From a bacterium (GTDB lineage Bacteria; Patescibacteriota; UBA1384; 2-12-FULL-50-11): 64,000 bases of DNA. The DNA lies in NCBI GenBank assembly GCA_021463485.1, contig JAJTYJ010000002.1, forward strand, positions 108,638 to 172,637, written 5' to 3'. The position numbers were made by a program, and so were the translations under genes. Below the pieces are notes generated by a model. That model had not been told where the DNA came from. It ran no database searches and worked only from the letters and a program-made list of their open reading frames with translations. Below, in pieces: positions 1 through 64,000 of this stretch; the first letter of the stretch is position 1; every line of letters starts with the position of its first letter.

Positions 1-1209
1 TTCTACGCCCCAACTAAGCGAGACGCTGCCAAACAAGACAGCGTCAACGCCTACTTACTCGCGAAAGCCGGTTATATCAGCCAGGTTGCTGCCGGTGTCT
101 ACGCACTACTGCCGTTAGCGGTTCGATCACTTCAGAAGATCGAGCAAGTTGTACGCGAAGAAATGAACTCGATCGGTGGTAACGAAGTAGTTTTCTCCGC
201 CTTGCAGCCGAAGTCAACTTGGGAGAAATCCGGTCGTTGGGACGACGAGAACTTCCGTCAGATCGTCTACATCGATCAAGACGCTGATATGACGTTTGGT
301 GCAACCCACGAAGAGCCGATGAGTATTGCTGTGAAGGAGAAAGTTCAGTCGTATCGCGATCTACCGGTTATTCTTTATCAATTTCAAACTAAATTCCGCA
401 AAGAATTACGGGCAAAATCCGGGTTACTGCGTGGTCGTGAATTCCGAATGAAGGATCTCTACAGTTTTCATCCCGATAACGAATCGCATCACGAGTTTTA
501 CGAGTCAGCGGCTACAGCTTATTTAAGAGTTTTTAAGCGGCTCGGTCTGGACGCGTATCGAGTTAAGGCCAGCGGCGGTGTCTTTAGTAAAGAATATTCT
601 GACGAGTTTCAGGTTATCTGTCCGACCGGAGAGGATGAGATCCTTGTGAATCATAAGACGAAAACAGGTTTCAATAAGGAAGTCGAGGCCGATATCTCGG
701 TAGCAGAAAAAGATAAGCTCGAACGCGTTAAAGCGATCGAAGTCGGTAATATCTTTCATTTGGGTAGCAAATACTCTGACGCGTTCGATTTAAAGTACCT
801 AAATAAAGACGGAGTTCGGAAATCGATTGTTATGGGTAGCTATGGCATCGGTATCACGAGACTGCTTGGAACAATTTCCGAACTCTTTCACGATCAAAAC
901 GGACTAGTGCTACCAAAACAGGTGGCGCCGTTCCAGGTTTATCTTATCGATTTAACTAACTCGAAAGACGGGGTAGAGCTCTATAATACATTAGCTAAAG
1001 CCGGTTTTGAGGTCTTGTTTGACGATCGTGAGTTACCAGCCGGCGCAAAATTTGTTGAAGCTGATCTGATCGGTATTCCAGTTCGGTTAGTGCTTAGCCC
1101 GAAAACGAAGGCTAAAAACGCGGTTGAGCTTAAAGAGCGCTCAAGCGACACGAGTACAGTTGTTTCCCTGAACGAAGTTAGTAAAGCACTCGAGAAGATC
1201 TTCTCTTGA
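1..1209 (+). CDS. proS: Proline--tRNA ligase, 5'-truncated at window edge
   Basis: Frame 1 is open from nt 1. Class II aaRS motifs are present (…REFRMKDLYSFH…, GYGIGITRL), and the C-terminal anticodon-binding region is typical of bacterial ProRS. Confidence 0.85.
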   Translation, partial: FYAPTKRDAAKQDSVNAYLLAKAGYISQVAAGVYALLPLAVRSLQKIEQVVREEMNSIGGNEVVFSALQPKSTWEKSGRWDDENFRQIVYIDQDADMTFGATHEEPMSIAVKEKVQSYRDLPVILYQFQTKFRKELRAKSGLLRGREFRMKDLYSFHPDNESHHEFYESAATAYLRVFKRLGLDAYRVKASGGVFSKEYSDEFQVICPTGEDEILVNHKTKTGFNKEVEADISVAEKDKLERVKAIEVGNIFHLGSKYSDAFDLKYLNKDGVRKSIVMGSYGIGITRLLGTISELFHDQNGLVLPKQVAPFQVYLIDLTNSKDGVELYNTLAKAGFEVLFDDRELPAGAKFVEADLIGIPVRLVLSPKTKAKNAVELKERSSDTSTVVSLNEVSKALEKIFS

Positions 1210-1296
1210 CACCTATTATTTACGGCTGTTACCCTAGTGTAAATAAGCGTCCGCAAGGACAGGCAGTTTTTCTGCCTAAAGAATTGGAGGTCTGCT

Positions 1297-1449
1297 ATGG
1301 ATGACCAAATGATGGAGGGTATGGAAGAAGAGAAAAAAGAAGAAGGCATGATGCCAGGGGCAGAAGCTGCTGAGGGCGAAGAGAAACCAGAAGAGATGCC
1401 AATGGATGGTGAGAAAAAGCCAGAAGAGGGCGAAGAAGCCGCCATGTAA
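1297..1449 (+). CDS. Small acidic, Met/Glu-rich hypothetical protein (50 aa)
   Basis: ATG at 1297 has GGAGG about 8 nt upstream. The 50-codon ORF reads MDDQMMEGMEEEKKEEGMMPGAEAAEGEEKPEEMPMDGEKKPEEGEEAAM, and a hairpin plus T-run follows immediately. It is below the ORF-track size cutoff. Confidence 0.4.
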   Translation: MDDQMMEGMEEEKKEEGMMPGAEAAEGEEKPEEMPMDGEKKPEEGEEAAM

Positions 1450-1467
1450 ATCCCGTTTGGGATAATA

Positions 1468-1495
1468 AAAAGACCCCGAATGGGGTCTTTTTTGT
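1468..1495 (+). terminator. Rho-independent terminator
   Basis: Hairpin agacccc-gaa-tggggtct is followed by TTTTTTG. Confidence 0.6.
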
Positions 1496-1524
1496 TGGTG
1501 GAGTGCCTGGTACCGTAAATAGAG

Positions 1525-2304
1525 ATGCGGAAAATAATTGTTGGCAATTGGAAGATGTACCCGTCGCTATCCGATGCGGTGGTGTTAGCTGGTAGTTTAA
1601 GGCAGTCGTTAGAGAGTATTCACGGAGTAACGGCTGTTTTAGCGCCGCCTACCGCATGGCTTCTGCCAGTTATTGAGCACTGGAAGCACAAAATGCCGCA
1701 CGTGCACTTTGCCGCCCAAAACGTTTGGTCAGACGATCAAGGCGCGTATACCGGAGAGATATCGGCGTATTTGCTAAAAGATATCGTTTCGTACGCGATT
1801 GTTGGGCACTCAGAGCGTCGGCGATACCTAGGTGAAGATAACGAAACAATTAACGACAAACTACTATCGTGTTTACGCTGGCGGATTAAGCCGATACTTT
1901 GCGTCGGTGAGACAAAAAAAGCAGTCGACACAAACGGTAATTTGGCGCAGGTAGAGTGGGGGAAGATCGTAGAACAATTAGAGCAGGGTCTATCTGGAGT
2001 TAAAAGAGAGTATTTGGAAGACGTAACTATCGCATACGAACCGGTTTGGGCGATCGGTAACGGTAACGAAGCTACAGCTGATTACGCTGTTGCGATGGTC
2101 GAGCGATTACGCTCAGAACTGACGAAGCAATTCGGTACCGCTGCCGATACAGTGCATTTCCTCTACGGCGGTAGCGTCGACGCTACCAACGCTGGCGAAT
2201 ATTTGAGGCATAAAGAAATATCTGGTCTGCTAGTGGGCACTGCCTCGGTTAAGGCGAAAGAGTTTGCATCGATCTGCCGGATCGCGGCCGATCTGGCAAA
2301 GTAA
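1525..2304 (+). CDS. tpiA: Triosephosphate isomerase
   Basis: GNWKMY, HSERR, CVGET and YEPVWAIG signature blocks are present. Length is 259 aa. Confidence 0.9.
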   Translation: MRKIIVGNWKMYPSLSDAVVLAGSLRQSLESIHGVTAVLAPPTAWLLPVIEHWKHKMPHVHFAAQNVWSDDQGAYTGEISAYLLKDIVSYAIVGHSERRRYLGEDNETINDKLLSCLRWRIKPILCVGETKKAVDTNGNLAQVEWGKIVEQLEQGLSGVKREYLEDVTIAYEPVWAIGNGNEATADYAVAMVERLRSELTKQFGTAADTVHFLYGGSVDATNAGEYLRHKEISGLLVGTASVKAKEFASICRIAADLAK

Positions 2305-3269
2305 TGTCCAAACAGCTACACGTTGTGCTTATCGGTAAGTCGCCGCTTTCGCTTTTTATTGCACAAGAACTAGATAAATATCTTGGTCCGCTCGTTCAGT
2401 ATAAGTTAACTTGGTTGACCGAAGACAGCAAAATGGTGACCGATCTTCTATCTTTTGACCCAGTTGGGAAGATGAAGAGTGTTGATTTGAGTAAAAGATT
2501 TACTGATCTGCAGATGAGAGTCACGTCTATTAAGAGCGTTAATCTTCGTCGACAAGAAATTGTAACTGGACGCGCAACTGTTAATTACGATTTTCTAATC
2601 TTAGATCAGTTGCCATATTATACGACCAAGGAATTATCGGTAATTTATCAGCAGTTTACTACTTTAATTGGTGCGGTAGCGGCAGCAAAAAAAGGAGAAA
2701 AACCTATTTCTGCAGCTGTTAGTATTGGTGGGACAGCTGCTCATAGCGCCCAACTTGCACTAGCGCTTCGCTCTTTCCAGCTGCGTCATTACCCAAGCCT
2801 ACTTCGTAACATATCGCTTCATATTTCTACCCAACCAACGGTTGTCTGGCCGTATCTGTCTGAGCACTCAGTTGAAACGAAGAATAAAGCTAAAAATGGG
2901 GGTATGACGATCAGCTCCCCAGTGGCGATGGTCAACTCCAAGCAAATTAAAGGCGCAAAAGTTGATCGAAGTAACCATATCGTGGCAGACTCATTTATGA
3001 GAGTCAGTGGTTACGATAACGTGCTGTGTTTTGATAGCCCCGAGTGGCTACGTTCAAACATTCTTCGAACTTATAAGTCTTTTAGTAAATCGGTTATCGA
3101 ATTTCTTGAGAACTTCTTTGAGAATAAGGGTTTAAAGAAACTTCACATCCCAAAACATAGTTTGCTACTTCGCTCTGAAAAAGGGAACTTTGCGTTGATC
3201 GGCGAAATGAAAAGTAATAACTTCCGCGCTAAGTTAGTCGCTAAGCTTGAAGAGTCGCTACGTAGTTAG
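2304..3269 (+). CDS. Hypothetical protein
   Basis: 321-aa ORF, translationally coupled to tpiA (ATGA overlap). I recognise no family motif. Confidence 0.45.
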   Translation: MSKQLHVVLIGKSPLSLFIAQELDKYLGPLVQYKLTWLTEDSKMVTDLLSFDPVGKMKSVDLSKRFTDLQMRVTSIKSVNLRRQEIVTGRATVNYDFLILDQLPYYTTKELSVIYQQFTTLIGAVAAAKKGEKPISAAVSIGGTAAHSAQLALALRSFQLRHYPSLLRNISLHISTQPTVVWPYLSEHSVETKNKAKNGGMTISSPVAMVNSKQIKGAKVDRSNHIVADSFMRVSGYDNVLCFDSPEWLRSNILRTYKSFSKSVIEFLENFFENKGLKKLHIPKHSLLLRSEKGNFALIGEMKSNNFRAKLVAKLEESLRS

Positions 3270-4231
3270 ACTTTTTCTTGCTGGGGTTTGGGTCGGTGGA
3301 ACCAATGTACGATCGCTAAAACCAAAAACATTACACCGATTCCAAGGGTAACGATACTAATATTGCCTAATGTAGTTTTTAGAATTTCCAAAACTGTGGC
3401 AACTATATCTGTAATTATAGGAGCAATTGCTGCAGCGTCGGAACCGCCAAAGAATTCACCAACTGCCCTAGCAATCCAATCCCAGGCAATTAAGCTGAAT
3501 CCAATCTGGAGCAAGCCAACAATAATAAATGTAACGGCTAGCGGTCTAAACGCTTTGCCGCGTAGTAACAACAGCATTAATGCAACGATTAACGCTGTTA
3601 ATCCCCAAACAATCGTGACGATTTGGTTAACCATTATTACTGCTTTGCGGGTACTTTTTAAGCCTTCGCTTGGGTTAGTGACGGAAATATTTGCCGGTAG
3701 GGTGTTGATCCCTTCTGTGGCACTTTTCTGAAAAATCCGCTCAATTTCGTTGTCTTTTACGTTACCTTCGGGAAGCTTGCAAGTTGGAAACTCTTTTTCA
3801 GGGTCCCAGCTACTGAGGTCTTTTTGCTGACAAACAGGTAGCGCGGCGTACTTAGCTAGAGCTTTTTGGGTAATTTCTTCGACGGCATCTTGTTCAACTG
3901 TTGTTAGGTCGTAAGTAAAATTAAGTTCATCCGATTTACCAGTTACATAGCCAAGCGTTACGGTTAAGTACTGCTCAAGCACTTTATAAAAGGTTTCTGC
4001 GTCGATGACATTAATAATTATTTCGGTCATCTCTTCTTTACTAAGCTTGGTTCCGTCCTGCGTTTCCTTTGGTACCATCGACTGGATTTGTCCGGTGAGC
4101 CTGCCGTATAGATTAGTCTTGCGCGACTGCTCAATTAAGAACTCGGGGTTCTCTAAATTTTTGGCTGTGTAGCCTAACGTTGATAGAAATAAGAGGATGA
4201 TTAGTAAGAAGCTAAGAAAGCTTTTTAGCAT
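3266..4231 (-). CDS. Hypothetical membrane protein
   Basis: The most likely start is the internal ATG (MLKSFLSFLLIILLFL…), which gives an N-terminal signal/TM. There are multiple C-terminal TM helices. The longer ORF-track start would overlap pgk. Confidence 0.45.
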   Translation of the reverse strand: MLKSFLSFLLIILLFLSTLGYTAKNLENPEFLIEQSRKTNLYGRLTGQIQSMVPKETQDGTKLSKEEMTEIIINVIDAETFYKVLEQYLTVTLGYVTGKSDELNFTYDLTTVEQDAVEEITQKALAKYAALPVCQQKDLSSWDPEKEFPTCKLPEGNVKDNEIERIFQKSATEGINTLPANISVTNPSEGLKSTRKAVIMVNQIVTIVWGLTALIVALMLLLLRGKAFRPLAVTFIIVGLLQIGFSLIAWDWIARAVGEFFGGSDAAAIAPIITDIVATVLEILKTTLGNISIVTLGIGVMFLVLAIVHWFHRPKPQQEKV

Positions 4232-4286
4232 AACTGTATTGTAGCACTGTGGGCGTTTCTGCAGATGGTTGATACACTGGTTAAAG

Positions 4287-5399
4287 ATGAAATCGCTCGA
4301 AGAGGCAAATATTTTTGGCAAGACTGTTTTGGTGCGCATCGGTGCCGATGTCCCGCTATCAGATTCAAACCCACCAAAAATTACTGATGACTCTAGGTTA
4401 AGAGTTCTTTTACCGACGCTTCAGTATTTAATCAACCGAAAATGTCGTGTCGTATTATGTGCACACCTGGGGAGGCCGAGCGGTAAGATTGATAAAACTT
4501 ACAGTTTGCGTCCTGTCTATCTTCGACTCTCAGCCTTATTGAAGCGACCAATAGTATTTGCGCCGACAATTTTTTCCGAGAAGACGCGATCAGCTGTCGA
4601 GGGGCTCGGTGACGGCGAACTATTGGGATTAGAGAATCTTCGCTTTGAACCAGGTGAAGAACGAAATTCGCGAACCTTCGCTCGCAAACTGTCTGAGTAC
4701 GGCGAAGTGTTCGTCAATGAGGCGTTTAACGTCGCTCATCACGAGGGCGCATCATTTATCGCTATTACCGAATTTTTACCTAGTTTCGCGGGTCTACAGT
4801 TTGAGAAAGAGATCTCAATAATGCGCCAACTCGTTATGCATCCGGCGCGACCTTTCGTGGTGGTTGTGGGAGGGGTAAAAATTGCCGACAAACTTCCTGT
4901 TTTAAGGTATTTATCTCAACATGCCGATAAGGTTCTGGTTGGTGGCGGAGTCGCAAACACCTTTCTCGCTGCGCTAGGTAAGGACGTTGGTAAATCTGTT
5001 GTTGATTCGGATTATTTTGACCAAGCTCGTGCAATTATCAGACGATCCAGGGGAAAGATTGTGTTACCTACTGACTTCGTAACTCATGAGGGCGTAATTC
5101 TAGATATCGGACACGAAACCACAAAAAATTACTTGAAATACTTAAAGACTGCCCAAACTATTTTCTGGAACGGGTCGCTCGGTAAGGCAGAAGATGATGA
5201 TTACGCTGTTGGATCAGAAGTCTTGGCCCATTTTATCGCCGACTCACCAGCTACAACAATTATTGGTGGCGGTAATACGGTGGAGATTTTCTCGAGATTA
5301 AATCTTCTACATGGTTTAACATTTGTTTCGACTGGCGGCGGCGCTACTCTTGAGCTGTTGGCCGGTCATCGCTTACCAGGAATTGTTGCGCTGGCCTAA
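4287..5399 (+). CDS. pgk: Phosphoglycerate kinase
   Basis: PGK hallmark LENLRFEPGEE and an N-terminal substrate-binding region are present. The true start is taken as the ATG (MKSLEE…), not the upstream TTG. Confidence 0.9.
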   Translation: MKSLEEANIFGKTVLVRIGADVPLSDSNPPKITDDSRLRVLLPTLQYLINRKCRVVLCAHLGRPSGKIDKTYSLRPVYLRLSALLKRPIVFAPTIFSEKTRSAVEGLGDGELLGLENLRFEPGEERNSRTFARKLSEYGEVFVNEAFNVAHHEGASFIAITEFLPSFAGLQFEKEISIMRQLVMHPARPFVVVVGGVKIADKLPVLRYLSQHADKVLVGGGVANTFLAALGKDVGKSVVDSDYFDQARAIIRRSRGKIVLPTDFVTHEGVILDIGHETTKNYLKYLKTAQTIFWNGSLGKAEDDDYAVGSEVLAHFIADSPATTIIGGGNTVEIFSRLNLLHGLTFVSTGGGATLELLAGHRLPGIVALA

Positions 5400-5526
5400 T
5401 ATTAGTTTTTTGGTTTCTTTCCACCGAGAATTTTGCGGATATCCTTATCAATATCCTCTTCAGCTTTATCGATTTCTTCCTCAATGATCACATCGGGATC
5501 AGGCGTTTTAGGCGAGATCTTTTTTT

Positions 5527-5898
5527 CTAAATCGTGCTGCTTGAGGCGAGAATATCAACCATCCAGTGGAAGTTGTCATCGGCGAGTGTTCCTTTCCATG
5601 ACCCTGTATTAATACCTTCAGCGGATGCCGCAAGTAACGAGTTAGCGTTCAACTCCGTACCTGTCACTAGATTGCCAGCAGTCGGAACAAACTGGTATGT
5701 ATTGGCTTTTGCGGTCGAAATTTTGGTTGGGCTTGGCACTTCAGGGTTATAAAGCAAATTCAATGAGGCAGTTGTAGTAACGAGAGCGACCAACATTAAA
5801 ATTGGGATTCGGAACGGATTATTCTTCCAGGTATCTCGGATAAACTCCACAGTTTCTTGATAAACACCATCTAATTTACGAGGCATTTTTGAGTGCAT
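5527..5898 (-). CDS. Hypothetical small membrane protein
   Basis: 123-aa ORF with one TM helix (ILMLVALVTTTASL). Confidence 0.35.
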   Translation of the reverse strand: MHSKMPRKLDGVYQETVEFIRDTWKNNPFRIPILMLVALVTTTASLNLLYNPEVPSPTKISTAKANTYQFVPTAGNLVTGTELNANSLLAASAEGINTGSWKGTLADDNFHWMVDILASSSTI

Positions 5899-6000
5899 GA
5901 GCTAACAGATCCCCTTTCCCCATACTCGTAAATAGCGGTGAAAAAACTGCCCCTCCATGTATCTCTACACTGACTATTTCTCTCGAGAAAGTCAAATAAT

Positions 6001-7491
6001 TTAACCGGTGGTTACCGTCTGTATATTGGCTCGCTGTAAATTGAGCTGAACGTCCTCAGCCTCACCGATAATTCTCTTCTCGGCTGGTAGGTAGCCCGAC
6101 TTTGCCGCAATCACGGAGTGCTTGCCTGGTGGAACTAGGATAATAAATCGTCCGGCTTCGTCTGTTATTGTTGAGTGGATAAAATTCTGTTCGCCCTTGC
6201 TGTCACTTGTTACTTGAATAACTGCTTCACCAAGACCGATATCTACTGCTTGATCCTTTACTAAGCCGAACCGCCTGACTTTCGATGAGCCGAGAATCCG
6301 CATAACCCATAGCAAAGCGTACAGTGTTACTAATAAAATATTTTCCAATGTACGAGCTTGGTAAATCAAAATCAGCGATAAAAGGCTGCCAGCAATTAAA
6401 ACAATAAACTGAAATGTTGTAACTACAGAGACGAATTTAGTAAATTTGGCTACTTTTTTTAGCGAAGCAACCCGAACGTCTTCTCTGACAGCCAAGGCAA
6501 TATCAAAAGTTAGCGGTTCGGTGCGTTTGTCATCAATACTGATAAGTTGACTACGATAGGGGAGATAAAGCGGATTTACAACCTGAACCCAATACTGTCC
6601 CGGTTGGGGAGTTAGAAAGCCGAAACGACCAGTTTTATCAGTCATAATTCTTTTAATTTCCTTGCCTGATTGGAGGCTGAATAACGAAACAAAAACACCT
6701 GGAATCGGCACTTTCGTGACAGCGTCGCGAACCGTTCCCCATTTACGTGGCGGTTTGAAAAACGGAAACAAGCTGTAGAGCAGGTACTGTAAGCCCGGTA
6801 TTCCACCAAGTAGTGCGATCGAGATACTACTCGTAACGGGTGTTAGAATCGCCAATGACGGTACGATTGTTGCCAATCCAACAGCGCCAGGTAGTCCTTG
6901 GGGCACGGCATCAGCAATGTCTTGAATAACTTTATTAATTCGCTGGGGGATCGTCGGAGGCTCACTCGGCGGCTCAGTTGTTCCGCCACCGCCCGGCGGT
7001 GGGTCTTCGTCGTCAGGTGGGGGAGGCGGTGGGTCTTCTCCTCCACCGCCGACTGTTGTGAAGTTGACGGTTGGCTTATCTTTCAACGTTACCGTATCAA
7101 CTACAGCGGTGTAGGTTGAAAGGCCGATGGTGGTGGAACTAACGAAACAGGTGAGCCTACCGCTAGCGTTGGTCGTGCCGGTGTTCTGTTGAGTCGAAGT
7201 CTCGTTAGCAAGATCGCAGTCGATAAAATCGAGCAATCCGCGCGAGGAAGTAATGGTGACGAACTTATTCGGCAGCACTTGGTTAGCGGCGTTACGAGCA
7301 GTTACAACTAAGGTTGAGAGCGCGATGCCATCGGCAGGCACTGAAGTAGGGGCAGCGGTAAATGTTGACAGATCGTCGTCGACGTTTGGCAGCACGTTAG
7401 CGTTAACATCAATATTCGTTTGAGCTTGTACGCCGGAGCTAACAGCTAGCAGCAAGATTGAGGCAAGCGCTGCGCGCAGCACTTGTACCAT
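6001..7491 (-). CDS. Surface-cluster polytopic membrane protein: signal peptide, Ig-like (Big) domain, Pro/Gly-rich linker, two transthyretin/CarboxypepD_reg-like domains separated by TM helices
   Basis: N-terminal signal MVQVLRAALASILLLAVSSGVQA is followed by a PPPPPPDDEDPPPGGGG linker. The blocks GQYWVQVVNPLYLPYRS and GRFIILVPPGKHSVIAAKSGYLPAEKR resemble carboxypeptidase-regulatory/transthyretin folds. There are several hydrophobic helices. Its start overlaps the stop of the upstream gene (TAATG). Confidence 0.5.
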   Translation of the reverse strand: MVQVLRAALASILLLAVSSGVQAQTNIDVNANVLPNVDDDLSTFTAAPTSVPADGIALSTLVVTARNAANQVLPNKFVTITSSRGLLDFIDCDLANETSTQQNTGTTNASGRLTCFVSSTTIGLSTYTAVVDTVTLKDKPTVNFTTVGGGGEDPPPPPPDDEDPPPGGGGTTEPPSEPPTIPQRINKVIQDIADAVPQGLPGAVGLATIVPSLAILTPVTSSISIALLGGIPGLQYLLYSLFPFFKPPRKWGTVRDAVTKVPIPGVFVSLFSLQSGKEIKRIMTDKTGRFGFLTPQPGQYWVQVVNPLYLPYRSQLISIDDKRTEPLTFDIALAVREDVRVASLKKVAKFTKFVSVVTTFQFIVLIAGSLLSLILIYQARTLENILLVTLYALLWVMRILGSSKVRRFGLVKDQAVDIGLGEAVIQVTSDSKGEQNFIHSTITDEAGRFIILVPPGKHSVIAAKSGYLPAEKRIIGEAEDVQLNLQRANIQTVTTG

Positions 7492-8471
7492 TATTGAATA
7501 ATCCGTCGAGGCGGACGCGGCTGAACTTGTTGTGGCGGAATGGTATTGACGTACTCTTTAAGTTTGGCGCGTTTGCGACGTCGAGTAACGATGAGCGTGC
7601 TGATAATAAGAAGCAGCGCGATGATCGCGATAATCAGCCAAAGCGGAATAACTATAAAAGTTCGGTTAGCGACTAACTGCTGCTCTGGAAGCCCATAAGT
7701 TAACGCTAACGATGCGGTAAATTTACCCATTGTTTTCCAGTCGAACTCCCAAGTGTTGTTAAAGCGTCGCTTGCTCTCTGGTAGGACATTGCTGTTTCCC
7801 TCGTTAACTTTAAGCGTTTGAACGACGTTACCGGACCAGTTTCTTATCTTTATCTCGCCGACCGGCTTCGAGTGGATGTTGCCGACGTTATTAATGCGAG
7901 CTGAGAAATTCGCCGGCGGGCTAATCAGAAAGACCGGCGCGTCAAAATCTTCTAGTAATAGTTTTTCGGTAATATCGCCCGGAACTGTTACCAGCAGCAG
8001 TGTGCCGACCAAACCGACAACGCCAATTTGGCTTACGTCTTCGTCAAGTTTTGGCTCTTCGGTAGAAAAGAGGATTGCGCCGTAATGCCCGCCCGGTTCG
8101 GCGTTTGCTGGGGCGGTAATGGTAACCTCAAATTTTTCTTCTTCGTTTGGCTCGATCCGGAGGAACGGCTTTGAGAACGTTGCCCAACTCGAGAGTGCGT
8201 AGGTTGAGTATTTCTCTTCTTCAGTAAAAAAGACCGGTTTACCGCCGTCGTTATCGGTATGAAAATTCATAATCCGCGGATACAGCGTCATCGATCGAGT
8301 AATCGGATTAATCACCCGTACGGTTCTGGTGACTGACTGTCCGGGGCTAACGACAAACTCGTCTTTAACCGGAGTTACTGTAATACCCGCCGCTCCGTTT
8401 TGAGCAAATGTTGAGTTAGAAAACGTTGCTAGAGTTAACAGCAACAAGGTAGCTGCCAGGAATCTATGCAT
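7491..8471 (-). CDS. DUF916/DUF3324-like cell-surface protein with C-terminal membrane anchor (CscA-like topology)
   Basis: Signal peptide MHRFLAATLLLLTLATFSNSTFA, then a beta-rich ectodomain of about 270 aa, then a single C-terminal TM (IPLWLIIAIIALLLIISTLIV) followed by RRRKRAKLK and a Pro-rich tail. The family assignment is based on topology only. Confidence 0.4.
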   Translation of the reverse strand: MHRFLAATLLLLTLATFSNSTFAQNGAAGITVTPVKDEFVVSPGQSVTRTVRVINPITRSMTLYPRIMNFHTDNDGGKPVFFTEEEKYSTYALSSWATFSKPFLRIEPNEEEKFEVTITAPANAEPGGHYGAILFSTEEPKLDEDVSQIGVVGLVGTLLLVTVPGDITEKLLLEDFDAPVFLISPPANFSARINNVGNIHSKPVGEIKIRNWSGNVVQTLKVNEGNSNVLPESKRRFNNTWEFDWKTMGKFTASLALTYGLPEQQLVANRTFIVIPLWLIIAIIALLLIISTLIVTRRRKRAKLKEYVNTIPPQQVQPRPPRRIIQ

Positions 8472-9566
8472 TTAGAAAATCCCAGTACACACGTATGTAA
8501 TATTATCAGTGTAAGAACCAGCGTTTGCCAAACCGGAGACAGCCGCTTTATGCACAATCGTCAGCACTCGACTTGCCATCGGCCCGGATCCTGAAGCTAT
8601 CGGTGTCGCTGTTCGCAGCAGTCCACCTACCTGGTTACCAGACACATTATAGGGGCTTAAGGCAGAAAGAGCTGCACCTGAACCGCCAGATGTCGATCCT
8701 TGTATCCCGTAACCATCTACCCCGACAGAAAGTGTAGCGTCGGCTGATGCGATTAAGTACGTAGGTGACGAGCTTTTGTACAATCCAGGGTTAGTACCGC
8801 TACCTTCGTCGCGAACACTCACTGCCACCCCGCTCGCAGCGTTGGTGCTGATAGTTATTGTTGTGCTCGTGTCAGACGTAGAAATTGCACCAGTCGTCAG
8901 TGATGCAAAGGTTGTGGTTAGTCCAGTGAACGCGCAGGTAATTGACGGATCAACCGTAGCGTTAACTGTCACATCATTGTCAGCTACGATCTCGACAGCA
9001 ATCGAGCCAGAGTCGGCCATCGTACCGCCGATAAGAATCTTGGCGTCAGTAGCGTTTTGGGCAGCGGTTTGGTTGACGATCGTATTAGCTGCACCGCCAG
9101 CGTTGGTACCTGCTTCTAGTTGGATGCATCGTCCTGCCGCAACTGTGTCGGTGCCAGATGTAAATGTTACAACCTGTCCGGTAATGTCAAATCCCCAAGT
9201 AGTGCCTGAGGCTGTTAATGCGATAGTTTTATCGGAAAAACTCGCACATGACCCAGCAGCACTAACAGCGAAGTCCCAGTTAGAGGTGCTTTCTGCTGCA
9301 AGAGCAAATCCCGTAGGAAAGGTAATAGTAAAAGTCTGACCGGCTGTTATCCCAGTTGGTGTAATAAACTCGATTGTATGATCAGCATTCTGACTCTCTT
9401 TTAAGGTTGAGAGGGTGTCTTTGGCGCTGGTAACTTGTGCAGCGTATACGTACGATCTAACCGGAAAAAACGCAAGCAACAACGCCGCGATTAATAGGTA
9501 AGAAAACCTTCGATAATTCCCCTCGTTTCGGTTCATCTGAAATAAGTTTCTTTTTCCCTTGGGCAT
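8472..9566 (-). CDS. Secreted surface protein, paralog A of a 3-member family (conserved N-terminal and C-terminal domains, C-terminus …ITYVCTGIF)
   Basis: Signal peptide. It shares the N-terminal block (DTLSTLKES…H) and a roughly 180-aa C-terminal domain (…VDGYGIQGSTSGGSG…TIVHKAAVSGLA…YVCTGIF) with 9579-10688 and 10730-11818. Confidence 0.55.
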   Translation of the reverse strand: MPKGKRNLFQMNRNEGNYRRFSYLLIAALLLAFFPVRSYVYAAQVTSAKDTLSTLKESQNADHTIEFITPTGITAGQTFTITFPTGFALAAESTSNWDFAVSAAGSCASFSDKTIALTASGTTWGFDITGQVVTFTSGTDTVAAGRCIQLEAGTNAGGAANTIVNQTAAQNATDAKILIGGTMADSGSIAVEIVADNDVTVNATVDPSITCAFTGLTTTFASLTTGAISTSDTSTTITISTNAASGVAVSVRDEGSGTNPGLYKSSSPTYLIASADATLSVGVDGYGIQGSTSGGSGAALSALSPYNVSGNQVGGLLRTATPIASGSGPMASRVLTIVHKAAVSGLANAGSYTDNITYVCTGIF

Positions 9567-9578
9567 TTGTCAAGTTTA

Positions 9579-10688
9579 CTAAAAGATACCAGTACAAACG
9601 TACGTTAATGTATCTGTGTACGCGCCAGCGGCTGCCAAGCCAGAAACGGCTGCTTTATGAACAATTGTGACAACTCTACTGGCTACGGCACCAGTTGCGG
9701 AAGCTAAAGTTATTGGAGTTAATTCAAGGCCGCCAACATCATTACTTGTTTGATTATACCGAGCGGCAATAGCCACCGTTGCTCCTGAACCACCTGAGGT
9801 TGAGCCTTGAATCCCGAACCCATCTACGTCGTTTGTAAGTGTAGCAGTATCAGAGAATGTCGGACTCCCATCCGCTGAGCCAATCAAATACGTTGGTGAA
9901 CTACTCTTATATAATCCTGGATTACTGCCGTTACCAGCGTCACGCACAGATATGTTAAAGCCGTTCGCGGCATTAGTACTAACCGTTATAGTTGTATTTG
10001 TATCCGACGTTGCGACCGGTCCGGTCAGCGAAGCAAAAGTAGTTGTTAAACCGGTGAACGCGCAGGTAATTCTTGGATCAACCGTAGCGTTAACAGTTAC
10101 GTCGTTATCGGCAACAATCTCAACAGCGACGCTACCAGTGTCTGTATAGCCGCCACCTCCAGTTAGGGTAATAACACCGTCGGTACCGTTTTGAGCGGCC
10201 GTTTGGTTGGTAATTTGATCGTTGCCGGTTCCGCCAGTAGTGGCGTGTGTACCGATCTCAATTACTACTACGGATCCAGCTGCAATTGTTGCGTCACCAG
10301 TACAACGAGTAAAGGTGAAGCCGATCGGGTCGACGGTATCAACGGTTGTAATCGCGATTTCAAGTGTTGCACCGGTGCAACCGCCACTTGCTACAAGGTT
10401 TTGTTCCGCGCCGTCGTCGGTAATGTCAAAATCTTCTGGCTCCGTATTGGCAAAGCCTGAGTTACTAAACCCTGCCGGGAAATCTAACGTCAGTGTCTCG
10501 TCAGCCGCCCACCCGTCCGTGATAGTAAAAGTAAATGTATGATTAGCGACGACGCTTTCCTTAATGGTTGAGAGCGTGTCAGAAAATGACGTCACGTCAG
10601 CTGCCTGGGTTCTGGTAACAGGGAAACTGCTAACGAGCAGTATCGCGACAATAATTTTTCTTATGGAATTAAACGAAACCCCTCTCAT
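9579..10688 (-). CDS. Secreted surface protein, paralog B (C-terminus …LTYVCTGIF)
   Basis: Signal peptide MRGVSFNSIRKIIVAILLVSSFPVTRTQA. The N- and C-terminal domains align with paralogs A and C. The middle region is T/G/D-rich and variable. Confidence 0.55.
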   Translation of the reverse strand: MRGVSFNSIRKIIVAILLVSSFPVTRTQAADVTSFSDTLSTIKESVVANHTFTFTITDGWAADETLTLDFPAGFSNSGFANTEPEDFDITDDGAEQNLVASGGCTGATLEIAITTVDTVDPIGFTFTRCTGDATIAAGSVVVIEIGTHATTGGTGNDQITNQTAAQNGTDGVITLTGGGGYTDTGSVAVEIVADNDVTVNATVDPRITCAFTGLTTTFASLTGPVATSDTNTTITVSTNAANGFNISVRDAGNGSNPGLYKSSSPTYLIGSADGSPTFSDTATLTNDVDGFGIQGSTSGGSGATVAIAARYNQTSNDVGGLELTPITLASATGAVASRVVTIVHKAAVSGLAAAGAYTDTLTYVCTGIF

Positions 10689-10729
10689 CTACTTTCTAAC
10701 GTTATAACTAAATTACTCATATGTAAAGG

Positions 10730-11818
10730 CTAAAATATTCCGGTGCAAACGTATGTTACTGTATCGCTGTAGGCGCCTGACGGCGCGAGATTTGAAACAG
10801 CCATTTTATGTGTGACCGTAACGATGCCGTTATTGATCGGACCGGCAGTACTCGCTAACTGTTGGCTTGCTCCAGCGCCAACCTCTAACCCGCCGACGGT
10901 GTTGCCGGTTTGGTTGTAGCGCGTGGCGATAGAGAGAGTGGCGCTACCAGCGTCTCCTTGGGTAGCGGCGCCTTGAATGCCGAAGCCGTCAACGTTATTT
11001 GAGAGCGTAGCGGTGTCGGCAAACGACGAGTTGGCGGAGCCGATCAAATACGTCGGTGCGCTACCTTTATATAGTCCCGGACTAGTCCCGTTGCCGTTGT
11101 CGTAGACGCTAATACTCAGCCCATTTGGCGCGTTCGTACCAGCAGTAACGGTTGTATTAGTTGCAGCCGTAATTATTACGCCGGTAGCGTCGGGGAAAGT
11201 AACTGTTAGCCCGTTGAAGGCGCAGCTGATTCTTGGCAACACGGCAACGCTTACGGTTGCGTCGTTGTCAGCGACGATCTCAAGTGCTAACGTTCCCGAT
11301 CCGCCGAAGGTTCCGCCTAGCGTTACCGTTGGGTCGGTGTCGTTCTGAGCTGCGGTTTGGTTAATGATTTGGTCGTTTCCAGTAGCACTAAAGGTTGCGT
11401 GAGTACCGATTTCGATAACAATAGTTGAGGAGCTAGCGATGCTGGTACTGCCAGTACAGAGGGTAAATGTGAAAGCGCTGTTATTAATGGAGGTGATATC
11501 AATTTCGTTTGCGGAGCACAGCCCGTTTGCGGTTATAGCCTTATCGACGCCGTCGTCGGTAATGTCAAAATCTTCTGGCTCCGTATTGGCAAATCCGGTG
11601 GTATCGAAGCTATTCGGAAAGTCTATAACCAACGTCTCGCCCGCGTCCCAAGAGTCGTTAATCGTAAACGTTAACGTATGATTGGCAGCGGTACTTTCTT
11701 TGATTGTTGATAGCGTATCTGAGAAATTACTAACTGTCGCTGCAAGCGCAAATTGGTTCGTTGGAAATAGGGTAGTAACAACGAGCGAAGCAATACTGAA
11801 CGCTCGCAACCAACGCAT
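10730..11818 (-). CDS. Secreted surface protein, paralog C (C-terminus …VTYVCTGIF)
   Basis: Signal peptide. Its N-terminal block (VSNFSDTLSTIKESTAANHTLTFTINDSWDAGETL…FANTEPEDFDITDDG) is nearly identical to that of paralog B. The start overlaps the stop of the giant gene (TAATG). Confidence 0.55.
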   Translation of the reverse strand: MRWLRAFSIASLVVTTLFPTNQFALAATVSNFSDTLSTIKESTAANHTLTFTINDSWDAGETLVIDFPNSFDTTGFANTEPEDFDITDDGVDKAITANGLCSANEIDITSINNSAFTFTLCTGSTSIASSSTIVIEIGTHATFSATGNDQIINQTAAQNDTDPTVTLGGTFGGSGTLALEIVADNDATVSVAVLPRISCAFNGLTVTFPDATGVIITAATNTTVTAGTNAPNGLSISVYDNGNGTSPGLYKGSAPTYLIGSANSSFADTATLSNNVDGFGIQGAATQGDAGSATLSIATRYNQTGNTVGGLEVGAGASQQLASTAGPINNGIVTVTHKMAVSNLAPSGAYSDTVTYVCTGIF

Positions 11819-14800
11819 TAGAACGTTCCGGTAACGATATATAAGACTTCGGTCTGGTAATTTTTTGCAGCTTGCAAGGCATCAACAGCAACTTTGTGAG
11901 TGATGGTGAACACTTCGTTAGTAACTGGACCGGTCGCGCCAGTGACGGCGTCGGTGTGATCGGCGACGATATCGCCAAATGCTGCAGTAGCAAATGATGC
12001 ATACAGCGTGCCGCTACTGAATTTATTCGAGCCCTGAATTGTCGTGTCGTTACTTGTATAGCCGTAGCCGCAGTTCGAACCGCCCGTGCAGAATCCGCCC
12101 GGCCATGATCCAGGTGAAGCGTACGTACCACCCTGGAACATAGGGATAGTAAATGAACCGTTTGTTAGCAAGCCGGTGGCGTATTGCCTGATGACGTAAC
12201 CGCCGTAGGCGTTGGTACTGGTAGTTAGGTTGAGGGTTTTGCTATCAGTTCGATTATTTCCGTCGTTGAGGTTCGAGAACGTAACAGTGGTCGAACCAAG
12301 CGTTAAGCTGATAGTTGGCAAGACGTCCTGACCGTTGGAACTGTGAACGCTTGAGGTATTACTAGCGTTGTCGATTGCTCGAACGTTCACGTAGTAGCGC
12401 TGGTTTGTGTGTAGACTTAACCCCGCTTGTGTTGTGTCCTCGTTGGTTCCGTTATTTGTCCAAGTAAGTATATCGGTTCCGCCGGCTGTTGTACCGATCG
12501 ATACATCGTAACGCAGCAGTCCTGAGGCACCACAACTGAACGCATCCCAGTTGGCTGTTAATTCCTCGAGCGACCCGTCGTTAAACGCAGCGTCGACGTC
12601 TTCAACTAAGCCGTCGTATATTGTCCCAGCGTACGTGCAGGCAGTTGTATCTACGCCAAAGTCTCGAGCCGACTCAGCGTTACCGCCGTAGCTTACCCAA
12701 GATCCGTATACTCCGCCCTGATCTTTAACTCGTGCTTGCCAGTGGTACTCGCTCACGTCTGTTATTCCGCTAATCGTGACCGTAACGGTAACTGGTGTAC
12801 CGGAGTACGCAACGCCAGTTCCGCAAAGATCCTCGGTGTTACTGAAACCAGTGCCAAGTAAGTCTTTTTCAACGCATAGGTATAAAGTGTCGGAAGAATC
12901 AGTGTCTGAGGCTGTTGCTGTAAATTTAACACTCGTTTCATTGGTCCAACCTCCGGTTGCGATCACGGTATCGTTGGTTTTTTTCTGGGCTAAGTCGCTT
13001 GGCGCGTCCGGATTACTAAAGTTCCAATTTACGTTATTGCCACAATCAAAATTTGTTCCGTCGTTTGCCATGATCGTATTGCCGCTCGAGGCGTTCGATC
13101 GAGAGACGTTAACGTAACTAACCGCAGTTTGAGTGCCCGATACGTTCAAATTCCACGATCCGCTGACGGCGCTGTTGCGGAAGTATAGTCTGGTACCGAC
13201 GGCTTGACCGTTCCAGTTGATATTCGTCAGTGTGTACGTAGAACCGGAATTAAACTCTATGCGAGAGCTGGCAGTAGTGAAAACGGTGTTATTGGTTACT
13301 GTCGCTGAAGCAGCGAAGTCAATACCGGCGACAAATCCGGTTCTTTCGCAATCGGATGCGTTAGTGCCTGAGCTGTTAGTGATTGTAAGATTGTAAAATG
13401 AGCTGGACCCAGTCATTAACCCACTTAATGTTTGAGTACTCGTTCCGTTTAATACAACAGTTCCAGTATTAGCATTCAATACAGCATTATTGGTGTTAAC
13501 CCAGTTTCCGCCGACGTTTAGTGTTCCGGATCCGAGTGTCAGTATTGCTGTTGTTGTCCCAAAAGTTACATTACCAGTAACAGTTACCGTATAGCCGTTG
13601 ATATCTATCTCAGACGCGCGACTGCAACAACCAATTAGGAAGCTTGTGAATGAAGCGTTGCCCTGGAAAATTGTTTTAAAACCAGTGTTTTGCTCCGTTT
13701 GAAGACCAGAATTATATGTGAATGCGGGAATATTTTTATTGTTTGATCCGTATGGCGCATATGCGCCGTTACCAGTTCCCCAAGTTCCGGAAGGATTAAG
13801 GTTTAAGAAATTCGCGTTTGTACCAGAATTGTAGAGTAGTCTTGAGTTTAGATCGAATGTTCCCGTTCCTAGGTTGATTTGGTTTTCAACACCAAATGTT
13901 TGCATCATCCGTGTGGTGTTGCCCGATTGCCCAACTGTTAGGTTGTAAAATCGGTGCTGCCAGACGTTTGTTGATCCGGTAGTTATCGTTTTTGTCCCGG
14001 TACCGTTCATAACTACTGTCGACGTCCCTCGAACGAACGATGCGTCGTCAGCGCCAATAGCTGATGTATCCCAGTTACCAGAGACAGTAATGGTGGCGGC
14101 CCGTGCTTGGAACGTCCAGGTACCTGAAGTTCCTGTGAAGTTGTTATCGACCGTTAGGGAATAGTTTGATCCGTTAACAGTGTCATACACACCATTAGTG
14201 ATCGTAAAGTTGTTATTAACGTCTACGGCGGCAGTTGGGGTTAGAGTTCCGCCAGCGGCATTAAGAACCATATTATAAAGAGATTGTCCGTTGGGGGCAT
14301 AGCTAACGGTACCGGAAGTGTTTGTCCAAGTTAAGGTGGAGGTTCCTTCGGTTACCGTAAAAGTACCCGTGCCGTTAACGAATCTAACATTACCCTTAAT
14401 ATTGATATCCGCGCTTGACAAATTTAAAGAATGACTTCCACCGTTTGAAACTGGGAATAAAGCATTACTTGTTCCATTCTCAAGTGTAACGGTACTCGAA
14501 CCGAAGTTACTGGCGATAGCAGTCGTGTTAGAACTGTGACCGGTTGAAAATGATTTGGCTGTCAAGTTAAAGTTTTGTGTGTTGAAATTCGATCCAGCAC
14601 CGCCACTAGCCGCCCAAACAAGAACCGTCCCAGTTGTTGTTACGTTTCCCGAAAGGTTGAATGTAACCGTACTGGCCGTATCGGCACGTAGTAGGATATT
14701 CCAGGTGCCGTAGTTACCGCTGGCGATGGAGATGGTGCTGGCACTTTGCTTGCGCAAATGAAAGGTAGCATTTGAACCCGACAGAGTTGCTGAACCATCG

Positions 14801-17800
14801 ATAGATAGGTCGCTACCACTGGTTCTAAATAGCTCAAATTCGCAAGTTACAGAACAAGTCATAATCCCAGCATTAACGGTTAAGGTATTATAAACATCAG
14901 TTCGCGCAATTGTCATAGTTGTTGTTTGACTGGTCGAGGCAACACCAAGATTATGAAATTGAGTAAAGCCTCCTCCCGTTGATTTGATTTCACCTGTACC
15001 GGTAAGGTTAACTGTAGAGGCTCCCCGAGAAAAACTACTGGAATTACCCTTGTCCCAGTGTCGACCAACACTTATTGTTGAGCCATTTGCGGTAAAGGTT
15101 ACTGATGCGCTATTGGCTAAGGTAAAATCTCGCCCGACCGTGAGAGAATAGTTGGTTCCACTGGTGGAAAAGGTTCCCAAGCTGACAGTAAAATCGTTCT
15201 CTGTTTCAGTATTTGCTCCCAAAGTCCAGCCACCACCCGAACCGTTAAAAACTAAATGATTAAATTTGCCGGTTGAGCCGGATAGGGTGCCGCTGAGAGT
15301 CCTTCCGGTTGTGGTTGAGTTAAAGGTAGCTGTACTGGTGCCAGCGGTGAAAGTGCCGTCGTTCTGCCAGGAGCCGCTGACGTTGATAGCATTAGAATCG
15401 GCTATCCAAGTACCATCATTCTCGACGTGAACTGTAGTTACATCGGCTCCGCCGCCGGAGGCCGGGCGGAAAGTATTGCCGGTTACTATGTATAGCTCCT
15501 CGTCGGTATATGAGCCGAGCGAATCGACCGTTAAGTCGTCGCCGGCGGAGACATCGAAGAATATATCTTCATCGCTGGAAACGGAGTTGTCGTAAGAGCC
15601 AAGGTCAGTATTGCTCAACGTCTGGTTGTCGGCCGAACCAATCGTTAAATGGCGATGAAACAGAACCACGCCGGTAATATCACCGCTTCCGTCATATTTT
15701 GTGACGGCGACGGCCTCCTCGCTGTCGGTCGTTTCGCCGTTAATGAAAACTGTAATGATATCACCGCTATTGGGTTTATTAACACTAGAAATTTGCCAGG
15801 AACCATCGACGGTGGTGTCAACCTGCGCTTGGAGAGAGCCATTAACTGCAACAGCAATTTCATTAGCGCCGTCGTCGGTGCAGTCAGTAGTTTGATCGTA
15901 TTGGTCACAAGTACCGGAAATATTAATTGGAGGCGATACTGTGTAATCAATTAATAACCAAAGGGCTGTAACCCTAACGGTTCCACTTGAGCTAAGTACA
16001 TCTCGAACGCCAATTTGAGCAGAGTCTAATTGAGTATCAGTCCAAGCCGATGCCATTTCTGGCCTGGTGTAAGCGGTCAATGGATAAAGTTTTGGATCGG
16101 CGGTTCCATTAGTTGTCCAAGTAGTTGAGTCCGGTGAAAGGATAGTTGATTCAATAGCAATGCCCGACGACGATTCTTTCAGCCGGACTTTAAAGTCCTC
16201 CTGTGTGGCAGAACTTGTGCTAAATCTGACACCGACTGAAACTAAATTAACAGTATCGCTTGCCCCAATACTAGAATCAGTAATGTTGTATTCGTCGATA
16301 TCGTCGCTAGTTGTTTCCGATACGTAATTAGTGGCGTCATTGGGGGTTACCTCGTCAACACAAGCATAATTTCCGCCCGTACAGGTGCCGTTAGTTGTCC
16401 AGTTGGCAGCGGAACCGGCTGTGTTTGGCCGGAGATGAATAATTTTCCCGTCGCCTGGCCAAGTATTCTGATTTGTACCGATTCCCTTATTGACCGCAAT
16501 ATCATCCCAGATAAACCCTCCTTGATTGTTACTAACTTCTGAATTGTCACTTGCGTTGATCCCAATTCCCAAACGCGCAACCCCAGTTCCAATACTACGA
16601 GTTGTGGAGCTAGCAAAGGAAGTACCATCAATCCTTCCATCAACAATATGTGAACCCGACGAGCCAGTTGTATCTATCCGTAGTTCAATTCGGTACCAAG
16701 TGCCGGTTGATAGGGCCGATGAAGCCGAGCCAACCTGGCTATCTTCATCAAATAATTTCAGGGTATTGGACGAAGTGATTTTTATTGCTGCCCTTTGCAG
16801 GTTACTCGTATCCAAAAATGACATGATGGTGGCATCAAAAATATCCACAGCTGTAGATATCCGAAAGTAGGCACGACCATAGTAGTCCCCGTTCGTGTTG
16901 CTGGATTCAAAATAGTAGCGAACGTATTCCTGCCCGCCACCATTTTCAGTCTCAAGTGAGTATGCACCGGATCGAACTGTACTACTATTTATGGAGGGCG
17001 AGTTGGTAACGGCCGTTACTTCCACACCGGCAGTGGCCGAGTTGAGCTCTAACCCACTGGAGATTAATCTGCCACCGGTGAGAGAAACGTACTCTACTTG
17101 GAGCCAGATGGCCGTCATTTTAAAGCCGGTCCCGTTGGGATCATCGTTGCGAATACCAATTTGAGCAGAATCTAAATTGGTAGTAGTCCACTGGGTAGTG
17201 CTACTGCCCGGCAAGTCATAAATAGTAAGGGCGTTAAGACGAGCCGTATCGTCGTTGTTAGTCACATACCCGCCAATTAGATCATCAATTCCGGTGGAGG
17301 CACTCTCTTCAGTGGTACCGCTAGCGCTAGCTTTGATGCGAGTCTTGTAATTAACATCTCCATTGCCAATCGAGCAAGCCGGCTCTGGGATTACTGCTCC
17401 GCAGATTCCGAAACGAGCGCCGACAGAAACTAGTTTAATGTAATCCCCGGCAGAAATACCGGCGTTTGAGGACGACTCCAGGTTAACATCGTCAAGCTGG
17501 TTTTGGGTGGTACTGCGGATAAAGTCGGTGCTGTCGTTGGGGGTGACTTCATCGACGTCGTCGTAATCATTAGTATCACTGGGATAACCGCCCCAGGCGG
17601 TATTGTCTCCGTCGGCATCGGGTTGCATATGAACAATATTGCCTTCGCCCGGCCAGTTATCAGTTGAGCGGCCTGACGAATTGTTGACAGCAAGATCATC
17701 GAAAAATAAATCGGCCGTGGTCGAGTTTGCCACTCCCCATGTCCACCTATCCACGCCTGCTGCTAGATTCTCCGAAGACGATGTAGAGATTTGGGTACCG

Positions 17801-18423
17801 TCAAGCAACATCGTTGCAGTTGTCGTTGAAAGCGTAGTTGTATTAATATAGACCTCTAAGCGGTACCAGGTGTTTGTTGAAAGTGCTGAACTGGCGGAAC
17901 CAATGTTAGCATTATCCTCTTCATTTCTAAGCTGGAGAGTTGAGGAACTGCTCATGCGGACGCTGATTTTTCCGCTCGATCCATTACCAATTTGCATAAT
18001 ATAGGTGTCTGCACCAGGCGCGGTCGCAATTCTAATATATTGTCTAAACCAAAATTTGTTGCTTTGGGCGCTGTTAGCCCAAGTCTTGTAGATTGTTCCA
18101 GTTGAAGATGTGGGGTTTGCCCTAAATGCATAATCTCCGCTTCGCTTTGTTGAGCTAGAAACGGACACAGTTCCCGCTGATCCGGTAATCTCTACGTTGG
18201 CAGTAAGTGTGTTTAGTTCGGCGCCGCTCGACCAAAGCCGGGTAGCGCTAGCTGAACCAGCCTCACCGAGGATTGTTCGGGGAAAAACTCCATTAACAAT
18301 TAAACTGATGAGGAGCAAGAAAGTAATAGCTGCTGCACCCAAACGAGGCGCTTTTCTGACGATTTGGAGCCTGCGTAAATCCCGAAACAGGCCATCGAAG
18401 CGCTTTTTAGTTTTCCCCTCCAT
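11818..18423 (-). CDS. Giant (2201 aa) cell-surface protein: N-terminal signal anchor, two LamG/ConA-like jellyroll modules, long T/S/G/N-rich beta-repeat region, C-terminal domain shared with the three paralogs (…VLYIVTGTF)
   Basis: 6.6-kb uninterrupted ORF. There are internal duplicated modules (TWYRLEVYINTTT…FFDDLAVNN…NWPGEGNIVHMQP and TWYRIELRIDTTG…IWDDIAVNKG…TWPGDGKIIHLRP). The C-terminal ~170 aa match the paralog C-terminal domain (…ITHKVAVDALQAAKNYQTEVLYIVTGTF). Confidence 0.6.
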   Translation of the reverse strand: MEGKTKKRFDGLFRDLRRLQIVRKAPRLGAAAITFLLLISLIVNGVFPRTILGEAGSASATRLWSSGAELNTLTANVEITGSAGTVSVSSSTKRSGDYAFRANPTSSTGTIYKTWANSAQSNKFWFRQYIRIATAPGADTYIMQIGNGSSGKISVRMSSSSTLQLRNEEDNANIGSASSALSTNTWYRLEVYINTTTLSTTTATMLLDGTQISTSSSENLAAGVDRWTWGVANSTTADLFFDDLAVNNSSGRSTDNWPGEGNIVHMQPDADGDNTAWGGYPSDTNDYDDVDEVTPNDSTDFIRSTTQNQLDDVNLESSSNAGISAGDYIKLVSVGARFGICGAVIPEPACSIGNGDVNYKTRIKASASGTTEESASTGIDDLIGGYVTNNDDTARLNALTIYDLPGSSTTQWTTTNLDSAQIGIRNDDPNGTGFKMTAIWLQVEYVSLTGGRLISSGLELNSATAGVEVTAVTNSPSINSSTVRSGAYSLETENGGGQEYVRYYFESSNTNGDYYGRAYFRISTAVDIFDATIMSFLDTSNLQRAAIKITSSNTLKLFDEDSQVGSASSALSTGTWYRIELRIDTTGSSGSHIVDGRIDGTSFASSTTRSIGTGVARLGIGINASDNSEVSNNQGGFIWDDIAVNKGIGTNQNTWPGDGKIIHLRPNTAGSAANWTTNGTCTGGNYACVDEVTPNDATNYVSETTSDDIDEYNITDSSIGASDTVNLVSVGVRFSTSSATQEDFKVRLKESSSGIAIESTILSPDSTTWTTNGTADPKLYPLTAYTRPEMASAWTDTQLDSAQIGVRDVLSSSGTVRVTALWLLIDYTVSPPINISGTCDQYDQTTDCTDDGANEIAVAVNGSLQAQVDTTVDGSWQISSVNKPNSGDIITVFINGETTDSEEAVAVTKYDGSGDITGVVLFHRHLTIGSADNQTLSNTDLGSYDNSVSSDEDIFFDVSAGDDLTVDSLGSYTDEELYIVTGNTFRPASGGGADVTTVHVENDGTWIADSNAINVSGSWQNDGTFTAGTSTATFNSTTTGRTLSGTLSGSTGKFNHLVFNGSGGGWTLGANTETENDFTVSLGTFSTSGTNYSLTVGRDFTLANSASVTFTANGSTISVGRHWDKGNSSSFSRGASTVNLTGTGEIKSTGGGFTQFHNLGVASTSQTTTMTIARTDVYNTLTVNAGIMTCSVTCEFELFRTSGSDLSIDGSATLSGSNATFHLRKQSASTISIASGNYGTWNILLRADTASTVTFNLSGNVTTTGTVLVWAASGGAGSNFNTQNFNLTAKSFSTGHSSNTTAIASNFGSSTVTLENGTSNALFPVSNGGSHSLNLSSADINIKGNVRFVNGTGTFTVTEGTSTLTWTNTSGTVSYAPNGQSLYNMVLNAAGGTLTPTAAVDVNNNFTITNGVYDTVNGSNYSLTVDNNFTGTSGTWTFQARAATITVSGNWDTSAIGADDASFVRGTSTVVMNGTGTKTITTGSTNVWQHRFYNLTVGQSGNTTRMMQTFGVENQINLGTGTFDLNSRLLYNSGTNANFLNLNPSGTWGTGNGAYAPYGSNNKNIPAFTYNSGLQTEQNTGFKTIFQGNASFTSFLIGCCSRASEIDINGYTVTVTGNVTFGTTTAILTLGSGTLNVGGNWVNTNNAVLNANTGTVVLNGTSTQTLSGLMTGSSSFYNLTITNSSGTNASDCERTGFVAGIDFAASATVTNNTVFTTASSRIEFNSGSTYTLTNINWNGQAVGTRLYFRNSAVSGSWNLNVSGTQTAVSYVNVSRSNASSGNTIMANDGTNFDCGNNVNWNFSNPDAPSDLAQKKTNDTVIATGGWTNETSVKFTATASDTDSSDTLYLCVEKDLLGTGFSNTEDLCGTGVAYSGTPVTVTVTISGITDVSEYHWQARVKDQGGVYGSWVSYGGNAESARDFGVDTTACTYAGTIYDGLVEDVDAAFNDGSLEELTANWDAFSCGASGLLRYDVSIGTTAGGTDILTWTNNGTNEDTTQAGLSLHTNQRYYVNVRAIDNASNTSSVHSSNGQDVLPTISLTLGSTTVTFSNLNDGNNRTDSKTLNLTTSTNAYGGYVIRQYATGLLTNGSFTIPMFQGGTYASPGSWPGGFCTGGSNCGYGYTSNDTTIQGSNKFSSGTLYASFATAAFGDIVADHTDAVTGATGPVTNEVFTITHKVAVDALQAAKNYQTEVLYIVTGTF

Positions 18424-18517
18424 TAACCCTACTATCCATAATTTAAACTATATTTGCAAGAGTAAGTACGGACGGGGAGGGTTGGAATTATCAGGTTGAA
18501 ACGCTATACTTACGTCA

Positions 18518-19693
18518 ATGCAAATTTCGACAAAAAACATCTCCAAAACTCGTCTTCAAATAACCGCCGAATTTTCGGCAGACGATACTGCTCTACATTT
18601 TGATCGAGCAGTCACCAGACTAGGCCAGAATCTGAAGATTTCTGGGTTCCGCCCCGGAAAAGCCCCAAAAAACGTTATAAAAGATAACCTAGACTCTGAT
18701 TCCCTGCGCGAAGAGGCTTATAGCTTAGCCGTTCGCGATGCCTGGACAGATATCGTCAAAGAGCTAAAAGTTGTGCCAATTCAAGATCCGGAAGTTGAAA
18801 TTATTGAGTTCGATGAGGACAAACCATCGACGCTTCAATTTTCTTTCGATATTAGACCGGAAATTACAGTAAAAGGTTGGGAAAAAATTAAATTAGGCAA
18901 GGCGAAGCTCGAGCCGGTTACTGACGCGGACGTCGAAAAGGTTTTAGAGTCTTTATCTAAGGGGCACGCCCAAACAACTGTCACGCTTGAGAAGGCTGAA
19001 AAGGGCGATCGAATTGATGTTACTTTTGAAGGCTCAGTTGGTGGTGTTCGCAAAGATAAACTAACGGCGGCAAAATTTCCCGTGATGCTCGGCGAGGCCG
19101 GTGTCTTACCAGGATTTGAGAAAGAATTACCAGGCGTAAAAAAGGGCGATCATAAAAAATTTTCAGTGCCGTTTCCTAAAGATCATTACGATGAAGAGTT
19201 GGCAGGTAAGAGCGTTGATTTTTCGTTAACAGTAGATGAAGTTTATAAAATTGCGCTACCAAAACTCGATGACGAATTCGGTAAAAAATTTGGTCACGAT
19301 AGTCTCGAAGAATTGAAACAAGCGATTCGCGCTGAACTAGAAACTGAAAGACTGACCGAATACGAACAGTCGCGCCGTGCAGAGTGGCTGGCCGAGTTTG
19401 ATAAATGCATTAACGTTGAAGTGCCGGAAACCCTACTTCACTCAGAAGTTGAGCGCTCAAAAAGTGCTTGGCAGGCGTTCTTAGAAGAGCGGCATTTATC
19501 CTCGGAAGATTGGTTAAAGCGTCGGAAAGTTACGATGGAACAAATGGAGAAGGATTGGCGAACAGCCGCCGAAGCATCCGTTCGCGTTGGCTTGGGCTTA
19601 TCGCAGCTTGCTAAAGAACAGGGCAAAGAACTTTCAACCAACGACGATTTCCAAGAATATCTAAGCGAGTTGATCGAGAAAACTTTCAAGTAG
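18518..19693 (+). CDS. tig: Trigger factor
   Basis: N-terminal ribosome-binding region with GFRPGKAP motif; PPIase-like middle; length about 391 aa; sits upstream of clpP in the conserved tig-clpP arrangement. Confidence 0.8.
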   Translation: MQISTKNISKTRLQITAEFSADDTALHFDRAVTRLGQNLKISGFRPGKAPKNVIKDNLDSDSLREEAYSLAVRDAWTDIVKELKVVPIQDPEVEIIEFDEDKPSTLQFSFDIRPEITVKGWEKIKLGKAKLEPVTDADVEKVLESLSKGHAQTTVTLEKAEKGDRIDVTFEGSVGGVRKDKLTAAKFPVMLGEAGVLPGFEKELPGVKKGDHKKFSVPFPKDHYDEELAGKSVDFSLTVDEVYKIALPKLDDEFGKKFGHDSLEELKQAIRAELETERLTEYEQSRRAEWLAEFDKCINVEVPETLLHSEVERSKSAWQAFLEERHLSSEDWLKRRKVTMEQMEKDWRTAAEASVRVGLGLSQLAKEQGKELSTNDDFQEYLSELIEKTFK

Positions 19694-19719
19694 TACTAAC
19701 TTTTTGGAAACAAATTTGT

Positions 19720-19870
19720 GGAAACCAAGGGGCTTAATTGCGAAGCAGCCCCTATGGTTTCCACACCTTCCTTACCCTGCACGCTTTGGGAACACGTGGC
19801 CTGAAGCGTGCTTGGGGTGAGGGTGTCGGGAGAGGGGCAGCGCTTCGCAAGTAGCACCCCCTCTCCCGAC
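19720..19870. ncRNA. Candidate structured RNA: three consecutive perfect hairpins in a GC-rich intergenic block (identity unknown; SRP-RNA-like GAAGCAGC motif in hairpin 1)
   Basis: Hairpin 1 is ggaaaccaaggggc…gcccctatggtttcc (19720-19762). Hairpin 2 is gcacgctt…aagcgtgc (19779-19811). Hairpin 3 is gtcgggagagggg…cccctctcccgac (19826-19869). The region is conspicuously GC-rich compared with the flanking intergenic DNA. Confidence 0.3.
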
Positions 19871-19951
19871 AAATAAATATTGAATAATAACAACTTGATT
19901 GTTACTTAGATTATTGACTTTTTGTAAAGCAAACTTTACATTACCCATATA

Positions 19952-20545
19952 ATGAATAAAGAAGTACGTGGTAACTATTTGGTACCGATGGTGGTTGAGA
20001 AATCACAATTTGGTGAAAGAGCATTTGATATTTATTCTCGCCTACTACGCGATCGAATTATCTTTCTGGCCGGACCAATCGACGATAACGTTGCCAATTT
20101 AGTAATGGCCCAGCTACTTTTCCTGGAATCTGAGAACTCAAACCAAGATATCCAAATGTATATCAACAGCCCGGGCGGGTCGGTCTCGGCGGGCTTGGCT
20201 ATTTACGACACAATGAACCACATCAAGCCAGACGTTTCGACGATCTGCATGGGAATGGCTGCCTCAATGGGAGCGTTTTTACTCGCTGGCGGCACGAAGG
20301 GTAAGCGGTTCGCTCTGCCGAACGCGCGAATGATGATCCACCAAGTCATGGGCGGTGCCGAGGGTCAGGCGAGCGACATCGAAATCCAAGCGAAAGAAAT
20401 TCTCTATATCAAGCAGCGCCTTAATAAGATATTGGCTCAAAACACCGGGCAAAAGTTGGAACAAATCGAAAAAGATACCGACCGCAACTTTTGGATGGGG
20501 GGCGAAGAGGCCAAAGATTATGGTCTACTAGATAAAGTACTGTAG
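19952..20545 (+). CDS. clpP: ATP-dependent Clp protease proteolytic subunit
   Basis: The Ser active-site block [11 protein letters not shown] and the His/Asp region are present. Length is 197 aa. Confidence 0.92.
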
Positions 20546-20632
20546 CTGTCTGTAGTTTTCCGAAGTGTGTAAAGCATTTCAAGGATAACCCGCTTGTATT
20601 AATTGTCTAGTTAGTTTTTACTGTATTAAAGT

Positions 20633-20944
20633 ATGACCGTTTTCCTACTAAAACTTGGTCTTTGGAATCTAGGTGTTCTTGTTTTATATTTATTGATCAC
20701 GGGCCTTGGTAAATATGAGAACACATTCGCTGGTGGCTTCGTCATATTTGCGCTTTATCTGTTTTACTTCGTGCCAATAACTATATTCAGTTTGTTTGGC
20801 CATTTTTTTCTAAACCACTCGATAGACCCAGAAGTTAAGCGTTACCTACTGTATAACGTGTACTTTTGGGTGGGAGTATATGTTTTGATGTGGTTGGTAT
20901 CGATTATTACCGGGGTTAATAAATGGTTTGGCGGGTCTGGATAA
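20633..20944 (+). CDS. Hypothetical small membrane protein
   Basis: 103 aa, 3-4 predicted TM helices. Confidence 0.35.
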   Translation: MTVFLLKLGLWNLGVLVLYLLITGLGKYENTFAGGFVIFALYLFYFVPITIFSLFGHFFLNHSIDPEVKRYLLYNVYFWVGVYVLMWLVSIITGVNKWFGGSG

Positions 20945-20986
20945 TGCGCTTAATTGCCATCGAGCGATATATGGTGTACCCTTTCT

Positions 20987-21760
20987 ATGAGAATAATGGC
21001 TAAGAAATGGGTTGTGGTTGCTGTCGCGATTGCTTTTATAACAGGCGTAGCTGCTGGTACCCTTACCAGGGTTGCTGATTATCGCGCATTTGACGAAAGT
21101 GGCTCGGTTGATTTAGAGACGTATGTCGACCGTCTTGGCGAGAAGTTTCTTAGTGAGTATGTAAAAAGACAACTCCAAGAAAGTGTACCAGCTACTTCGT
21201 TGAATAAGTTGAATAACTTTAATCAACCCAAGTTTACTAATTTCTTTATTCCCCATGCGCGTGCCCAACTTGGCTCATCTTTGCCGCGGGTTGGAGAAAC
21301 ACTGCCGGCCTGCTACTTACCAGATGGAAGCGAGATTCTATCCCAGGTGCTAGAAGAGGAAGACGAGCAACTGGAGATGTTTTGTGTAAAATTTAAACTA
21401 AACGGCACGATTAACTCGGAGTTATATGATGCCAAACCGATTTATGATGAGCAATATTTTATAGATAACGGGTTTAATCACTTAATTGGTGCCACTGAAT
21501 TTTGGGTTGGTTCCTGGGATTTTACCGTTACCGTAGAGAGGTTCAACCCTGACGACGACTGCAATAGCACTGTTCGCTACTCCAAAAGTTTCAAGGGGAA
21601 CGGTATATTTATGTTCGGTAACGAAATCATTGAACGACTTGAGGAAAGTATCGACAAGATCAAGAGTTTATTCAACTTAGAGTTACACTGTCAATCAAAT
21701 AAAACATTAGACTCAAGTTCGGGACTTTTAATTAAAAACCGTTGTTCTTATTGCAATTAG
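20987..21760 (+). CDS. Hypothetical secreted/membrane-anchored protein (Cys-rich C-terminus …CSYCN)
   Basis: The ORF-track start is TTG. A likelier start is the ATG for MRIMAKKW… or MAKKW…. There is an N-terminal TM/signal, VVVAVAIAFITGVAAG. Confidence 0.4.
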   Translation: MRIMAKKWVVVAVAIAFITGVAAGTLTRVADYRAFDESGSVDLETYVDRLGEKFLSEYVKRQLQESVPATSLNKLNNFNQPKFTNFFIPHARAQLGSSLPRVGETLPACYLPDGSEILSQVLEEEDEQLEMFCVKFKLNGTINSELYDAKPIYDEQYFIDNGFNHLIGATEFWVGSWDFTVTVERFNPDDDCNSTVRYSKSFKGNGIFMFGNEIIERLEESIDKIKSLFNLELHCQSNKTLDSSSGLLIKNRCSYCN

Positions 21761-21804
21761 TTTATATCGATATCTAGGAACTGTATACCAGTATAGAATT
21801 GCCT

Positions 21805-22233
21805 CTATATTATTTCTATAATATAGGGTTGGCTTTCTATAATAACTAAGGGGTCTATGTCAAAAAAGCGCCCGGGTGCGACAGAAATCAAATCCGGTAC
21901 GTTTGTCGGCTCGCCCTGACCAGCACCACCACCTTCGTCATAAGCAAAATAGAGAAAGCCCTTTGTGGACATCATGTTTACTCCGTATTGGAGTTTGAGC
22001 TGTTGCCCGTCGTGTCGAGTGTCGAGCGTCACCGCTCGAATCTTCCCAGCCGGGATGATTTGGATAATGTCGCCAAGGGTGAAAGGCAGAGCGCCTTCCG
22101 AGAACCTGAGATCGCAGTCGCTGTCATATGTCTCGAGCTTTGCTCCGAGACGGTTGGCGAGCTCGTTGGCGAGTCTCTTGCATTCGTCGTGGGTAGATGA
22201 ATTGGCGAAAACGATTGACCACTGTTTTGTCAT
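21805..22233 (-). CDS. Hypothetical protein (GC-rich islet)
   Basis: 142-aa ORF with GC content higher than the flanks. The N-terminus is weakly flavodoxin-like. I could not confirm it. Confidence 0.3.
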   Translation of the reverse strand: MTKQWSIVFANSSTHDECKRLANELANRLGAKLETYDSDCDLRFSEGALPFTLGDIIQIIPAGKIRAVTLDTRHDGQQLKLQYGVNMMSTKGFLYFAYDEGGGAGQGEPTNVPDLISVAPGRFFDIDPLVIIESQPYIIEII

Positions 22234-22340
22234 AAAGGTGCTCCTTGAGTCGGGAGAATTGTATCGAAGATTCCTCGGTAAGTCGAGAGATTTGACAGAA
22301 GAAAAAAATCAGCAACGATCGCTCTGACGGAGGAATACCG

Positions 22341-22874
22341 ATGCACGTTACAACAGTTTGTTCTCTGGTCTATCTTTTCAGTGGCAACGTCGTCTGTCTG
22401 CCGAAATCGTTATCGGGCCCAACGAAGGGTAGGCGGAGCGGTTACGGCGGCAAGCAAGAGTCGGGCGAGACAATTCGCGAGTGCGCAATCCGAGAAACGA
22501 AAGAAGAGTCGGGTGGGATTCGAGTGTTGGAACTCGAGAAGCGAGGGGTGGTTACCTTCCACTGGGGCAGCAAGCAGGATGTTCCGGGTCTTAGCGTCGA
22601 GCGCTGTACGGACGTGGAAGTCCACGTCTACCGCTCTGATCTTTGGGAAGGAATCCCGATCGCCACAGATGCTTTTAGTGATCCGACTTTCTTTCCGATT
22701 GGCGAGATTCCGTATCACGAAATGATGCCGTGCGAAGAGCTGTGGTTCGCTCAGTTGCTGGCTGGAAATGAGTTCACGGCCGAGATGCACTTTCGCAAAT
22801 GCGACGGCAAGATTTTCTGTCGAGAAGGGCACTTGCACAAACGAGCCCGCCACGACCTACTCGCCAAGCCCTAG
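22341..22874 (+). CDS. NUDIX hydrolase
   Basis: The Nudix box GGKQESGETIRECAIRETKEESGG fits GX5EX7REUXEEXGU. GGAGG lies upstream of the ATG. A terminator follows. Confidence 0.7.
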   Translation: MHVTTVCSLVYLFSGNVVCLPKSLSGPTKGRRSGYGGKQESGETIRECAIRETKEESGGIRVLELEKRGVVTFHWGSKQDVPGLSVERCTDVEVHVYRSDLWEGIPIATDAFSDPTFFPIGEIPYHEMMPCEELWFAQLLAGNEFTAEMHFRKCDGKIFCREGHLHKRARHDLLAKP

Positions 22875-22893
22875 GAGACTAGGGCTTTTTTTG
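22868..22893 (+). terminator. Rho-independent terminator
   Basis: ccctaggagactaggg hairpin followed by a T8 run. Confidence 0.6.
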
Positions 22894-23076
22894 ATGCAGT
22901 TCTCGGCGCAATCGAAGCCAACTAATAACAACCGTAACGAAAAGAAGTGCAACAATTAAAATTGTCGCAAACAGATTTTTACTTACAGTTAAGTTTTTCG
23001 TCAGCTGTATCTCGTTGTCTTTCAGCTCGAATCCGGTACCATCCGTCTCTGTTTCAGTTTGACCGGTCTGGTTCGG

Positions 23077-24615
23077 CTAATCATTCGTCCTACCGGAATT
23101 CTTGGTAGTAGATTGCTTGGTTGTTGAGTTGGTAGTGGAGTTCGAAGTTGTATTGGAGCTTGAACCACTTGTCGACTCGATAGGATCGCTAATTCTCAGT
23201 AACGTTATTTTATCTGGTGCAGAGATTGAGAGTGTCGTAGTGCTGCTCTCAATTTTATATGCGACCGTATTAGCTGGTGAGTAATACTCAACGTTCTTTG
23301 GAGAAGCGAAGGTAATAGTTGCCGCAGTTGTGGCGTCAGCGTCAGTTGTGTTGCTTTTGTCGTATTGGAGAGCCAGCCAGTGGCTGCCGTCGCTTTTTTG
23401 AAGCAGGGTGTGACGCAAGCCATTGCCGTTAATTTGCATCGATAACGCCTTTAAGCCAACGCTACCACCATCTTTCAGTAATGCGATCGTGTTTTTAAGC
23501 CACACATACGCCGGTTTCTCGCGACCATCCTCATTAATTAACCCGAAGTTTTGTTCTTTAAGCGTTGCTGCCGATGGCTCGTCAAGAAAAGCGTAAATGT
23601 ACGTTCGCGGAATTCCGCGCTCAAAAAAATCGAAAAGGATACGAAGAAGATACTTTGCTTGCTGAGTTTCTGAATATTCATGAGTTGAATGTCCGGTTTC
23701 GGTAACGAAAACCGGCTTAGGTGCGTAGCGATTGACGGCGTGTTGAACGGTGTTAGCAAAACAAGTTGAAACAGAGTTAAGGCCGCAATAGGGGTGTGAA
23801 TTCCCGTACGAGATATTAGCGTTAATGGGGTTGAGGTACGTCCGTAAGTTTGTGCCGTTGTACGTCTCATTTTGGTGATACTGTAACCAAACGAACGACG
23901 GTGCCACGGTGATGATATTGGCAGTTGCCGGATCTGAGAGCAGCTTACTTTTAGCGTTTGAAGCCGCACCGAGCACGTCGTCTGGCCAATCGGAGTTTTG
24001 CTGTAGTGAGTACTTGTACCAGTTGGATGGCGACGGCGAGTAGTTACAGACGAAACTGAAGCAGTGATCGGGCTCATTTGGGTTTTCAATATTTGAGAGT
24101 TTCACGGACACACTCACTGGTTGTCCGACCTCGTTACCACAAGGAACGACCCCTGGAACTAGGTGCAATTTAACTTTCGGCAAAAAACAGGTGTTCATCG
24201 GGCTGGTCGAGTCGGTAGGATTAATCGTGGCGCTAAGCGAGAACTGAATTGGTGGGTAATTACTCGGAGGGTTACTCAGCTCGTGTAATTTCTGCAAATA
24301 GCTAACAAACCCAGCACCGCCGTGAGCGAGATTTTGTCGGACGTGGTGAACGCCGAGCTCGCGAATTTTCGGCTTAACTAGACTATTATAGACGTCGGCA
24401 AAGTGGGCGTTAGATTTGTAGTCGTTATAGGTTAAGTGGGTTACAACCCCGATACTCTCAACAAAGCTCTGAGCGGTTTTGGGCTGGTATTGTGTGAAGT
24501 CATTTTCGGCCTGAAATTCAGCGTTATTACTGTATGTTGCTACGTAGAACGCCGCGGAAAGCACAAGAAATCCAAGGAGTAAGAACGCTTGTCGAGGGTT
24601 CTCAAAGAGTTTCAT
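23077..24615 (-). CDS. Secreted TIM-barrel glycoside-hydrolase-like protein with C-terminal Ser/Thr-rich tail
   Basis: N-terminal signal/TM. The motif VFVTETGHS resembles the xTExG nucleophile block of clan GH-A enzymes. The C-terminus STSGSSSNTTSNSTTNSTTK is low-complexity. The GH family is not determinable by eye. Confidence 0.35.
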   Translation of the reverse strand: MKLFENPRQAFLLLGFLVLSAAFYVATYSNNAEFQAENDFTQYQPKTAQSFVESIGVVTHLTYNDYKSNAHFADVYNSLVKPKIRELGVHHVRQNLAHGGAGFVSYLQKLHELSNPPSNYPPIQFSLSATINPTDSTSPMNTCFLPKVKLHLVPGVVPCGNEVGQPVSVSVKLSNIENPNEPDHCFSFVCNYSPSPSNWYKYSLQQNSDWPDDVLGAASNAKSKLLSDPATANIITVAPSFVWLQYHQNETYNGTNLRTYLNPINANISYGNSHPYCGLNSVSTCFANTVQHAVNRYAPKPVFVTETGHSTHEYSETQQAKYLLRILFDFFERGIPRTYIYAFLDEPSAATLKEQNFGLINEDGREKPAYVWLKNTIALLKDGGSVGLKALSMQINGNGLRHTLLQKSDGSHWLALQYDKSNTTDADATTAATITFASPKNVEYYSPANTVAYKIESSTTTLSISAPDKITLLRISDPIESTSGSSSNTTSNSTTNSTTKQSTTKNSGRTND

Positions 24616-24647
24616 AATCTTCTTCTAGCCTACCCGCTGGGCAGCCG

Positions 24648-24676
24648 TTGACGCAAGGAAACCTAATAGGTACAAT
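24648..24676 (+). promoter_or_regulatory. Sigma-70-type promoter for 16S rRNA (TTGACG-N17-TACAAT)
   Basis: Near-consensus -35 TTGACG (24648-24653) and -10 TACAAT (24671-24676) with a 17-nt spacer, about 380 nt upstream of the 16S 5' end. Confidence 0.55.
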
Positions 24677-25056
24677 TACAGACGTACTTTGCTGCTTTAA
24701 CAAGCGGGACCTTTGTTTTACCTACCACGGGAACAAAGGAGCGTAATCGCGAACATTTCGCGGTTACAAGAACAAACCAGCCGATGGACTGGCAAATTTC
24801 CATCCCTTTCTCGGTAAAACGAGAGAGTGCCAAACAATTCCAAAAAAACAAAACAGTATGTCAGCTGAAATGATTTATCATTTCGCTCGTAAGGTTCAGT
24901 AGGCTTTTATGTGAGTTAAATCTCAAAGAGTTTGACGAAGACGGTTTCGGCCGTCGGACACAAATTTCTTACCAAAAGGTAAGAGTTTGATCTGAGCACA
25001 ATTCTTCTGAAGAGTGCGAAGACAAACTCTCATAAAAATCCCTACAGGAATTTTTA

Positions 25057-26505
<1,449 letters not shown>

Positions 26506-26596
26506 AGAGGAATCTAGATGTCGACTCCGATCTATATCGGAGAGATGCTACCAATATAGGTAGCGAAAACGTTCTTGTAACCGCAAAGTGTTTGAA

Positions 26597-26627
26597 AACA
26601 AAAAAGAGGCTAAAGCCTCTTTTTTGT
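26597..26627. terminator. Bidirectional intrinsic terminator between the convergent 16S and tRNA genes
   Basis: A-run, hairpin agaggc-taa-gcctct, T-run. Confidence 0.55.
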
Positions 26628-26637
26628 TGCATATTCG

Positions 26638-26836
26638 TGGGCGATACTGGACTCGAACCAGTGACCTCGTCATTATACGCTGAGCGAACCGTTCAAATTT
26701 TGTCTGTGCGCGTACCTGGACTCGAACCAGGGACCTCGTCATTATCAGTGACGCGCTCTAACCAGCTGAGCTATACGCGCAAGGACAAAATTTGAATGTA
26801 TCAGTGACGCGCTCTAACCAGCTGAGCTAATCGCCC
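26638..26836 (-). tRNA. Split/intron-containing tRNA-Ile(GAU)-like gene: 5' exon 26798-26836, 125-nt insertion 26673-26797 at position 37/38, 3' exon 26638-26672
   Basis: 5' part is GGGCGAT-T-AGCTCAGCTGGTTAGAGC-G-CGTCA-CTGATA. 3' part is A-TGACG-AGGTC-ACTGG-TTCGAGT-CCAGT-ATCGCCC-A. The acceptor pair (GGGCGAT/ATCGCCC) and the T-stem pair (ACTGG/CCAGT) are perfectly complementary to each other and differ from those of the nested gene. The insertion holds the complete tRNA-Ile above, bracketed by the inverted repeat TTCAAATTTTGTC / GACAAAATTTGAA. Confidence 0.5.
26707..26780 (-). tRNA. tRNA-Ile (anticodon GAU), complete 74 nt, nested inside the interruption of a second tRNA-Ile gene
   Basis: Minus-strand cloverleaf: acceptor GCGCGTA/TACGCGC, D-arm TAGCTCAGCTGGTTAGAGC, anticodon stem-loop CGTCA-CTGATAA-TGACG, T-arm CCTGG-TTCGAGT-CCAGG. 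No encoded CCA. Confidence 0.85.
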
Positions 26837-27001
26837 TCGTTTCACTCGGGCGTTGCTTCGCAATCGCCCAATGGGCCGTTACTTTCGTAATCGCCTAAAC
26901 TATTAACCTGCCTGCTGGTGGCAAGTTACCAAACAATTGTACCGAATAATTGTCGTTCTATCCAGGTTCAGTTGGGGTAAATAATATGGCATACTACCGA
27001 T

Positions 27002-27583
27002 ATGGTTGCCGAAGACGCCAAGAAAAAATTTTCACATAAACAGGCGCTACAGTTGGTCGGATTTATTCTGTTGTTTGGTCTTTTTGTTGGTGGAATCTCG
27101 GCAATTATGAATAAGTTTCTTGCGCCACACATCGAACCGTTAACCGATATTATTTCGTACCATCCGTTCCGAGCGTTGGCCGGATACTTTCTATTTGTCA
27201 TGATCGCCTCGGTGTTTGTACCGATTCCAACACTGCCGGTAGATTTGTTGTTTTTTGAATACGTTGACCCGACAAGCGTTATTGTCGCTCGAGTTCTCGG
27301 TGGGGTGGCTGGAGGGAGTATTAGCTATTATTTGGCCTATAACTACGGCCGACCGCTATTAAAGCGATGGCTATCGAGAAAAAATTACGATTTTGTCGAG
27401 GGTGTCTCGAACGCCGTGAGCTGGAAACAATTTTTCATTATCACTATGATTCCGATCATCAACGCAGAACTAATGGCGTTCGTTGGAGGTGTTGGGAAAA
27501 TTGGCTATCGAAAAACTATCGGAACGTTGCTACTTGCGATCGCGTACCGAGTCCTGTTCGTTTACGCTGTCATCCAACGTTAG
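27002..27583 (+). CDS. DedA/TVP38 (VTT-domain) family membrane protein
   Basis: 193 aa, multi-TM, with a conserved PIPTLPVDLL…G VTT-like core. Confidence 0.55.
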   Translation: MVAEDAKKKFSHKQALQLVGFILLFGLFVGGISAIMNKFLAPHIEPLTDIISYHPFRALAGYFLFVMIASVFVPIPTLPVDLLFFEYVDPTSVIVARVLGGVAGGSISYYLAYNYGRPLLKRWLSRKNYDFVEGVSNAVSWKQFFIITMIPIINAELMAFVGGVGKIGYRKTIGTLLLAIAYRVLFVYAVIQR

Positions 27584-28995
27584 CGGCGTTTAATAATAAT
27601 GGCGTTAGGCAGGCTCCGGCCCGGGCCAATTTTGTAACTACTATTAAACATCATCGCACTCGATCCGCCGCCGTCGACGTTGAGCGCGTAATCGACGTCG
27701 AGCGCGTCCATTACTGCGGACAAATCCGGAACTGTGGCGCTGGTTGCAATTACTAAGTAGAGCGTTTGGCCCTTTAGCCCGATCGCGCCTCGATTCGATT
27801 TTGTTGTGCGTTGCTTGTCATCGAGCGAGCCTTCGTCGAGAATATTATTGCCGTTACTAATTAATGCTGGTTTGCAGTTGATACCGGCGACTCCAGCAAA
27901 CCCCGAACCGGCGTAGCTGCTCCAGGATGAAAAATATCTAGCGGTACCGGCGGAGTTAAAAGCGATAAACGGGTCGTTTTCGCCTAAGCCGTTGTTAGCG
28001 TTAATCATTTTACTGAGACGAGTATTGAGCACTTTCCAGAAGAACGAGCCGACTTGGCCGGCGCACGCTGAGTAATCGGCGGGGCAAAAATAGGTACCGT
28101 TCATGCCGGCAAAGCCGCCGTTACCACTGACGTAACTACTTAAGCTTTTGGTCGGGCAGTTATCGGTGCAATCGTTGTCGTTAGCGGTATCGGTGCTAAC
28201 AGCAAACTGACCGCTAGCTAAGTTAAAGGTTGAGAGATGGATACTGAAGCTACCGCGACTGGTTGCGATCGATATTTTCTCATACTTACTGTCGCCGTTA
28301 GTGGTGGAGGTCGTGGTGGTCGTACTGGTTTTTGCTTGCGTCTTTGTAAGTGCCAAATTAAGCGTTGTTGTTTGCTGAGCTGTAATACTAACGCCGGTTT
28401 TTTTAACCGAATTGTAACCGCTCTTTGATGCTGTGAGTGTGTATGTCCCGGCCGTAATCGTAAAAGTATAAGCGCCGTCGGCGGCGCTTGTTGTGGTAGT
28501 CGTTGTTGTGCCGTCTGTAAGTGTTAGCGACACTCCTGAGAGAAGTTGTTCGCCTTCTTTCACTACACCAACAAGTATTCCGGATTGGCGCTGTAACTCA
28601 GCGACTCGATTTATCTCCGTTTGAGTGGCAATTAGTGTTTCAACCACGGCGACTTGATCGCGAATAGTGTTAAAATTTTCAATCGTTTTAGTCGGATCAG
28701 AAATCCGTGATTTAATTTCAACAATTACTTTCTCAAGCGCCGCGGTGTCAGCTCCGATTGCCTTAGCAGCGTCAACTTTTTCCTGAAGTGTCTTGATTGC
28801 GGCGACTAATTGTAATTGTGAGTTATGCTCCAGCTCAACAGCCAACTGCTGATCGAGGCGATCGCTTTGCTGTTTCTGCAGCACGCTCTGAGCTTGCAGC
28901 GAAGCGATAATTATCAGAAACGTTACGATCAGTGACAAGCCGCGCCACTTATGGCTATGAAGCTCGTTCGAAATTGGTTGGAATAACCGATGCAT
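27580..28995 (-). CDS. Membrane-anchored extracellular protein: coiled-coil, CarboxypepD_reg-like beta domain, C-terminal phosphodiester-glycosidase (DUF2233/NAGPA-like) domain
   Basis: N-terminal TM. The segment at ~40-130 is heptad-rich. The run TTTTTTTSAADGAYTFTITAGTYTLTASKSGYNSVKKTGV resembles a CarboxypepD_reg-like fold. Near the C-terminus, ALNVDGGGSSAMMF matches the DGGGSS hallmark of the phosphodiester glycosidase family. Confidence 0.45.
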   Translation of the reverse strand: MHRLFQPISNELHSHKWRGLSLIVTFLIIIASLQAQSVLQKQQSDRLDQQLAVELEHNSQLQLVAAIKTLQEKVDAAKAIGADTAALEKVIVEIKSRISDPTKTIENFNTIRDQVAVVETLIATQTEINRVAELQRQSGILVGVVKEGEQLLSGVSLTLTDGTTTTTTTSAADGAYTFTITAGTYTLTASKSGYNSVKKTGVSITAQQTTTLNLALTKTQAKTSTTTTTSTTNGDSKYEKISIATSRGSFSIHLSTFNLASGQFAVSTDTANDNDCTDNCPTKSLSSYVSGNGGFAGMNGTYFCPADYSACAGQVGSFFWKVLNTRLSKMINANNGLGENDPFIAFNSAGTARYFSSWSSYAGSGFAGVAGINCKPALISNGNNILDEGSLDDKQRTTKSNRGAIGLKGQTLYLVIATSATVPDLSAVMDALDVDYALNVDGGGSSAMMFNSSYKIGPGRSLPNAIIIKRR

Positions 28996-29038
28996 GATCG
29001 TATTGTAACCGAAACGATGCGTTGCTACGGTTGGTCTG

Positions 29039-29974
29039 ATGAATATTCAGGAGAACGTCTCACTTGCTAACTACACAACGTTTAAAGTGGGTGGTCCGGC
29101 AAGGTATTTCTGCAACGTCGAAACGATCGAAGAGTTGCGTATGGCGCGTGATTTTGCCAATTCTAAAAACTGCCCGATCTTTGTTCTTGGCGCCGGGAGT
29201 AACGTGATTGCCTCGACAGCTGGTTTCGATGGGCTTGTTATTCACATCGATTTCAACTCAATTGAAGTAGACGGCAGGGTTATCCGCGCTGGTTCTGGAA
29301 GCCAGATGTACGATTTAGTTGACACGGCAGTTACGGCTGGGTTAGTTGGCCTGGAATGGGCGGGAGGACTGCCCGGAACGTTTGGCGGAGCGATTCGCGG
29401 TAACGCCGGCGCATTTAAGGGTGAAATTAAGGATACTATCCAATTCGTAACAGCGTTCTCTACTGCAACTGGCGAGATAAAGATTTTCGATAACCCCACG
29501 TGCGAGTTTGAGTATCGGGAAAGTTACTTTAAACGTCATCCGGTATGGGTGATTCTTAACGCAGAGTTATTGTTGAGTTCTGGTAACACTGAACAACTAC
29601 GATCGATCGCTGACGAACATATCGAGTTTCGTAAAACCAGACACCCACTCGAATATCCTAACGCTGGGTCGATGTTTAAAAATGTTCCGATCCAGACGAT
29701 CCCAACAGCAACGATGGAATTATTCAAAGACTTTGTAAAAATCGATCCGTTTCCAGTAGTCCCGACGGGCAAGATTATTCAAGACGCGGGGCTGAAAGGC
29801 TACCAAGTTGGGGGAGCGCAAGTTTCAGAAAAACACTGTAATTACATCGTTAACCGCGGTAACGCCAGTGGAGAGGATATACACCAGTTGGTGCTTGAGA
29901 TTAAAAAACAAGTACACGATAAATTTGGGATAAAGCTCGAGACTGAGCCGGAATTTCTCGGGTTTGACACTTGA
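29039..29974 (+). CDS. murB: UDP-N-acetylenolpyruvoylglucosamine reductase
   Basis: FAD-binding PCMH domain (GAGSNV). Catalytic blocks GGAIRGNAGAFKGEI and NAGSMFKN are present. Length is 311 aa. Confidence 0.88.
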   Translation: MNIQENVSLANYTTFKVGGPARYFCNVETIEELRMARDFANSKNCPIFVLGAGSNVIASTAGFDGLVIHIDFNSIEVDGRVIRAGSGSQMYDLVDTAVTAGLVGLEWAGGLPGTFGGAIRGNAGAFKGEIKDTIQFVTAFSTATGEIKIFDNPTCEFEYRESYFKRHPVWVILNAELLLSSGNTEQLRSIADEHIEFRKTRHPLEYPNAGSMFKNVPIQTIPTATMELFKDFVKIDPFPVVPTGKIIQDAGLKGYQVGGAQVSEKHCNYIVNRGNASGEDIHQLVLEIKKQVHDKFGIKLETEPEFLGFDT

Positions 29975-30030
29975 TTCTTAGGTTTATCTGTGATAGTATT
30001 GCTCTCGTTTCGCACATCAAGGAAGAAAGT

Positions 30031-30495
30031 ATGAACACAGCATTTTTGCTTCTCGCGTTGCTTGGCGTTGGCCAACCCCAACCCGTCTCTGCGCCGGTTT
30101 ACCAGAAACGAATTCTGGTGATCCTCGACCTCCAGAAGGTCTACGCCTTTGAAGGCGACAAGCTTGTCTTCGAGTTAAAGTGTTCAACGGGCCGCAAGGG
30201 TCTTGAGACGCCGTTCTCCACAGGCGAGCCATACAAGATCACCGCGAAAATTCCGGTCGGCAAAGCCTTGCCGGAGCTCGGCGGCGCCACGCTGCACTGG
30301 CAGATGAGGGTGCCGATGTACGACCCTAAACAAAAACGGGTCCGTCGGATCGGCTTTCACGCCTATCACGACGTGCCGGACTTTCCGGCATCGAGCGGAT
30401 GCATCAGGCTCAAAAAGCCTGATGCAAAGAAGCTGTTTGATTGGGCAGAGGTCGGCGTACCCGTCTGGGTGCACGAGACAGTGCCCATCTGCTAA
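30031..30495 (+). CDS. L,D-transpeptidase (YkuD domain), secreted, GC-rich
   Basis: Start taken at MNTAFLLLALLG, with AGGAAG upstream. Catalytic signature FHAYHDVPDFPASSGCIRL (H…SxGC[IV]R). GC is clearly above the genome background. Confidence 0.75.
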   Translation: MNTAFLLLALLGVGQPQPVSAPVYQKRILVILDLQKVYAFEGDKLVFELKCSTGRKGLETPFSTGEPYKITAKIPVGKALPELGGATLHWQMRVPMYDPKQKRVRRIGFHAYHDVPDFPASSGCIRLKKPDAKKLFDWAEVGVPVWVHETVPIC

Positions 30496-30522
30496 CGCTT
30501 TCCGTCCTCCGTTCCACCTCCA

Positions 30523-30551
30523 CCCGGGCTTCGGCCCGGGCTTTTTTATTG
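30523..30551 (+). terminator. Rho-independent terminator
   Basis: cccgggcttcggcccggg hairpin plus TTTTTTATT. Confidence 0.65.
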
Positions 30552-30555
30552 CCAA

Positions 30556-31017
30556 TACTTGACGAGAGGGTGTATTATTTTCTCACGGTTCACGACATGA
30601 ACTGTGTTCTTTCGACTGTGTGGGAGTTGAGGGTATGATAGCGACTTTAACTGTTGCAGTGGCGATTCAGTTCGCCGTACCGGCAGCATTGCCGAATCTC
30701 ATCACTTCCGCACCTCGCCGAGTGATCGTAACCAGAAACAGTACGGAGGCTGTTCTACCAAGCGGCTCGAGTGCACTTTCGAGCGACCGGCGTCCACAAA
30801 ACGCCGCCGTTATCGGACCTCGCCGCCAGACCCGTGCTTTGACTACTCCCAGGACGAGACCGTCTCAGGGAAGAGTGATCACCTACGAGGTGCCCGGCAC
30901 TTGACGGTGCCCCCAGAAGTCCAGGAATGGGCACGCTGGGGGCACCCCTTCCAAAGCTTGAACCTCCTTGTGGAGCCGAGCTCCCCCCGAACCATCCGGT
31001 CTCGGGGGATTTTTTAT
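30556..31017 (+). other. GC-rich promoter-to-terminator unit of unknown function (candidate leader RNA, ncRNA, or 94-aa secreted peptide gene 30620-30904)
   Basis: TTGACG at 30559. A strong intrinsic terminator (ccccccgaaccatccggtctcggggg plus T-run) sits at 30983-31017, immediately before the start codon of the next gene. There is an internal perfect 11-bp inverted repeat, ggtgcccccag…ctgggggcacc (30906-30945). The best ORF has an RBS but encodes a low-complexity basic peptide. Confidence 0.3.
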
Positions 31018-31031
31018 AGTAAGATACGGAC

Positions 31032-31544
31032 ATGCTTACCGTTCCCCATGCGCTTACTGGTGTTGCAATCGGCGTACTAGTAAAAGACGCTACAGCTGCA
31101 CCGCTTGTTGCCTTTGGTCTGGGCTGGGCGTCGCATTATGTGCTCGATACAATCCCGCACTGGGAGCGTTTGTACCGACCGCACGACGAAATTAAATTTG
31201 ATACGGATCAATCGGCGCGCGATTGGCCAAAGCACATCTTTGTCCAAGCAGTCTTAGACGTACTGATAGCTACTGGGCTGATTTTGTGGATCTATCAAAG
31301 CAGAGCTGAAGTTGGGAGCGTGATGCTTTGGGGCGCGTTAGGTGCCGTGTTACCGGATTTGCTCGATAACGTGCCGTTTTGGAATAGAACGCTTCGCCGT
31401 TTACCGTTCTTCTCGCAAGAACAGAAATTTCACGACTCAATTCATATTAACGAAGAAACGCAGCGACAAGTGCCAAAAATCTTAGGGCTTCTAACGCAAG
31501 TAACCGTTGTTGCTATTAGTCTGTTTATTATTTTCGCCGCGTAA
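31032..31544 (+). CDS. Membrane-bound metal-dependent hydrolase-like protein (YdjM/DUF457-like), tentative
   Basis: 170 aa with 4 TM helices and a His-rich N-terminal block HYVLDTIPHWERLYRPHDE. Confidence 0.3.
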   Translation: MLTVPHALTGVAIGVLVKDATAAPLVAFGLGWASHYVLDTIPHWERLYRPHDEIKFDTDQSARDWPKHIFVQAVLDVLIATGLILWIYQSRAEVGSVMLWGALGAVLPDLLDNVPFWNRTLRRLPFFSQEQKFHDSIHINEETQRQVPKILGLLTQVTVVAISLFIIFAA

Positions 31545-31569
31545 TCGGTGCTTCTGCTAGACTTACGAT

Positions 31570-31770
31570 ATGGGGATAATTCTCAAAATAATTGTACTGA
31601 TTGTCGGGCTGGCAGCGGGAGTAGCGATGCTGACACATAGTTATCAGTTAACACATCTATTCGGTTATAACTCGCTCGCTGAACGCTACCTTGGTACGGA
31701 TGGAACATACTCGATGTGGAAGATCCTCGGCGCGCTGACGATCATCGGAGCCGTTTTATATGTTTTTTAG
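31570..31770 (+). CDS. Hypothetical small membrane protein
   Basis: 66 aa with two TM helices. The 3' end overlaps the next ORF. Confidence 0.3.
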   Translation: MGIILKIIVLIVGLAAGVAMLTHSYQLTHLFGYNSLAERYLGTDGTYSMWKILGALTIIGAVLYVF

Positions 31771-32122
31771 AAAAGTACTGACTTGGATAGTATTTGTAGC
31801 GTTCTTTACGTTCGTCTTATTGATGTTTGTGACTCCCATTTTCCCAATTTTTAGCTGGGCACTGCCGTTAACAGCTGGGGATGGACAGTACATTATTTTC
31901 TTCGTCCTTGTATTGTTAATCTCGTTGCTCTCGCTTGCTCAAAAAATTGATTTTTGGCACGAAGCAAAGACCCCAAAGATTTGGGACGGTACAGAGGTTC
32001 CAAACAGCGCTAAGCCTATGATGTCCAAAATAATTTCGGCTGCAATTTGGTACAACATTGGTGTATCGGTGCTTTTTATACTAATCGCCATTGTTGGATT
32101 AGGTATCGTAATTACTCGATAA
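31760..32122 (+). CDS. Hypothetical membrane protein
   Basis: 120 aa with 3 TM helices. Confidence 0.3.
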   Translation: MFFRKVLTWIVFVAFFTFVLLMFVTPIFPIFSWALPLTAGDGQYIIFFVLVLLISLLSLAQKIDFWHEAKTPKIWDGTEVPNSAKPMMSKIISAAIWYNIGVSVLFILIAIVGLGIVITR

Positions 32123-32157
32123 TCTCCTTCGGATTAGATATAATACATAAGACTTTT

Positions 32158-32219
32158 GGGCCGTTAGCTCATCGCGAGCATAAGCGAGCGAGAGTAACGG
32201 CCCGAGTGCTAGCTCGGGA
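32158..32219 (+). repeat. Hairpin pair carrying a 15-nt duplicate of the tRNA-Ala 5' end (GGGCCGTTAGCTCAT)
   Basis: GGGCCGTTA…TAACGGCCC forms a 9-bp stem (32158-32204). It is followed by the palindrome cccgagtgctagctcggg. The first 15 nt are identical to nt 1-15 of tRNA-Ala, which lies 116 nt downstream. Confidence 0.4.
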
Positions 32220-32273
32220 GTTAGCTCATATTGAAACTTTATGTTGAGATAGGGCAAGGCACGAACGAAGTAA

Positions 32274-32346
32274 GGGCCGTTAGCTCATTTGGTAGAGCGC
32301 CGCATTTGCACTGCGGAGGTGTGGGGTTCGAATCCCCAACGGTCCA
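32274..32346 (+). tRNA. tRNA-Ala (anticodon UGC)
   Basis: Cloverleaf: acceptor GGGCCGT/ACGGTCC with the G3:U70 Ala identity pair, anticodon loop TTTGCAC, T-arm TGGGG-TTCGAAT-CCCCA. 73 nt, no encoded CCA. Confidence 0.9.
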
Positions 32347-32354
32347 CAACAAAA

Positions 32355-32382
32355 TTAAAGAAAAGCCCCTTGCGGGGCGGAT
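32355..32382 (-). terminator. Rho-independent terminator for the minus-strand dcd-like gene
   Basis: On the minus strand, gccccgcaaggggc is followed by TTTTCTTT. Confidence 0.55.
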
Positions 32383-32383
32383 G

Positions 32384-33388
32384 TTATGACTCCCATGGTC
32401 GGAACTGCTTGGCAAGCGTAATGCCTTGCTGCCCTTGGTAGTGTGACTTACTGCGATTTGCAGAGTTCTCGCCGTAAACTTGGTCTGGTACGTCATCGAG
32501 GCGTTCGAAACGCAGGATACTTATGCGTCGTCCATTCGCCAGCTGTGCGGCACCAGCACCAACGTTGGTGATCTCACAGACTATTGTTGAGCCGTTGAGC
32601 TCGCCATGTCGTCCGTGCCCGAAGCCAGGATCTATGAAGCCGGCATCGTGATAGCGGATTTCGCCATGAGCGGGATTGAACGGCATCATTTCAGCGCAGT
32701 AGCCCGGTGGAATCCGAACGTGTTCACGCGTTCTTGCCAATGCGAATTGCCTTGGTTCGAGATGGATAATGCCGCGGGCATCAAGTCCCTTGTCGTAAAA
32801 GTATTGTCCCGGATACTGAGAACGTCTTTCCCAAAGGGGGAGAGTTCTGCGAGTGTCGTGAGCGACCAAGATCGCCGGTTCTCCGGTCAAATCCAAATGG
32901 AGCATCATTCCCTCGTCGCAGAAAACCGGCTCGCAGTCAGTATTTCCGATTAGAGGCGACTGTCTATGAAGGTGTTCAAGCTCCCAACCCTGGAGAAATC
33001 GTCGCTTGCCACTGACAATCCTCAGTTGAGCCAGCGTCTCCGTTTGGCGGATATTGACCGGGAAAATGCGCGGCGTAATAAGCAAGTACAACTTGCCTCT
33101 ATAGCCGGCTGGAACTGCGTCAAATTCCTTACCGTTCTCGCAGATGAGCTTGCAGTGGATCGCGTTGCGGCCCGTTGAACTTTTCGGATTGGCGAAAGCT
33201 GAAAGCGTCGAAGGCAGGTGGCACTCCATATCTAGTTGCGCTAGGTATGTCTGGCCTGGTGAAAGCGTCAGCGACTTCCCATCGAAGTTGTTGAGATCAA
33301 ACTTCGTTTGTTGGTAATGCTTGATGAAGAACTTTTCGATAGTGACGTTTGCACTGAGGTCTGGTTCTCCGGCGACTAGACGGATCAC
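32384..33388 (-). CDS. dCTP deaminase/dUTPase-superfamily protein, long (334 aa) form, GC-rich
   Basis: The C-terminal block YHDAGFIDPGFGHGRHGELNGSTIVCEITNVGAGAAQLANGRRISILRF matches the Dcd/dUTPase beta-barrel motif (GxIDPGF…E…N…QL). GC is high. Confidence 0.5.
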   Translation of the reverse strand: MIRLVAGEPDLSANVTIEKFFIKHYQQTKFDLNNFDGKSLTLSPGQTYLAQLDMECHLPSTLSAFANPKSSTGRNAIHCKLICENGKEFDAVPAGYRGKLYLLITPRIFPVNIRQTETLAQLRIVSGKRRFLQGWELEHLHRQSPLIGNTDCEPVFCDEGMMLHLDLTGEPAILVAHDTRRTLPLWERRSQYPGQYFYDKGLDARGIIHLEPRQFALARTREHVRIPPGYCAEMMPFNPAHGEIRYHDAGFIDPGFGHGRHGELNGSTIVCEITNVGAGAAQLANGRRISILRFERLDDVPDQVYGENSANRSKSHYQGQQGITLAKQFRPWES

Positions 33389-33574
33389 GTTCGTGATCGG
33401 CAGATCGATTGATGCGGCCTGGATGTATTGGGGGCGACAACCAAAGACGGTCGGCTGCCCTCGGTAAGACTACGAATTTGTTTGTCGACTAAGACTCCCA
33501 TAGTTGCTCCTGATTGTGATGTGCGACTGCACTGCCGACAGTATATCCGTTAGTGGCTGAATATCAATGAGTAT

Positions 33575-33603
33575 AAAAGAAACCGCCCTTACGGGCGGTG
33601 GGT
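33575..33603 (-). terminator. Rho-independent terminator (minus strand)
   Basis: ccgcccgtaagggcgg hairpin followed by TTTCTTTT on the minus strand. Confidence 0.55.
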
Positions 33604-34038
33604 CTGGTCTGGCACGTTTGTGAGATCTTGAATCTCACGGACGTACCAGAGATGGTCGTCGTTGGGAGGCTTGACCTCCGATGCCGCGTAAACGAGGCGG
33701 TAGTCGTTCAGCATTGCTCTGATCTCGGCCTGCTCGCTGAAGCTAATTTCGCGACAGCCCGAACTTAAGATTGAGTAGAGCCTTGTCAGCTGCGCGTCAA
33801 TCAGTTTCAGGAAATTGAAGAGGATGACCACGTCTTGGCCTCTTAACCCCTTGCCTCGCTGTTCGAGCTCGGTGCGCATATTGATGAGCGCGTGGCAGGC
33901 GCCGCACAGGTGTTGCCCGAGTTTGTCAGTTCGAGTCAGTTCACGCACGAGGACGTCGCCGTGATTAGTTGAATCCGCCGCTTGTTGGGGCACTGCGGCG
34001 AACAAGTTCTGAATGAATCGCCAGATGGAAAGGAACAT
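33589..34038 (-). CDS. Hypothetical protein (GC-rich island)
   Basis: 149-aa ORF with high GC. I recognise no family. Confidence 0.35.
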   Translation of the reverse strand: MFLSIWRFIQNLFAAVPQQAADSTNHGDVLVRELTRTDKLGQHLCGACHALINMRTELEQRGKGLRGQDVVILFNFLKLIDAQLTRLYSILSSGCREISFSEQAEIRAMLNDYRLVYAASEVKPPNDDHLWYVREIQDLTNVPDQTHRP

Positions 34039-34170
34039 TTTTCACCTCACGCCGAACCGTTGTGCATAGTTTACCTAATTTTAGTTGGTATGTCACCGGT
34101 TTTACACTAAATACTCTGGATTTTCTTATTAGTTCTCGCTAGAATGCCCTAGCACATTAATAGGAGTGGA

Positions 34171-35007
34171 ATGAACAGTCTCACGCTAACGCATTCAGTA
34201 ACCATCAAGGGTCGAAACTTATTTGGCCTGCCGTCAAGCATTACCTTTCATCCGGGACCGCTCGATAACCCGGGTTGGTATTGGCTAGATCGCGGTCGAC
34301 TTGTACCGATCACTAGCGTCATGGCAACGACGAAAAAACGCCGGATCGTGTTGGAGATGAGCTTCACCAAGCAGCTCCAAGTGTTCGAGCATATCGGATT
34401 TCTGCGCTGGATGGGGTTTAGTAACCTCGTGATTGAAGCCAATGGTTGGCCGCCGTTTTGCGGCGGGGCGCTGTTCTACTACGAACGTCTGCGAGGAGTA
34501 GCGGTTGTAAGATCCGAGAAAGTCTCGCACCGCACGGTTACCGGTCTTTGTGACTGGATTTACCCTCAAAAAAGGCAAGAGCGATGGGGGGTCGAGATCT
34601 GGCCCGGGAATAGCCCGACGCTGCAGATCAACATCGAGTGCGACTTTCCTGGGGAACTCGGCAAGTTCAGTAAAGAGCTCTCACTGCCAAACGACGATTT
34701 ACTAATGGAAATCCTTCAGGCGAACACTGTCGGGTTACCCCACTGGCTCTACTGGCCAGCACGAGCTCTGCTGCCAAGAAAGTCTCGATCAATCGGCTGG
34801 GTTAAACAACTCGGCGTTGAGCAATTCCGAGAACGAATGCTGCTGCATCGAGCGCAAGATCTGCTAGGTGCACTGAGTTTTCTCTGCGACGGCAACCATC
34901 TATTCGCCGGTAGCGTTAAATCTCGGTGCGCTGGTCATGAGGCAGATATCTACGCTGTTCGCGACGCTTCGACGAAGCTCCGTTCGCTTTCCGTTCAGTT
35001 GCGCTAG
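34171..35007 (+). CDS. LpxC-family (UDP-3-O-acyl-GlcNAc deacetylase-like) zinc amidase, GC-rich
   Basis: It aligns block by block with LpxC. The N-terminal stretch TLTHSVTIKGRNLFGLPSSITFHPGPLDNPGWYWLDRGRL corresponds to LpxC TLKRIVQATGVGLHTG…RRTDL. VFEHIGFL…NLVIEANG…PPFCGG covers the EH and DGSA blocks. LLHRAQDLLGAL corresponds to HKMLDAIGDL (the HxxxD zinc site). CAGHEAD carries the second His. GGAGTGG lies upstream of the ATG. Confidence 0.6.
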   Translation: MNSLTLTHSVTIKGRNLFGLPSSITFHPGPLDNPGWYWLDRGRLVPITSVMATTKKRRIVLEMSFTKQLQVFEHIGFLRWMGFSNLVIEANGWPPFCGGALFYYERLRGVAVVRSEKVSHRTVTGLCDWIYPQKRQERWGVEIWPGNSPTLQINIECDFPGELGKFSKELSLPNDDLLMEILQANTVGLPHWLYWPARALLPRKSRSIGWVKQLGVEQFRERMLLHRAQDLLGALSFLCDGNHLFAGSVKSRCAGHEADIYAVRDASTKLRSLSVQLR

Positions 35008-35014
35008 GCACCGC

Positions 35015-35878
35015 CTAGCGCTTTTTTTGACAGTCTGGGCAAAAATGACTTGATCGGCCGGCGATTTTAATCCGTTCGATCGGTGTACCACAGACGGTGC
35101 AAGGCATCCCTTCTCTTTTATAAACGTTGGCGACGGCTAGATAGGTTCCCATTCTGCCGTCCGCTTGTCGGTAGCTCTGGCTGCTGGTACCGCCGTGCTT
35201 TAAGGCTTTATTAAGTACTGTTGGGATATTTTTGAAAATTGTTTGGATTTCGTTCGGTTCTAATTCATTTACTCTAGTTTGAGGATGAATTCTCGATAAA
35301 AATAGCGTTTCGTCGGCGTATATATTTCCGATCCCAGCCACAATTGTTTGATCTAGGAGTAATTGTTTGACGGTAATTGTTTTTTTACGAGCCAGTTTTT
35401 TCGTAAAATACTCAAGTGAAAATTCAGGCCAGTCGTATTCTGGTCCTAGCGTATGAACGTGCGGCTCAATTTGTTCGGCAGAATCCACCACTTTAATCCA
35501 ACCGAACTTGCGAAGATCGTTGAAATAAAGTTTACCGTGATCTAACTCAAAAATTACATGAGTGTGTTTATGTGGTAGAGAAAACGAGTACGCCGGGTCT
35601 GGGTGACCGCCGACTACCATATCTTGTTCGGTTGCGCCATTGGGAACAAATATCAGCTGTCCAGTCATTTTTAAATGTATAAGCAAGAAACTGCGTTCAA
35701 GTTTGATAATTAATATTTTGGCCCGTCGAGCGATTTCGACAACTGCTTGGTTGGTAATAGTTTCGGGATTGCCAAAGAACAGTTTTTTACCCCGAACATC
35801 GACCGAACGAATTCGATGTCCAACCAACATTTTTTCTAATCCGACCCGGATGGTTTCAACCTCTGGTAGTTCTGGCAT
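35015..35878 (-). CDS. fpg: Formamidopyrimidine-DNA glycosylase
   Basis: N-terminal MPELPEVE with catalytic Pro2, an H2TH region, and a C-terminal zinc finger CTVCGTPIERIKIAGRSSHFCPDCQ. The true start is taken at the second Met. Confidence 0.9.
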   Translation of the reverse strand: MPELPEVETIRVGLEKMLVGHRIRSVDVRGKKLFFGNPETITNQAVVEIARRAKILIIKLERSFLLIHLKMTGQLIFVPNGATEQDMVVGGHPDPAYSFSLPHKHTHVIFELDHGKLYFNDLRKFGWIKVVDSAEQIEPHVHTLGPEYDWPEFSLEYFTKKLARKKTITVKQLLLDQTIVAGIGNIYADETLFLSRIHPQTRVNELEPNEIQTIFKNIPTVLNKALKHGGTSSQSYRQADGRMGTYLAVANVYKREGMPCTVCGTPIERIKIAGRSSHFCPDCQKKR

Positions 35879-35960
35879 TTGAGGGGATTGTGGCAAAAAC
35901 GAGGGTAAAAAAATAGGGCGGCTCCGCAGTTGTCTGCGTGCCGCCCGGTGAGCCGAAGCT

Positions 35961-37136
35961 CTAGTTGATGGTGATCTCGACCTTGACGGTGTGGGGCCAG
36001 TGGTCCGCGATCGCCGACCAAACGTCGTAGCCGGCGAACGCCCAGTTGTAGAAACCAGGTTCGAGCGTCATCGTCTCGTTGTTGGCGAAGGTCAGTGTGA
36101 TGTTGGTCTCGTGCCACCCCGGGTTGCCGTTGTCGAACATCAACTGCGCCACGCTTTCGAGCCCGTTGGCTACGAATAGCGATTGGAAGTTCATGTCGTC
36201 GAGACGACAAACACGGTGAGTTGTCGAGCGCCCGTTGGCGTTGACGACGAGGTTGATCCACTGCGTCTCGCGAGTTCGTTCGACGAGGATGCCCGTGTTT
36301 CGATCTTGAGCGATACCACCCTGGAATTCTCCGGCCGGGACTGCCAACTTGAAGCTACCCCAGAAGGGATCTCTGACAAAGGCAACCACTCGGGCTGGTG
36401 AAACCGGCATACCGTTGAACGGTGAGCCGTCCCAGTTGAGTGGATGACCAAAGCCAACTGACTCGTTCTTGTTGAGATCGTGCGTCAGTGTTCCGATCGC
36501 GAACATCTTCACTAGCGGGCCGTCGAACGGCACAACTGCCATTGACTTGCCGGCGATCAGCTCAAAACCCGGTCCGCCACGAGTGGCTGCGTGGGCTTGA
36601 CTGGTCGGACCAGCGTCGATGAAGTGGATGTTGCTCTCCTTGAACTTGTTGACTGCGCGATCCGACACCCCAACGCCGAACCATGCCAACTTTGTCTGGA
36701 ATGACTGGTTCGAAGCGCTGGCTTGACGGCCGACTGCACTGAGCATCTTGTCTACCGGCGTAATGAGGACGTTGTCCCCACCGTAGGAGCCGGAGAGGGC
36801 TCCGATAGTGTGGCCGTCTGGTGTCAGGATCGGAGATCCCGAATCGCCGAAGCCGAATTTGGCGTCTGAGTCCTTGAAGGTCAGATAGTCGTTGGCGCCC
36901 GCAGTGTAGCGGTTGCCGAGCGTGATAGGAACGAAGACGATCCCACTCTCACGTTCGACCATGGCGAACGCGCGGTCACCGGCCTTGAGGGCGTTGATTT
37001 GGGTAGTGGTGAGGGGGACATCGCGAAAGGCGATGTTGGTGTTGGAACCGCTTCCGGTACCAGCACCGTTGCCTCCGCAGCCGACGAGGAGGAGGGCAAT
37101 CAGGATTGCCACGATGGATTGCGTAACTTTCTTCAT
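35961..37136 (-). CDS. Lipoprotein of unknown function carrying a GDSGSP motif (not a canonical chymotrypsin-fold protease)
   Basis: Lipobox MKKVTQSIVAILIALLLVGC. GDSGSPILT occurs only about 70 residues after the signal peptide. No His precedes it. GC is high. Confidence 0.45.
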   Translation of the reverse strand: MKKVTQSIVAILIALLLVGCGGNGAGTGSGSNTNIAFRDVPLTTTQINALKAGDRAFAMVERESGIVFVPITLGNRYTAGANDYLTFKDSDAKFGFGDSGSPILTPDGHTIGALSGSYGGDNVLITPVDKMLSAVGRQASASNQSFQTKLAWFGVGVSDRAVNKFKESNIHFIDAGPTSQAHAATRGGPGFELIAGKSMAVVPFDGPLVKMFAIGTLTHDLNKNESVGFGHPLNWDGSPFNGMPVSPARVVAFVRDPFWGSFKLAVPAGEFQGGIAQDRNTGILVERTRETQWINLVVNANGRSTTHRVCRLDDMNFQSLFVANGLESVAQLMFDNGNPGWHETNITLTFANNETMTLEPGFYNWAFAGYDVWSAIADHWPHTVKVEITIN

Positions 37137-37263
37137 GTTCAGGTTCGATCCTCCCGATGGTTCGGGTAACTCCGTTGAGTCGCGAGGAATAGTACCTGAA
37201 ACTACTTAAAAAGTCAATCAGTTAGGACGATATTTTACGTGTAAAAAAATACCCCCGAAGGGG

Positions 37264-38088
37264 TTAGTTGATCCGAGTCATGAGAACGGTCGCTTTCTGC
37301 GGCCGCTTTTCGTCTGGGTCGGTGGTGTTGTACTCGTAGCGAGCGTCATCCGAGCGTAGCTCTTTGCAATCGGCGCTCAATGTGAACGTGCCAAGGATTT
37401 GGGCAAACGACGGTTTACTACCGTACTTGAGCAGGAATTTGAATTTCCCGTCTTTGCTGGCGTTACCGTGAACTTTGCCTTTGCGCCAATCGCCGTCGTC
37501 GTAGGTGCCAAGTATCCGATAATTGTCGCTGATCGTGAACTCGATCGGGTGATCGGTGCCTGTTAATACGTACTTACCTTTCCAGTCAGCGATAAGCGAC
37601 GGCTGAGCCAAAAATTTATCTTTGGCAGTAGTGCGATCCCCGACACAGTCGAGATTGGCTTGATACTGGTTTGAACCGTGCACGAACACCATCGTGCAGG
37701 CTGGCCAGCCGCTGTCGTCTCGAACAACTTCGCCGGTTGCCTTAATCTCGCCGTCAGCGAACTTTAGAACTGGTTGGAGTGTAGATCCGACCGATCTTCC
37801 ACTAATCGTAAACGGTTTTAAGCCGTCTTTTGTCCAAAGCGCCCCGCGACCGTCTAACCGATACACGATCTTGCCGTTTTCACGTCCAGACTCCTGCGTA
37901 AATCGCAGATCGTCGAACTGCCCGGCGAAGCCGTTAGTGACCCAGTGCCCGTTGATCGGACTAAAGGCGACCAACTGCTTGATCAGCGCGTCGTCAGACG
38001 ACGCCGAACTGGTCTTTGGAGTGGCGCATCCGCAAAGAAGGAGAAGGAGCGCAAAGCGCGCGGTTGTTGCTAATACTGAGAAGTGCAT
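37264..38088 (-). CDS. Hypothetical lipoprotein
   Basis: Signal plus lipobox …LLLLCGCATP. 274 aa, no recognised domain, high GC. Confidence 0.4.
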   Translation of the reverse strand: MHFSVLATTARFALLLLLCGCATPKTSSASSDDALIKQLVAFSPINGHWVTNGFAGQFDDLRFTQESGRENGKIVYRLDGRGALWTKDGLKPFTISGRSVGSTLQPVLKFADGEIKATGEVVRDDSGWPACTMVFVHGSNQYQANLDCVGDRTTAKDKFLAQPSLIADWKGKYVLTGTDHPIEFTISDNYRILGTYDDGDWRKGKVHGNASKDGKFKFLLKYGSKPSFAQILGTFTLSADCKELRSDDARYEYNTTDPDEKRPQKATVLMTRIN

Positions 38089-38168
38089 ACTGTCACCTCG
38101 CCCAATTGGGCGTTGCTCTATTCAAGCATTCTTGAACAAAACGAGCAAATACTTCTATATAGAACGAT

Positions 38169-38604
38169 GGAAATAAAAATTGCTCGAATTCGTGATAGTG
38201 TCGAAGTACCGAAGTACGTTCCCGAGTCTGCGGCTTGTTTCGATCTTCAAGCAGCCGAGTCGGTCACGGTAAAACCAAACGAAGTAGTAAAAGTTCCTTC
38301 GGGGTTAATTGTTCATGTGCCACCAGGTTACTTATTGGCGATCGCGCCACGCTCAAGCGCTCCAAAATACGGTATTAGTATGCCGCACTCGTTTGGAATT
38401 ATCGATCCGACGTACTGCGGCCCAGAAGACGAAATATTAATTCAGATTCAAAATCGAACCGAGAAACCGATCGAAATTGAGCAGGGACAGAGGATCGCGC
38501 AAGGATTCTTTGTGGAGGTTCCAAGGGTAATTTGGAAAGAGGTTACTAAAGATGAGCTAGCGCCAAATTCGCGCGGCGGTTTCGGCTCAACTGGTGCCGT
38601 TTAA
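38169..38604 (+). CDS. dut: dUTP diphosphatase
   Basis: Start taken at MEIKIARI. The dUTPase motif-3 block is GIIDPTYCGPEDEILIQIQN. A terminator hairpin follows. Confidence 0.8.
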
Positions 38605-38889
38605 TTACAGCTACCGTTCCTAACGCAGAGTCTTGACGCAATATGCGCAAATATGGGACAATCACCAGGTACATGTTAGGAAAAACACAAGGAGGCGTCG
38701 GTTTATAAGAGACCACTATTTTGGGGTCACCTTAGAAGCCGCTCGCCAAAGCGGTTTTTTCTTACCTCTGATGAATACTTAACAACTAGGTTTCCAAGCT
38801 GAAGTCGAAGACAATTCGACGACAGCACAACTTCAGATATGGTTCCATAATCATATTTGAAGCAAGTAACAGCAACGCGAAAGCGTTAG

Positions 38890-41838
<2,949 letters not shown>

Positions 41839-41945
41839 TTTTCTGCGCGTAATTTCTACGCAGGAAAGAAGGAACGTCGCCTGAATTGTCTTCGACTTTG
41901 GTTTGGAAACCACAACAATATAACGTTCTCGGATGGAGGTGAGCT

Positions 41946-42188
41946 ATGGCGAAGTATATCGTGAAATGCTCAGCATTAGACAACCAACACAAATCCAAGC
42001 GGGTGAACAGCCCGGAATTCGACGCGAAAAACGATGCCGATGCGATCAAGCTCGCCGGCGGTCATGTTGACGCATTAATCTCCGAACACTCACTCACCGA
42101 TGGTCAGTACAAGGTCTATCGCTGTAAGCGACTGTTCTCATCGGAGAAATGTATTGCCGAGGGTCCGATCACCCCTCAGCGCTACTAG
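41946..42188 (+). CDS. Hypothetical small protein (80 aa) encoded in the 23S-5S spacer
   Basis: Strong SD GGAGGTG lies 5 nt before the ATG. The ORF ends 85 nt before 5S. There is no TM helix. Sequence is MAKYIVKCSALDNQHKSKRVNSPEFDAKNDADAIKLAGGHVD…. Confidence 0.4.
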   Translation: MAKYIVKCSALDNQHKSKRVNSPEFDAKNDADAIKLAGGHVDALISEHSLTDGQYKVYRCKRLFSSEKCIAEGPITPQRY

Positions 42189-42272
42189 ACCTACCTCGGC
42201 GAGCTCGCTCGCCACTCTATCCGAGCACGTTATAGTGAGATCTGTAATTGAAGTTAAGCGTTTGAACTTTTT

Positions 42273-42391
42273 ATCTTGGTGTCTCGAGCGACAGGGGTAC
42301 ACCTCTTCCCATTTCGAACAGAGAAGTTAAGCCTGCCAGCGCCGATGATACTCAGGGCTAACAGCCCTCGGGAAAGTAGGCCGACGCCAAG
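42273..42391 (+). rRNA. rrf: 5S ribosomal RNA
   Basis: The terminal helix pairs tcttggtgtc with gacgccaaga. Internal blocks cccatttcgaacagagaagttaagcc and cgccgatgatact match the 5S consensus. Length is about 119 nt. Confidence 0.85.
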
Positions 42392-42404
42392 ATAAAGAGT
42401 TTAA

Positions 42405-42434
42405 ATAAAAAAAGACCCACATGGGTCTTTTTTG
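42405..42434 (+). terminator. Rho-independent terminator of the 23S-5S transcript
   Basis: agacccacatgggtct hairpin preceded by an A-run and followed by TTTTTTG. Confidence 0.7.
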
Positions 42435-42462
42435 TTTGCGGCAATTTTGAGATATTCAAATT

Positions 42463-42669
42463 ATGAACAAACGCACACGGGTAATTAGCGCTACCGCGTT
42501 TATGGTACTAGGAGGATTTCTGATGATTACTTCCTTTATGGGCGGTACCGACCTTAAAGCTGGTGGCGTCGCAGAAGCGGGTTTTGACGTTAGTAAATTT
42601 TTAATCTGGAGCGGTGTCGGCGCGCTCGTTGTTAGCGCCTTTTTGTTTATCTCTGCTAGCGCAGAGTAG
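42463..42669 (+). CDS. Hypothetical small membrane protein
   Basis: 68 aa with two TM helices. Its 3' end is duplicated downstream as a direct repeat. Confidence 0.35.
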   Translation: MNKRTRVISATAFMVLGGFLMITSFMGGTDLKAGGVAEAGFDVSKFLIWSGVGALVVSAFLFISASAE

Positions 42670-42756
42670 TAGAGAAGTTGGGAATTCCCAACTATTAGTG
42701 CGTCAGCGGAGTAGCACTAAACGAACGTAATGAGTATCTCTGCTAGCGCAGAGTAG

Positions 42757-43407
42757 TTATCGACCAAGCCTGCCAGTTACTAAATAGTTAACGTCTGCGG
42801 CGATATCGCCGCCGTAGTTGTCGACTGCGGTGTAGTACGCACCAAGAAACGTTCGGTTACCGATAATGAGCGGATTGTCTTGGGGTAAGATTTGATCGGC
42901 TGTAGTCGGACGCTCGAGGTGTGCCATCAATGCAAAGGCAGTCGCTGGCCGTTTCGGCCCCGTTGTCTCAGACGGGCCGCTTAAGTAGTAATAGCGATCA
43001 GTTTGGCTTTCGAGAAATTCAACGTCACAAGGATGGGTTCGAAAGTTGATGGGCTGACGCATGTCCTCGGGTATCTTCTCGAGATACGTCGGGGTTAAAC
43101 GTCGGGCTAAATCAGAATTGGTGTGCTGGCACGAACCGGCCTGAGCGCTCGCGCTAAGTTGCCAAACAGCGCTGTACATCCTGGTGCCGGCACTGCCGCC
43201 GTAGACATAATCGAAGTTCGGATACTGTCGGTTGTCGACGTAGTATTGTTGCAGTGCGTTGCTGATCCGGGCGAGATCGGTTTTGCGGGTGTTATCTCGC
43301 GATTTGGCGCCAGCAGCGCCGAAGGTGTATGTTCCAATTCCGGCTAATATGCCTAATATAGCGATGACGACTAAAAGTTCTATCAACGAATATCCAGCGC
43401 GACGCAT
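42757..43407 (-). CDS. Type IV pilin/pseudopilin (prepilin-type N-terminal cleavage/methylation domain)
   Basis: N-terminus MRRAGYSLIELLVVIAILGILAGIG fits the class III signal G|(F/Y)xLIE consensus. Confidence 0.8.
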   Translation of the reverse strand: MRRAGYSLIELLVVIAILGILAGIGTYTFGAAGAKSRDNTRKTDLARISNALQQYYVDNRQYPNFDYVYGGSAGTRMYSAVWQLSASAQAGSCQHTNSDLARRLTPTYLEKIPEDMRQPINFRTHPCDVEFLESQTDRYYYLSGPSETTGPKRPATAFALMAHLERPTTADQILPQDNPLIIGNRTFLGAYYTAVDNYGGDIAADVNYLVTGRLGR

Positions 43408-43448
43408 TATAAGTAAAATACTAAAGTAACTATGAATTCTAGCAAGTA

Positions 43449-44171
43449 ATGATTAAGACGCTTGGCTTAATTTTAAAAAAACAGAGCATCGGTGAAACCG
43501 ATCGTATTATTACGATCCTTAGCCCGAGCTTGGGGAAAAAACGAGTAGTGGCTCGAGCAGTTAGAAAGCCGCTCTCGAAACTATCGGGTCATCTCGATAC
43601 GTTTATGATTTCTCAATTAATACTCACCGACGAGAACGAGCTGCCGAAGGTAACAAGTGCGGTACTAGTCGAGTCGTTTGAGTCGCTTCGCGCCTCGTTG
43701 CCGCTAGTTGAGCAGGCGTACGCAATTTCTAAGATTACCGAGCGCGTCATCCTCGAAGATGTGCCGCAGCAAACGATGTTTCGTATTACTGTTGATGCGT
43801 TATCGCGTATCGACGAAGGTGTGGCGTGGCCAAACGTTTGGCTTCGTTACCTCGGTGAGGTTACGAAGCAGCTGGGTTTACAGTTAGGCGATTTTACGTG
43901 TCGAATCTGTGGCAATAAAATTACTGACACGGCCTATTGGGATCAGCTAGAGCGAGGCTTCACCTGCACGAGTTGCCCGGCAAAGATCGGGCGGCAGCTG
44001 AGTGTCCAGGCTATTAAGTTGCTGTTTCTACTTTCAAAGCAGCAGTACGCGGTTGTTCAGCGAGCAAAACTAAGTCAGCAAGTCGCAAGCGAAGTTGAAG
44101 AAGTGCTTTTAAGAGAAATCACGGAATGGTTTAATCGTCCCTGGACAAGCTACCGAGGACTCGGTAATTAA
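43449..44171 (+). CDS. recO: DNA repair protein RecO
   Basis: N-terminal OB fold (GETDRIITIL) and a C-terminal Cys4 zinc motif, CRICGN…CTSC. Length is 240 aa. Confidence 0.75.
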   Translation: MIKTLGLILKKQSIGETDRIITILSPSLGKKRVVARAVRKPLSKLSGHLDTFMISQLILTDENELPKVTSAVLVESFESLRASLPLVEQAYAISKITERVILEDVPQQTMFRITVDALSRIDEGVAWPNVWLRYLGEVTKQLGLQLGDFTCRICGNKITDTAYWDQLERGFTCTSCPAKIGRQLSVQAIKLLFLLSKQQYAVVQRAKLSQQVASEVEEVLLREITEWFNRPWTSYRGLGN

Positions 44172-44176
44172 AACTA

Positions 44177-45271
44177 ATGCAAGCATGGATTGAAGTAGAT
44201 TTGGGCGCGATCAGCCGTAACGTCGATCGCGTTAAACAAAAGATCGGCAAAACCGTTGGAGTGATTGCCGTGGTAAAAAGCAACGCATACGGACATGGTT
44301 TAGAAAAAGTAGTCGAGACGCTCGATAAGAAAGATGTTGAGATGTTTGCGGTGATATCCATTGAAGAAGCCGATCGCGTCCGTCGAGTTTCGAAAAAGCC
44401 GATCTTAATTTTGGGCTATCTCGATACGAAAGAATTAATCGACGCGATCGAAGAAGGTTACCGAGTTAGTCTATACGACGTTGAACAGATTGCGCTCTAC
44501 CAGCGCGCAGCGGAACGTCTCGGTAAAACAATCTCAGTTCATTTAAAAGTGGAGACTGGTTTAAATCGGCTGGGTTTTAGTGCTGAACAAACCGTCGATT
44601 TTCTTCTTGGCCAGCGGCGGTATCCGAATATCCGGGTTGAGGCGCTTTTTTCGCATTTGGCGGACGCATCGAGCGCCGAGAAGAACGAGCAGCAACTGCG
44701 GGTTATTCAAGATATCTTGATCGATATCGAAGGCAAGGTCCCGCTTCTGCCGATTCATTTTGATAGTAGTTACGCGCTGACAAACTTCCCGCAAGGCTAT
44801 TTAGATGCCGTTCGGATTGGCTTAGCGCTGTACGGTATCGACGAAGTTCTGCCTGGTTTAGAAAGTTCGTTTACGTGTAAGTCGGTGGTGATGCAAATTA
44901 AAGATGTGGCAGCTGGTGAAGGTGTAAGTTACGGCCATCTATATAAGACGAAACGCGACACAAAAATTGCGGTGGTAGCGATCGGGTACGCAGACGGCTT
45001 GTCTCAAGTGATGCGCGATAAACTGACGGTTTTAATTCAGGGCAGCGAGGTACCGGTGATCGGTCAGATCTGCATGAATATGATAATCGCTGATGTTACT
45101 GACATTACGGCAAAACGCGGCGACGAAGTCGTAATTATCGGTTCACAAAAAAACAGCGCCGGTGAAACTAAAACAATTAAAATTACCGATATCGCTAAGC
45201 GCTGTGCGTTACGACATCACGAGATTATTACTCGGTTGGGTACGGCTCTACCGAAGCGCTATTATGGGTAA
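44177..45271 (+). CDS. alr: Alanine racemase
   Basis: PLP-binding motif VVKSNAYGHG near the N-terminus. Length is 364 aa. Confidence 0.9.
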   Translation: MQAWIEVDLGAISRNVDRVKQKIGKTVGVIAVVKSNAYGHGLEKVVETLDKKDVEMFAVISIEEADRVRRVSKKPILILGYLDTKELIDAIEEGYRVSLYDVEQIALYQRAAERLGKTISVHLKVETGLNRLGFSAEQTVDFLLGQRRYPNIRVEALFSHLADASSAEKNEQQLRVIQDILIDIEGKVPLLPIHFDSSYALTNFPQGYLDAVRIGLALYGIDEVLPGLESSFTCKSVVMQIKDVAAGEGVSYGHLYKTKRDTKIAVVAIGYADGLSQVMRDKLTVLIQGSEVPVIGQICMNMIIADVTDITAKRGDEVVIIGSQKNSAGETKTIKITDIAKRCALRHHEIITRLGTALPKRYYG

Positions 45272-45332
45272 TAAATCGCGATATTAAAGCGATATTTTGG
45301 GTGAAATTAGACTTTTTGTTACACTGAATAAA

Positions 45333-46322
45333 ATGGCAGACGATACAAAAACACCAGTAGAAGCAACCAACAACAAAACAGCCTCACCGACAGAAGTTAA
45401 TCAAACAGATAAAACAGACGCAATGTCGGTTGCAGTTAAAACCGATCAAAAGCCAGCTGCTGATCCTGCAACGCTTGAGACGACAACGGCAAACGACGGC
45501 AATATTTCCATTAATAAACCGGCAGAACAAGTTGATGCGCCGACAGTCGAAGAGAGCGTTAAGCCAGATGTATCCGCAGTATCCGCGTCTGAAACTCCTG
45601 CCGGATCTCCGAGCGAACCAGTAGTGATCAAGCCAGAAGACGTACAGACAGCTGCACCAGACACAGATCGTCTGCAGGAACAGATCGAGTCACTGACAGG
45701 CGAGATTCAGGCACTGGAAGCAAAAATAGAACGACTAACTAGCGGCTCAAGCGCAGCGTCTAACGAACAGGCTCAACTAACGCCTACTCCAGATAAGCCA
45801 GCCGAGCCAGAGATCCAGAAAGCAACAGAAATAACAAAACCAGAAGAAAAACCCGCACCAAAGGTCGAACCAGCCACTTTTACACCAACACCGATTCCTT
45901 CGACGCCCACGCCCGCGAGTCCAGTAACGGATATCTATAGCTCGATTGGCAAACCGCGCCCGCCGATGGATCCGGCTGTCCAAGAGCAAGCGCCGCATCC
46001 GTCTGCCGTAGCAGTAATTAGCGAAGTTTTGGTTATTCTAGGCACAATTTTATTCGTAATTCTAGCTAGTACGCCGCTATTTAGAGAAATGATCGGCGAA
46101 GATCTATACCAAGTAATTCGCTCGGTCGGTTGGTTAACAACTGCTGCCACATTACTACTTGGAACGCTAATGGCGATATTTGGTAAAGCCAAGAGTGCGA
46201 TTACTTTGATTGGTTTTGTATTTCTGCTCTTATCCGCGTTTATGTATGTTGGCATGAATTATTCGAGTTTGCTCGGACCGCTCGAGAGCAGCCTCTCAAC
46301 AGTATTCGATTTCTATCGTTGA
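45333..46322 (+). CDS. Hypothetical Pro/Thr/Ala-rich membrane protein with coiled-coil
   Basis: Low-complexity N-terminal region, a heptad segment LQEQIESLTGEIQALEAKIERL, and C-terminal TM helices. Start taken at MADDTK. Confidence 0.4.
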   Translation: MADDTKTPVEATNNKTASPTEVNQTDKTDAMSVAVKTDQKPAADPATLETTTANDGNISINKPAEQVDAPTVEESVKPDVSAVSASETPAGSPSEPVVIKPEDVQTAAPDTDRLQEQIESLTGEIQALEAKIERLTSGSSAASNEQAQLTPTPDKPAEPEIQKATEITKPEEKPAPKVEPATFTPTPIPSTPTPASPVTDIYSSIGKPRPPMDPAVQEQAPHPSAVAVISEVLVILGTILFVILASTPLFREMIGEDLYQVIRSVGWLTTAATLLLGTLMAIFGKAKSAITLIGFVFLLLSAFMYVGMNYSSLLGPLESSLSTVFDFYR

Positions 46323-46368
46323 GTAGGGCTTTGATACAGACTCTTTGAGCTGTATCATGTAACAGAGT

Positions 46369-47679
46369 ATGTCAGACAAATCGGCGGTTAAATCTATGGA
46401 GGAATTTGTTGCTTGGGCGAAACGCCGAGGAGTTATTTGGCAATCCAGTGAGATATACGGAGGATTAGGTTCTAGCTACGATTACGGTCCGGTTGGAGTG
46501 GAAATGAAAAACCGGCTCAAAGCGGCGTGGTGGAAGACGATGGTGCAGGAGCGCGACGATATCGTTGGACTCGACTCAGCTATTATTTTAAATCCAAAAG
46601 TTTGGGAAGCATCAGGACACACCGATAGTTTTACCGATCCGCTCGTTGAAGACCTTGTTACCCACAAGCGCTACCGTCTTGACCAACTTAAAGATCAAAC
46701 GAAAAGTCCTGATGGCAATCCGCTCAGCGAACCGAAAAGTTTCAACTTACTTTTTAAAACGTTTATCGGTCCAGTCGAAGACTCGCAATCGGTTGCGTAT
46801 CTGCGCGGCGAGACGTGCCAAGGAATTTTCGTTAACTTTAAGCAGATTTACGAAGTCTCACGCCAAAAAATTCCGTTCGGTATCGCTCAAATCGGTAAAA
46901 GCTTCCGTAACGAAATAACCCCAGGTAACTTCACCTATCGAACACGCGAGTTTGAGCAAATGGAGATGGAATTTTTTGTTAAGCCGGACGAGGCGGATGA
47001 GTGGTACCAAAAATGGATCGACGCTCGATTGGAGTGGTACGTTAGTTTGGGTGTTAAGAGAGAGAATCTGCGTCTCTATAAACATCCAAAGGCTGATTTA
47101 GCTCATTATTCAAAAGGAACCACCGATATCGAGTACAAATTTCCGTGGGGGTGGGGCGAGCTCGAAGGTATCGCTAATCGCGGCGACTTTGATCTCGCCG
47201 CTCATCAAAAACACTCCGGCAAAGATATGTCGGTATTTGATGAGGAAACAAAAACAAAATTTATTCCATGGGTGATTGAGCCGGCAGGTGGCGTCGATCG
47301 AGCGTTGTTGGCGATCTTACTCGATTCGTGGCAGCACTTTGAGAAAGGTCGCAAAGCCGATGGTGAGGCGGAGACGTTACTATCGATTACTCCTAAGTTG
47401 GCCGCTTACGACGCGGCGGTTTTACCGTTAGTTAAAAAAGAGCCGCTCGTAAAGGTTGCTAAAGAGTTAGTACAGAAACTGCGAAGTCAGGGTAAGAATG
47501 TCTTTTACGACGAATCGGGATCGATCGGCCGTCGTTACCGTCGACAAGACGAGATCGGGACGCCGTTTTGCTACACGGTGGACTTTGAAACGGTTGAAGC
47601 CGGCGACAATAAAAGCACCGTTACCGTCAGACACCGCGACACTATGGAACAAGAGCGAGTAGCACTCGAATCGTTGTAA
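46369..47679 (+). CDS. glyQS: Glycine--tRNA ligase (dimeric alpha2 type)
   Basis: N-terminal FVAWAKRRGVIWQSSEIYGGLGSSYDYGP and class II motifs. Length is 436 aa. An alternative start exists at MEEFV. Confidence 0.9.
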   Translation: MSDKSAVKSMEEFVAWAKRRGVIWQSSEIYGGLGSSYDYGPVGVEMKNRLKAAWWKTMVQERDDIVGLDSAIILNPKVWEASGHTDSFTDPLVEDLVTHKRYRLDQLKDQTKSPDGNPLSEPKSFNLLFKTFIGPVEDSQSVAYLRGETCQGIFVNFKQIYEVSRQKIPFGIAQIGKSFRNEITPGNFTYRTREFEQMEMEFFVKPDEADEWYQKWIDARLEWYVSLGVKRENLRLYKHPKADLAHYSKGTTDIEYKFPWGWGELEGIANRGDFDLAAHQKHSGKDMSVFDEETKTKFIPWVIEPAGGVDRALLAILLDSWQHFEKGRKADGEAETLLSITPKLAAYDAAVLPLVKKEPLVKVAKELVQKLRSQGKNVFYDESGSIGRRYRRQDEIGTPFCYTVDFETVEAGDNKSTVTVRHRDTMEQERVALESL

Positions 47680-47751
47680 TATCTCGGTTGGTTTCCGGCT
47701 AATCCCCAAACGGGGATTATAAAAAAATGCGCGGCAGTGCCGCGCGGGTCG

Positions 47752-47976
47752 TTAGAGCGCCATCCGTTGGAGAAGCGCAGTGGTTTGTTTGGAGCCAACG
47801 GCGAGCGCGACGATGAATTTTCTCTTGTGCGCCGGAATGGCTGCAAGTTCAGCTCGCAGCTCACCGCTAGCTTGCGAGAAGTCAGCGTCGTCGTGGCTCT
47901 GGATGATGTGACGTACTAGCGATTCGATTCTTTCGAGGCCAGCAACGATGCTAGCGCCCGCAGACTTCATTGTCAT
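47752..47976 (-). CDS. Hypothetical small protein (74 aa)
   Basis: GGAGG lies 6 nt upstream of the ATG. A minus-strand terminator hairpin (gcgcggcactgccgcgc plus T-run) follows. No TM helix. GC is high. Confidence 0.4.
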   Translation of the reverse strand: MTMKSAGASIVAGLERIESLVRHIIQSHDDADFSQASGELRAELAAIPAHKRKFIVALAVGSKQTTALLQRMAL

Positions 47977-48083
47977 ACGAGGTCCTCCATACCTGTATAT
48001 TATCCCATATTTTTCGGTCTTTATCGACAGATTTTAATGGGGCTTGACAACGCTCATGGCTAGCCGTAGTGTAATTCCAGTCC

Positions 48084-48130
48084 GTGGAGAAAAGTGGGGG
48101 AAAGTGGGGAAAAGTGGAAAACCCCTGTGG
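48084..48130 (+). promoter_or_regulatory. MraZ operator: four GTGG(G) direct repeats at exact 10-bp spacing (plus a fifth), upstream of mraZ
   Basis: GTGG occurs at 48084, 48094, 48104 and 48114, and again at 48127. This matches the known MraZ binding architecture of spaced GTGGG repeats in the dcw promoter. Confidence 0.55.
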
Positions 48131-48185
48131 AAACTTCACGGCAACATGAATACACAACTTACTTTCATAAACAAACAGAAACAGA

Positions 48186-48617
48186 ATGTTTATCGGCGAA
48201 TATCATCACAATTTGGACCAAAAAGGTCGGATTGCTGTGCCGGTGAAATTCCGCGCGGAACTGGGCTCTTCGGCGATTATTACCAAGGGTCTGGATCCGT
48301 GTCTGTTTGTTTATCCGAAGGAAGAGTGGATTAAGATGACCGATAAATTAGCAAATTTGCCGGTCTCCAGTTCCAGCGCTCGAGCATTTAGTCGTTTAAT
48401 GCTTTCGGGAGCGATGGAGGTGGAGATCGACAAGCAGGGACGAGCGTTACTACCCGGGTATCTTCGGGAATACGCTGGACTGAAAGACGCCGTTGTAATG
48501 ACCGGTGTCTTGAATCGTGTCGAGATCTGGGACAAACAAGGCTGGGCGCGTTACAGCAAGGATGCTGAAGCGAACGCGTCCGATAACGCCGAAAAACTCA
48601 CAGAATGGGAGATCTGA
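48186..48617 (+). CDS. mraZ: Transcriptional regulator MraZ
   Basis: Duplicated DxxxR-containing MraZ domains (…NLDQKGRIAVP… and …IDKQGRALLP…). Length is 143 aa. Confidence 0.9.
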   Translation: MFIGEYHHNLDQKGRIAVPVKFRAELGSSAIITKGLDPCLFVYPKEEWIKMTDKLANLPVSSSSARAFSRLMLSGAMEVEIDKQGRALLPGYLREYAGLKDAVVMTGVLNRVEIWDKQGWARYSKDAEANASDNAEKLTEWEI

Positions 48618-48893
48618 TGTCGAGTTTGTTTCAAAATCAATTTTGTGTGACCAGATGCGGGGGAAATCGTGATTGGGTTGCCCGCCAGGTTAAGTTTATT
48701 AACAAGGTATTGGGGCCCTAAACTTCGGTTTTAGGGAGGGATGTTGGGTTTTTGTCCTACTCTTCTTTTTAAGAGGGGACGCGTTGCCCGGCAGACGAGC
48801 CGTATTACGGTCCCCTGCATCTCGGCCAAAAAATGTACCTAACAACTTATTTCGACCACAAACAAATCGTAAGAGTGTAAACAATCTAAAGCT

Positions 48894-49757
48894 ATGGAAA
48901 ATCTGTCAAAGCACATACCAGTACTTGTCAACGAAGTGATCGCAGCGCTCCAGCCAGTAACCGGCAAAACGTATCTAGACGGAACGTTCGGCGGCGGCGG
49001 GCATACGCGAGCGATTCTCGATGCATCGGCGCCCAACGGGAGGGTGGTGGCGGTGGATCGCGACGAAAATGTAACGGTTTTTGCTGAAGCAGTTGCGAAG
49101 CAATACGGCGATCGGTTTGAGTTTCACGTTTTAAAATACGCCGATTGCGATCAATTGGAACGCGAATTCGATGGTGCAGTGTTGGATCTTGGTATGTCGA
49201 CAGATCAGCTAACTGGCTCGTGGCGGGGGTTTAGCTTTCAGCGCAGCGAACCATTAGACCTTCGGTTTGAAACTACCGGTCAGACTGCCGCTCAGTTTCT
49301 TCAACAAAGCAGCGCTTCAGCGATTGAACAGGTGTTTCGCGAGTACGCTCAAGATCGGTACGCTAAAAAACTTGCGGCTAAGATCGTCAACGAACGACGT
49401 ATCCGACCGATTAGAACCACGACAGATTTCGTTGAATACGTCGGGACTAACAATCCGAAAGTACTAGCACCGTTGTTTCAGGCATTGCGTATCCACATCA
49501 ACGACGAGTTGGTTAACATCAAGCGCGGACTCGAAGTCGTGTCATCGGTATTGCGACCAGGTTCGGTGCTGGCTGTCATTAGTTTCCATTCGCTCGAAGA
49601 TAAGATTGTCAAAGAATTCTTTCGTAGCAACAATTACGAATTGTTAACCAAAAAGCCGGTCGAACCGACTCAGGAAGAGATTAGAAATAACCCAAGCTCG
49701 CGAAGCGCAAAGTTACGCACGGGGCGCAAAAGGCTGACAGACACGAGTATCGAATAA
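48894..49757 (+). CDS. rsmH: 16S rRNA (cytosine1402-N4)-methyltransferase RsmH (MraW)
   Basis: SAM-binding block DGTFGGGGHTRAIL. Second gene of the dcw cluster. Confidence 0.9.
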   Translation: MENLSKHIPVLVNEVIAALQPVTGKTYLDGTFGGGGHTRAILDASAPNGRVVAVDRDENVTVFAEAVAKQYGDRFEFHVLKYADCDQLEREFDGAVLDLGMSTDQLTGSWRGFSFQRSEPLDLRFETTGQTAAQFLQQSSASAIEQVFREYAQDRYAKKLAAKIVNERRIRPIRTTTDFVEYVGTNNPKVLAPLFQALRIHINDELVNIKRGLEVVSSVLRPGSVLAVISFHSLEDKIVKEFFRSNNYELLTKKPVEPTQEEIRNNPSSRSAKLRTGRKRLTDTSIE

Positions 49758-49799
49758 TCGATATTGGTGCCTGGCAATCAGGGAAATCCAAGGAGGGAA

Positions 49800-50129
49800 A
49801 TGCAACATAACCGAATTCAGCGCAGACAAGTCTACAAATCAGGAGGAGTTTTTAGTATTGGCCCAACAGCGGCTCGGTATTTTATTTTAACGCTCCTGGC
49901 AGTTTTTTCGTTATTTTACTTAATCCAATCCGCTCAGGGATCAGACGGCTTAATTGAGCTTCGCAAGCTTGAAGACACGAAGGACTCGCTAACAAAAGAA
50001 ATGACGACGTTGAAGGTTAACGATAGTCGTATTCGTTCGTTGCAGAATCTTCAGCAGTCTGCATCATCGCAAGGGTTGGTGCCGATTTCTGGCGCTACTG
50101 AATCAATTACAGTGACACCGACACCGTGA
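49800..50129 (+). CDS. ftsL: Cell division protein FtsL-like (single TM plus coiled-coil)
   Basis: GGAGGGAA lies upstream of the ATG (MQHNRIQ…). One TM helix and a heptad region. The position is between rsmH and ftsI. Confidence 0.5.
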   Translation: MQHNRIQRRQVYKSGGVFSIGPTAARYFILTLLAVFSLFYLIQSAQGSDGLIELRKLEDTKDSLTKEMTTLKVNDSRIRSLQNLQQSASSQGLVPISGATESITVTPTP

Positions 50130-51829
50130 CGCAGATGGGCGATCGGGTTCTGTATATCCGAACAACGCTTCTACTGTTATTAGCGGCGTTTGCAGGTGGA
50201 TATTTTTTATTCAAATTATTCAATTATCAAGTTCTCGACCACGAGCAGTACGTTGAAGCGGCGGAGCTTCAGTCGACCAGTACCGCAACCGAACAAGCTC
50301 AGCGAGGCGTTATTTTAGCTAAGGATAGAGACGGGAAACTCTATACTCTTGCTGCCAGTGAAGAGCGCTACCAATTATTTATTGCACCTCGCCAAGTTAA
50401 GAATAAACAAAAACTAGCCGAGTTAATTGCAGAAGAAAAAATCGGGCTAAAAAAGGAAGAGATTTTTGAAAAAATTAATAACGACAAAGTGTATATTCCC
50501 GCGCTCGCACGCAATCTCACCCCGGCTCAAGCGGACGCATTACTTAAAAAGAACTACGTCGGCGTGTACGTCCGCCCAGAATTCGTTCGAGTGTACCCGG
50601 AAGGATCGGCGATCGCGCCGCAACTTTTGGGATTCGTTGGTTCAGATGGGCAAGGTAAATACGGCGTTGAAGCAACAAACGATCAGGTGTTGCGTGGCGT
50701 CTCCGGATCGGAAAAAGCTAAAAAGGATTCGCTCGGACGACTGATTGATATTTTAGGCGCAAAGCGCGCTGAGCCCGGTGCCGACATTGTGTTAACGATC
50801 GATTACAATTTACAATTTACAGTTGAAGCCAAACTAAAAGAGGCGACCGAACGATTTCAAGCCGAAGGCGGCTCGATCGTTATTCTCGATCCTAAAACCG
50901 GCGCAATTCTGGCAATGGCCGGCTACCCGACGTTTGATCCAAACATCTTCAACGAGGTTACCGGCGAGGCTCAGCGTAATTTCTTACCAGCCGGCGCTAG
51001 CTTGCCGTACGAACCGGGTAGCGTAATGAAACCAATTACTATGGCGATGGCGATCGAGATGGGTCTAGTACAACCAGACACTACGGAAATCTTTGGCGGA
51101 TCGGTAAAAGTCGGTGGGTTTGAGATTCGTAATGCGGAGGATAAGGTATACGGGAGAGAGACGATGACCCAAGTACTGGAAAACTCCGATAACGTTGCGA
51201 TGGTCTGGCTCTCGCAAAAAATCGGCAAAGAAAAACAGCGTGAATTCTTGGAAAAATTTGGTTACGGCGCCAAAACCGGTGTCGAATTAGTGGGCGAACA
51301 GCCAGGAGTGCTTCGTGATGCAAAAGAATGGAACGACACGCTGAGCGCAACTGCTGCGTACGGCCAGGGCGTCTCGGTAACGCCGTTGCAATTGGCTACG
51401 GCGTACGCAGTTATCGCCAATAACGGAGTGACAGTCTCGCCGCATTTAGTAGCGCAAACGATTCGTGGCACAGCTGTAACGCCGTACAGTGCGAAAGCGG
51501 GCACTCGGGTAATTAGCGAGGAAACGGCTAAAAAAATTAGGGAGATGTTAGTCTCGGTAGTTGAGCTTGGGCACGGCAAGAGAGCGAAAGTCGAGGGTAT
51601 TAGAGTTGGAGGTAAGACCGGTACGGCCCAAGTGGCCGACCCACAAGGCGGTTACGCTGAAGATAGACATATCGGTAACTTCGCTGGACTATTCCCGGCG
51701 GACGACCCAAAGTTCGTTATGGTCGTACGTCTCGACAACCCAAAGACTGTAAAGTTCGCCGAATCTTCAGCCGCTCCGATCTTCGGTGAGCTAGCTAACT
51801 GGATGACGAACTACTACAAACTGCGATAA
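50126..51829 (+). CDS. ftsI: Penicillin-binding protein 2x/FtsI-type transpeptidase
   Basis: N-terminal TM, SxxK (GSVMKP), SxN (NSDN) and KTG (KTGTA) motifs in order. Confidence 0.85.
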   Translation: MTQMGDRVLYIRTTLLLLLAAFAGGYFLFKLFNYQVLDHEQYVEAAELQSTSTATEQAQRGVILAKDRDGKLYTLAASEERYQLFIAPRQVKNKQKLAELIAEEKIGLKKEEIFEKINNDKVYIPALARNLTPAQADALLKKNYVGVYVRPEFVRVYPEGSAIAPQLLGFVGSDGQGKYGVEATNDQVLRGVSGSEKAKKDSLGRLIDILGAKRAEPGADIVLTIDYNLQFTVEAKLKEATERFQAEGGSIVILDPKTGAILAMAGYPTFDPNIFNEVTGEAQRNFLPAGASLPYEPGSVMKPITMAMAIEMGLVQPDTTEIFGGSVKVGGFEIRNAEDKVYGRETMTQVLENSDNVAMVWLSQKIGKEKQREFLEKFGYGAKTGVELVGEQPGVLRDAKEWNDTLSATAAYGQGVSVTPLQLATAYAVIANNGVTVSPHLVAQTIRGTAVTPYSAKAGTRVISEETAKKIREMLVSVVELGHGKRAKVEGIRVGGKTGTAQVADPQGGYAEDRHIGNFAGLFPADDPKFVMVVRLDNPKTVKFAESSAAPIFGELANWMTNYYKLR

Positions 51830-51839
51830 CTGATACACT

Positions 51840-52910
51840 ATGCCCATGAAAGCTTGGAGAGACGAATTTCTGTGGCGCTGCGCTCTGCGTCGAGTGAAGA
51901 ATGCGGATACGACCGTTATTGCTATCGGCGGTGGGATCGCTAAGACCTCGACCAAGTATGCTGTCGGAGCGGTGCTGTCGGATTTTTTCAAAGGTAATGT
52001 ATTTGTTGGCTTTGGAAACTTGAATACGTACCTCGGCGTGCCACTTTCGATTCTGGAATTCAAGATAGATTTTCACCACCAATCAATTAGTTGGCAGTGG
52101 CCGATTATTCTTATACAAGCTTGGGTACGCTCATTTGCGCCCCTGCCAAAGTACGTCGTGTTGGAGTACGGTACCGATCAGCCAGGAGATATAAGAAAAC
52201 TTACCAGCAAGCTGCCGCCACAGATTGCGGTTCTAACAACCGTTGCGCCAGCGCATGTGGTTAATTACGGCTCACTCGATGCGGTAGCTGAAGATGAAGG
52301 GGCGCTTGTCGCAGCCGTACCCAAAGACGGAGTGGTATTTTTGAACAAGCGAGATCCGTATTACTCCCAACATAAAAATCGTATCGTTGCTCAAACAGTC
52401 ATCGAAGCTGACTTACCAAATGAGGAGCTTTCTGTTGGTTTCGCTCGATTGGTTGGAGAATATCTCGATATTCCAGGCGAGAAAATCGAGGACTCACTCA
52501 AGCATATGGAATTGCCGCCACAGCGATTTTCTGAGCGACGGATAGGCGATTGGCTAGTATTAGACGATACGTATAACGCGAACCCTGCTTCAATGGAAGC
52601 GGCGCTTAGTCGATTAAAAAAGATGCCGGGTCGTAAAGTGGCGATACTCGGGACGATGCGCGAGCTCGGCGAGGCCGAGAAAATTCTTCACAAGCATATT
52701 GGGGATTTGGCTCAAACTGTTGCAGACGTTGTGATCGGTGTCGGTGAGCACACCGATCAATACCAACCAGTCGTGCGATTTGAAACCAGTGATCAGGCCG
52801 CTAAAGAGATCTTTTCTTATCTGAAAAAAGGAGATAGTATCTTGGTGAAGGGGTCACGATCAATTCATATGGAAAAGATAATCTCAGCTTTGGAACATGT
52901 CTCTGCTTGA
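51840..52910 (+). CDS. murF: UDP-MurNAc-tripeptide--D-Ala-D-Ala ligase MurF, short form lacking the N-terminal domain
   Basis: C-terminal signature LDDTYNANPASMEAAL. The P-loop region reads IAIGGGIAKTSTK, with Ala in place of the canonical Gly before Lys. 356 aa, versus about 450 for canonical MurF. Confidence 0.65.
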   Translation: MPMKAWRDEFLWRCALRRVKNADTTVIAIGGGIAKTSTKYAVGAVLSDFFKGNVFVGFGNLNTYLGVPLSILEFKIDFHHQSISWQWPIILIQAWVRSFAPLPKYVVLEYGTDQPGDIRKLTSKLPPQIAVLTTVAPAHVVNYGSLDAVAEDEGALVAAVPKDGVVFLNKRDPYYSQHKNRIVAQTVIEADLPNEELSVGFARLVGEYLDIPGEKIEDSLKHMELPPQRFSERRIGDWLVLDDTYNANPASMEAALSRLKKMPGRKVAILGTMRELGEAEKILHKHIGDLAQTVADVVIGVGEHTDQYQPVVRFETSDQAAKEIFSYLKKGDSILVKGSRSIHMEKIISALEHVSA

Positions 52911-53919
52911 AGCCTCGCATTTTGCGTTAGCGAAAACTTTCTGGCTGGCAAGTCTATCGTTTTTGGTCGCGTTTCTTTGGACGCCGTTATTTACTGATTT
53001 CTTATACAAAAACCGTTTAGGTAAAAAAATTAGACAAACAGGTTTTGACGAGAAGAAAGCACCAATTTTCTATGCTCTGCATAAGCACAAGGAAAACACT
53101 CCAACGATGGGAGGGCTGTTAATTTGGATAACGACCGCAGTAGTAACATTATTAATGAACTTATCGCGCGCTCAAACTTGGTTACCGCTCTTTGCTCTAG
53201 TCGCCACCGGTATTGTTGGGGCAATTGACGATATTATGAATATTAACGGCATCGGGCCGAATCGCGGCGGGCTGAGGTTTCGTTGGAAGTTGATTATTTA
53301 CGCGTTAATCGCGATGGTTGGTGCTTGGTGGTTTTATTACAAGCTTGGTTGGAACGTGCTGTCTATCCCCGGAATCGGACCGGTCGAGATCGGAGCCTGG
53401 TATATTCCGTTATTTATTCTGGTAATTGTCTTTACAACCTTTAGCGCCAACGAAGCAGACGGTCTGGACGGGCTGCTTGCTGGAATGATGGCGAGCTCGT
53501 TTGCGGCGTTCGGGATGATCGCGCTTATACAAGGTAAAACAGAATTAGCAGCCTTTTGTGGAACGATTCTCGGATCGTTACTGGCGTTTTTGTGGTTCAA
53601 TATTTATCCGGCCCGGTTCTTTATGGGGGATACCGGTGCGATGGCGCTCGGCATGACGCTTGGAATTTTAGCATTTCTTACTGATACAGTTTTGATCTTG
53701 CCGATTATCGCGCTGATGTTGTACGTCGAAGGTTTCTCAGCCGTTATCCAAATCGCTTCCAAGAAGCTGCGAAACGGTAAAAAAGTATTTTTGTCTGCCC
53801 CGATCCATCACCACTATCAGGCAATCGGTTGGGAAGAGCCGAAAATCACAATGCGTTTTTGGGTTGTCTCGGCGGTAGCGGCGATGCTCGGACTGTTTGT
53901 CTATCTTGTGAGCCGCTAG
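52897..53919 (+). CDS. mraY: Phospho-N-acetylmuramoyl-pentapeptide transferase
   Basis: 10-TM profile, DD/DG motifs (ANEADGLDGL) and HHH (APIHHHYQ). Confidence 0.9.
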   Translation: MSLLEASHFALAKTFWLASLSFLVAFLWTPLFTDFLYKNRLGKKIRQTGFDEKKAPIFYALHKHKENTPTMGGLLIWITTAVVTLLMNLSRAQTWLPLFALVATGIVGAIDDIMNINGIGPNRGGLRFRWKLIIYALIAMVGAWWFYYKLGWNVLSIPGIGPVEIGAWYIPLFILVIVFTTFSANEADGLDGLLAGMMASSFAAFGMIALIQGKTELAAFCGTILGSLLAFLWFNIYPARFFMGDTGAMALGMTLGILAFLTDTVLILPIIALMLYVEGFSAVIQIASKKLRNGKKVFLSAPIHHHYQAIGWEEPKITMRFWVVSAVAAMLGLFVYLVSR

Positions 53920-53951
53920 AAAATCTCCAGGTGTTACGGCATACTTAAGGT

Positions 53952-55343
53952 ATGTCGCGGATTGATTGGGAGAAATTTCGCTCGAAAAAAATTGGCTTAC
54001 TCGGTGCCGGTAAAGAGAACCTGAGTCTTATTCCATTTTTTGTGAAACACGGTGTCGATGTGGTGATTTGCGAGCAAAATAGTGAGCCGTCGAATATCGA
54101 GCGACTTGAGCGGATAGACGGGGTCGGATTGCAGATCGGCGAGGATGCATTAAGCGAGCTATCTCAATTTGATTACGTCTTTAGGACGCCAGGTATGCCA
54201 GTAGTTGAGGTCGAGCGCGCGATCAGTTCGTCGCAACCATCTCCAATTAGATCGTCAGCCGTCGATCTGTTTCTAGAATATTACGGAAAGCAGGTAATCG
54301 GCGTCACCGGAACCAAAGGCAAAGGTACGACCTCCACGATGATTTATTCGATACTCAAAGCCGGTTCAAAAAAGGTACAACTGGCGGGTAATATCGGCAA
54401 TTCAATTTTTGAGAGCATCGATCAGATCGACGACGAGACGTGGGTAGTTATGGAATTATCCAGCTTTCAGCTCGAAGATATCTCACACAGTCCGCACATC
54501 GCTGTTTTACTGCCGGTGACGTCTGAACATTTGCAGCCGCTCTCGGCCCGTAGTCCTAACTACCACCGATCGCTAGATGATTATATCGAAGCTAAAAGAC
54601 AGCTAGTGGCATTTCAGGCTACTGACGATGTTGTTGTGTACGCCGCTGATAGTCCGACTTCAACAAAGATGGCGGAGAGCTCAAAAGCCACACAATACGG
54701 CGTTGGAAGGTCGGCCGAATCTGCAGTTCTTACGGGTGATGAACTTGTGTTTCAGGGCCGGAAAATCTCATTAGCTAAAGCCGGAATTAAAGGGGATCAC
54801 TTACTTCTCGATGCGGCACTTGCAGCAGTGACAGCCGTACAGTGCGGTGTTAAGTCGGAAGATGTTATTCCCGGCCTAAAAACCTTCAAGCCGCTGCCGC
54901 ACCGAATGGAAAATATCGGAGTCTTTAACGGTATAACAGTTATCGACGACAGCTACGCAACCGCACCCGACGCGACAATTGCGGCGCTCTCCGCTTTCGA
55001 TCAGCCGACAATCCTACTAGCAGGGGGATCGTCTAAGGGTATGGATTTTACCGAACTCGCTCAAGCGATTATCCGTCGGAAAGTAAAGGCCGTGCTGTTA
55101 ATTGGTCAAGAAGCGCCGCGGATTGAGAAATCGTTGCAAGAAGTAGACTATCCGGGAATCGTCGAGAAATTGGACACCTTGGAGCAAGCAGTTAATCGAG
55201 CTATTGAGATTGCTGCCTCAGGCGACACTATTTTACTTTCGCCGGCCTGTGCGAGTAAGGATATGTTCATTGATGCCGCCGACCGTGGGACGCAATTCAC
55301 CCTATTAACTAGAAGTCTCCTTAAAGATGTCGCAAAGCGGTAA
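53952..55343 (+). CDS. murD: UDP-N-acetylmuramoylalanine--D-glutamate ligase
   Basis: Mur ligase P-loop GVTGTKGKGTTSTMI, in the MurD position of the dcw cluster. Confidence 0.85.
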   Translation: MSRIDWEKFRSKKIGLLGAGKENLSLIPFFVKHGVDVVICEQNSEPSNIERLERIDGVGLQIGEDALSELSQFDYVFRTPGMPVVEVERAISSSQPSPIRSSAVDLFLEYYGKQVIGVTGTKGKGTTSTMIYSILKAGSKKVQLAGNIGNSIFESIDQIDDETWVVMELSSFQLEDISHSPHIAVLLPVTSEHLQPLSARSPNYHRSLDDYIEAKRQLVAFQATDDVVVYAADSPTSTKMAESSKATQYGVGRSAESAVLTGDELVFQGRKISLAKAGIKGDHLLLDAALAAVTAVQCGVKSEDVIPGLKTFKPLPHRMENIGVFNGITVIDDSYATAPDATIAALSAFDQPTILLAGGSSKGMDFTELAQAIIRRKVKAVLLIGQEAPRIEKSLQEVDYPGIVEKLDTLEQAVNRAIEIAASGDTILLSPACASKDMFIDAADRGTQFTLLTRSLLKDVAKR

Positions 55344-56457
55344 CTACAAACTTCGAAAAAAGATTGATCCGATTATTCCGATCATCGGTTTCGGCCTCTC
55401 AGTTCTCGGGTTAGTAATGGTTCTTTCTGCCTCACAGATAACCGCTGCTGACAAATACGCCGATGCGTATCATTTTTTCGTTCGGCAGTTGATCGCATTC
55501 GGAATTGGTCTGGTCGGGTTCTTTTACTTTTTACGATTACCGCTAGAGCGACTTTACGAACGGCGCACCTCTTTTTTATGGGCAACATTAATACTACTCA
55601 TTCTGGTTTTCTTGCCGGGTATCGGCGGCGAAACGGCTGGCGTATACCGATGGGTTGGGTTCGGTGGTTTTTCATTCCAACCGTCTGAAGTTGCTAAGCT
55701 TTTTCTTGTTATTTATTTTTCGGCTTGGTTTGCCTCGAAAGGCGACGCCGTTAGCAGTGTCCAGAAAGGATTCATCCCCTTTCTGCTACTGCTGGCCATG
55801 ATCGCGTTACTAGTTGGAGCGCTCGGCCGAGATCTTGATACGGCTGTAGTATTACTTGTTAGTGCCGTAGTCATTTTCTTTGTCGCCAAAGCCAAAGTCT
55901 GGCAGGTTGGGGCGATTACATTACTGGCGATTGGGGCGGTGCTGCTGCTAATTTTTGCCACACCGTACCGACTAAACCGATTACAGTCGTATCAGGATCA
56001 ACGACAAAATAACGCCGAGTTTGATTCGCAGAATCGAGGCTATCACAGTCAACAAGCCTTGATCGCGGTAGGAAGCGGCGGCTTGTGGGGTGTGGGTTTC
56101 GGCCAAGGAACTAGTAAATATTCGTATTTACCCGAGGCGCACACCGATTCTATTTTCGCAGTTATCGCTGAGGAGCTCGGCTTTATCCGCGCAGCGGCGC
56201 TATTGCTTGCGTACGTGTTGTTGGCTTGGCGAGGTTTAGTAATCGCTCAAAGGGCCAATAGTCGGTTCGTTTGTTACTTGGCGGTAGGTATTTCTACCTT
56301 GATTATTCTTCAGACCCTGATAAATATAGGAGGGATGCTCGCGCTGTTACCGCTCGCCGGAATTCCGCTTCCGTTTGTAAGTTACGGCGGCACTTCGTTA
56401 ATTGTGAGCTTAGCAATGTTGGGTGTTTTAACTAATGCTTCAAGAGAAACAAAATAA
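55327..56457 (+). CDS. ftsW: Peptidoglycan glycosyltransferase FtsW (SEDS family)
   Basis: 10-TM SEDS profile with conserved …GGTS… C-terminal blocks. Confidence 0.85.
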   Translation: MSQSGNYKLRKKIDPIIPIIGFGLSVLGLVMVLSASQITAADKYADAYHFFVRQLIAFGIGLVGFFYFLRLPLERLYERRTSFLWATLILLILVFLPGIGGETAGVYRWVGFGGFSFQPSEVAKLFLVIYFSAWFASKGDAVSSVQKGFIPFLLLLAMIALLVGALGRDLDTAVVLLVSAVVIFFVAKAKVWQVGAITLLAIGAVLLLIFATPYRLNRLQSYQDQRQNNAEFDSQNRGYHSQQALIAVGSGGLWGVGFGQGTSKYSYLPEAHTDSIFAVIAEELGFIRAAALLLAYVLLAWRGLVIAQRANSRFVCYLAVGISTLIILQTLINIGGMLALLPLAGIPLPFVSYGGTSLIVSLAMLGVLTNASRETK

Positions 56458-57547
56458 TAATGTAATAGCGCTGGTCGGTGGTGGCACAGGTGGTCACGTT
56501 TTTCCGCTTGTTGCTGTCGCTGAGGAGTTGGCTCAACAGAAACGAGAGTTTTTATTCATCGGTTCTGCCGAGAGTCTCGAAGAACGGGTAGTTACTAATT
56601 TGGGATGGAAACTAGAAACGATCCAGGCAGGAAAATGGAGACGATACTCAACGCTTAAATCGTTCTTCTTAAATATCGTTGATGCGTTTAAGGTTGTGAT
56701 CGGTTTTTTTCAGTCAATCAAAGTTATTCGGCGTAATAAAGTTGGGACAGTATTTAGTAAGGGCGGTTACGTTGCCCTTCCGGTTGTCTTCGCTGCGAAA
56801 TTACTGGGTTGTCGAATTATTGTTCACGAATCCGACGCAGTTATGGGAATGACGAATCGTTTAAGTGCCGCAGTTGCCGATCGGGTATTGACTGCGTTTG
56901 GGCTCGAGAGTTACCCAAATAGAAATGATCGTTATCGTCAGGTCGGTATTCCAGTTCGTGCCGTTTTACGACGGGCAGCCACGCTAAAGGCGCCGAAAAA
57001 ATCACGGCCACTACTGCTCGTGTTGCCCGGAAGTCAAGGATCCGCGGCTATAAATTCGTTTATTCGAAGCTCTCTACCTAAATTATTAGAAACACTGGAT
57101 GTGGTGCACTTAACTGGAGAGCGCGAGTATCAAGAATTTATAAAGATTAAAGAGTCCCTAAACTCCTCACAACGTTCGCATTATAAGCCGTATAGTTTTA
57201 TCGATAGAGAATTGCCGTTGTATTTCCAGAGCGCCGACTTGGTTATTGCGAGATCTAGTGCCACGACTATCGCTGAGGCGGCATTATTTGCAAAAGCGAT
57301 GTATCTCGTGCCGCTACCAACTGCAGCGGCTAATCACCAGTACGAAAACGCGCTGAGGTTAGACTCGGCTAACGCGGCAATTGTGAGACAAGAGTATCAA
57401 CTCTCGACGGAAGTTTTTGTTCAAGACATACTCAAATTAATTTCAGACCCAGAGAAACTCCAGGAAATCGGCAATCGACTAAAGGAGTACTTCAAAACGC
57501 AAGCAACAATTTCAGAAATTATTAAGGAGATCGATGGCAAAAACTAA
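56435..57547 (+). CDS. murG: UDP-GlcNAc:undecaprenyl-PP-MurNAc-pentapeptide GlcNAc transferase
   Basis: N-terminal GGTGGHVFP motif and a GT-B fold. Confidence 0.85.
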   Translation: MLQEKQNNNVIALVGGGTGGHVFPLVAVAEELAQQKREFLFIGSAESLEERVVTNLGWKLETIQAGKWRRYSTLKSFFLNIVDAFKVVIGFFQSIKVIRRNKVGTVFSKGGYVALPVVFAAKLLGCRIIVHESDAVMGMTNRLSAAVADRVLTAFGLESYPNRNDRYRQVGIPVRAVLRRAATLKAPKKSRPLLLVLPGSQGSAAINSFIRSSLPKLLETLDVVHLTGEREYQEFIKIKESLNSSQRSHYKPYSFIDRELPLYFQSADLVIARSSATTIAEAALFAKAMYLVPLPTAAANHQYENALRLDSANAAIVRQEYQLSTEVFVQDILKLISDPEKLQEIGNRLKEYFKTQATISEIIKEIDGKN

Positions 57548-58943
57548 AGGCGAGCCGAAGTCGTTGTATTTTATCGGTATTAAAGGTGTGGCGATGACTG
57601 GGTTGGCGGTGATCGCAAAGCAATTAGGGTACGAGGTGACTGGCAGTGACGTTGAAGAAGTCTTTATCACGGACTCGCTTTTAGCCGAACACGGTATCAA
57701 ATATTTCTCAGGCTTTGACGCGAGTCATATCGCTCAAACCAAGCCAGAGATGGTGATCGTTAGTGCGGCGTACGGGTTACAGAACCCAGAAGTAAAAGCC
57801 GCCAAATCTGCTCGAATCTCGACGATCCCACAATCTGAAATGCTGGGTAAAATTATTAGCCGCTACGAGGGCGTTGGAGTGGCGGGCGTTCACGGTAAAA
57901 CAACCACTACCTCGATGCTGGCGTTCGTATTAAAAGAAGCCGGATTCTCACCGAGCTACGCGATCGGCACAAGCGATATTCCTGGTCTTGAGGGTAGCTC
58001 GCATCTTGGCGACGGCAGTCATTTCATCGTTGAGGCCGACGAGTATAAAAAGTCGGATACCGAACTCCAGCCAAAATTCTTAGATTATCCTCTCCAGCAC
58101 GTTATTATTACTAGTATTGAGCTGGATCATCCCGATGTGTTTCAAAGCGCCACCCAAGTCTACGACGCCTTCTACAAACTAACTACCAAATTGCCACGCA
58201 ACGGAACGATCGTTGCTTGCGTCGACTGGCCGCTTGTTCGTCGGTTGGTCGGGCGTTTAGTCGACCGGGGGTGTGAAACCTACGGATTTATGCCAGGAGC
58301 TAGCTATCAGGTAATCGATTACTCTGAGACAGATACTCATTCGGAGTTCTGGCTCAAAACCGAAGATCACAAGATCGGGCCGTTTCATTGTAAGATGCCC
58401 GGCAAACATAACGCCCTCAATACAACTGCGGCGTTCGTTATGGCGGTAAAACTTGGCGTCTCAGAAAAAATCGCAATTAAGGCGCTTGGTAAGTTTTCCG
58501 GACCGAAACGTCGGTTTGAATTGCTTGGAACCTTCAACGGCGCTCAGATTTTCGACGATTACGCGCATCACCCAAGCGCGCTCGAGTACTTATTTGAAGC
58601 GACACGAGCACGGTTTCCTGGAAAACGCTTAGTGGCAGTCTTTCAGCCGCATACCTACAGTCGAACCGGAAAGTTACTGCACGAGTTTGCAAAGAGCTTA
58701 CAATCACCCGATAAACTAATTCTCCTGAATATTTGGGCGTCTGCTCGCGAGAAGAGCGGCTACGTTACGATTAAGGATTTAATCGACGCAGTAAAAAAGA
58801 GTAAGCCAGACGTCGAGTACCGCTCCTCACTAGACGAAGCAGCGACGTTCCTGCGAAGCTTGATAACGCCGGACGATGTTGTACTACTAGTTGGAGCTGG
58901 GGATGTCTACAAAATTTACGACAAACTCACTAGCGACAGCTGA
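57534..58943 (+). CDS. murC: UDP-N-acetylmuramate--L-alanine ligase
   Basis: GVAGVHGKTTTTSM P-loop and the DDYAHHP signature. Confidence 0.9.
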   Translation: MAKTKGEPKSLYFIGIKGVAMTGLAVIAKQLGYEVTGSDVEEVFITDSLLAEHGIKYFSGFDASHIAQTKPEMVIVSAAYGLQNPEVKAAKSARISTIPQSEMLGKIISRYEGVGVAGVHGKTTTTSMLAFVLKEAGFSPSYAIGTSDIPGLEGSSHLGDGSHFIVEADEYKKSDTELQPKFLDYPLQHVIITSIELDHPDVFQSATQVYDAFYKLTTKLPRNGTIVACVDWPLVRRLVGRLVDRGCETYGFMPGASYQVIDYSETDTHSEFWLKTEDHKIGPFHCKMPGKHNALNTTAAFVMAVKLGVSEKIAIKALGKFSGPKRRFELLGTFNGAQIFDDYAHHPSALEYLFEATRARFPGKRLVAVFQPHTYSRTGKLLHEFAKSLQSPDKLILLNIWASAREKSGYVTIKDLIDAVKKSKPDVEYRSSLDEAATFLRSLITPDDVVLLVGAGDVYKIYDKLTSDS

Positions 58944-59886
58944 GCATCGACGGCGATTTTCTGAGATCGTCGGTGATCAACATGTGGCAGTGAACCGCTC
59001 GTTAGCAGAACTTTTACCTATCGGATTTGGGGGAGTGGTTGAATACTTCGTGACAGCTACTACGAGTCAGCAACTCGTCGACGTTGCAAGATTGGCGATC
59101 GAACTAAAAATGCCGTACCAGGTGGTTGCCGGCACTACAGCTTGCTTGCCGAGCGACGTCGGGTTCCCAGGGCTGATTATCAACAATCAAGCCGACTCGA
59201 TGTTTTTTGCGGAGGAGTCGCGACAAGTTGTTGTTGATAGCGGTGTTAGTAACTCGACGTTGGTAATGTCGGCGGCGAACCGCTCGTACGGTGGGATCGA
59301 ATTTCTAACAGCAATTCCAGGCTCAATCGGAGGTGCACTAGCAACTAACGCAGCGTACGATGGTAAGACACTTCGCAACCAGTGCCTAAAGGAAGTCGTG
59401 GTGTTTATTCCTGATATTGACGGCGGCAAAACTATGACCGTACCAATTACCGAACTACCCGATACACCGTATCAACGTATTTTTACCTCTGAAGCAGGTT
59501 TCCAGCCGATCATCCTAACCGCTCGGTTACAACTAGCCCAGCTATCTCAATACGAGATAGTTCAACGTCTCAAACAGCTTCGATCGGTAGTTAATGCTAA
59601 TCGCGGGGTGACATTTTCGAATTTTATTTCTGACATTCCTCCATTTGAACCCAGAGACTTGCGCTTACCTAAGCCGCCGGACGGCGTTAGGTATTCGCTG
59701 AAAAACCCAAATACTCTCACAATTCAACGAAAGAAAGATGTTAGCGGCTCGGCGATAAGGAGTTTTATCGAACAAGTTTCTATAGCGTTCAATAACGGAA
59801 CAAGCGCGCTTGATGTTCGGCTAACCTATCTGGGATACTGGCCTGAGGATGATGAGAAACACAGCACCAACGCCGAAAGTCTTTAA
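58891..59886 (+). CDS. Divergent MurB-like (FAD-binding PCMH-type) paralog at the canonical murB position of the dcw cluster
   Basis: PCMH-like N-terminal half. GGALATNAA replaces the canonical GGxxRGNAG block. A GVTFSNF block parallels the MurB catalytic-Ser region. A canonical murB exists separately at 29039-29974. Confidence 0.45.
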   Translation: MELGMSTKFTTNSLATAEHRRRFSEIVGDQHVAVNRSLAELLPIGFGGVVEYFVTATTSQQLVDVARLAIELKMPYQVVAGTTACLPSDVGFPGLIINNQADSMFFAEESRQVVVDSGVSNSTLVMSAANRSYGGIEFLTAIPGSIGGALATNAAYDGKTLRNQCLKEVVVFIPDIDGGKTMTVPITELPDTPYQRIFTSEAGFQPIILTARLQLAQLSQYEIVQRLKQLRSVVNANRGVTFSNFISDIPPFEPRDLRLPKPPDGVRYSLKNPNTLTIQRKKDVSGSAIRSFIEQVSIAFNNGTSALDVRLTYLGYWPEDDEKHSTNAESL

Positions 59887-60634
59887 CGCAACCTATAAAC
59901 CGCCGAAAGCCTCTCAATCGAACGGCAGCAATCGGTCGATTCGACCGTTATTATTTGTAGGTGTTGTGCTCGTTGGAGGACTACTTATCAGTCGTTTACC
60001 TTTTTTCCAGATTAAACACGTTGACGTACGCAACAGTCCATCTATTGCAGTGACGGAGCTAGCACAGTCATTAATTGGTCAATCAATTTTTTCAAATAAA
60101 ATACAAATGGTAGCTCAGCAGGCACTCGAGGAATATCCAGTACTCGAGTCGTTTAACTGTACCCGCGGGTTACCCGCTACGGTACGGTGTGAAGCAAAGG
60201 CTCGTGAGGCTCGGTTCATCTGGAAATCTGGCGATAAATCGTATTTATTAGATAGATCTGGTTACGTCTTTACTGAACTTACGAATGAAACTCTGCCGAT
60301 ACTGGAAGACCGAGCGAGTAAGCCGGTTTCGATCGGCGAAGAAGTTACGAGCGAGGAGACGGTTGCAGTCTACGATCAGCTGGTAACATTACTACTGAAA
60401 GACGGTTTAACCGTTTCCCAGCTTTTTATTTCAGAGTCGTTTTATCAATTCGGCGCTGTAATTAGTGCTCGTGCTAATAAAACGTTCCCAGGAAATCCGA
60501 TATCTGTATTATTTACCACGAGCTATCCGGTTGAATCCCAGGTGACTATTCTAAGTAAAGTCCTTGATGAACGGTCAGCACAGATAAAAGAGCGAATTGA
60601 TCTAAGGGTTCCGGGCAATGTCTATTTCTACTAG
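59849..60634 (+). CDS. ftsQ: Cell division protein FtsQ/DivIB-like (TM plus POTRA)
   Basis: The N-terminal TM is followed directly by a POTRA-like segment (QIKHVDVRN…). Position is after murB in the cluster. Confidence 0.5.
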   Translation: MMRNTAPTPKVFNATYKPPKASQSNGSNRSIRPLLFVGVVLVGGLLISRLPFFQIKHVDVRNSPSIAVTELAQSLIGQSIFSNKIQMVAQQALEEYPVLESFNCTRGLPATVRCEAKAREARFIWKSGDKSYLLDRSGYVFTELTNETLPILEDRASKPVSIGEEVTSEETVAVYDQLVTLLLKDGLTVSQLFISESFYQFGAVISARANKTFPGNPISVLFTTSYPVESQVTILSKVLDERSAQIKERIDLRVPGNVYFY

Positions 60635-62318
60635 CTCACGCCCGCGTTGGCAGGTGCGGAAACGTGAGAGTAATGATATTGTCGAGCATTTATGTGCCAT
60701 TAGATCAATTCGCCCCGAAGAATTATCGCCCGATTTTGAGAGTCATCTTCACGATCCGTTACTATTACCTGATATGGAAAAAGCTTGTCGGGTCTTCTCT
60801 GAGGCAGTACGAGCAAAAAAACACGTTACAATATTTGGCGATTACGACGCCGACGGAACACCGGCAGCGGCGCTCCTCTCACTCTCATTCGACCGACTCG
60901 GTGTACCGCACACTGTCGTGCTGCCGACGCGTGAGACCGGTTACGGTCTAAGGCTCGAAGATGTTGAACAGGCAGCAAAGCACTCAGACGTACTCATAAC
61001 TGTTGATACCGGCATCACGTCAACAAAAGAAGTTTCAAGAGCAAAAGAGTTAGGTTTGCAAGTAATAATTCTTGACCATCACTTGCCGGGTGATGAGATT
61101 CCACCGGCCGATGCGGTCGTTGACCCGTTCGTACCGACATCGAAATACCCGTTCCCACATATTTGCGGCTGCGCCGTTGCGTATAAATTTATCCAAGCAC
61201 TCTCGAAGGAGTTTCCAGACAAGCTCCCAGAATCGTTTCGTAAGTGGTTACTCGATATCGTTGCCATCTCGACGGTAGCCGACATGATGGTAATGCGAGA
61301 CGAAAATCGAACACTGGTTCATTACGGCCTGATTGTGTTGCAAAAGAATCGGCGAGTTGGGTTAAAGGCATTGTTAGAAGTAGCGGGGATCGAACCCAAA
61401 AACGTCGATGCGTCATCGATAGGGTACGCGATCGGTCCTAGATTTAACGCTGGCGGCAGGCTTAGTGATAACCGGATTGTCTACGACTTACTCAGGACCG
61501 AGGATCCACGCGAAGCGCTTAAGCTTGCTCAAACAATCGAACGCTTTAATAAAGAGCGTCAAGACCTAGTTAACGAACTATATCTTCTAGTTGAGAAGGA
61601 GTTATTCCTTCAAAACGACCCAAGCGATAAATTTTTTGTCGTAAGCGGTAAATCTTGGCCTACTGGACTACTTGGTCTGACCGCTGGTAAAATCTGCCAA
61701 CAACACAACCGTCCAGTGGTTGTACTGAGCTATAGTGACGGAAAGTATTCTGGTAGCGGCCGCTCAGGCGATAATTATTCCTTGATCGATGGCCTAACTT
61801 CACATGCGTCGCTACTTGAACGCTTCGGCGGTCATCGGACTGCAGCGGGGCTTGCGTTAAAAAAGGAGAACTACACGAAGTTTGTTAATGGGATCAAAGA
61901 ACACGCAAACCAACAGCTTCCCGAGCAAGACTTATTGGCGAGTTTTAACGCCGATGCGATCTTGCAGCTTGATGAAGTAACATTAGAAACGGCGCGTCGT
62001 ATTAAACAACTTGAGCCGTTTGGCTTGCAGAACCCACAGCCGTTGTTCATTATCCAGAATGTGCAGATAGAGCCTCTCAAAAAACTCGGTCGTAAACAAA
62101 ACCATATTAAAACGATCGGAAAGATCGGCGAGGTGAGTTTTGATATTATCGGTTTTAACATGATCAACACTCATGAGCTTTTTGGTGACGTATCCGCAAT
62201 CGATTGTCTTGGGTCTTTAGAAGAGAACGTTTGGAATAACCGGCGTTCTTTGCAGGTGCGGTTAGTCGACTATCATCCAGCCGGCAAAGAAGTAATTGAA
62301 TTCCATGGCAAGAAGTAA
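60618..62318 (+). CDS. recJ: Single-stranded-DNA-specific exonuclease RecJ
   Basis: DHH motifs (DYDADGT, ILDHHLP) and DHHA1 GGHRTAAG. Length is 566 aa. Confidence 0.85.
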   Translation: MSISTSSRPRWQVRKRESNDIVEHLCAIRSIRPEELSPDFESHLHDPLLLPDMEKACRVFSEAVRAKKHVTIFGDYDADGTPAAALLSLSFDRLGVPHTVVLPTRETGYGLRLEDVEQAAKHSDVLITVDTGITSTKEVSRAKELGLQVIILDHHLPGDEIPPADAVVDPFVPTSKYPFPHICGCAVAYKFIQALSKEFPDKLPESFRKWLLDIVAISTVADMMVMRDENRTLVHYGLIVLQKNRRVGLKALLEVAGIEPKNVDASSIGYAIGPRFNAGGRLSDNRIVYDLLRTEDPREALKLAQTIERFNKERQDLVNELYLLVEKELFLQNDPSDKFFVVSGKSWPTGLLGLTAGKICQQHNRPVVVLSYSDGKYSGSGRSGDNYSLIDGLTSHASLLERFGGHRTAAGLALKKENYTKFVNGIKEHANQQLPEQDLLASFNADAILQLDEVTLETARRIKQLEPFGLQNPQPLFIIQNVQIEPLKKLGRKQNHIKTIGKIGEVSFDIIGFNMINTHELFGDVSAIDCLGSLEENVWNNRRSLQVRLVDYHPAGKEVIEFHGKK

Positions 62319-63600
62319 AGTCACATACTCTTGCTCTAATTGCGGCGCAAAGTTTACCAACTGGTCGGGCCGATGCAGTACATGTGGTGAGTGGAATACG
62401 ATAACTGAAGAACATGACGCTGTTGTGCTAAATGAGAAGAGCGCCGAATCGGTAGAGTTGTCTCCAATCGCATCACTTGCAACCTCAAAGCAAGAGCGAA
62501 TCCTCTCAAAATTAGCTGAGTTTGATCGTGTTCTCGGCGGTGACGACCCAGGGATCGTACCAGGTTCGGTACTGCTGTTGGCTGGCACGCCGGGGGTTGG
62601 TAAGAGCACGCTGCTACTACAGGTTGCTAGCTCAATTAAAGGAACACTCTATTTTTCGGCCGAAGAATCAACGAATCAAATTTATCTTCGTGCGTCTCGC
62701 TTAGGATTAACGAAGAGTCAGTTATCGATCGCAGCTGAACGCGATATTAATCGGATTATCGCGACGATTAAACAACACCGACCGCCTTTAGTGGTTATCG
62801 ACTCGATTCAAACCGTGTTTGATGATACGGTCGCTGGTACTCCCGGCTCGCTAGTGCAGGTTCGCGAGAACACGTGGCGACTCCAGCAGTTAGCTAAGCA
62901 GCTCGGCACTGCGATCTTGGTAGTCGGTCACGTTACTAAAGAGGGCGTAGTTGCGGGTCCGAAAGTCTTAGAGCACCTCGTCGACGTCGTTCTCTACCTA
63001 GAAGGCGATAAACAAACCGGATTGAGGGTGCTTCGCGCAGAAAAAAATCGATACGGATCGACCGATGAAGTCGGTATCTGGCAGATTACTCAAAGCGGTC
63101 TCGATCCGGTTAAAGACCCTGGGGCGCTATTTGAGCAGTTGATCGGTGAGGAGATTCCAGGTCGCTCGTTAACCATTACCCAAGAAGGTAGTCGCGCTTT
63201 CGTTGTTGAGATTCAAGCCTTACTTACTAAAACAAGCTACGGTTATCCAAAGCGAACAGCGCAAGGAATCGAAGCTAACCGCTTAACGGTGCTATTAGCA
63301 GTACTGGAGAACCGCCTAGAGCTGCCACTCTCACAGTACGATGTTTATTTAAATGTAGTCGGGGGATTTAGCTTGAAAGACCCGGGAATCGATTTGGCTA
63401 TCGCGGCAGCGATTATCTCTGGATTAACTAAAAAAGTTCTCCAGCCTAAGATGGTTTTCTTGGGTGAGATCGGTCTGCTCGGTGAGGTTAGACCGCCGTT
63501 TGATAGTGAACGTCGCATCAAAGAAGCGAAACGTCTTGGCTATACTGTCAACCCAAAACTTCGCTCAGTCCGAGCCATACCAGTACTGATTGAGAAGTAA
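62296..63600 (+). CDS. radA: DNA repair protein RadA/Sms
   Basis: N-terminal C4 zinc finger CSNCGAKFTNWSGRCSTCGEW, Walker A GTPGVGKST, KNRFG-type motif EKNRYGSTDE, and a Lon-like C-terminus. Confidence 0.9.
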   Translation: MNSMARSKVTYSCSNCGAKFTNWSGRCSTCGEWNTITEEHDAVVLNEKSAESVELSPIASLATSKQERILSKLAEFDRVLGGDDPGIVPGSVLLLAGTPGVGKSTLLLQVASSIKGTLYFSAEESTNQIYLRASRLGLTKSQLSIAAERDINRIIATIKQHRPPLVVIDSIQTVFDDTVAGTPGSLVQVRENTWRLQQLAKQLGTAILVVGHVTKEGVVAGPKVLEHLVDVVLYLEGDKQTGLRVLRAEKNRYGSTDEVGIWQITQSGLDPVKDPGALFEQLIGEEIPGRSLTITQEGSRAFVVEIQALLTKTSYGYPKRTAQGIEANRLTVLLAVLENRLELPLSQYDVYLNVVGGFSLKDPGIDLAIAAAIISGLTKKVLQPKMVFLGEIGLLGEVRPPFDSERRIKEAKRLGYTVNPKLRSVRAIPVLIEK

Positions 63601-63603
63601 TCT

Positions 63604-64000
63604 TAAGGCGGAGTGATTACAACGTACGGATTGTTGGTGTTGTTCTCGTTACCTATTTCGTCAACGGTTTTAGCAACGAATCGGTGAGCGATTAGACTCG
63701 TTAGCCCGCTAATAACTACCGATTTATTTGGTTTATTAACTTCAATAGTTCGAAGTAAGGTGTTACTCGCGTCAAGGTATACGTAAATCCTAACTAGTTT
63801 GAAGTCGCTTTGCGGCGGATTTGATGCCCAGAGGAGCGAGACTTTCCCGGAGCCCGGCCCGGGTGAGCCGGTAAAGCCAGAAACGTTGTCTGGTGGCGTC
63901 GTGTCGTTAGTTACAGTAACCGTAACTTGGGTCGAGGCAGTCGCGCCGTTATTACTTGTTACGATCGCGCCGATCGTATGAGAACCGTTTGATAAATTGG
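63604..64000 (-). CDS. C-terminal fragment of a surface/secreted protein (5' end beyond the window)
   Basis: The minus-strand frame is open from the window edge to TAA at 63604-63606. The sequence …VTVTVTNDTTPPDNVSGFTGSPGPGSGKVSLLWASNPPQSDFKLVRIYVYLD… is beta-rich, possibly an FN3/Ig-like fold. It is absent from the ORF track because no Met lies within the window. Confidence 0.4.

What the first reader, a model, noticed from the sequence alone, without database searches (positions are those of the whole stretch)
48186..60634. Atypical dcw cluster: murE, ddl, ftsA and ftsZ absent; N-terminally truncated MurF with altered P-loop; second divergent MurB
The gene order is mraZ-rsmH-ftsL-ftsI-murF-mraY-murD-ftsW-murG-murC-murB'-ftsQ, then recJ and radA directly. 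No murE lies between ftsI and murF (the junction is 10 nt). MurF lacks its N-terminal domain and has AKT in place of GKT in the P-loop. The murB-position gene has a degenerate substrate loop (GGALATNAA), while a canonical murB sits 29 kb away. This could mean an unusual stem-peptide synthesis route or relaxed ligase specificity (MurF or MurD covering for MurE?).
Basis: partly seen in the sequence, partly recalled or inferred. Interest (0 to 1): 0.5.

Follow-up and report, generated by a model that had tools for sequence, protein, structure and literature searches.

The report
Berkelbacteria cell-wall operon, minimal MurF
This is the normal, tightly packed cell-division and cell-wall operon of an ultra-small Berkelbacteria (CPR) bacterium: its MurF ligase without a first domain and its catalytically dead second MurB are conserved across the lineage, and nothing shows that murE, ddl, ftsA or ftsZ are missing from the genome rather than just from this operon.

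Summary
The gene order is mraZ-rsmH-ftsL-ftsI-[356-aa MurF]-mraY-murD-ftsW-murG-murC-[MurB-like]-ftsQ-recJ-radA. The ftsI-murF gap is 10 nt. The P-loop reads GGGIAKTS. A canonical murB lies 29 kb upstream.

None of this is a local accident. The same operon, without murE, occurs in more than 12 independent Berkelbacteria assemblies. Other CPR lineages and one Chloroflexota MAG also have ftsI directly followed by murF. MurF without the N-terminal domain is a large family: almost all of the best 150 representatives in an exhaustive search are of this kind. The AKT P-loop is fixed across the lineage. Both odd genes are under purifying selection (dN/dS 0.13 and 0.07).

The short MurF keeps the catalytic Lys/Thr, Glu and His, the D-x-YN motif and the MurF-specific C-terminal motifs, and it models as MurF (pLDDT 92). 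The MurB-like gene is the old operon copy of murB. It has lost the catalytic Arg, Ser and Glu and the substrate loop.

The window covers about 9% of a roughly 0.7-Mb genome and also lacks murA. Absence from the window therefore says little about the genome. Whole-genome absence of murE could not be tested with these tools. I rate it a new variant of a known kind, of modest interest.

The parts
48186..48617 (+). mraZ
   Evidence: Pfam MraZ, E 1.6e-39.
48894..49757 (+). rsmH (mraW) 16S rRNA methyltransferase
   Evidence: Pfam Methyltransf_5, E 2.4e-74.
49764..50129 (+). ftsL-like small gene
   Evidence: Assigned from its position between rsmH and ftsI. There is only a weak NCBIfam FtsL_Actino match (26 bits against a cutoff of 55). 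It is conserved in relatives at 44-98% identity.
50126..51829 (+). ftsI, class B penicillin-binding protein
   Evidence: Pfam PBP_dimer plus Transpeptidase, full length to residue 556 of 567.
51840..52910 (+). Two-domain MurF (356 aa). It has no N-terminal UDP-binding domain, a GGGIAKTS P-loop, a deletion of about 35 aa in the central domain, and an inserted loop plus helix at residues about 72-100.
52897..53919 (+). mraY
   Evidence: TIGR00445, 200.8 bits against a cutoff of 192.
53952..55343 (+). murD, canonical three-domain ligase
   Evidence: TIGR01087, 329 bits against a cutoff of 212. Pfam MurD-like_N, Mur_ligase_M and Mur_ligase_C.
55327..56457 (+). ftsW
   Evidence: TIGR02614, 348.8 bits against a cutoff of 337.5.
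56435..57547 (+). murG
   Evidence: TIGR01133, 249.2 bits against a cutoff of 250.25. Both GT28 domains are present.
57534..58943 (+). murC, canonical three-domain ligase
   Evidence: TIGR01082, 409.7 bits against a cutoff of 335.
58903..59886 (+). MurB-derived, probably non-catalytic paralogue ('MurB-prime'). The likely start is the ATG at 58903 (327 aa); the ORF reaches back to a TTG at 58891.
   Evidence: Only the Pfam FAD_binding_4 domain matches. The best NCBIfam MurB model scores 82 bits against a cutoff of 259. The catalytic Arg, Ser and Glu and the substrate loop are lost in all 10 orthologues. The predicted fold is MurB. dN/dS is 0.07.
59849..60634 (+). ftsQ/divIB
   Evidence: Pfam FtsQ_DivIB_C, E 6.9e-5. 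The orthologue in L029 has POTRA_1.
60618..62318 (+). recJ. It overlaps ftsQ by 17 nt and occupies the slot where ftsA-ftsZ usually lie.
   Evidence: Pfam DHH, DHHA1 and RecJ_OB. The position is conserved in all relatives.
62296..63600 (+). radA
   Evidence: Pfam Zn_ribbon, AAA_25 and ChlI.
29039..29974 (+). Canonical murB, the catalytic copy
   Evidence: Pfam FAD_binding_4 plus MurB_C. The YRES, AGSxFKN and LETE motifs are intact. Homologues at 48-76% identity occur across CPR.
29971..30495 (+). YkuD-type L,D-transpeptidase, overlapping murB by 4 nt
   Evidence: Pfam YkuD, E 8.8e-15. The same gene pair is present in CP066697.1.
44177..45271 (+). Alanine racemase, part of the conserved block recO-alr-hyp-aaRS upstream of mraZ
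   Evidence: Pfam Ala_racemase_N and Ala_racemase_C. Synteny shown.

Best explanation
The region is the standard dcw (division and cell wall) operon of Candidatus Berkelbacteria, a class of the CPR/Patescibacteria (GTDB class UBA1384). It runs as one tightly overlapping transcription unit from rsmH to radA.

The 356-aa ligase is this lineage's MurF, the enzyme that adds D-Ala-D-Ala to the stem tripeptide. It has a reduced two-domain form: an ATP-binding central domain plus a C-terminal domain. The first domain is missing in many CPR MurFs. Berkelbacteria have in addition an Ala in place of the Gly before the P-loop Lys and have lost a small segment of the central domain. In the window's own subclade, the lysine that is carbamylated in other MurD/E/F enzymes is replaced by Glu, as in MurC.

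The gene in the murB slot is the ancestral operon copy of murB. It has lost its catalytic residues and substrate loop while a second, canonical murB (paired with an L,D-transpeptidase) does the chemistry. It is retained under selection, presumably for a non-catalytic role.

murE, ddl, ftsA and ftsZ are simply not part of this lineage's operon. They are most likely encoded elsewhere in the roughly 0.7-Mb genome.

Shown here: gene identities, conservation across the lineage, purifying selection, retained and lost residues, and predicted folds. Inferred: enzymatic activity of the short MurF, inactivity of the MurB-like protein, and the presence of murE, ddl and ftsAZ elsewhere.
For: Synteny. The identical order recO-alr-hyp-aaRS-mraZ-rsmH-ftsL-ftsI-MurF-mraY-murD-ftsW-murG-murC-MurB'-ftsQ-recJ-radA is found in independent assemblies at 42-88% MurF identity: L001/L025, L011, L012, L013, L015, L018, L020, L022 and L027.

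The short MurF is real and functional-looking.
- Stop-to-stop ORFs leave at most 57 residues before the P-loop in every relative.
- 43 database clusters of 349-382 aa all lack Pfam PF01225.
- An exhaustive HMMER search of 1.84 billion representatives gave 26,599 hits. The top 150 are almost all 350-440 aa, with the alignment starting at residue about 5-30 of the target.
- Residues invariant with canonical MurFs are K35, T36, E109, H139, R229, D243, Y245, N246, G271-M273-E275-G277 and K337-G338-S339.
- The AlphaFold2 model has pLDDT 92.5 and pTM 0.89. Its best PDB matches are MurF 4qf5 and 3zl8, with TM about 0.80.
- dN/dS against BroJett034 is 0.128.
- The AKT/AKS P-loop is present in all 17 Berkelbacteria-type loci listed and in a full-length Limnocylindrales MurF.

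MurB'.
- All 10 orthologues lack the YR(E/S)S Arg, the GSxFKN Ser, the UDP-sugar loop and the LExE Glu. The operon-slot MurBs of related lineages L023, L024 and L029 keep all of these.
- L029 shares the synteny through recJ-radA-PBP1-TyrRS-ArgRS.
- dN/dS is 0.070, and the predicted fold is MurB 1hsk with TM 0.76.

Operon absence does not imply genome absence.
- The window is 64 kb against relatives' contigs of 685,065 and 768,650 bp.
- murA is also absent from the window.
- Other CPR loci, and a Chloroflexota locus, also have ftsI followed directly by murF.
- A Nealsonbacteria murC sits alone outside any dcw cluster.
- The literature reports that many phyla lack particular genes in the dcw cluster (PMC8871954) and that complete peptidoglycan pathways occur in some CPR (PMC4736985; PMC13293708).
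Against: murE, ddl, ftsA and ftsZ were never actually found for this lineage. About 76 kb of the window organism (window plus flanks) and 10-kb flanks in 17 relatives contain none.

CPR in general are reported to keep ftsZ in a dcw context (PMC9871819), so the ftsQ-recJ junction here is unusual even for CPR.

The short MurF departs from several features treated as family invariants. It lacks the UDP-binding domain. It has Ala in the P-loop. The segment carrying the 'G-x-H-N-x-x-N-A' motif of canonical MurFs is deleted (alignment; the role of that motif is from my own knowledge). It scores below the NCBIfam cutoff. Activity is therefore an inference. NCBI's annotation pipeline has named some members 'cyanophycin synthetase' or 'hypothetical protein'.
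Confidence: 0.7

Rival explanations
1. The lineage truly lacks MurE (and perhaps Ddl), and builds its stem peptide by an unusual route, for example MurD or the short MurF acting with relaxed specificity, or import of preformed peptides.
For: No murE was found in the window, its flanks or any relative's locus. The MurF is strongly remodelled. CPR are thought to be host-dependent with reduced biosynthesis (PMC13293708).
Against: Only about 9-12% of the genome was seen, and murA and murI are equally 'absent'. MurC and MurD are canonical equivalogs. The short ligase keeps MurF-specific C-terminal motifs. FtsI, a class A PBP and a YkuD L,D-transpeptidase are encoded, and they need a position-3 diamino acid. 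The same ftsI-murF adjacency occurs in a Chloroflexota MAG with a full-length MurF.
Confidence: 0.07
2. The N-domain-less MurF does not use the UDP-linked substrate in the canonical way. Like MurT, which also lacks the UDP-binding domain, it may act on a lipid-linked or otherwise non-nucleotide muropeptide, or it may need a partner protein for substrate delivery.
For: The N-terminal domain of about 90 residues in MurC-F recognises the UDP moiety. MurT lacks it and works on lipid II (PMC6113224). MurT structures appear among the fold matches (ranks 12-18). The loss is ancient and widespread in CPR rather than a one-off. The gene overlaps mraY by 14 nt.
Against: The C-terminal domain is Mur_ligase_C with MurF motifs, not MurT's DUF1727, and NCBIfam gives no MurT hit. 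No GatD-like partner was seen in the window. There is no membrane-anchoring segment (maximum Kyte-Doolittle 19-residue mean 1.33). The best structural matches are closed MurF structures. Canonical MurF also makes substrate contacts through its central domain, so loss of the first domain need not change the substrate.
Confidence: 0.1
3. The short MurF and the MurB-like gene are decaying remnants (pseudogenes), or artefacts of metagenome assembly or gene calling.
For: Both fall below curated family cutoffs, and the MurB-like protein has lost its catalytic residues.
Against: The reading frames are intact and of the same length in more than 12 independent assemblies from different studies. dN/dS is 0.13 and 0.07, in the range of murD and ftsQ. 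AlphaFold2 models are high-confidence. The in-frame stop 9 nt upstream of the MurF ATG and the full-length ftsI exclude a hidden N-terminus. L017 has lost the MurB-like gene altogether, which shows that this copy can be lost outright rather than linger as a remnant.
Confidence: 0.03

Closest known systems
Canonical MurF, the UDP-MurNAc-tripeptide:D-Ala-D-Ala ligase (E. coli 1GG4, A. baumannii 4QF5, T. maritima 3ZL8; NCBIfam TIGR01143)
   Same: It is the best sequence family match, the best PDB sequence match and the best fold match, with TM about 0.8. The central ATP-binding and C-terminal domains are present. K, T, E, H, R and D-x-YN are invariant, as are the 'G-x-M-x-E-L-G' and 'K-G-S-R' motifs. 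The gene lies between ftsI and mraY.
   Different: It has no N-terminal UDP-binding domain of about 85-100 aa. Ala replaces the Gly before the P-loop Lys. About 35 aa of the central domain are deleted, including the canonical G-x-H-N-x-x-N-A segment. It has an extra loop plus helix after 'GVPLSIL'. In this subclade Glu replaces the carbamylated Lys. The score is below the family cutoff.
MurT of the MurT-GatD lipid II amidotransferase (S. aureus 6H5E/6GS2)
   Same: It is a Mur-ligase-family protein that naturally lacks the N-terminal UDP-binding domain, and MurF is its closest structural relative (PMC6113224). It appears among the fold hits.
   Different: MurT has a DUF1727-type C-terminal domain, often a Cys4 zinc ribbon, and needs GatD. 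None of these is present here. Sequence motifs and gene context here are those of MurF.
MurB, the UDP-N-acetylenolpyruvoylglucosamine reductase, type II (S. aureus 1HSK)
   Same: The MurB-like protein has the FAD_binding_4 domain, the 'PGTxGGA' motif and a predicted three-domain MurB fold with TM 0.76. It occupies the ancestral murC-murB-ftsQ slot, which related lineages fill with an intact MurB.
   Different: The catalytic Arg, Ser and Glu and the UDP-sugar-binding loop are lost. The Asn of the GxGSN flavin loop is lost. No MurB_C Pfam match. The score is 82 bits against a cutoff of 259. A separate intact murB exists in the same genome.
Reduced or split dcw clusters in other phyla (for example Chlamydiae and Planctomycetes without ftsA/ftsZ; dispersed clusters in Cyanobacteria)
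   Same: The core gene order is conserved, with lineage-specific absence of particular genes from the cluster (PMC8871954).
   Different: In Chlamydiae and Planctomycetes ftsZ is missing from the genome. Here only absence from the operon is shown. CPR in general are reported to keep ftsZ in a dcw context (PMC9871819).

Membership tests
dcw (division and cell wall) gene cluster | Collinear order mraZ-rsmH-ftsL-ftsI-...-murF-mraY-murD-ftsW-murG-murC-(murB)-ftsQ | tested here: met
   All twelve genes are identified in that order, with overlapping or short junctions.
dcw (division and cell wall) gene cluster | murE between ftsI and murF; ddl before ftsQ; ftsA-ftsZ after ftsQ (the full 15-17-gene form) | tested here: not met
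   The ftsI-murF gap is 10 nt and ftsQ overlaps recJ. There is no fourth Mur ligase, Ddl, FtsA or FtsZ in the window or its flanks. The same holds in more than 12 relatives.
MurF (TIGR01143) | Whole-protein score at or above the curated cutoff | tested here: not met
   214.7 bits against a cutoff of 288.6. murF is still by far the best family, with murD at 22 bits and no murE hit.
MurF (TIGR01143) | N-terminal UDP-binding domain of about 90 aa | tested here: not met
   There are 27 residues before the P-loop and an in-frame stop 9 nt upstream of the ATG. No PF01225 match.
MurF (TIGR01143) | P-loop G-x-x-G-K-[ST] | tested here: not met
   The sequence reads G-G-G-I-A-K-T. Lys and Thr are invariant, but Ala replaces the Gly. 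This holds in 22 of 23 family members and in all the Berkelbacteria-type loci.
MurF (TIGR01143) | Mur-ligase catalytic residues (Mg-binding Glu, His, Arg, and D-x-Y-N of the C-terminal domain) and MurF-type C-terminal motifs | tested here: met
   E109, H139, R229, D243, Y245, N246, G271/M273/E275/G277 and K337/G338/S339 are invariant across short and canonical MurFs.
MurF (TIGR01143) | Carbamylated Lys of MurD/E/F and the G-x-H-N-x-x-N-A segment of the central domain (roles from my own knowledge of Mur ligase enzymology) | tested here: not met
   The Lys position is Glu in the window's subclade and Lys in other subclades. The H-N-x-x-N segment falls in the deletion of about 35 aa.
MurF (TIGR01143) | MurF fold in the central and C-terminal domains | tested here: met
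   The AlphaFold2 model has pLDDT 92.5. The top 10 Foldseek PDB hits are all MurF, with TM up to 0.81.
MurF (TIGR01143) | ATP-dependent addition of D-Ala-D-Ala to UDP-MurNAc-tripeptide | not testable with these tools
   This needs an enzyme assay or complementation.
MurB (UDP-N-acetylmuramate dehydrogenase) | FAD_binding_4 domain plus MurB_C domain, with a score above the equivalog cutoffs | tested here: not met
   Only FAD_binding_4 matches (E 1.5e-11). The best NCBIfam MurB model scores 82.2 bits against a cutoff of 259.
MurB (UDP-N-acetylmuramate dehydrogenase) | Catalytic Arg (YRxS), Ser (GSxFKN) and Glu (LExE), plus the UDP-sugar-binding loop | tested here: not met
   All are lost in the window protein and in 9 further orthologues. 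All are present in the window's canonical MurB and in the operon-slot MurBs of L023, L024 and L029.
MurB (UDP-N-acetylmuramate dehydrogenase) | Three-domain MurB fold | tested here: inconclusive
   The model has pLDDT 81 and best matches 1hsk and 4pyt at TM 0.76-0.77. However, the alignment used for modelling contained canonical MurBs, and the third domain has the lowest confidence.
MurT (lipid II isoglutaminyl synthase subunit) | Mur ligase central domain without an N-terminal domain | tested here: met
   
MurT (lipid II isoglutaminyl synthase subunit) | DUF1727-type C-terminal domain and an adjacent GatD glutaminase partner | tested here: not met
   The C-terminal domain is Pfam Mur_ligase_C. 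No NCBIfam MurT match was reported for this protein. No GatD-like gene was seen in the window.

The most novel reading that the evidence does not exclude
CPR bacteria as a group carry out the last cytoplasmic step of stem-peptide synthesis with a two-domain MurF that has dispensed with the UDP-binding domain. In Berkelbacteria it has also dispensed with the canonical P-loop glycine and the H-N-x-x-N adenine-site segment. This would imply a different mode of substrate recognition: a lipid-linked or non-nucleotide acceptor as for MurT, or obligatory hand-over within a Mur enzyme complex, possibly one in which the catalytically dead MurB paralogue is a structural subunit. An even stronger version is that complete Berkelbacteria genomes truly lack murE.
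Probability: 0.12. Interest if true: 0.7.

Novelty: new variant of a known kind. Interest (0 to 1): 0.35.

Why it matters
If the ordinary explanation holds, the practical lessons are for annotation.

- Curated MurF and MurB models miss or mislabel these proteins. Sources name members 'cyanophycin synthetase', 'Mur ligase family protein' or 'hypothetical protein'. Automated pathway reconstructions would therefore wrongly score the MurF step as missing in Berkelbacteria and related CPR, and could wrongly count two MurBs.
- For enzymology, a naturally minimal MurF (356 aa, no UDP-binding domain, variant P-loop, Glu in place of the carbamylated Lys) that is conserved under selection tests which parts of a validated antibiotic target are really indispensable.
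- The dead MurB kept in the operon is a clean example of a pseudoenzyme arising after paralogue takeover.
- If murE were truly absent from the complete genomes, it would point to a new way of building or acquiring the peptidoglycan stem peptide in an episymbiotic lineage. That check is cheap to run.

Tried and rejected
1. Whole-genome search for murE, ddl and ftsAZ was not possible. The tools fetch at most 10 kb around a known protein. I extended the window through recJ and tpiA look-ups and sampled 10-kb flanks in 17 GTDB relatives and around canonical murB in four other CPR genomes. No murE was found. One candidate Mur ligase near murB in a Nealsonbacteria contig proved to be MurC.
2. I looked for a lineage-specific DNA repeat that could be used to sample the genome by pattern search. 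None exists in the window.
3. I looked for a MurE-MurF fusion to use as a CPR MurE bait among long homologues of the short MurF. The extra domains were beta-lactamase-like or S11 carboxypeptidase domains, not MurE.
4. Literature searches on Berkelbacteria, CPR or Patescibacteria combined with murE, Mur ligase or peptidoglycan, on BroJett034, and on accession CP066697 gave nothing specific.
5. A hidden N-terminus through frameshift or an alternative start was rejected: there is an in-frame TGA at 51831-51833 and ftsI is full length.
6. L002 at first looked like another N-domain-less case. A fragment similar to the Mur-ligase N-domain lies just upstream in a frameshift-ridden assembly, so I dropped it as evidence.
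7. The idea that the inserted Trp-rich segment is a membrane anchor was rejected on hydropathy.
8. The idea that canonical murB is a recent foreign acquisition was rejected. Its homologues at 48-76% identity are CPR-wide.
It behaved as a real MurE, giving 41-44% identity to the murE fragments of a non-CPR locus (L005), but it is not a verified sequence.

Full report
**What is in the sequence**

From rsmH to radA the junctions are 32 nt or shorter, and most overlap, so this is one compact operon.

ftsI ends at 51829 and the ligase starts at 51840. An in-frame TGA at 51831-51833, together with a full-length ftsI, excludes a hidden N-terminus. The ligase has only 27 residues ahead of a P-loop that reads AIGGGIAKTSTK.

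The MurB-like ORF most likely starts at the ATG at 58903, as in its orthologues. It matches only the Pfam FAD_binding_4 domain. A complete MurB lies at 29039-29974 and overlaps a YkuD L,D-transpeptidase gene by 4 nt.

**Whose genome it is**

Homologues carry the names Candidatus Berkelbacteria and 'Patescibacteria group'. The rRNA genes are unlinked, as is common in CPR.

The window's exact proteins sit on a 185,700-bp NCBI contig. Proteins more than 90% identical sit on contigs of 685,065 bp (BOKZ01000001.1, 'BroJett034') and 670,539 bp. A closed Berkelbacteria genome, CP066697.1, is 768,650 bp. The window is therefore roughly 9% of the genome.

**The operon is lineage-typical**

I ran tblastn with the window's proteins against 27 fetched loci. 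The block recO-alr-hyp-aaRS-mraZ-...-ftsI-MurF-mraY-murD-ftsW-murG-murC-MurB'-ftsQ-recJ-radA is conserved in independent assemblies from different studies: L001/L025, L011, L012, L013, L015, L018, L020, L022 and L027. MurF identity in these ranges from 42 to 88%.

None of them has murE between ftsI and murF. Where a gap exists, it holds a small unrelated gene on the minus strand.

ftsI directly followed by murF also occurs in other CPR lineages (L003 Uhrbacteria, L004, L006, L029) and in a Limnocylindrales (Chloroflexota) MAG with a full-length MurF (L026).

A sister lineage (L029) shares the synteny through recJ-radA-class A PBP-TyrRS-ArgRS. The ftsQ-recJ junction, without ftsA-ftsZ, therefore predates core Berkelbacteria.

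The flanks of the window organism were also examined, 8-10 kb beyond the right end and about 4 kb beyond the left end. They hold a class A PBP, tRNA synthetases and ribosomal genes, and none of the missing genes.

**The short ligase is MurF in a reduced form**

- Family assignment. NCBIfam ranks murF first by a wide margin: 214.7 bits, against 22 bits for murD and no hit for murE. The score is below the 288.6 cutoff. All significant PDB sequence matches are MurF apart from one multifunctional fusion protein.
- Retained residues. An alignment with canonical MurFs shows invariant K35 and T36 (P-loop), E109, H139, R229, D243-x-Y245-N246, the G271-x-M-x-E-L-G277 motif and the K337-G-S motif.
- Missing or altered parts. 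The whole N-terminal domain is missing, as are about 33-38 residues of the central domain. In canonical MurFs that deleted stretch contains the G-x-H-N-x-x-N-A segment. Its role in nucleotide binding is from my own knowledge of Mur ligases, not from a tool result.
- Added part. A loop plus helix is inserted at residues about 72-100. It has conserved D77, F78 and W87 and is not a transmembrane segment.
- Predicted structure. The AlphaFold2 model is confident (pLDDT 92.5, pTM 0.89). Its ten best PDB fold matches are all MurF, with TM up to 0.81.

**How widespread the oddities are**

Forty-three 90%-identity clusters of 349-382 aa lack PF01225.

The exhaustive HMMER search of 1.84 billion representatives returned 26,599 hits. 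Nearly all of the best 150 are 350-440 aa, with the alignment starting within the first 30 or so residues of the target. MurF without the N-domain is therefore a large family. True cases in other CPR were confirmed on stop-to-stop ORFs (L003, L004, L006, L029).

The Ala in the P-loop is present in 22 of 23 family members and in every Berkelbacteria-type locus. It also occurs in the full-length Limnocylindrales MurF. The sister lineage L029 still has GKT and the longer central domain.

At the position of the lysine that is carbamylated in MurD, MurE and MurF (Glu in MurC; my own knowledge), the window's subclade has Glu together with a G-G-G/A P-loop start. Subclades with T-G-S keep Lys.

dN/dS between the window and BroJett034 is 0.128 for this gene, comparable to murD at 0.121.

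I conclude that it is a functional, strongly remodelled MurF. Its activity is inferred, not shown.

**The MurB-like gene is a degenerate operon copy of murB**

Its ten orthologues have lost four things: the YR(E/S)S arginine, the GSxFKN serine, the roughly 20-residue UDP-sugar loop and the LExE glutamate. They keep PGTxGGA and a family-specific C-terminal 'YLGYWP' motif.

The operon-slot MurBs of the related lineages L023, L024 and L029 keep every catalytic motif. L017 has lost the gene altogether.

The window's other MurB is intact. It belongs to a type conserved at 48-76% identity across CPR, and it is paired with the L,D-transpeptidase in CP066697.1 as well.

The degenerate copy is under purifying selection (dN/dS 0.070) and models as a MurB fold (pLDDT 81; TM 0.76 to 1hsk). 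That model leaned on an alignment containing real MurBs.

The best reading is a pseudoenzyme retained for a non-catalytic role. What that role is remains unknown.

**The missing genes**

No tool here can scan a whole genome of this lineage. My indirect attempts all failed: flank walking, repeat-based sampling, a search for fusion baits, and literature searches (and the literature calls).

Several points argue that the operon's gaps are not informative about the genome:

- The window also lacks murA, murI and ddl, although the canonical MurB, MurD and MurF encoded here require their products.
- Peptidoglycan genes are scattered in CPR. One example is a lone murC in Nealsonbacteria.
- Cluster-level loss of individual genes is described as common across phyla (PMC8871954).
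- Complete peptidoglycan pathways are reported for some CPR (PMC4736985; PMC13293708).
- The encoded FtsI, class A PBP and YkuD enzymes need a diamino acid at stem position 3.

One point stands against complacency. CPR in general are reported to keep ftsZ in a dcw context (PMC9871819), so Berkelbacteria are atypical in this respect.

I put the probability that murE is truly absent from the genome at well under 10%. That figure is a prior, not a result.

**Comparison with what is known, and verdict**

Mechanistically the ligase should work like MurF. Architecturally it resembles MurT, the one characterised Mur-family enzyme that lacks the UDP-binding domain and acts on lipid II (PMC6113224). 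It has neither MurT's C-terminal domain nor a GatD partner.

It fails several formal MurF membership criteria: the score cutoff, the N-terminal domain, the P-loop glycine, and the carbamyl-lysine and H-N-x-x-N segment. It meets the catalytic-residue, C-terminal-motif, fold and gene-context criteria.

I found no paper describing N-domain-less MurF in CPR or a dead MurB in the dcw operon. The library searched is limited to open-access texts.

What is actually there is a lineage-wide variant of a well-known system.

The finding is of modest interest (0.35). The one cheap, decisive step is an HMM search of the closed genomes CP066697.1 and BOKZ01000001.1.

Noticed in passing
window 24752-42392: The rRNA genes are unlinked. 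16S is at 25052-26503, 23S at 38898-41835 and 5S at 42275-42392. The 12.4 kb between 16S and 23S holds protein-coding genes, including murB, ldt, dcd and fpg. Inverted repeats bracket 16S (24752-24773 / 26571-26592) and 23S (38789-38817 / 41883-41911) and are probably processing stems.
   Followed up: partly
window 26637-26834: tRNA-Ile(GAT) lies at 26706-26780 on the minus strand, just downstream of the plus-strand 16S. It is flanked by partial copies of its own halves: 26637-26676 is 88% identical to 26706-26745, and 26799-26834 is 94% identical to 26743-26778. This could be a remnant of a duplication or integration event. tRNA-Ala(TGC) lies 5.5 kb away at 32274-32347.
   Followed up: no
window 8472-18423 (minus strand): A 2201-aa ORF (11818-18423) has no Pfam match. 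It is followed by three paralogous ORFs of about 365 aa (8472-11818) built from 1.13-kb repeat units. Next to them are Big_1/CarboxypepD_reg surface proteins at 6001-8471. These are probably cell-surface or attachment proteins.
   Followed up: no
window 29039-30495; L028 10001-11444: Canonical murB and a YkuD L,D-transpeptidase overlap by 4 nt. The pair is conserved in the closed Berkelbacteria genome CP066697.1, which suggests co-expression of precursor synthesis with 3-3 cross-linking.
   Followed up: partly
P0223 (721 aa) and P0264 (636 aa), metagenome proteins: Homologues of the short MurF are fused to a beta-lactamase-like domain at the N-terminus (P0223) or to an S11 D-Ala-D-Ala carboxypeptidase domain at the C-terminus (P0264). 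I did not check whether these are real fusions or gene-call run-ons.
   Followed up: partly
L026 5996-7732 (Limnocylindrales MAG DASXVG010000096.1): A full-length MurF in a Chloroflexota MAG carries the same ITGSIAKT P-loop (Ala before Lys) and follows ftsI without murE. The variant has therefore arisen, or persisted, outside CPR.
   Followed up: partly
L029 (ENA ERZ27247363 k141_2529979): A sister lineage has the same synteny out to recJ-radA-PBP1-TyrRS-ArgRS. It differs in having an intact MurB in the operon slot, a GKT P-loop and a 416-aa N-domain-less MurF. It is a useful outgroup for ordering the evolutionary steps.
   Followed up: partly
L030 171-1550 (Nealsonbacteria JACPLN010000005.1): murC (TIGR01082, 400 bits) stands alone next to a 2366-aa surface protein, about 8.5 kb from murB and outside any dcw cluster. 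It illustrates how scattered peptidoglycan genes are in CPR.
   Followed up: yes
L015 9333-9944 and L018 9328-9882 (minus strand): In some Berkelbacteria a small unrelated gene is inserted on the opposite strand between ftsI and the short MurF: a 203-aa ORF in L015 and a 184-aa ORF in L018 (neither was scanned against a family library). This is exactly the position where murE lies in other bacteria.
   Followed up: no
L032 / L033 (CPR contigs of 742 kb and 570 kb): Several LAGLIDADG homing-endonuclease ORFs lie in stretches with few other called genes near murB. They are probably intron-containing rRNA genes, as described for CPR.
   Followed up: no
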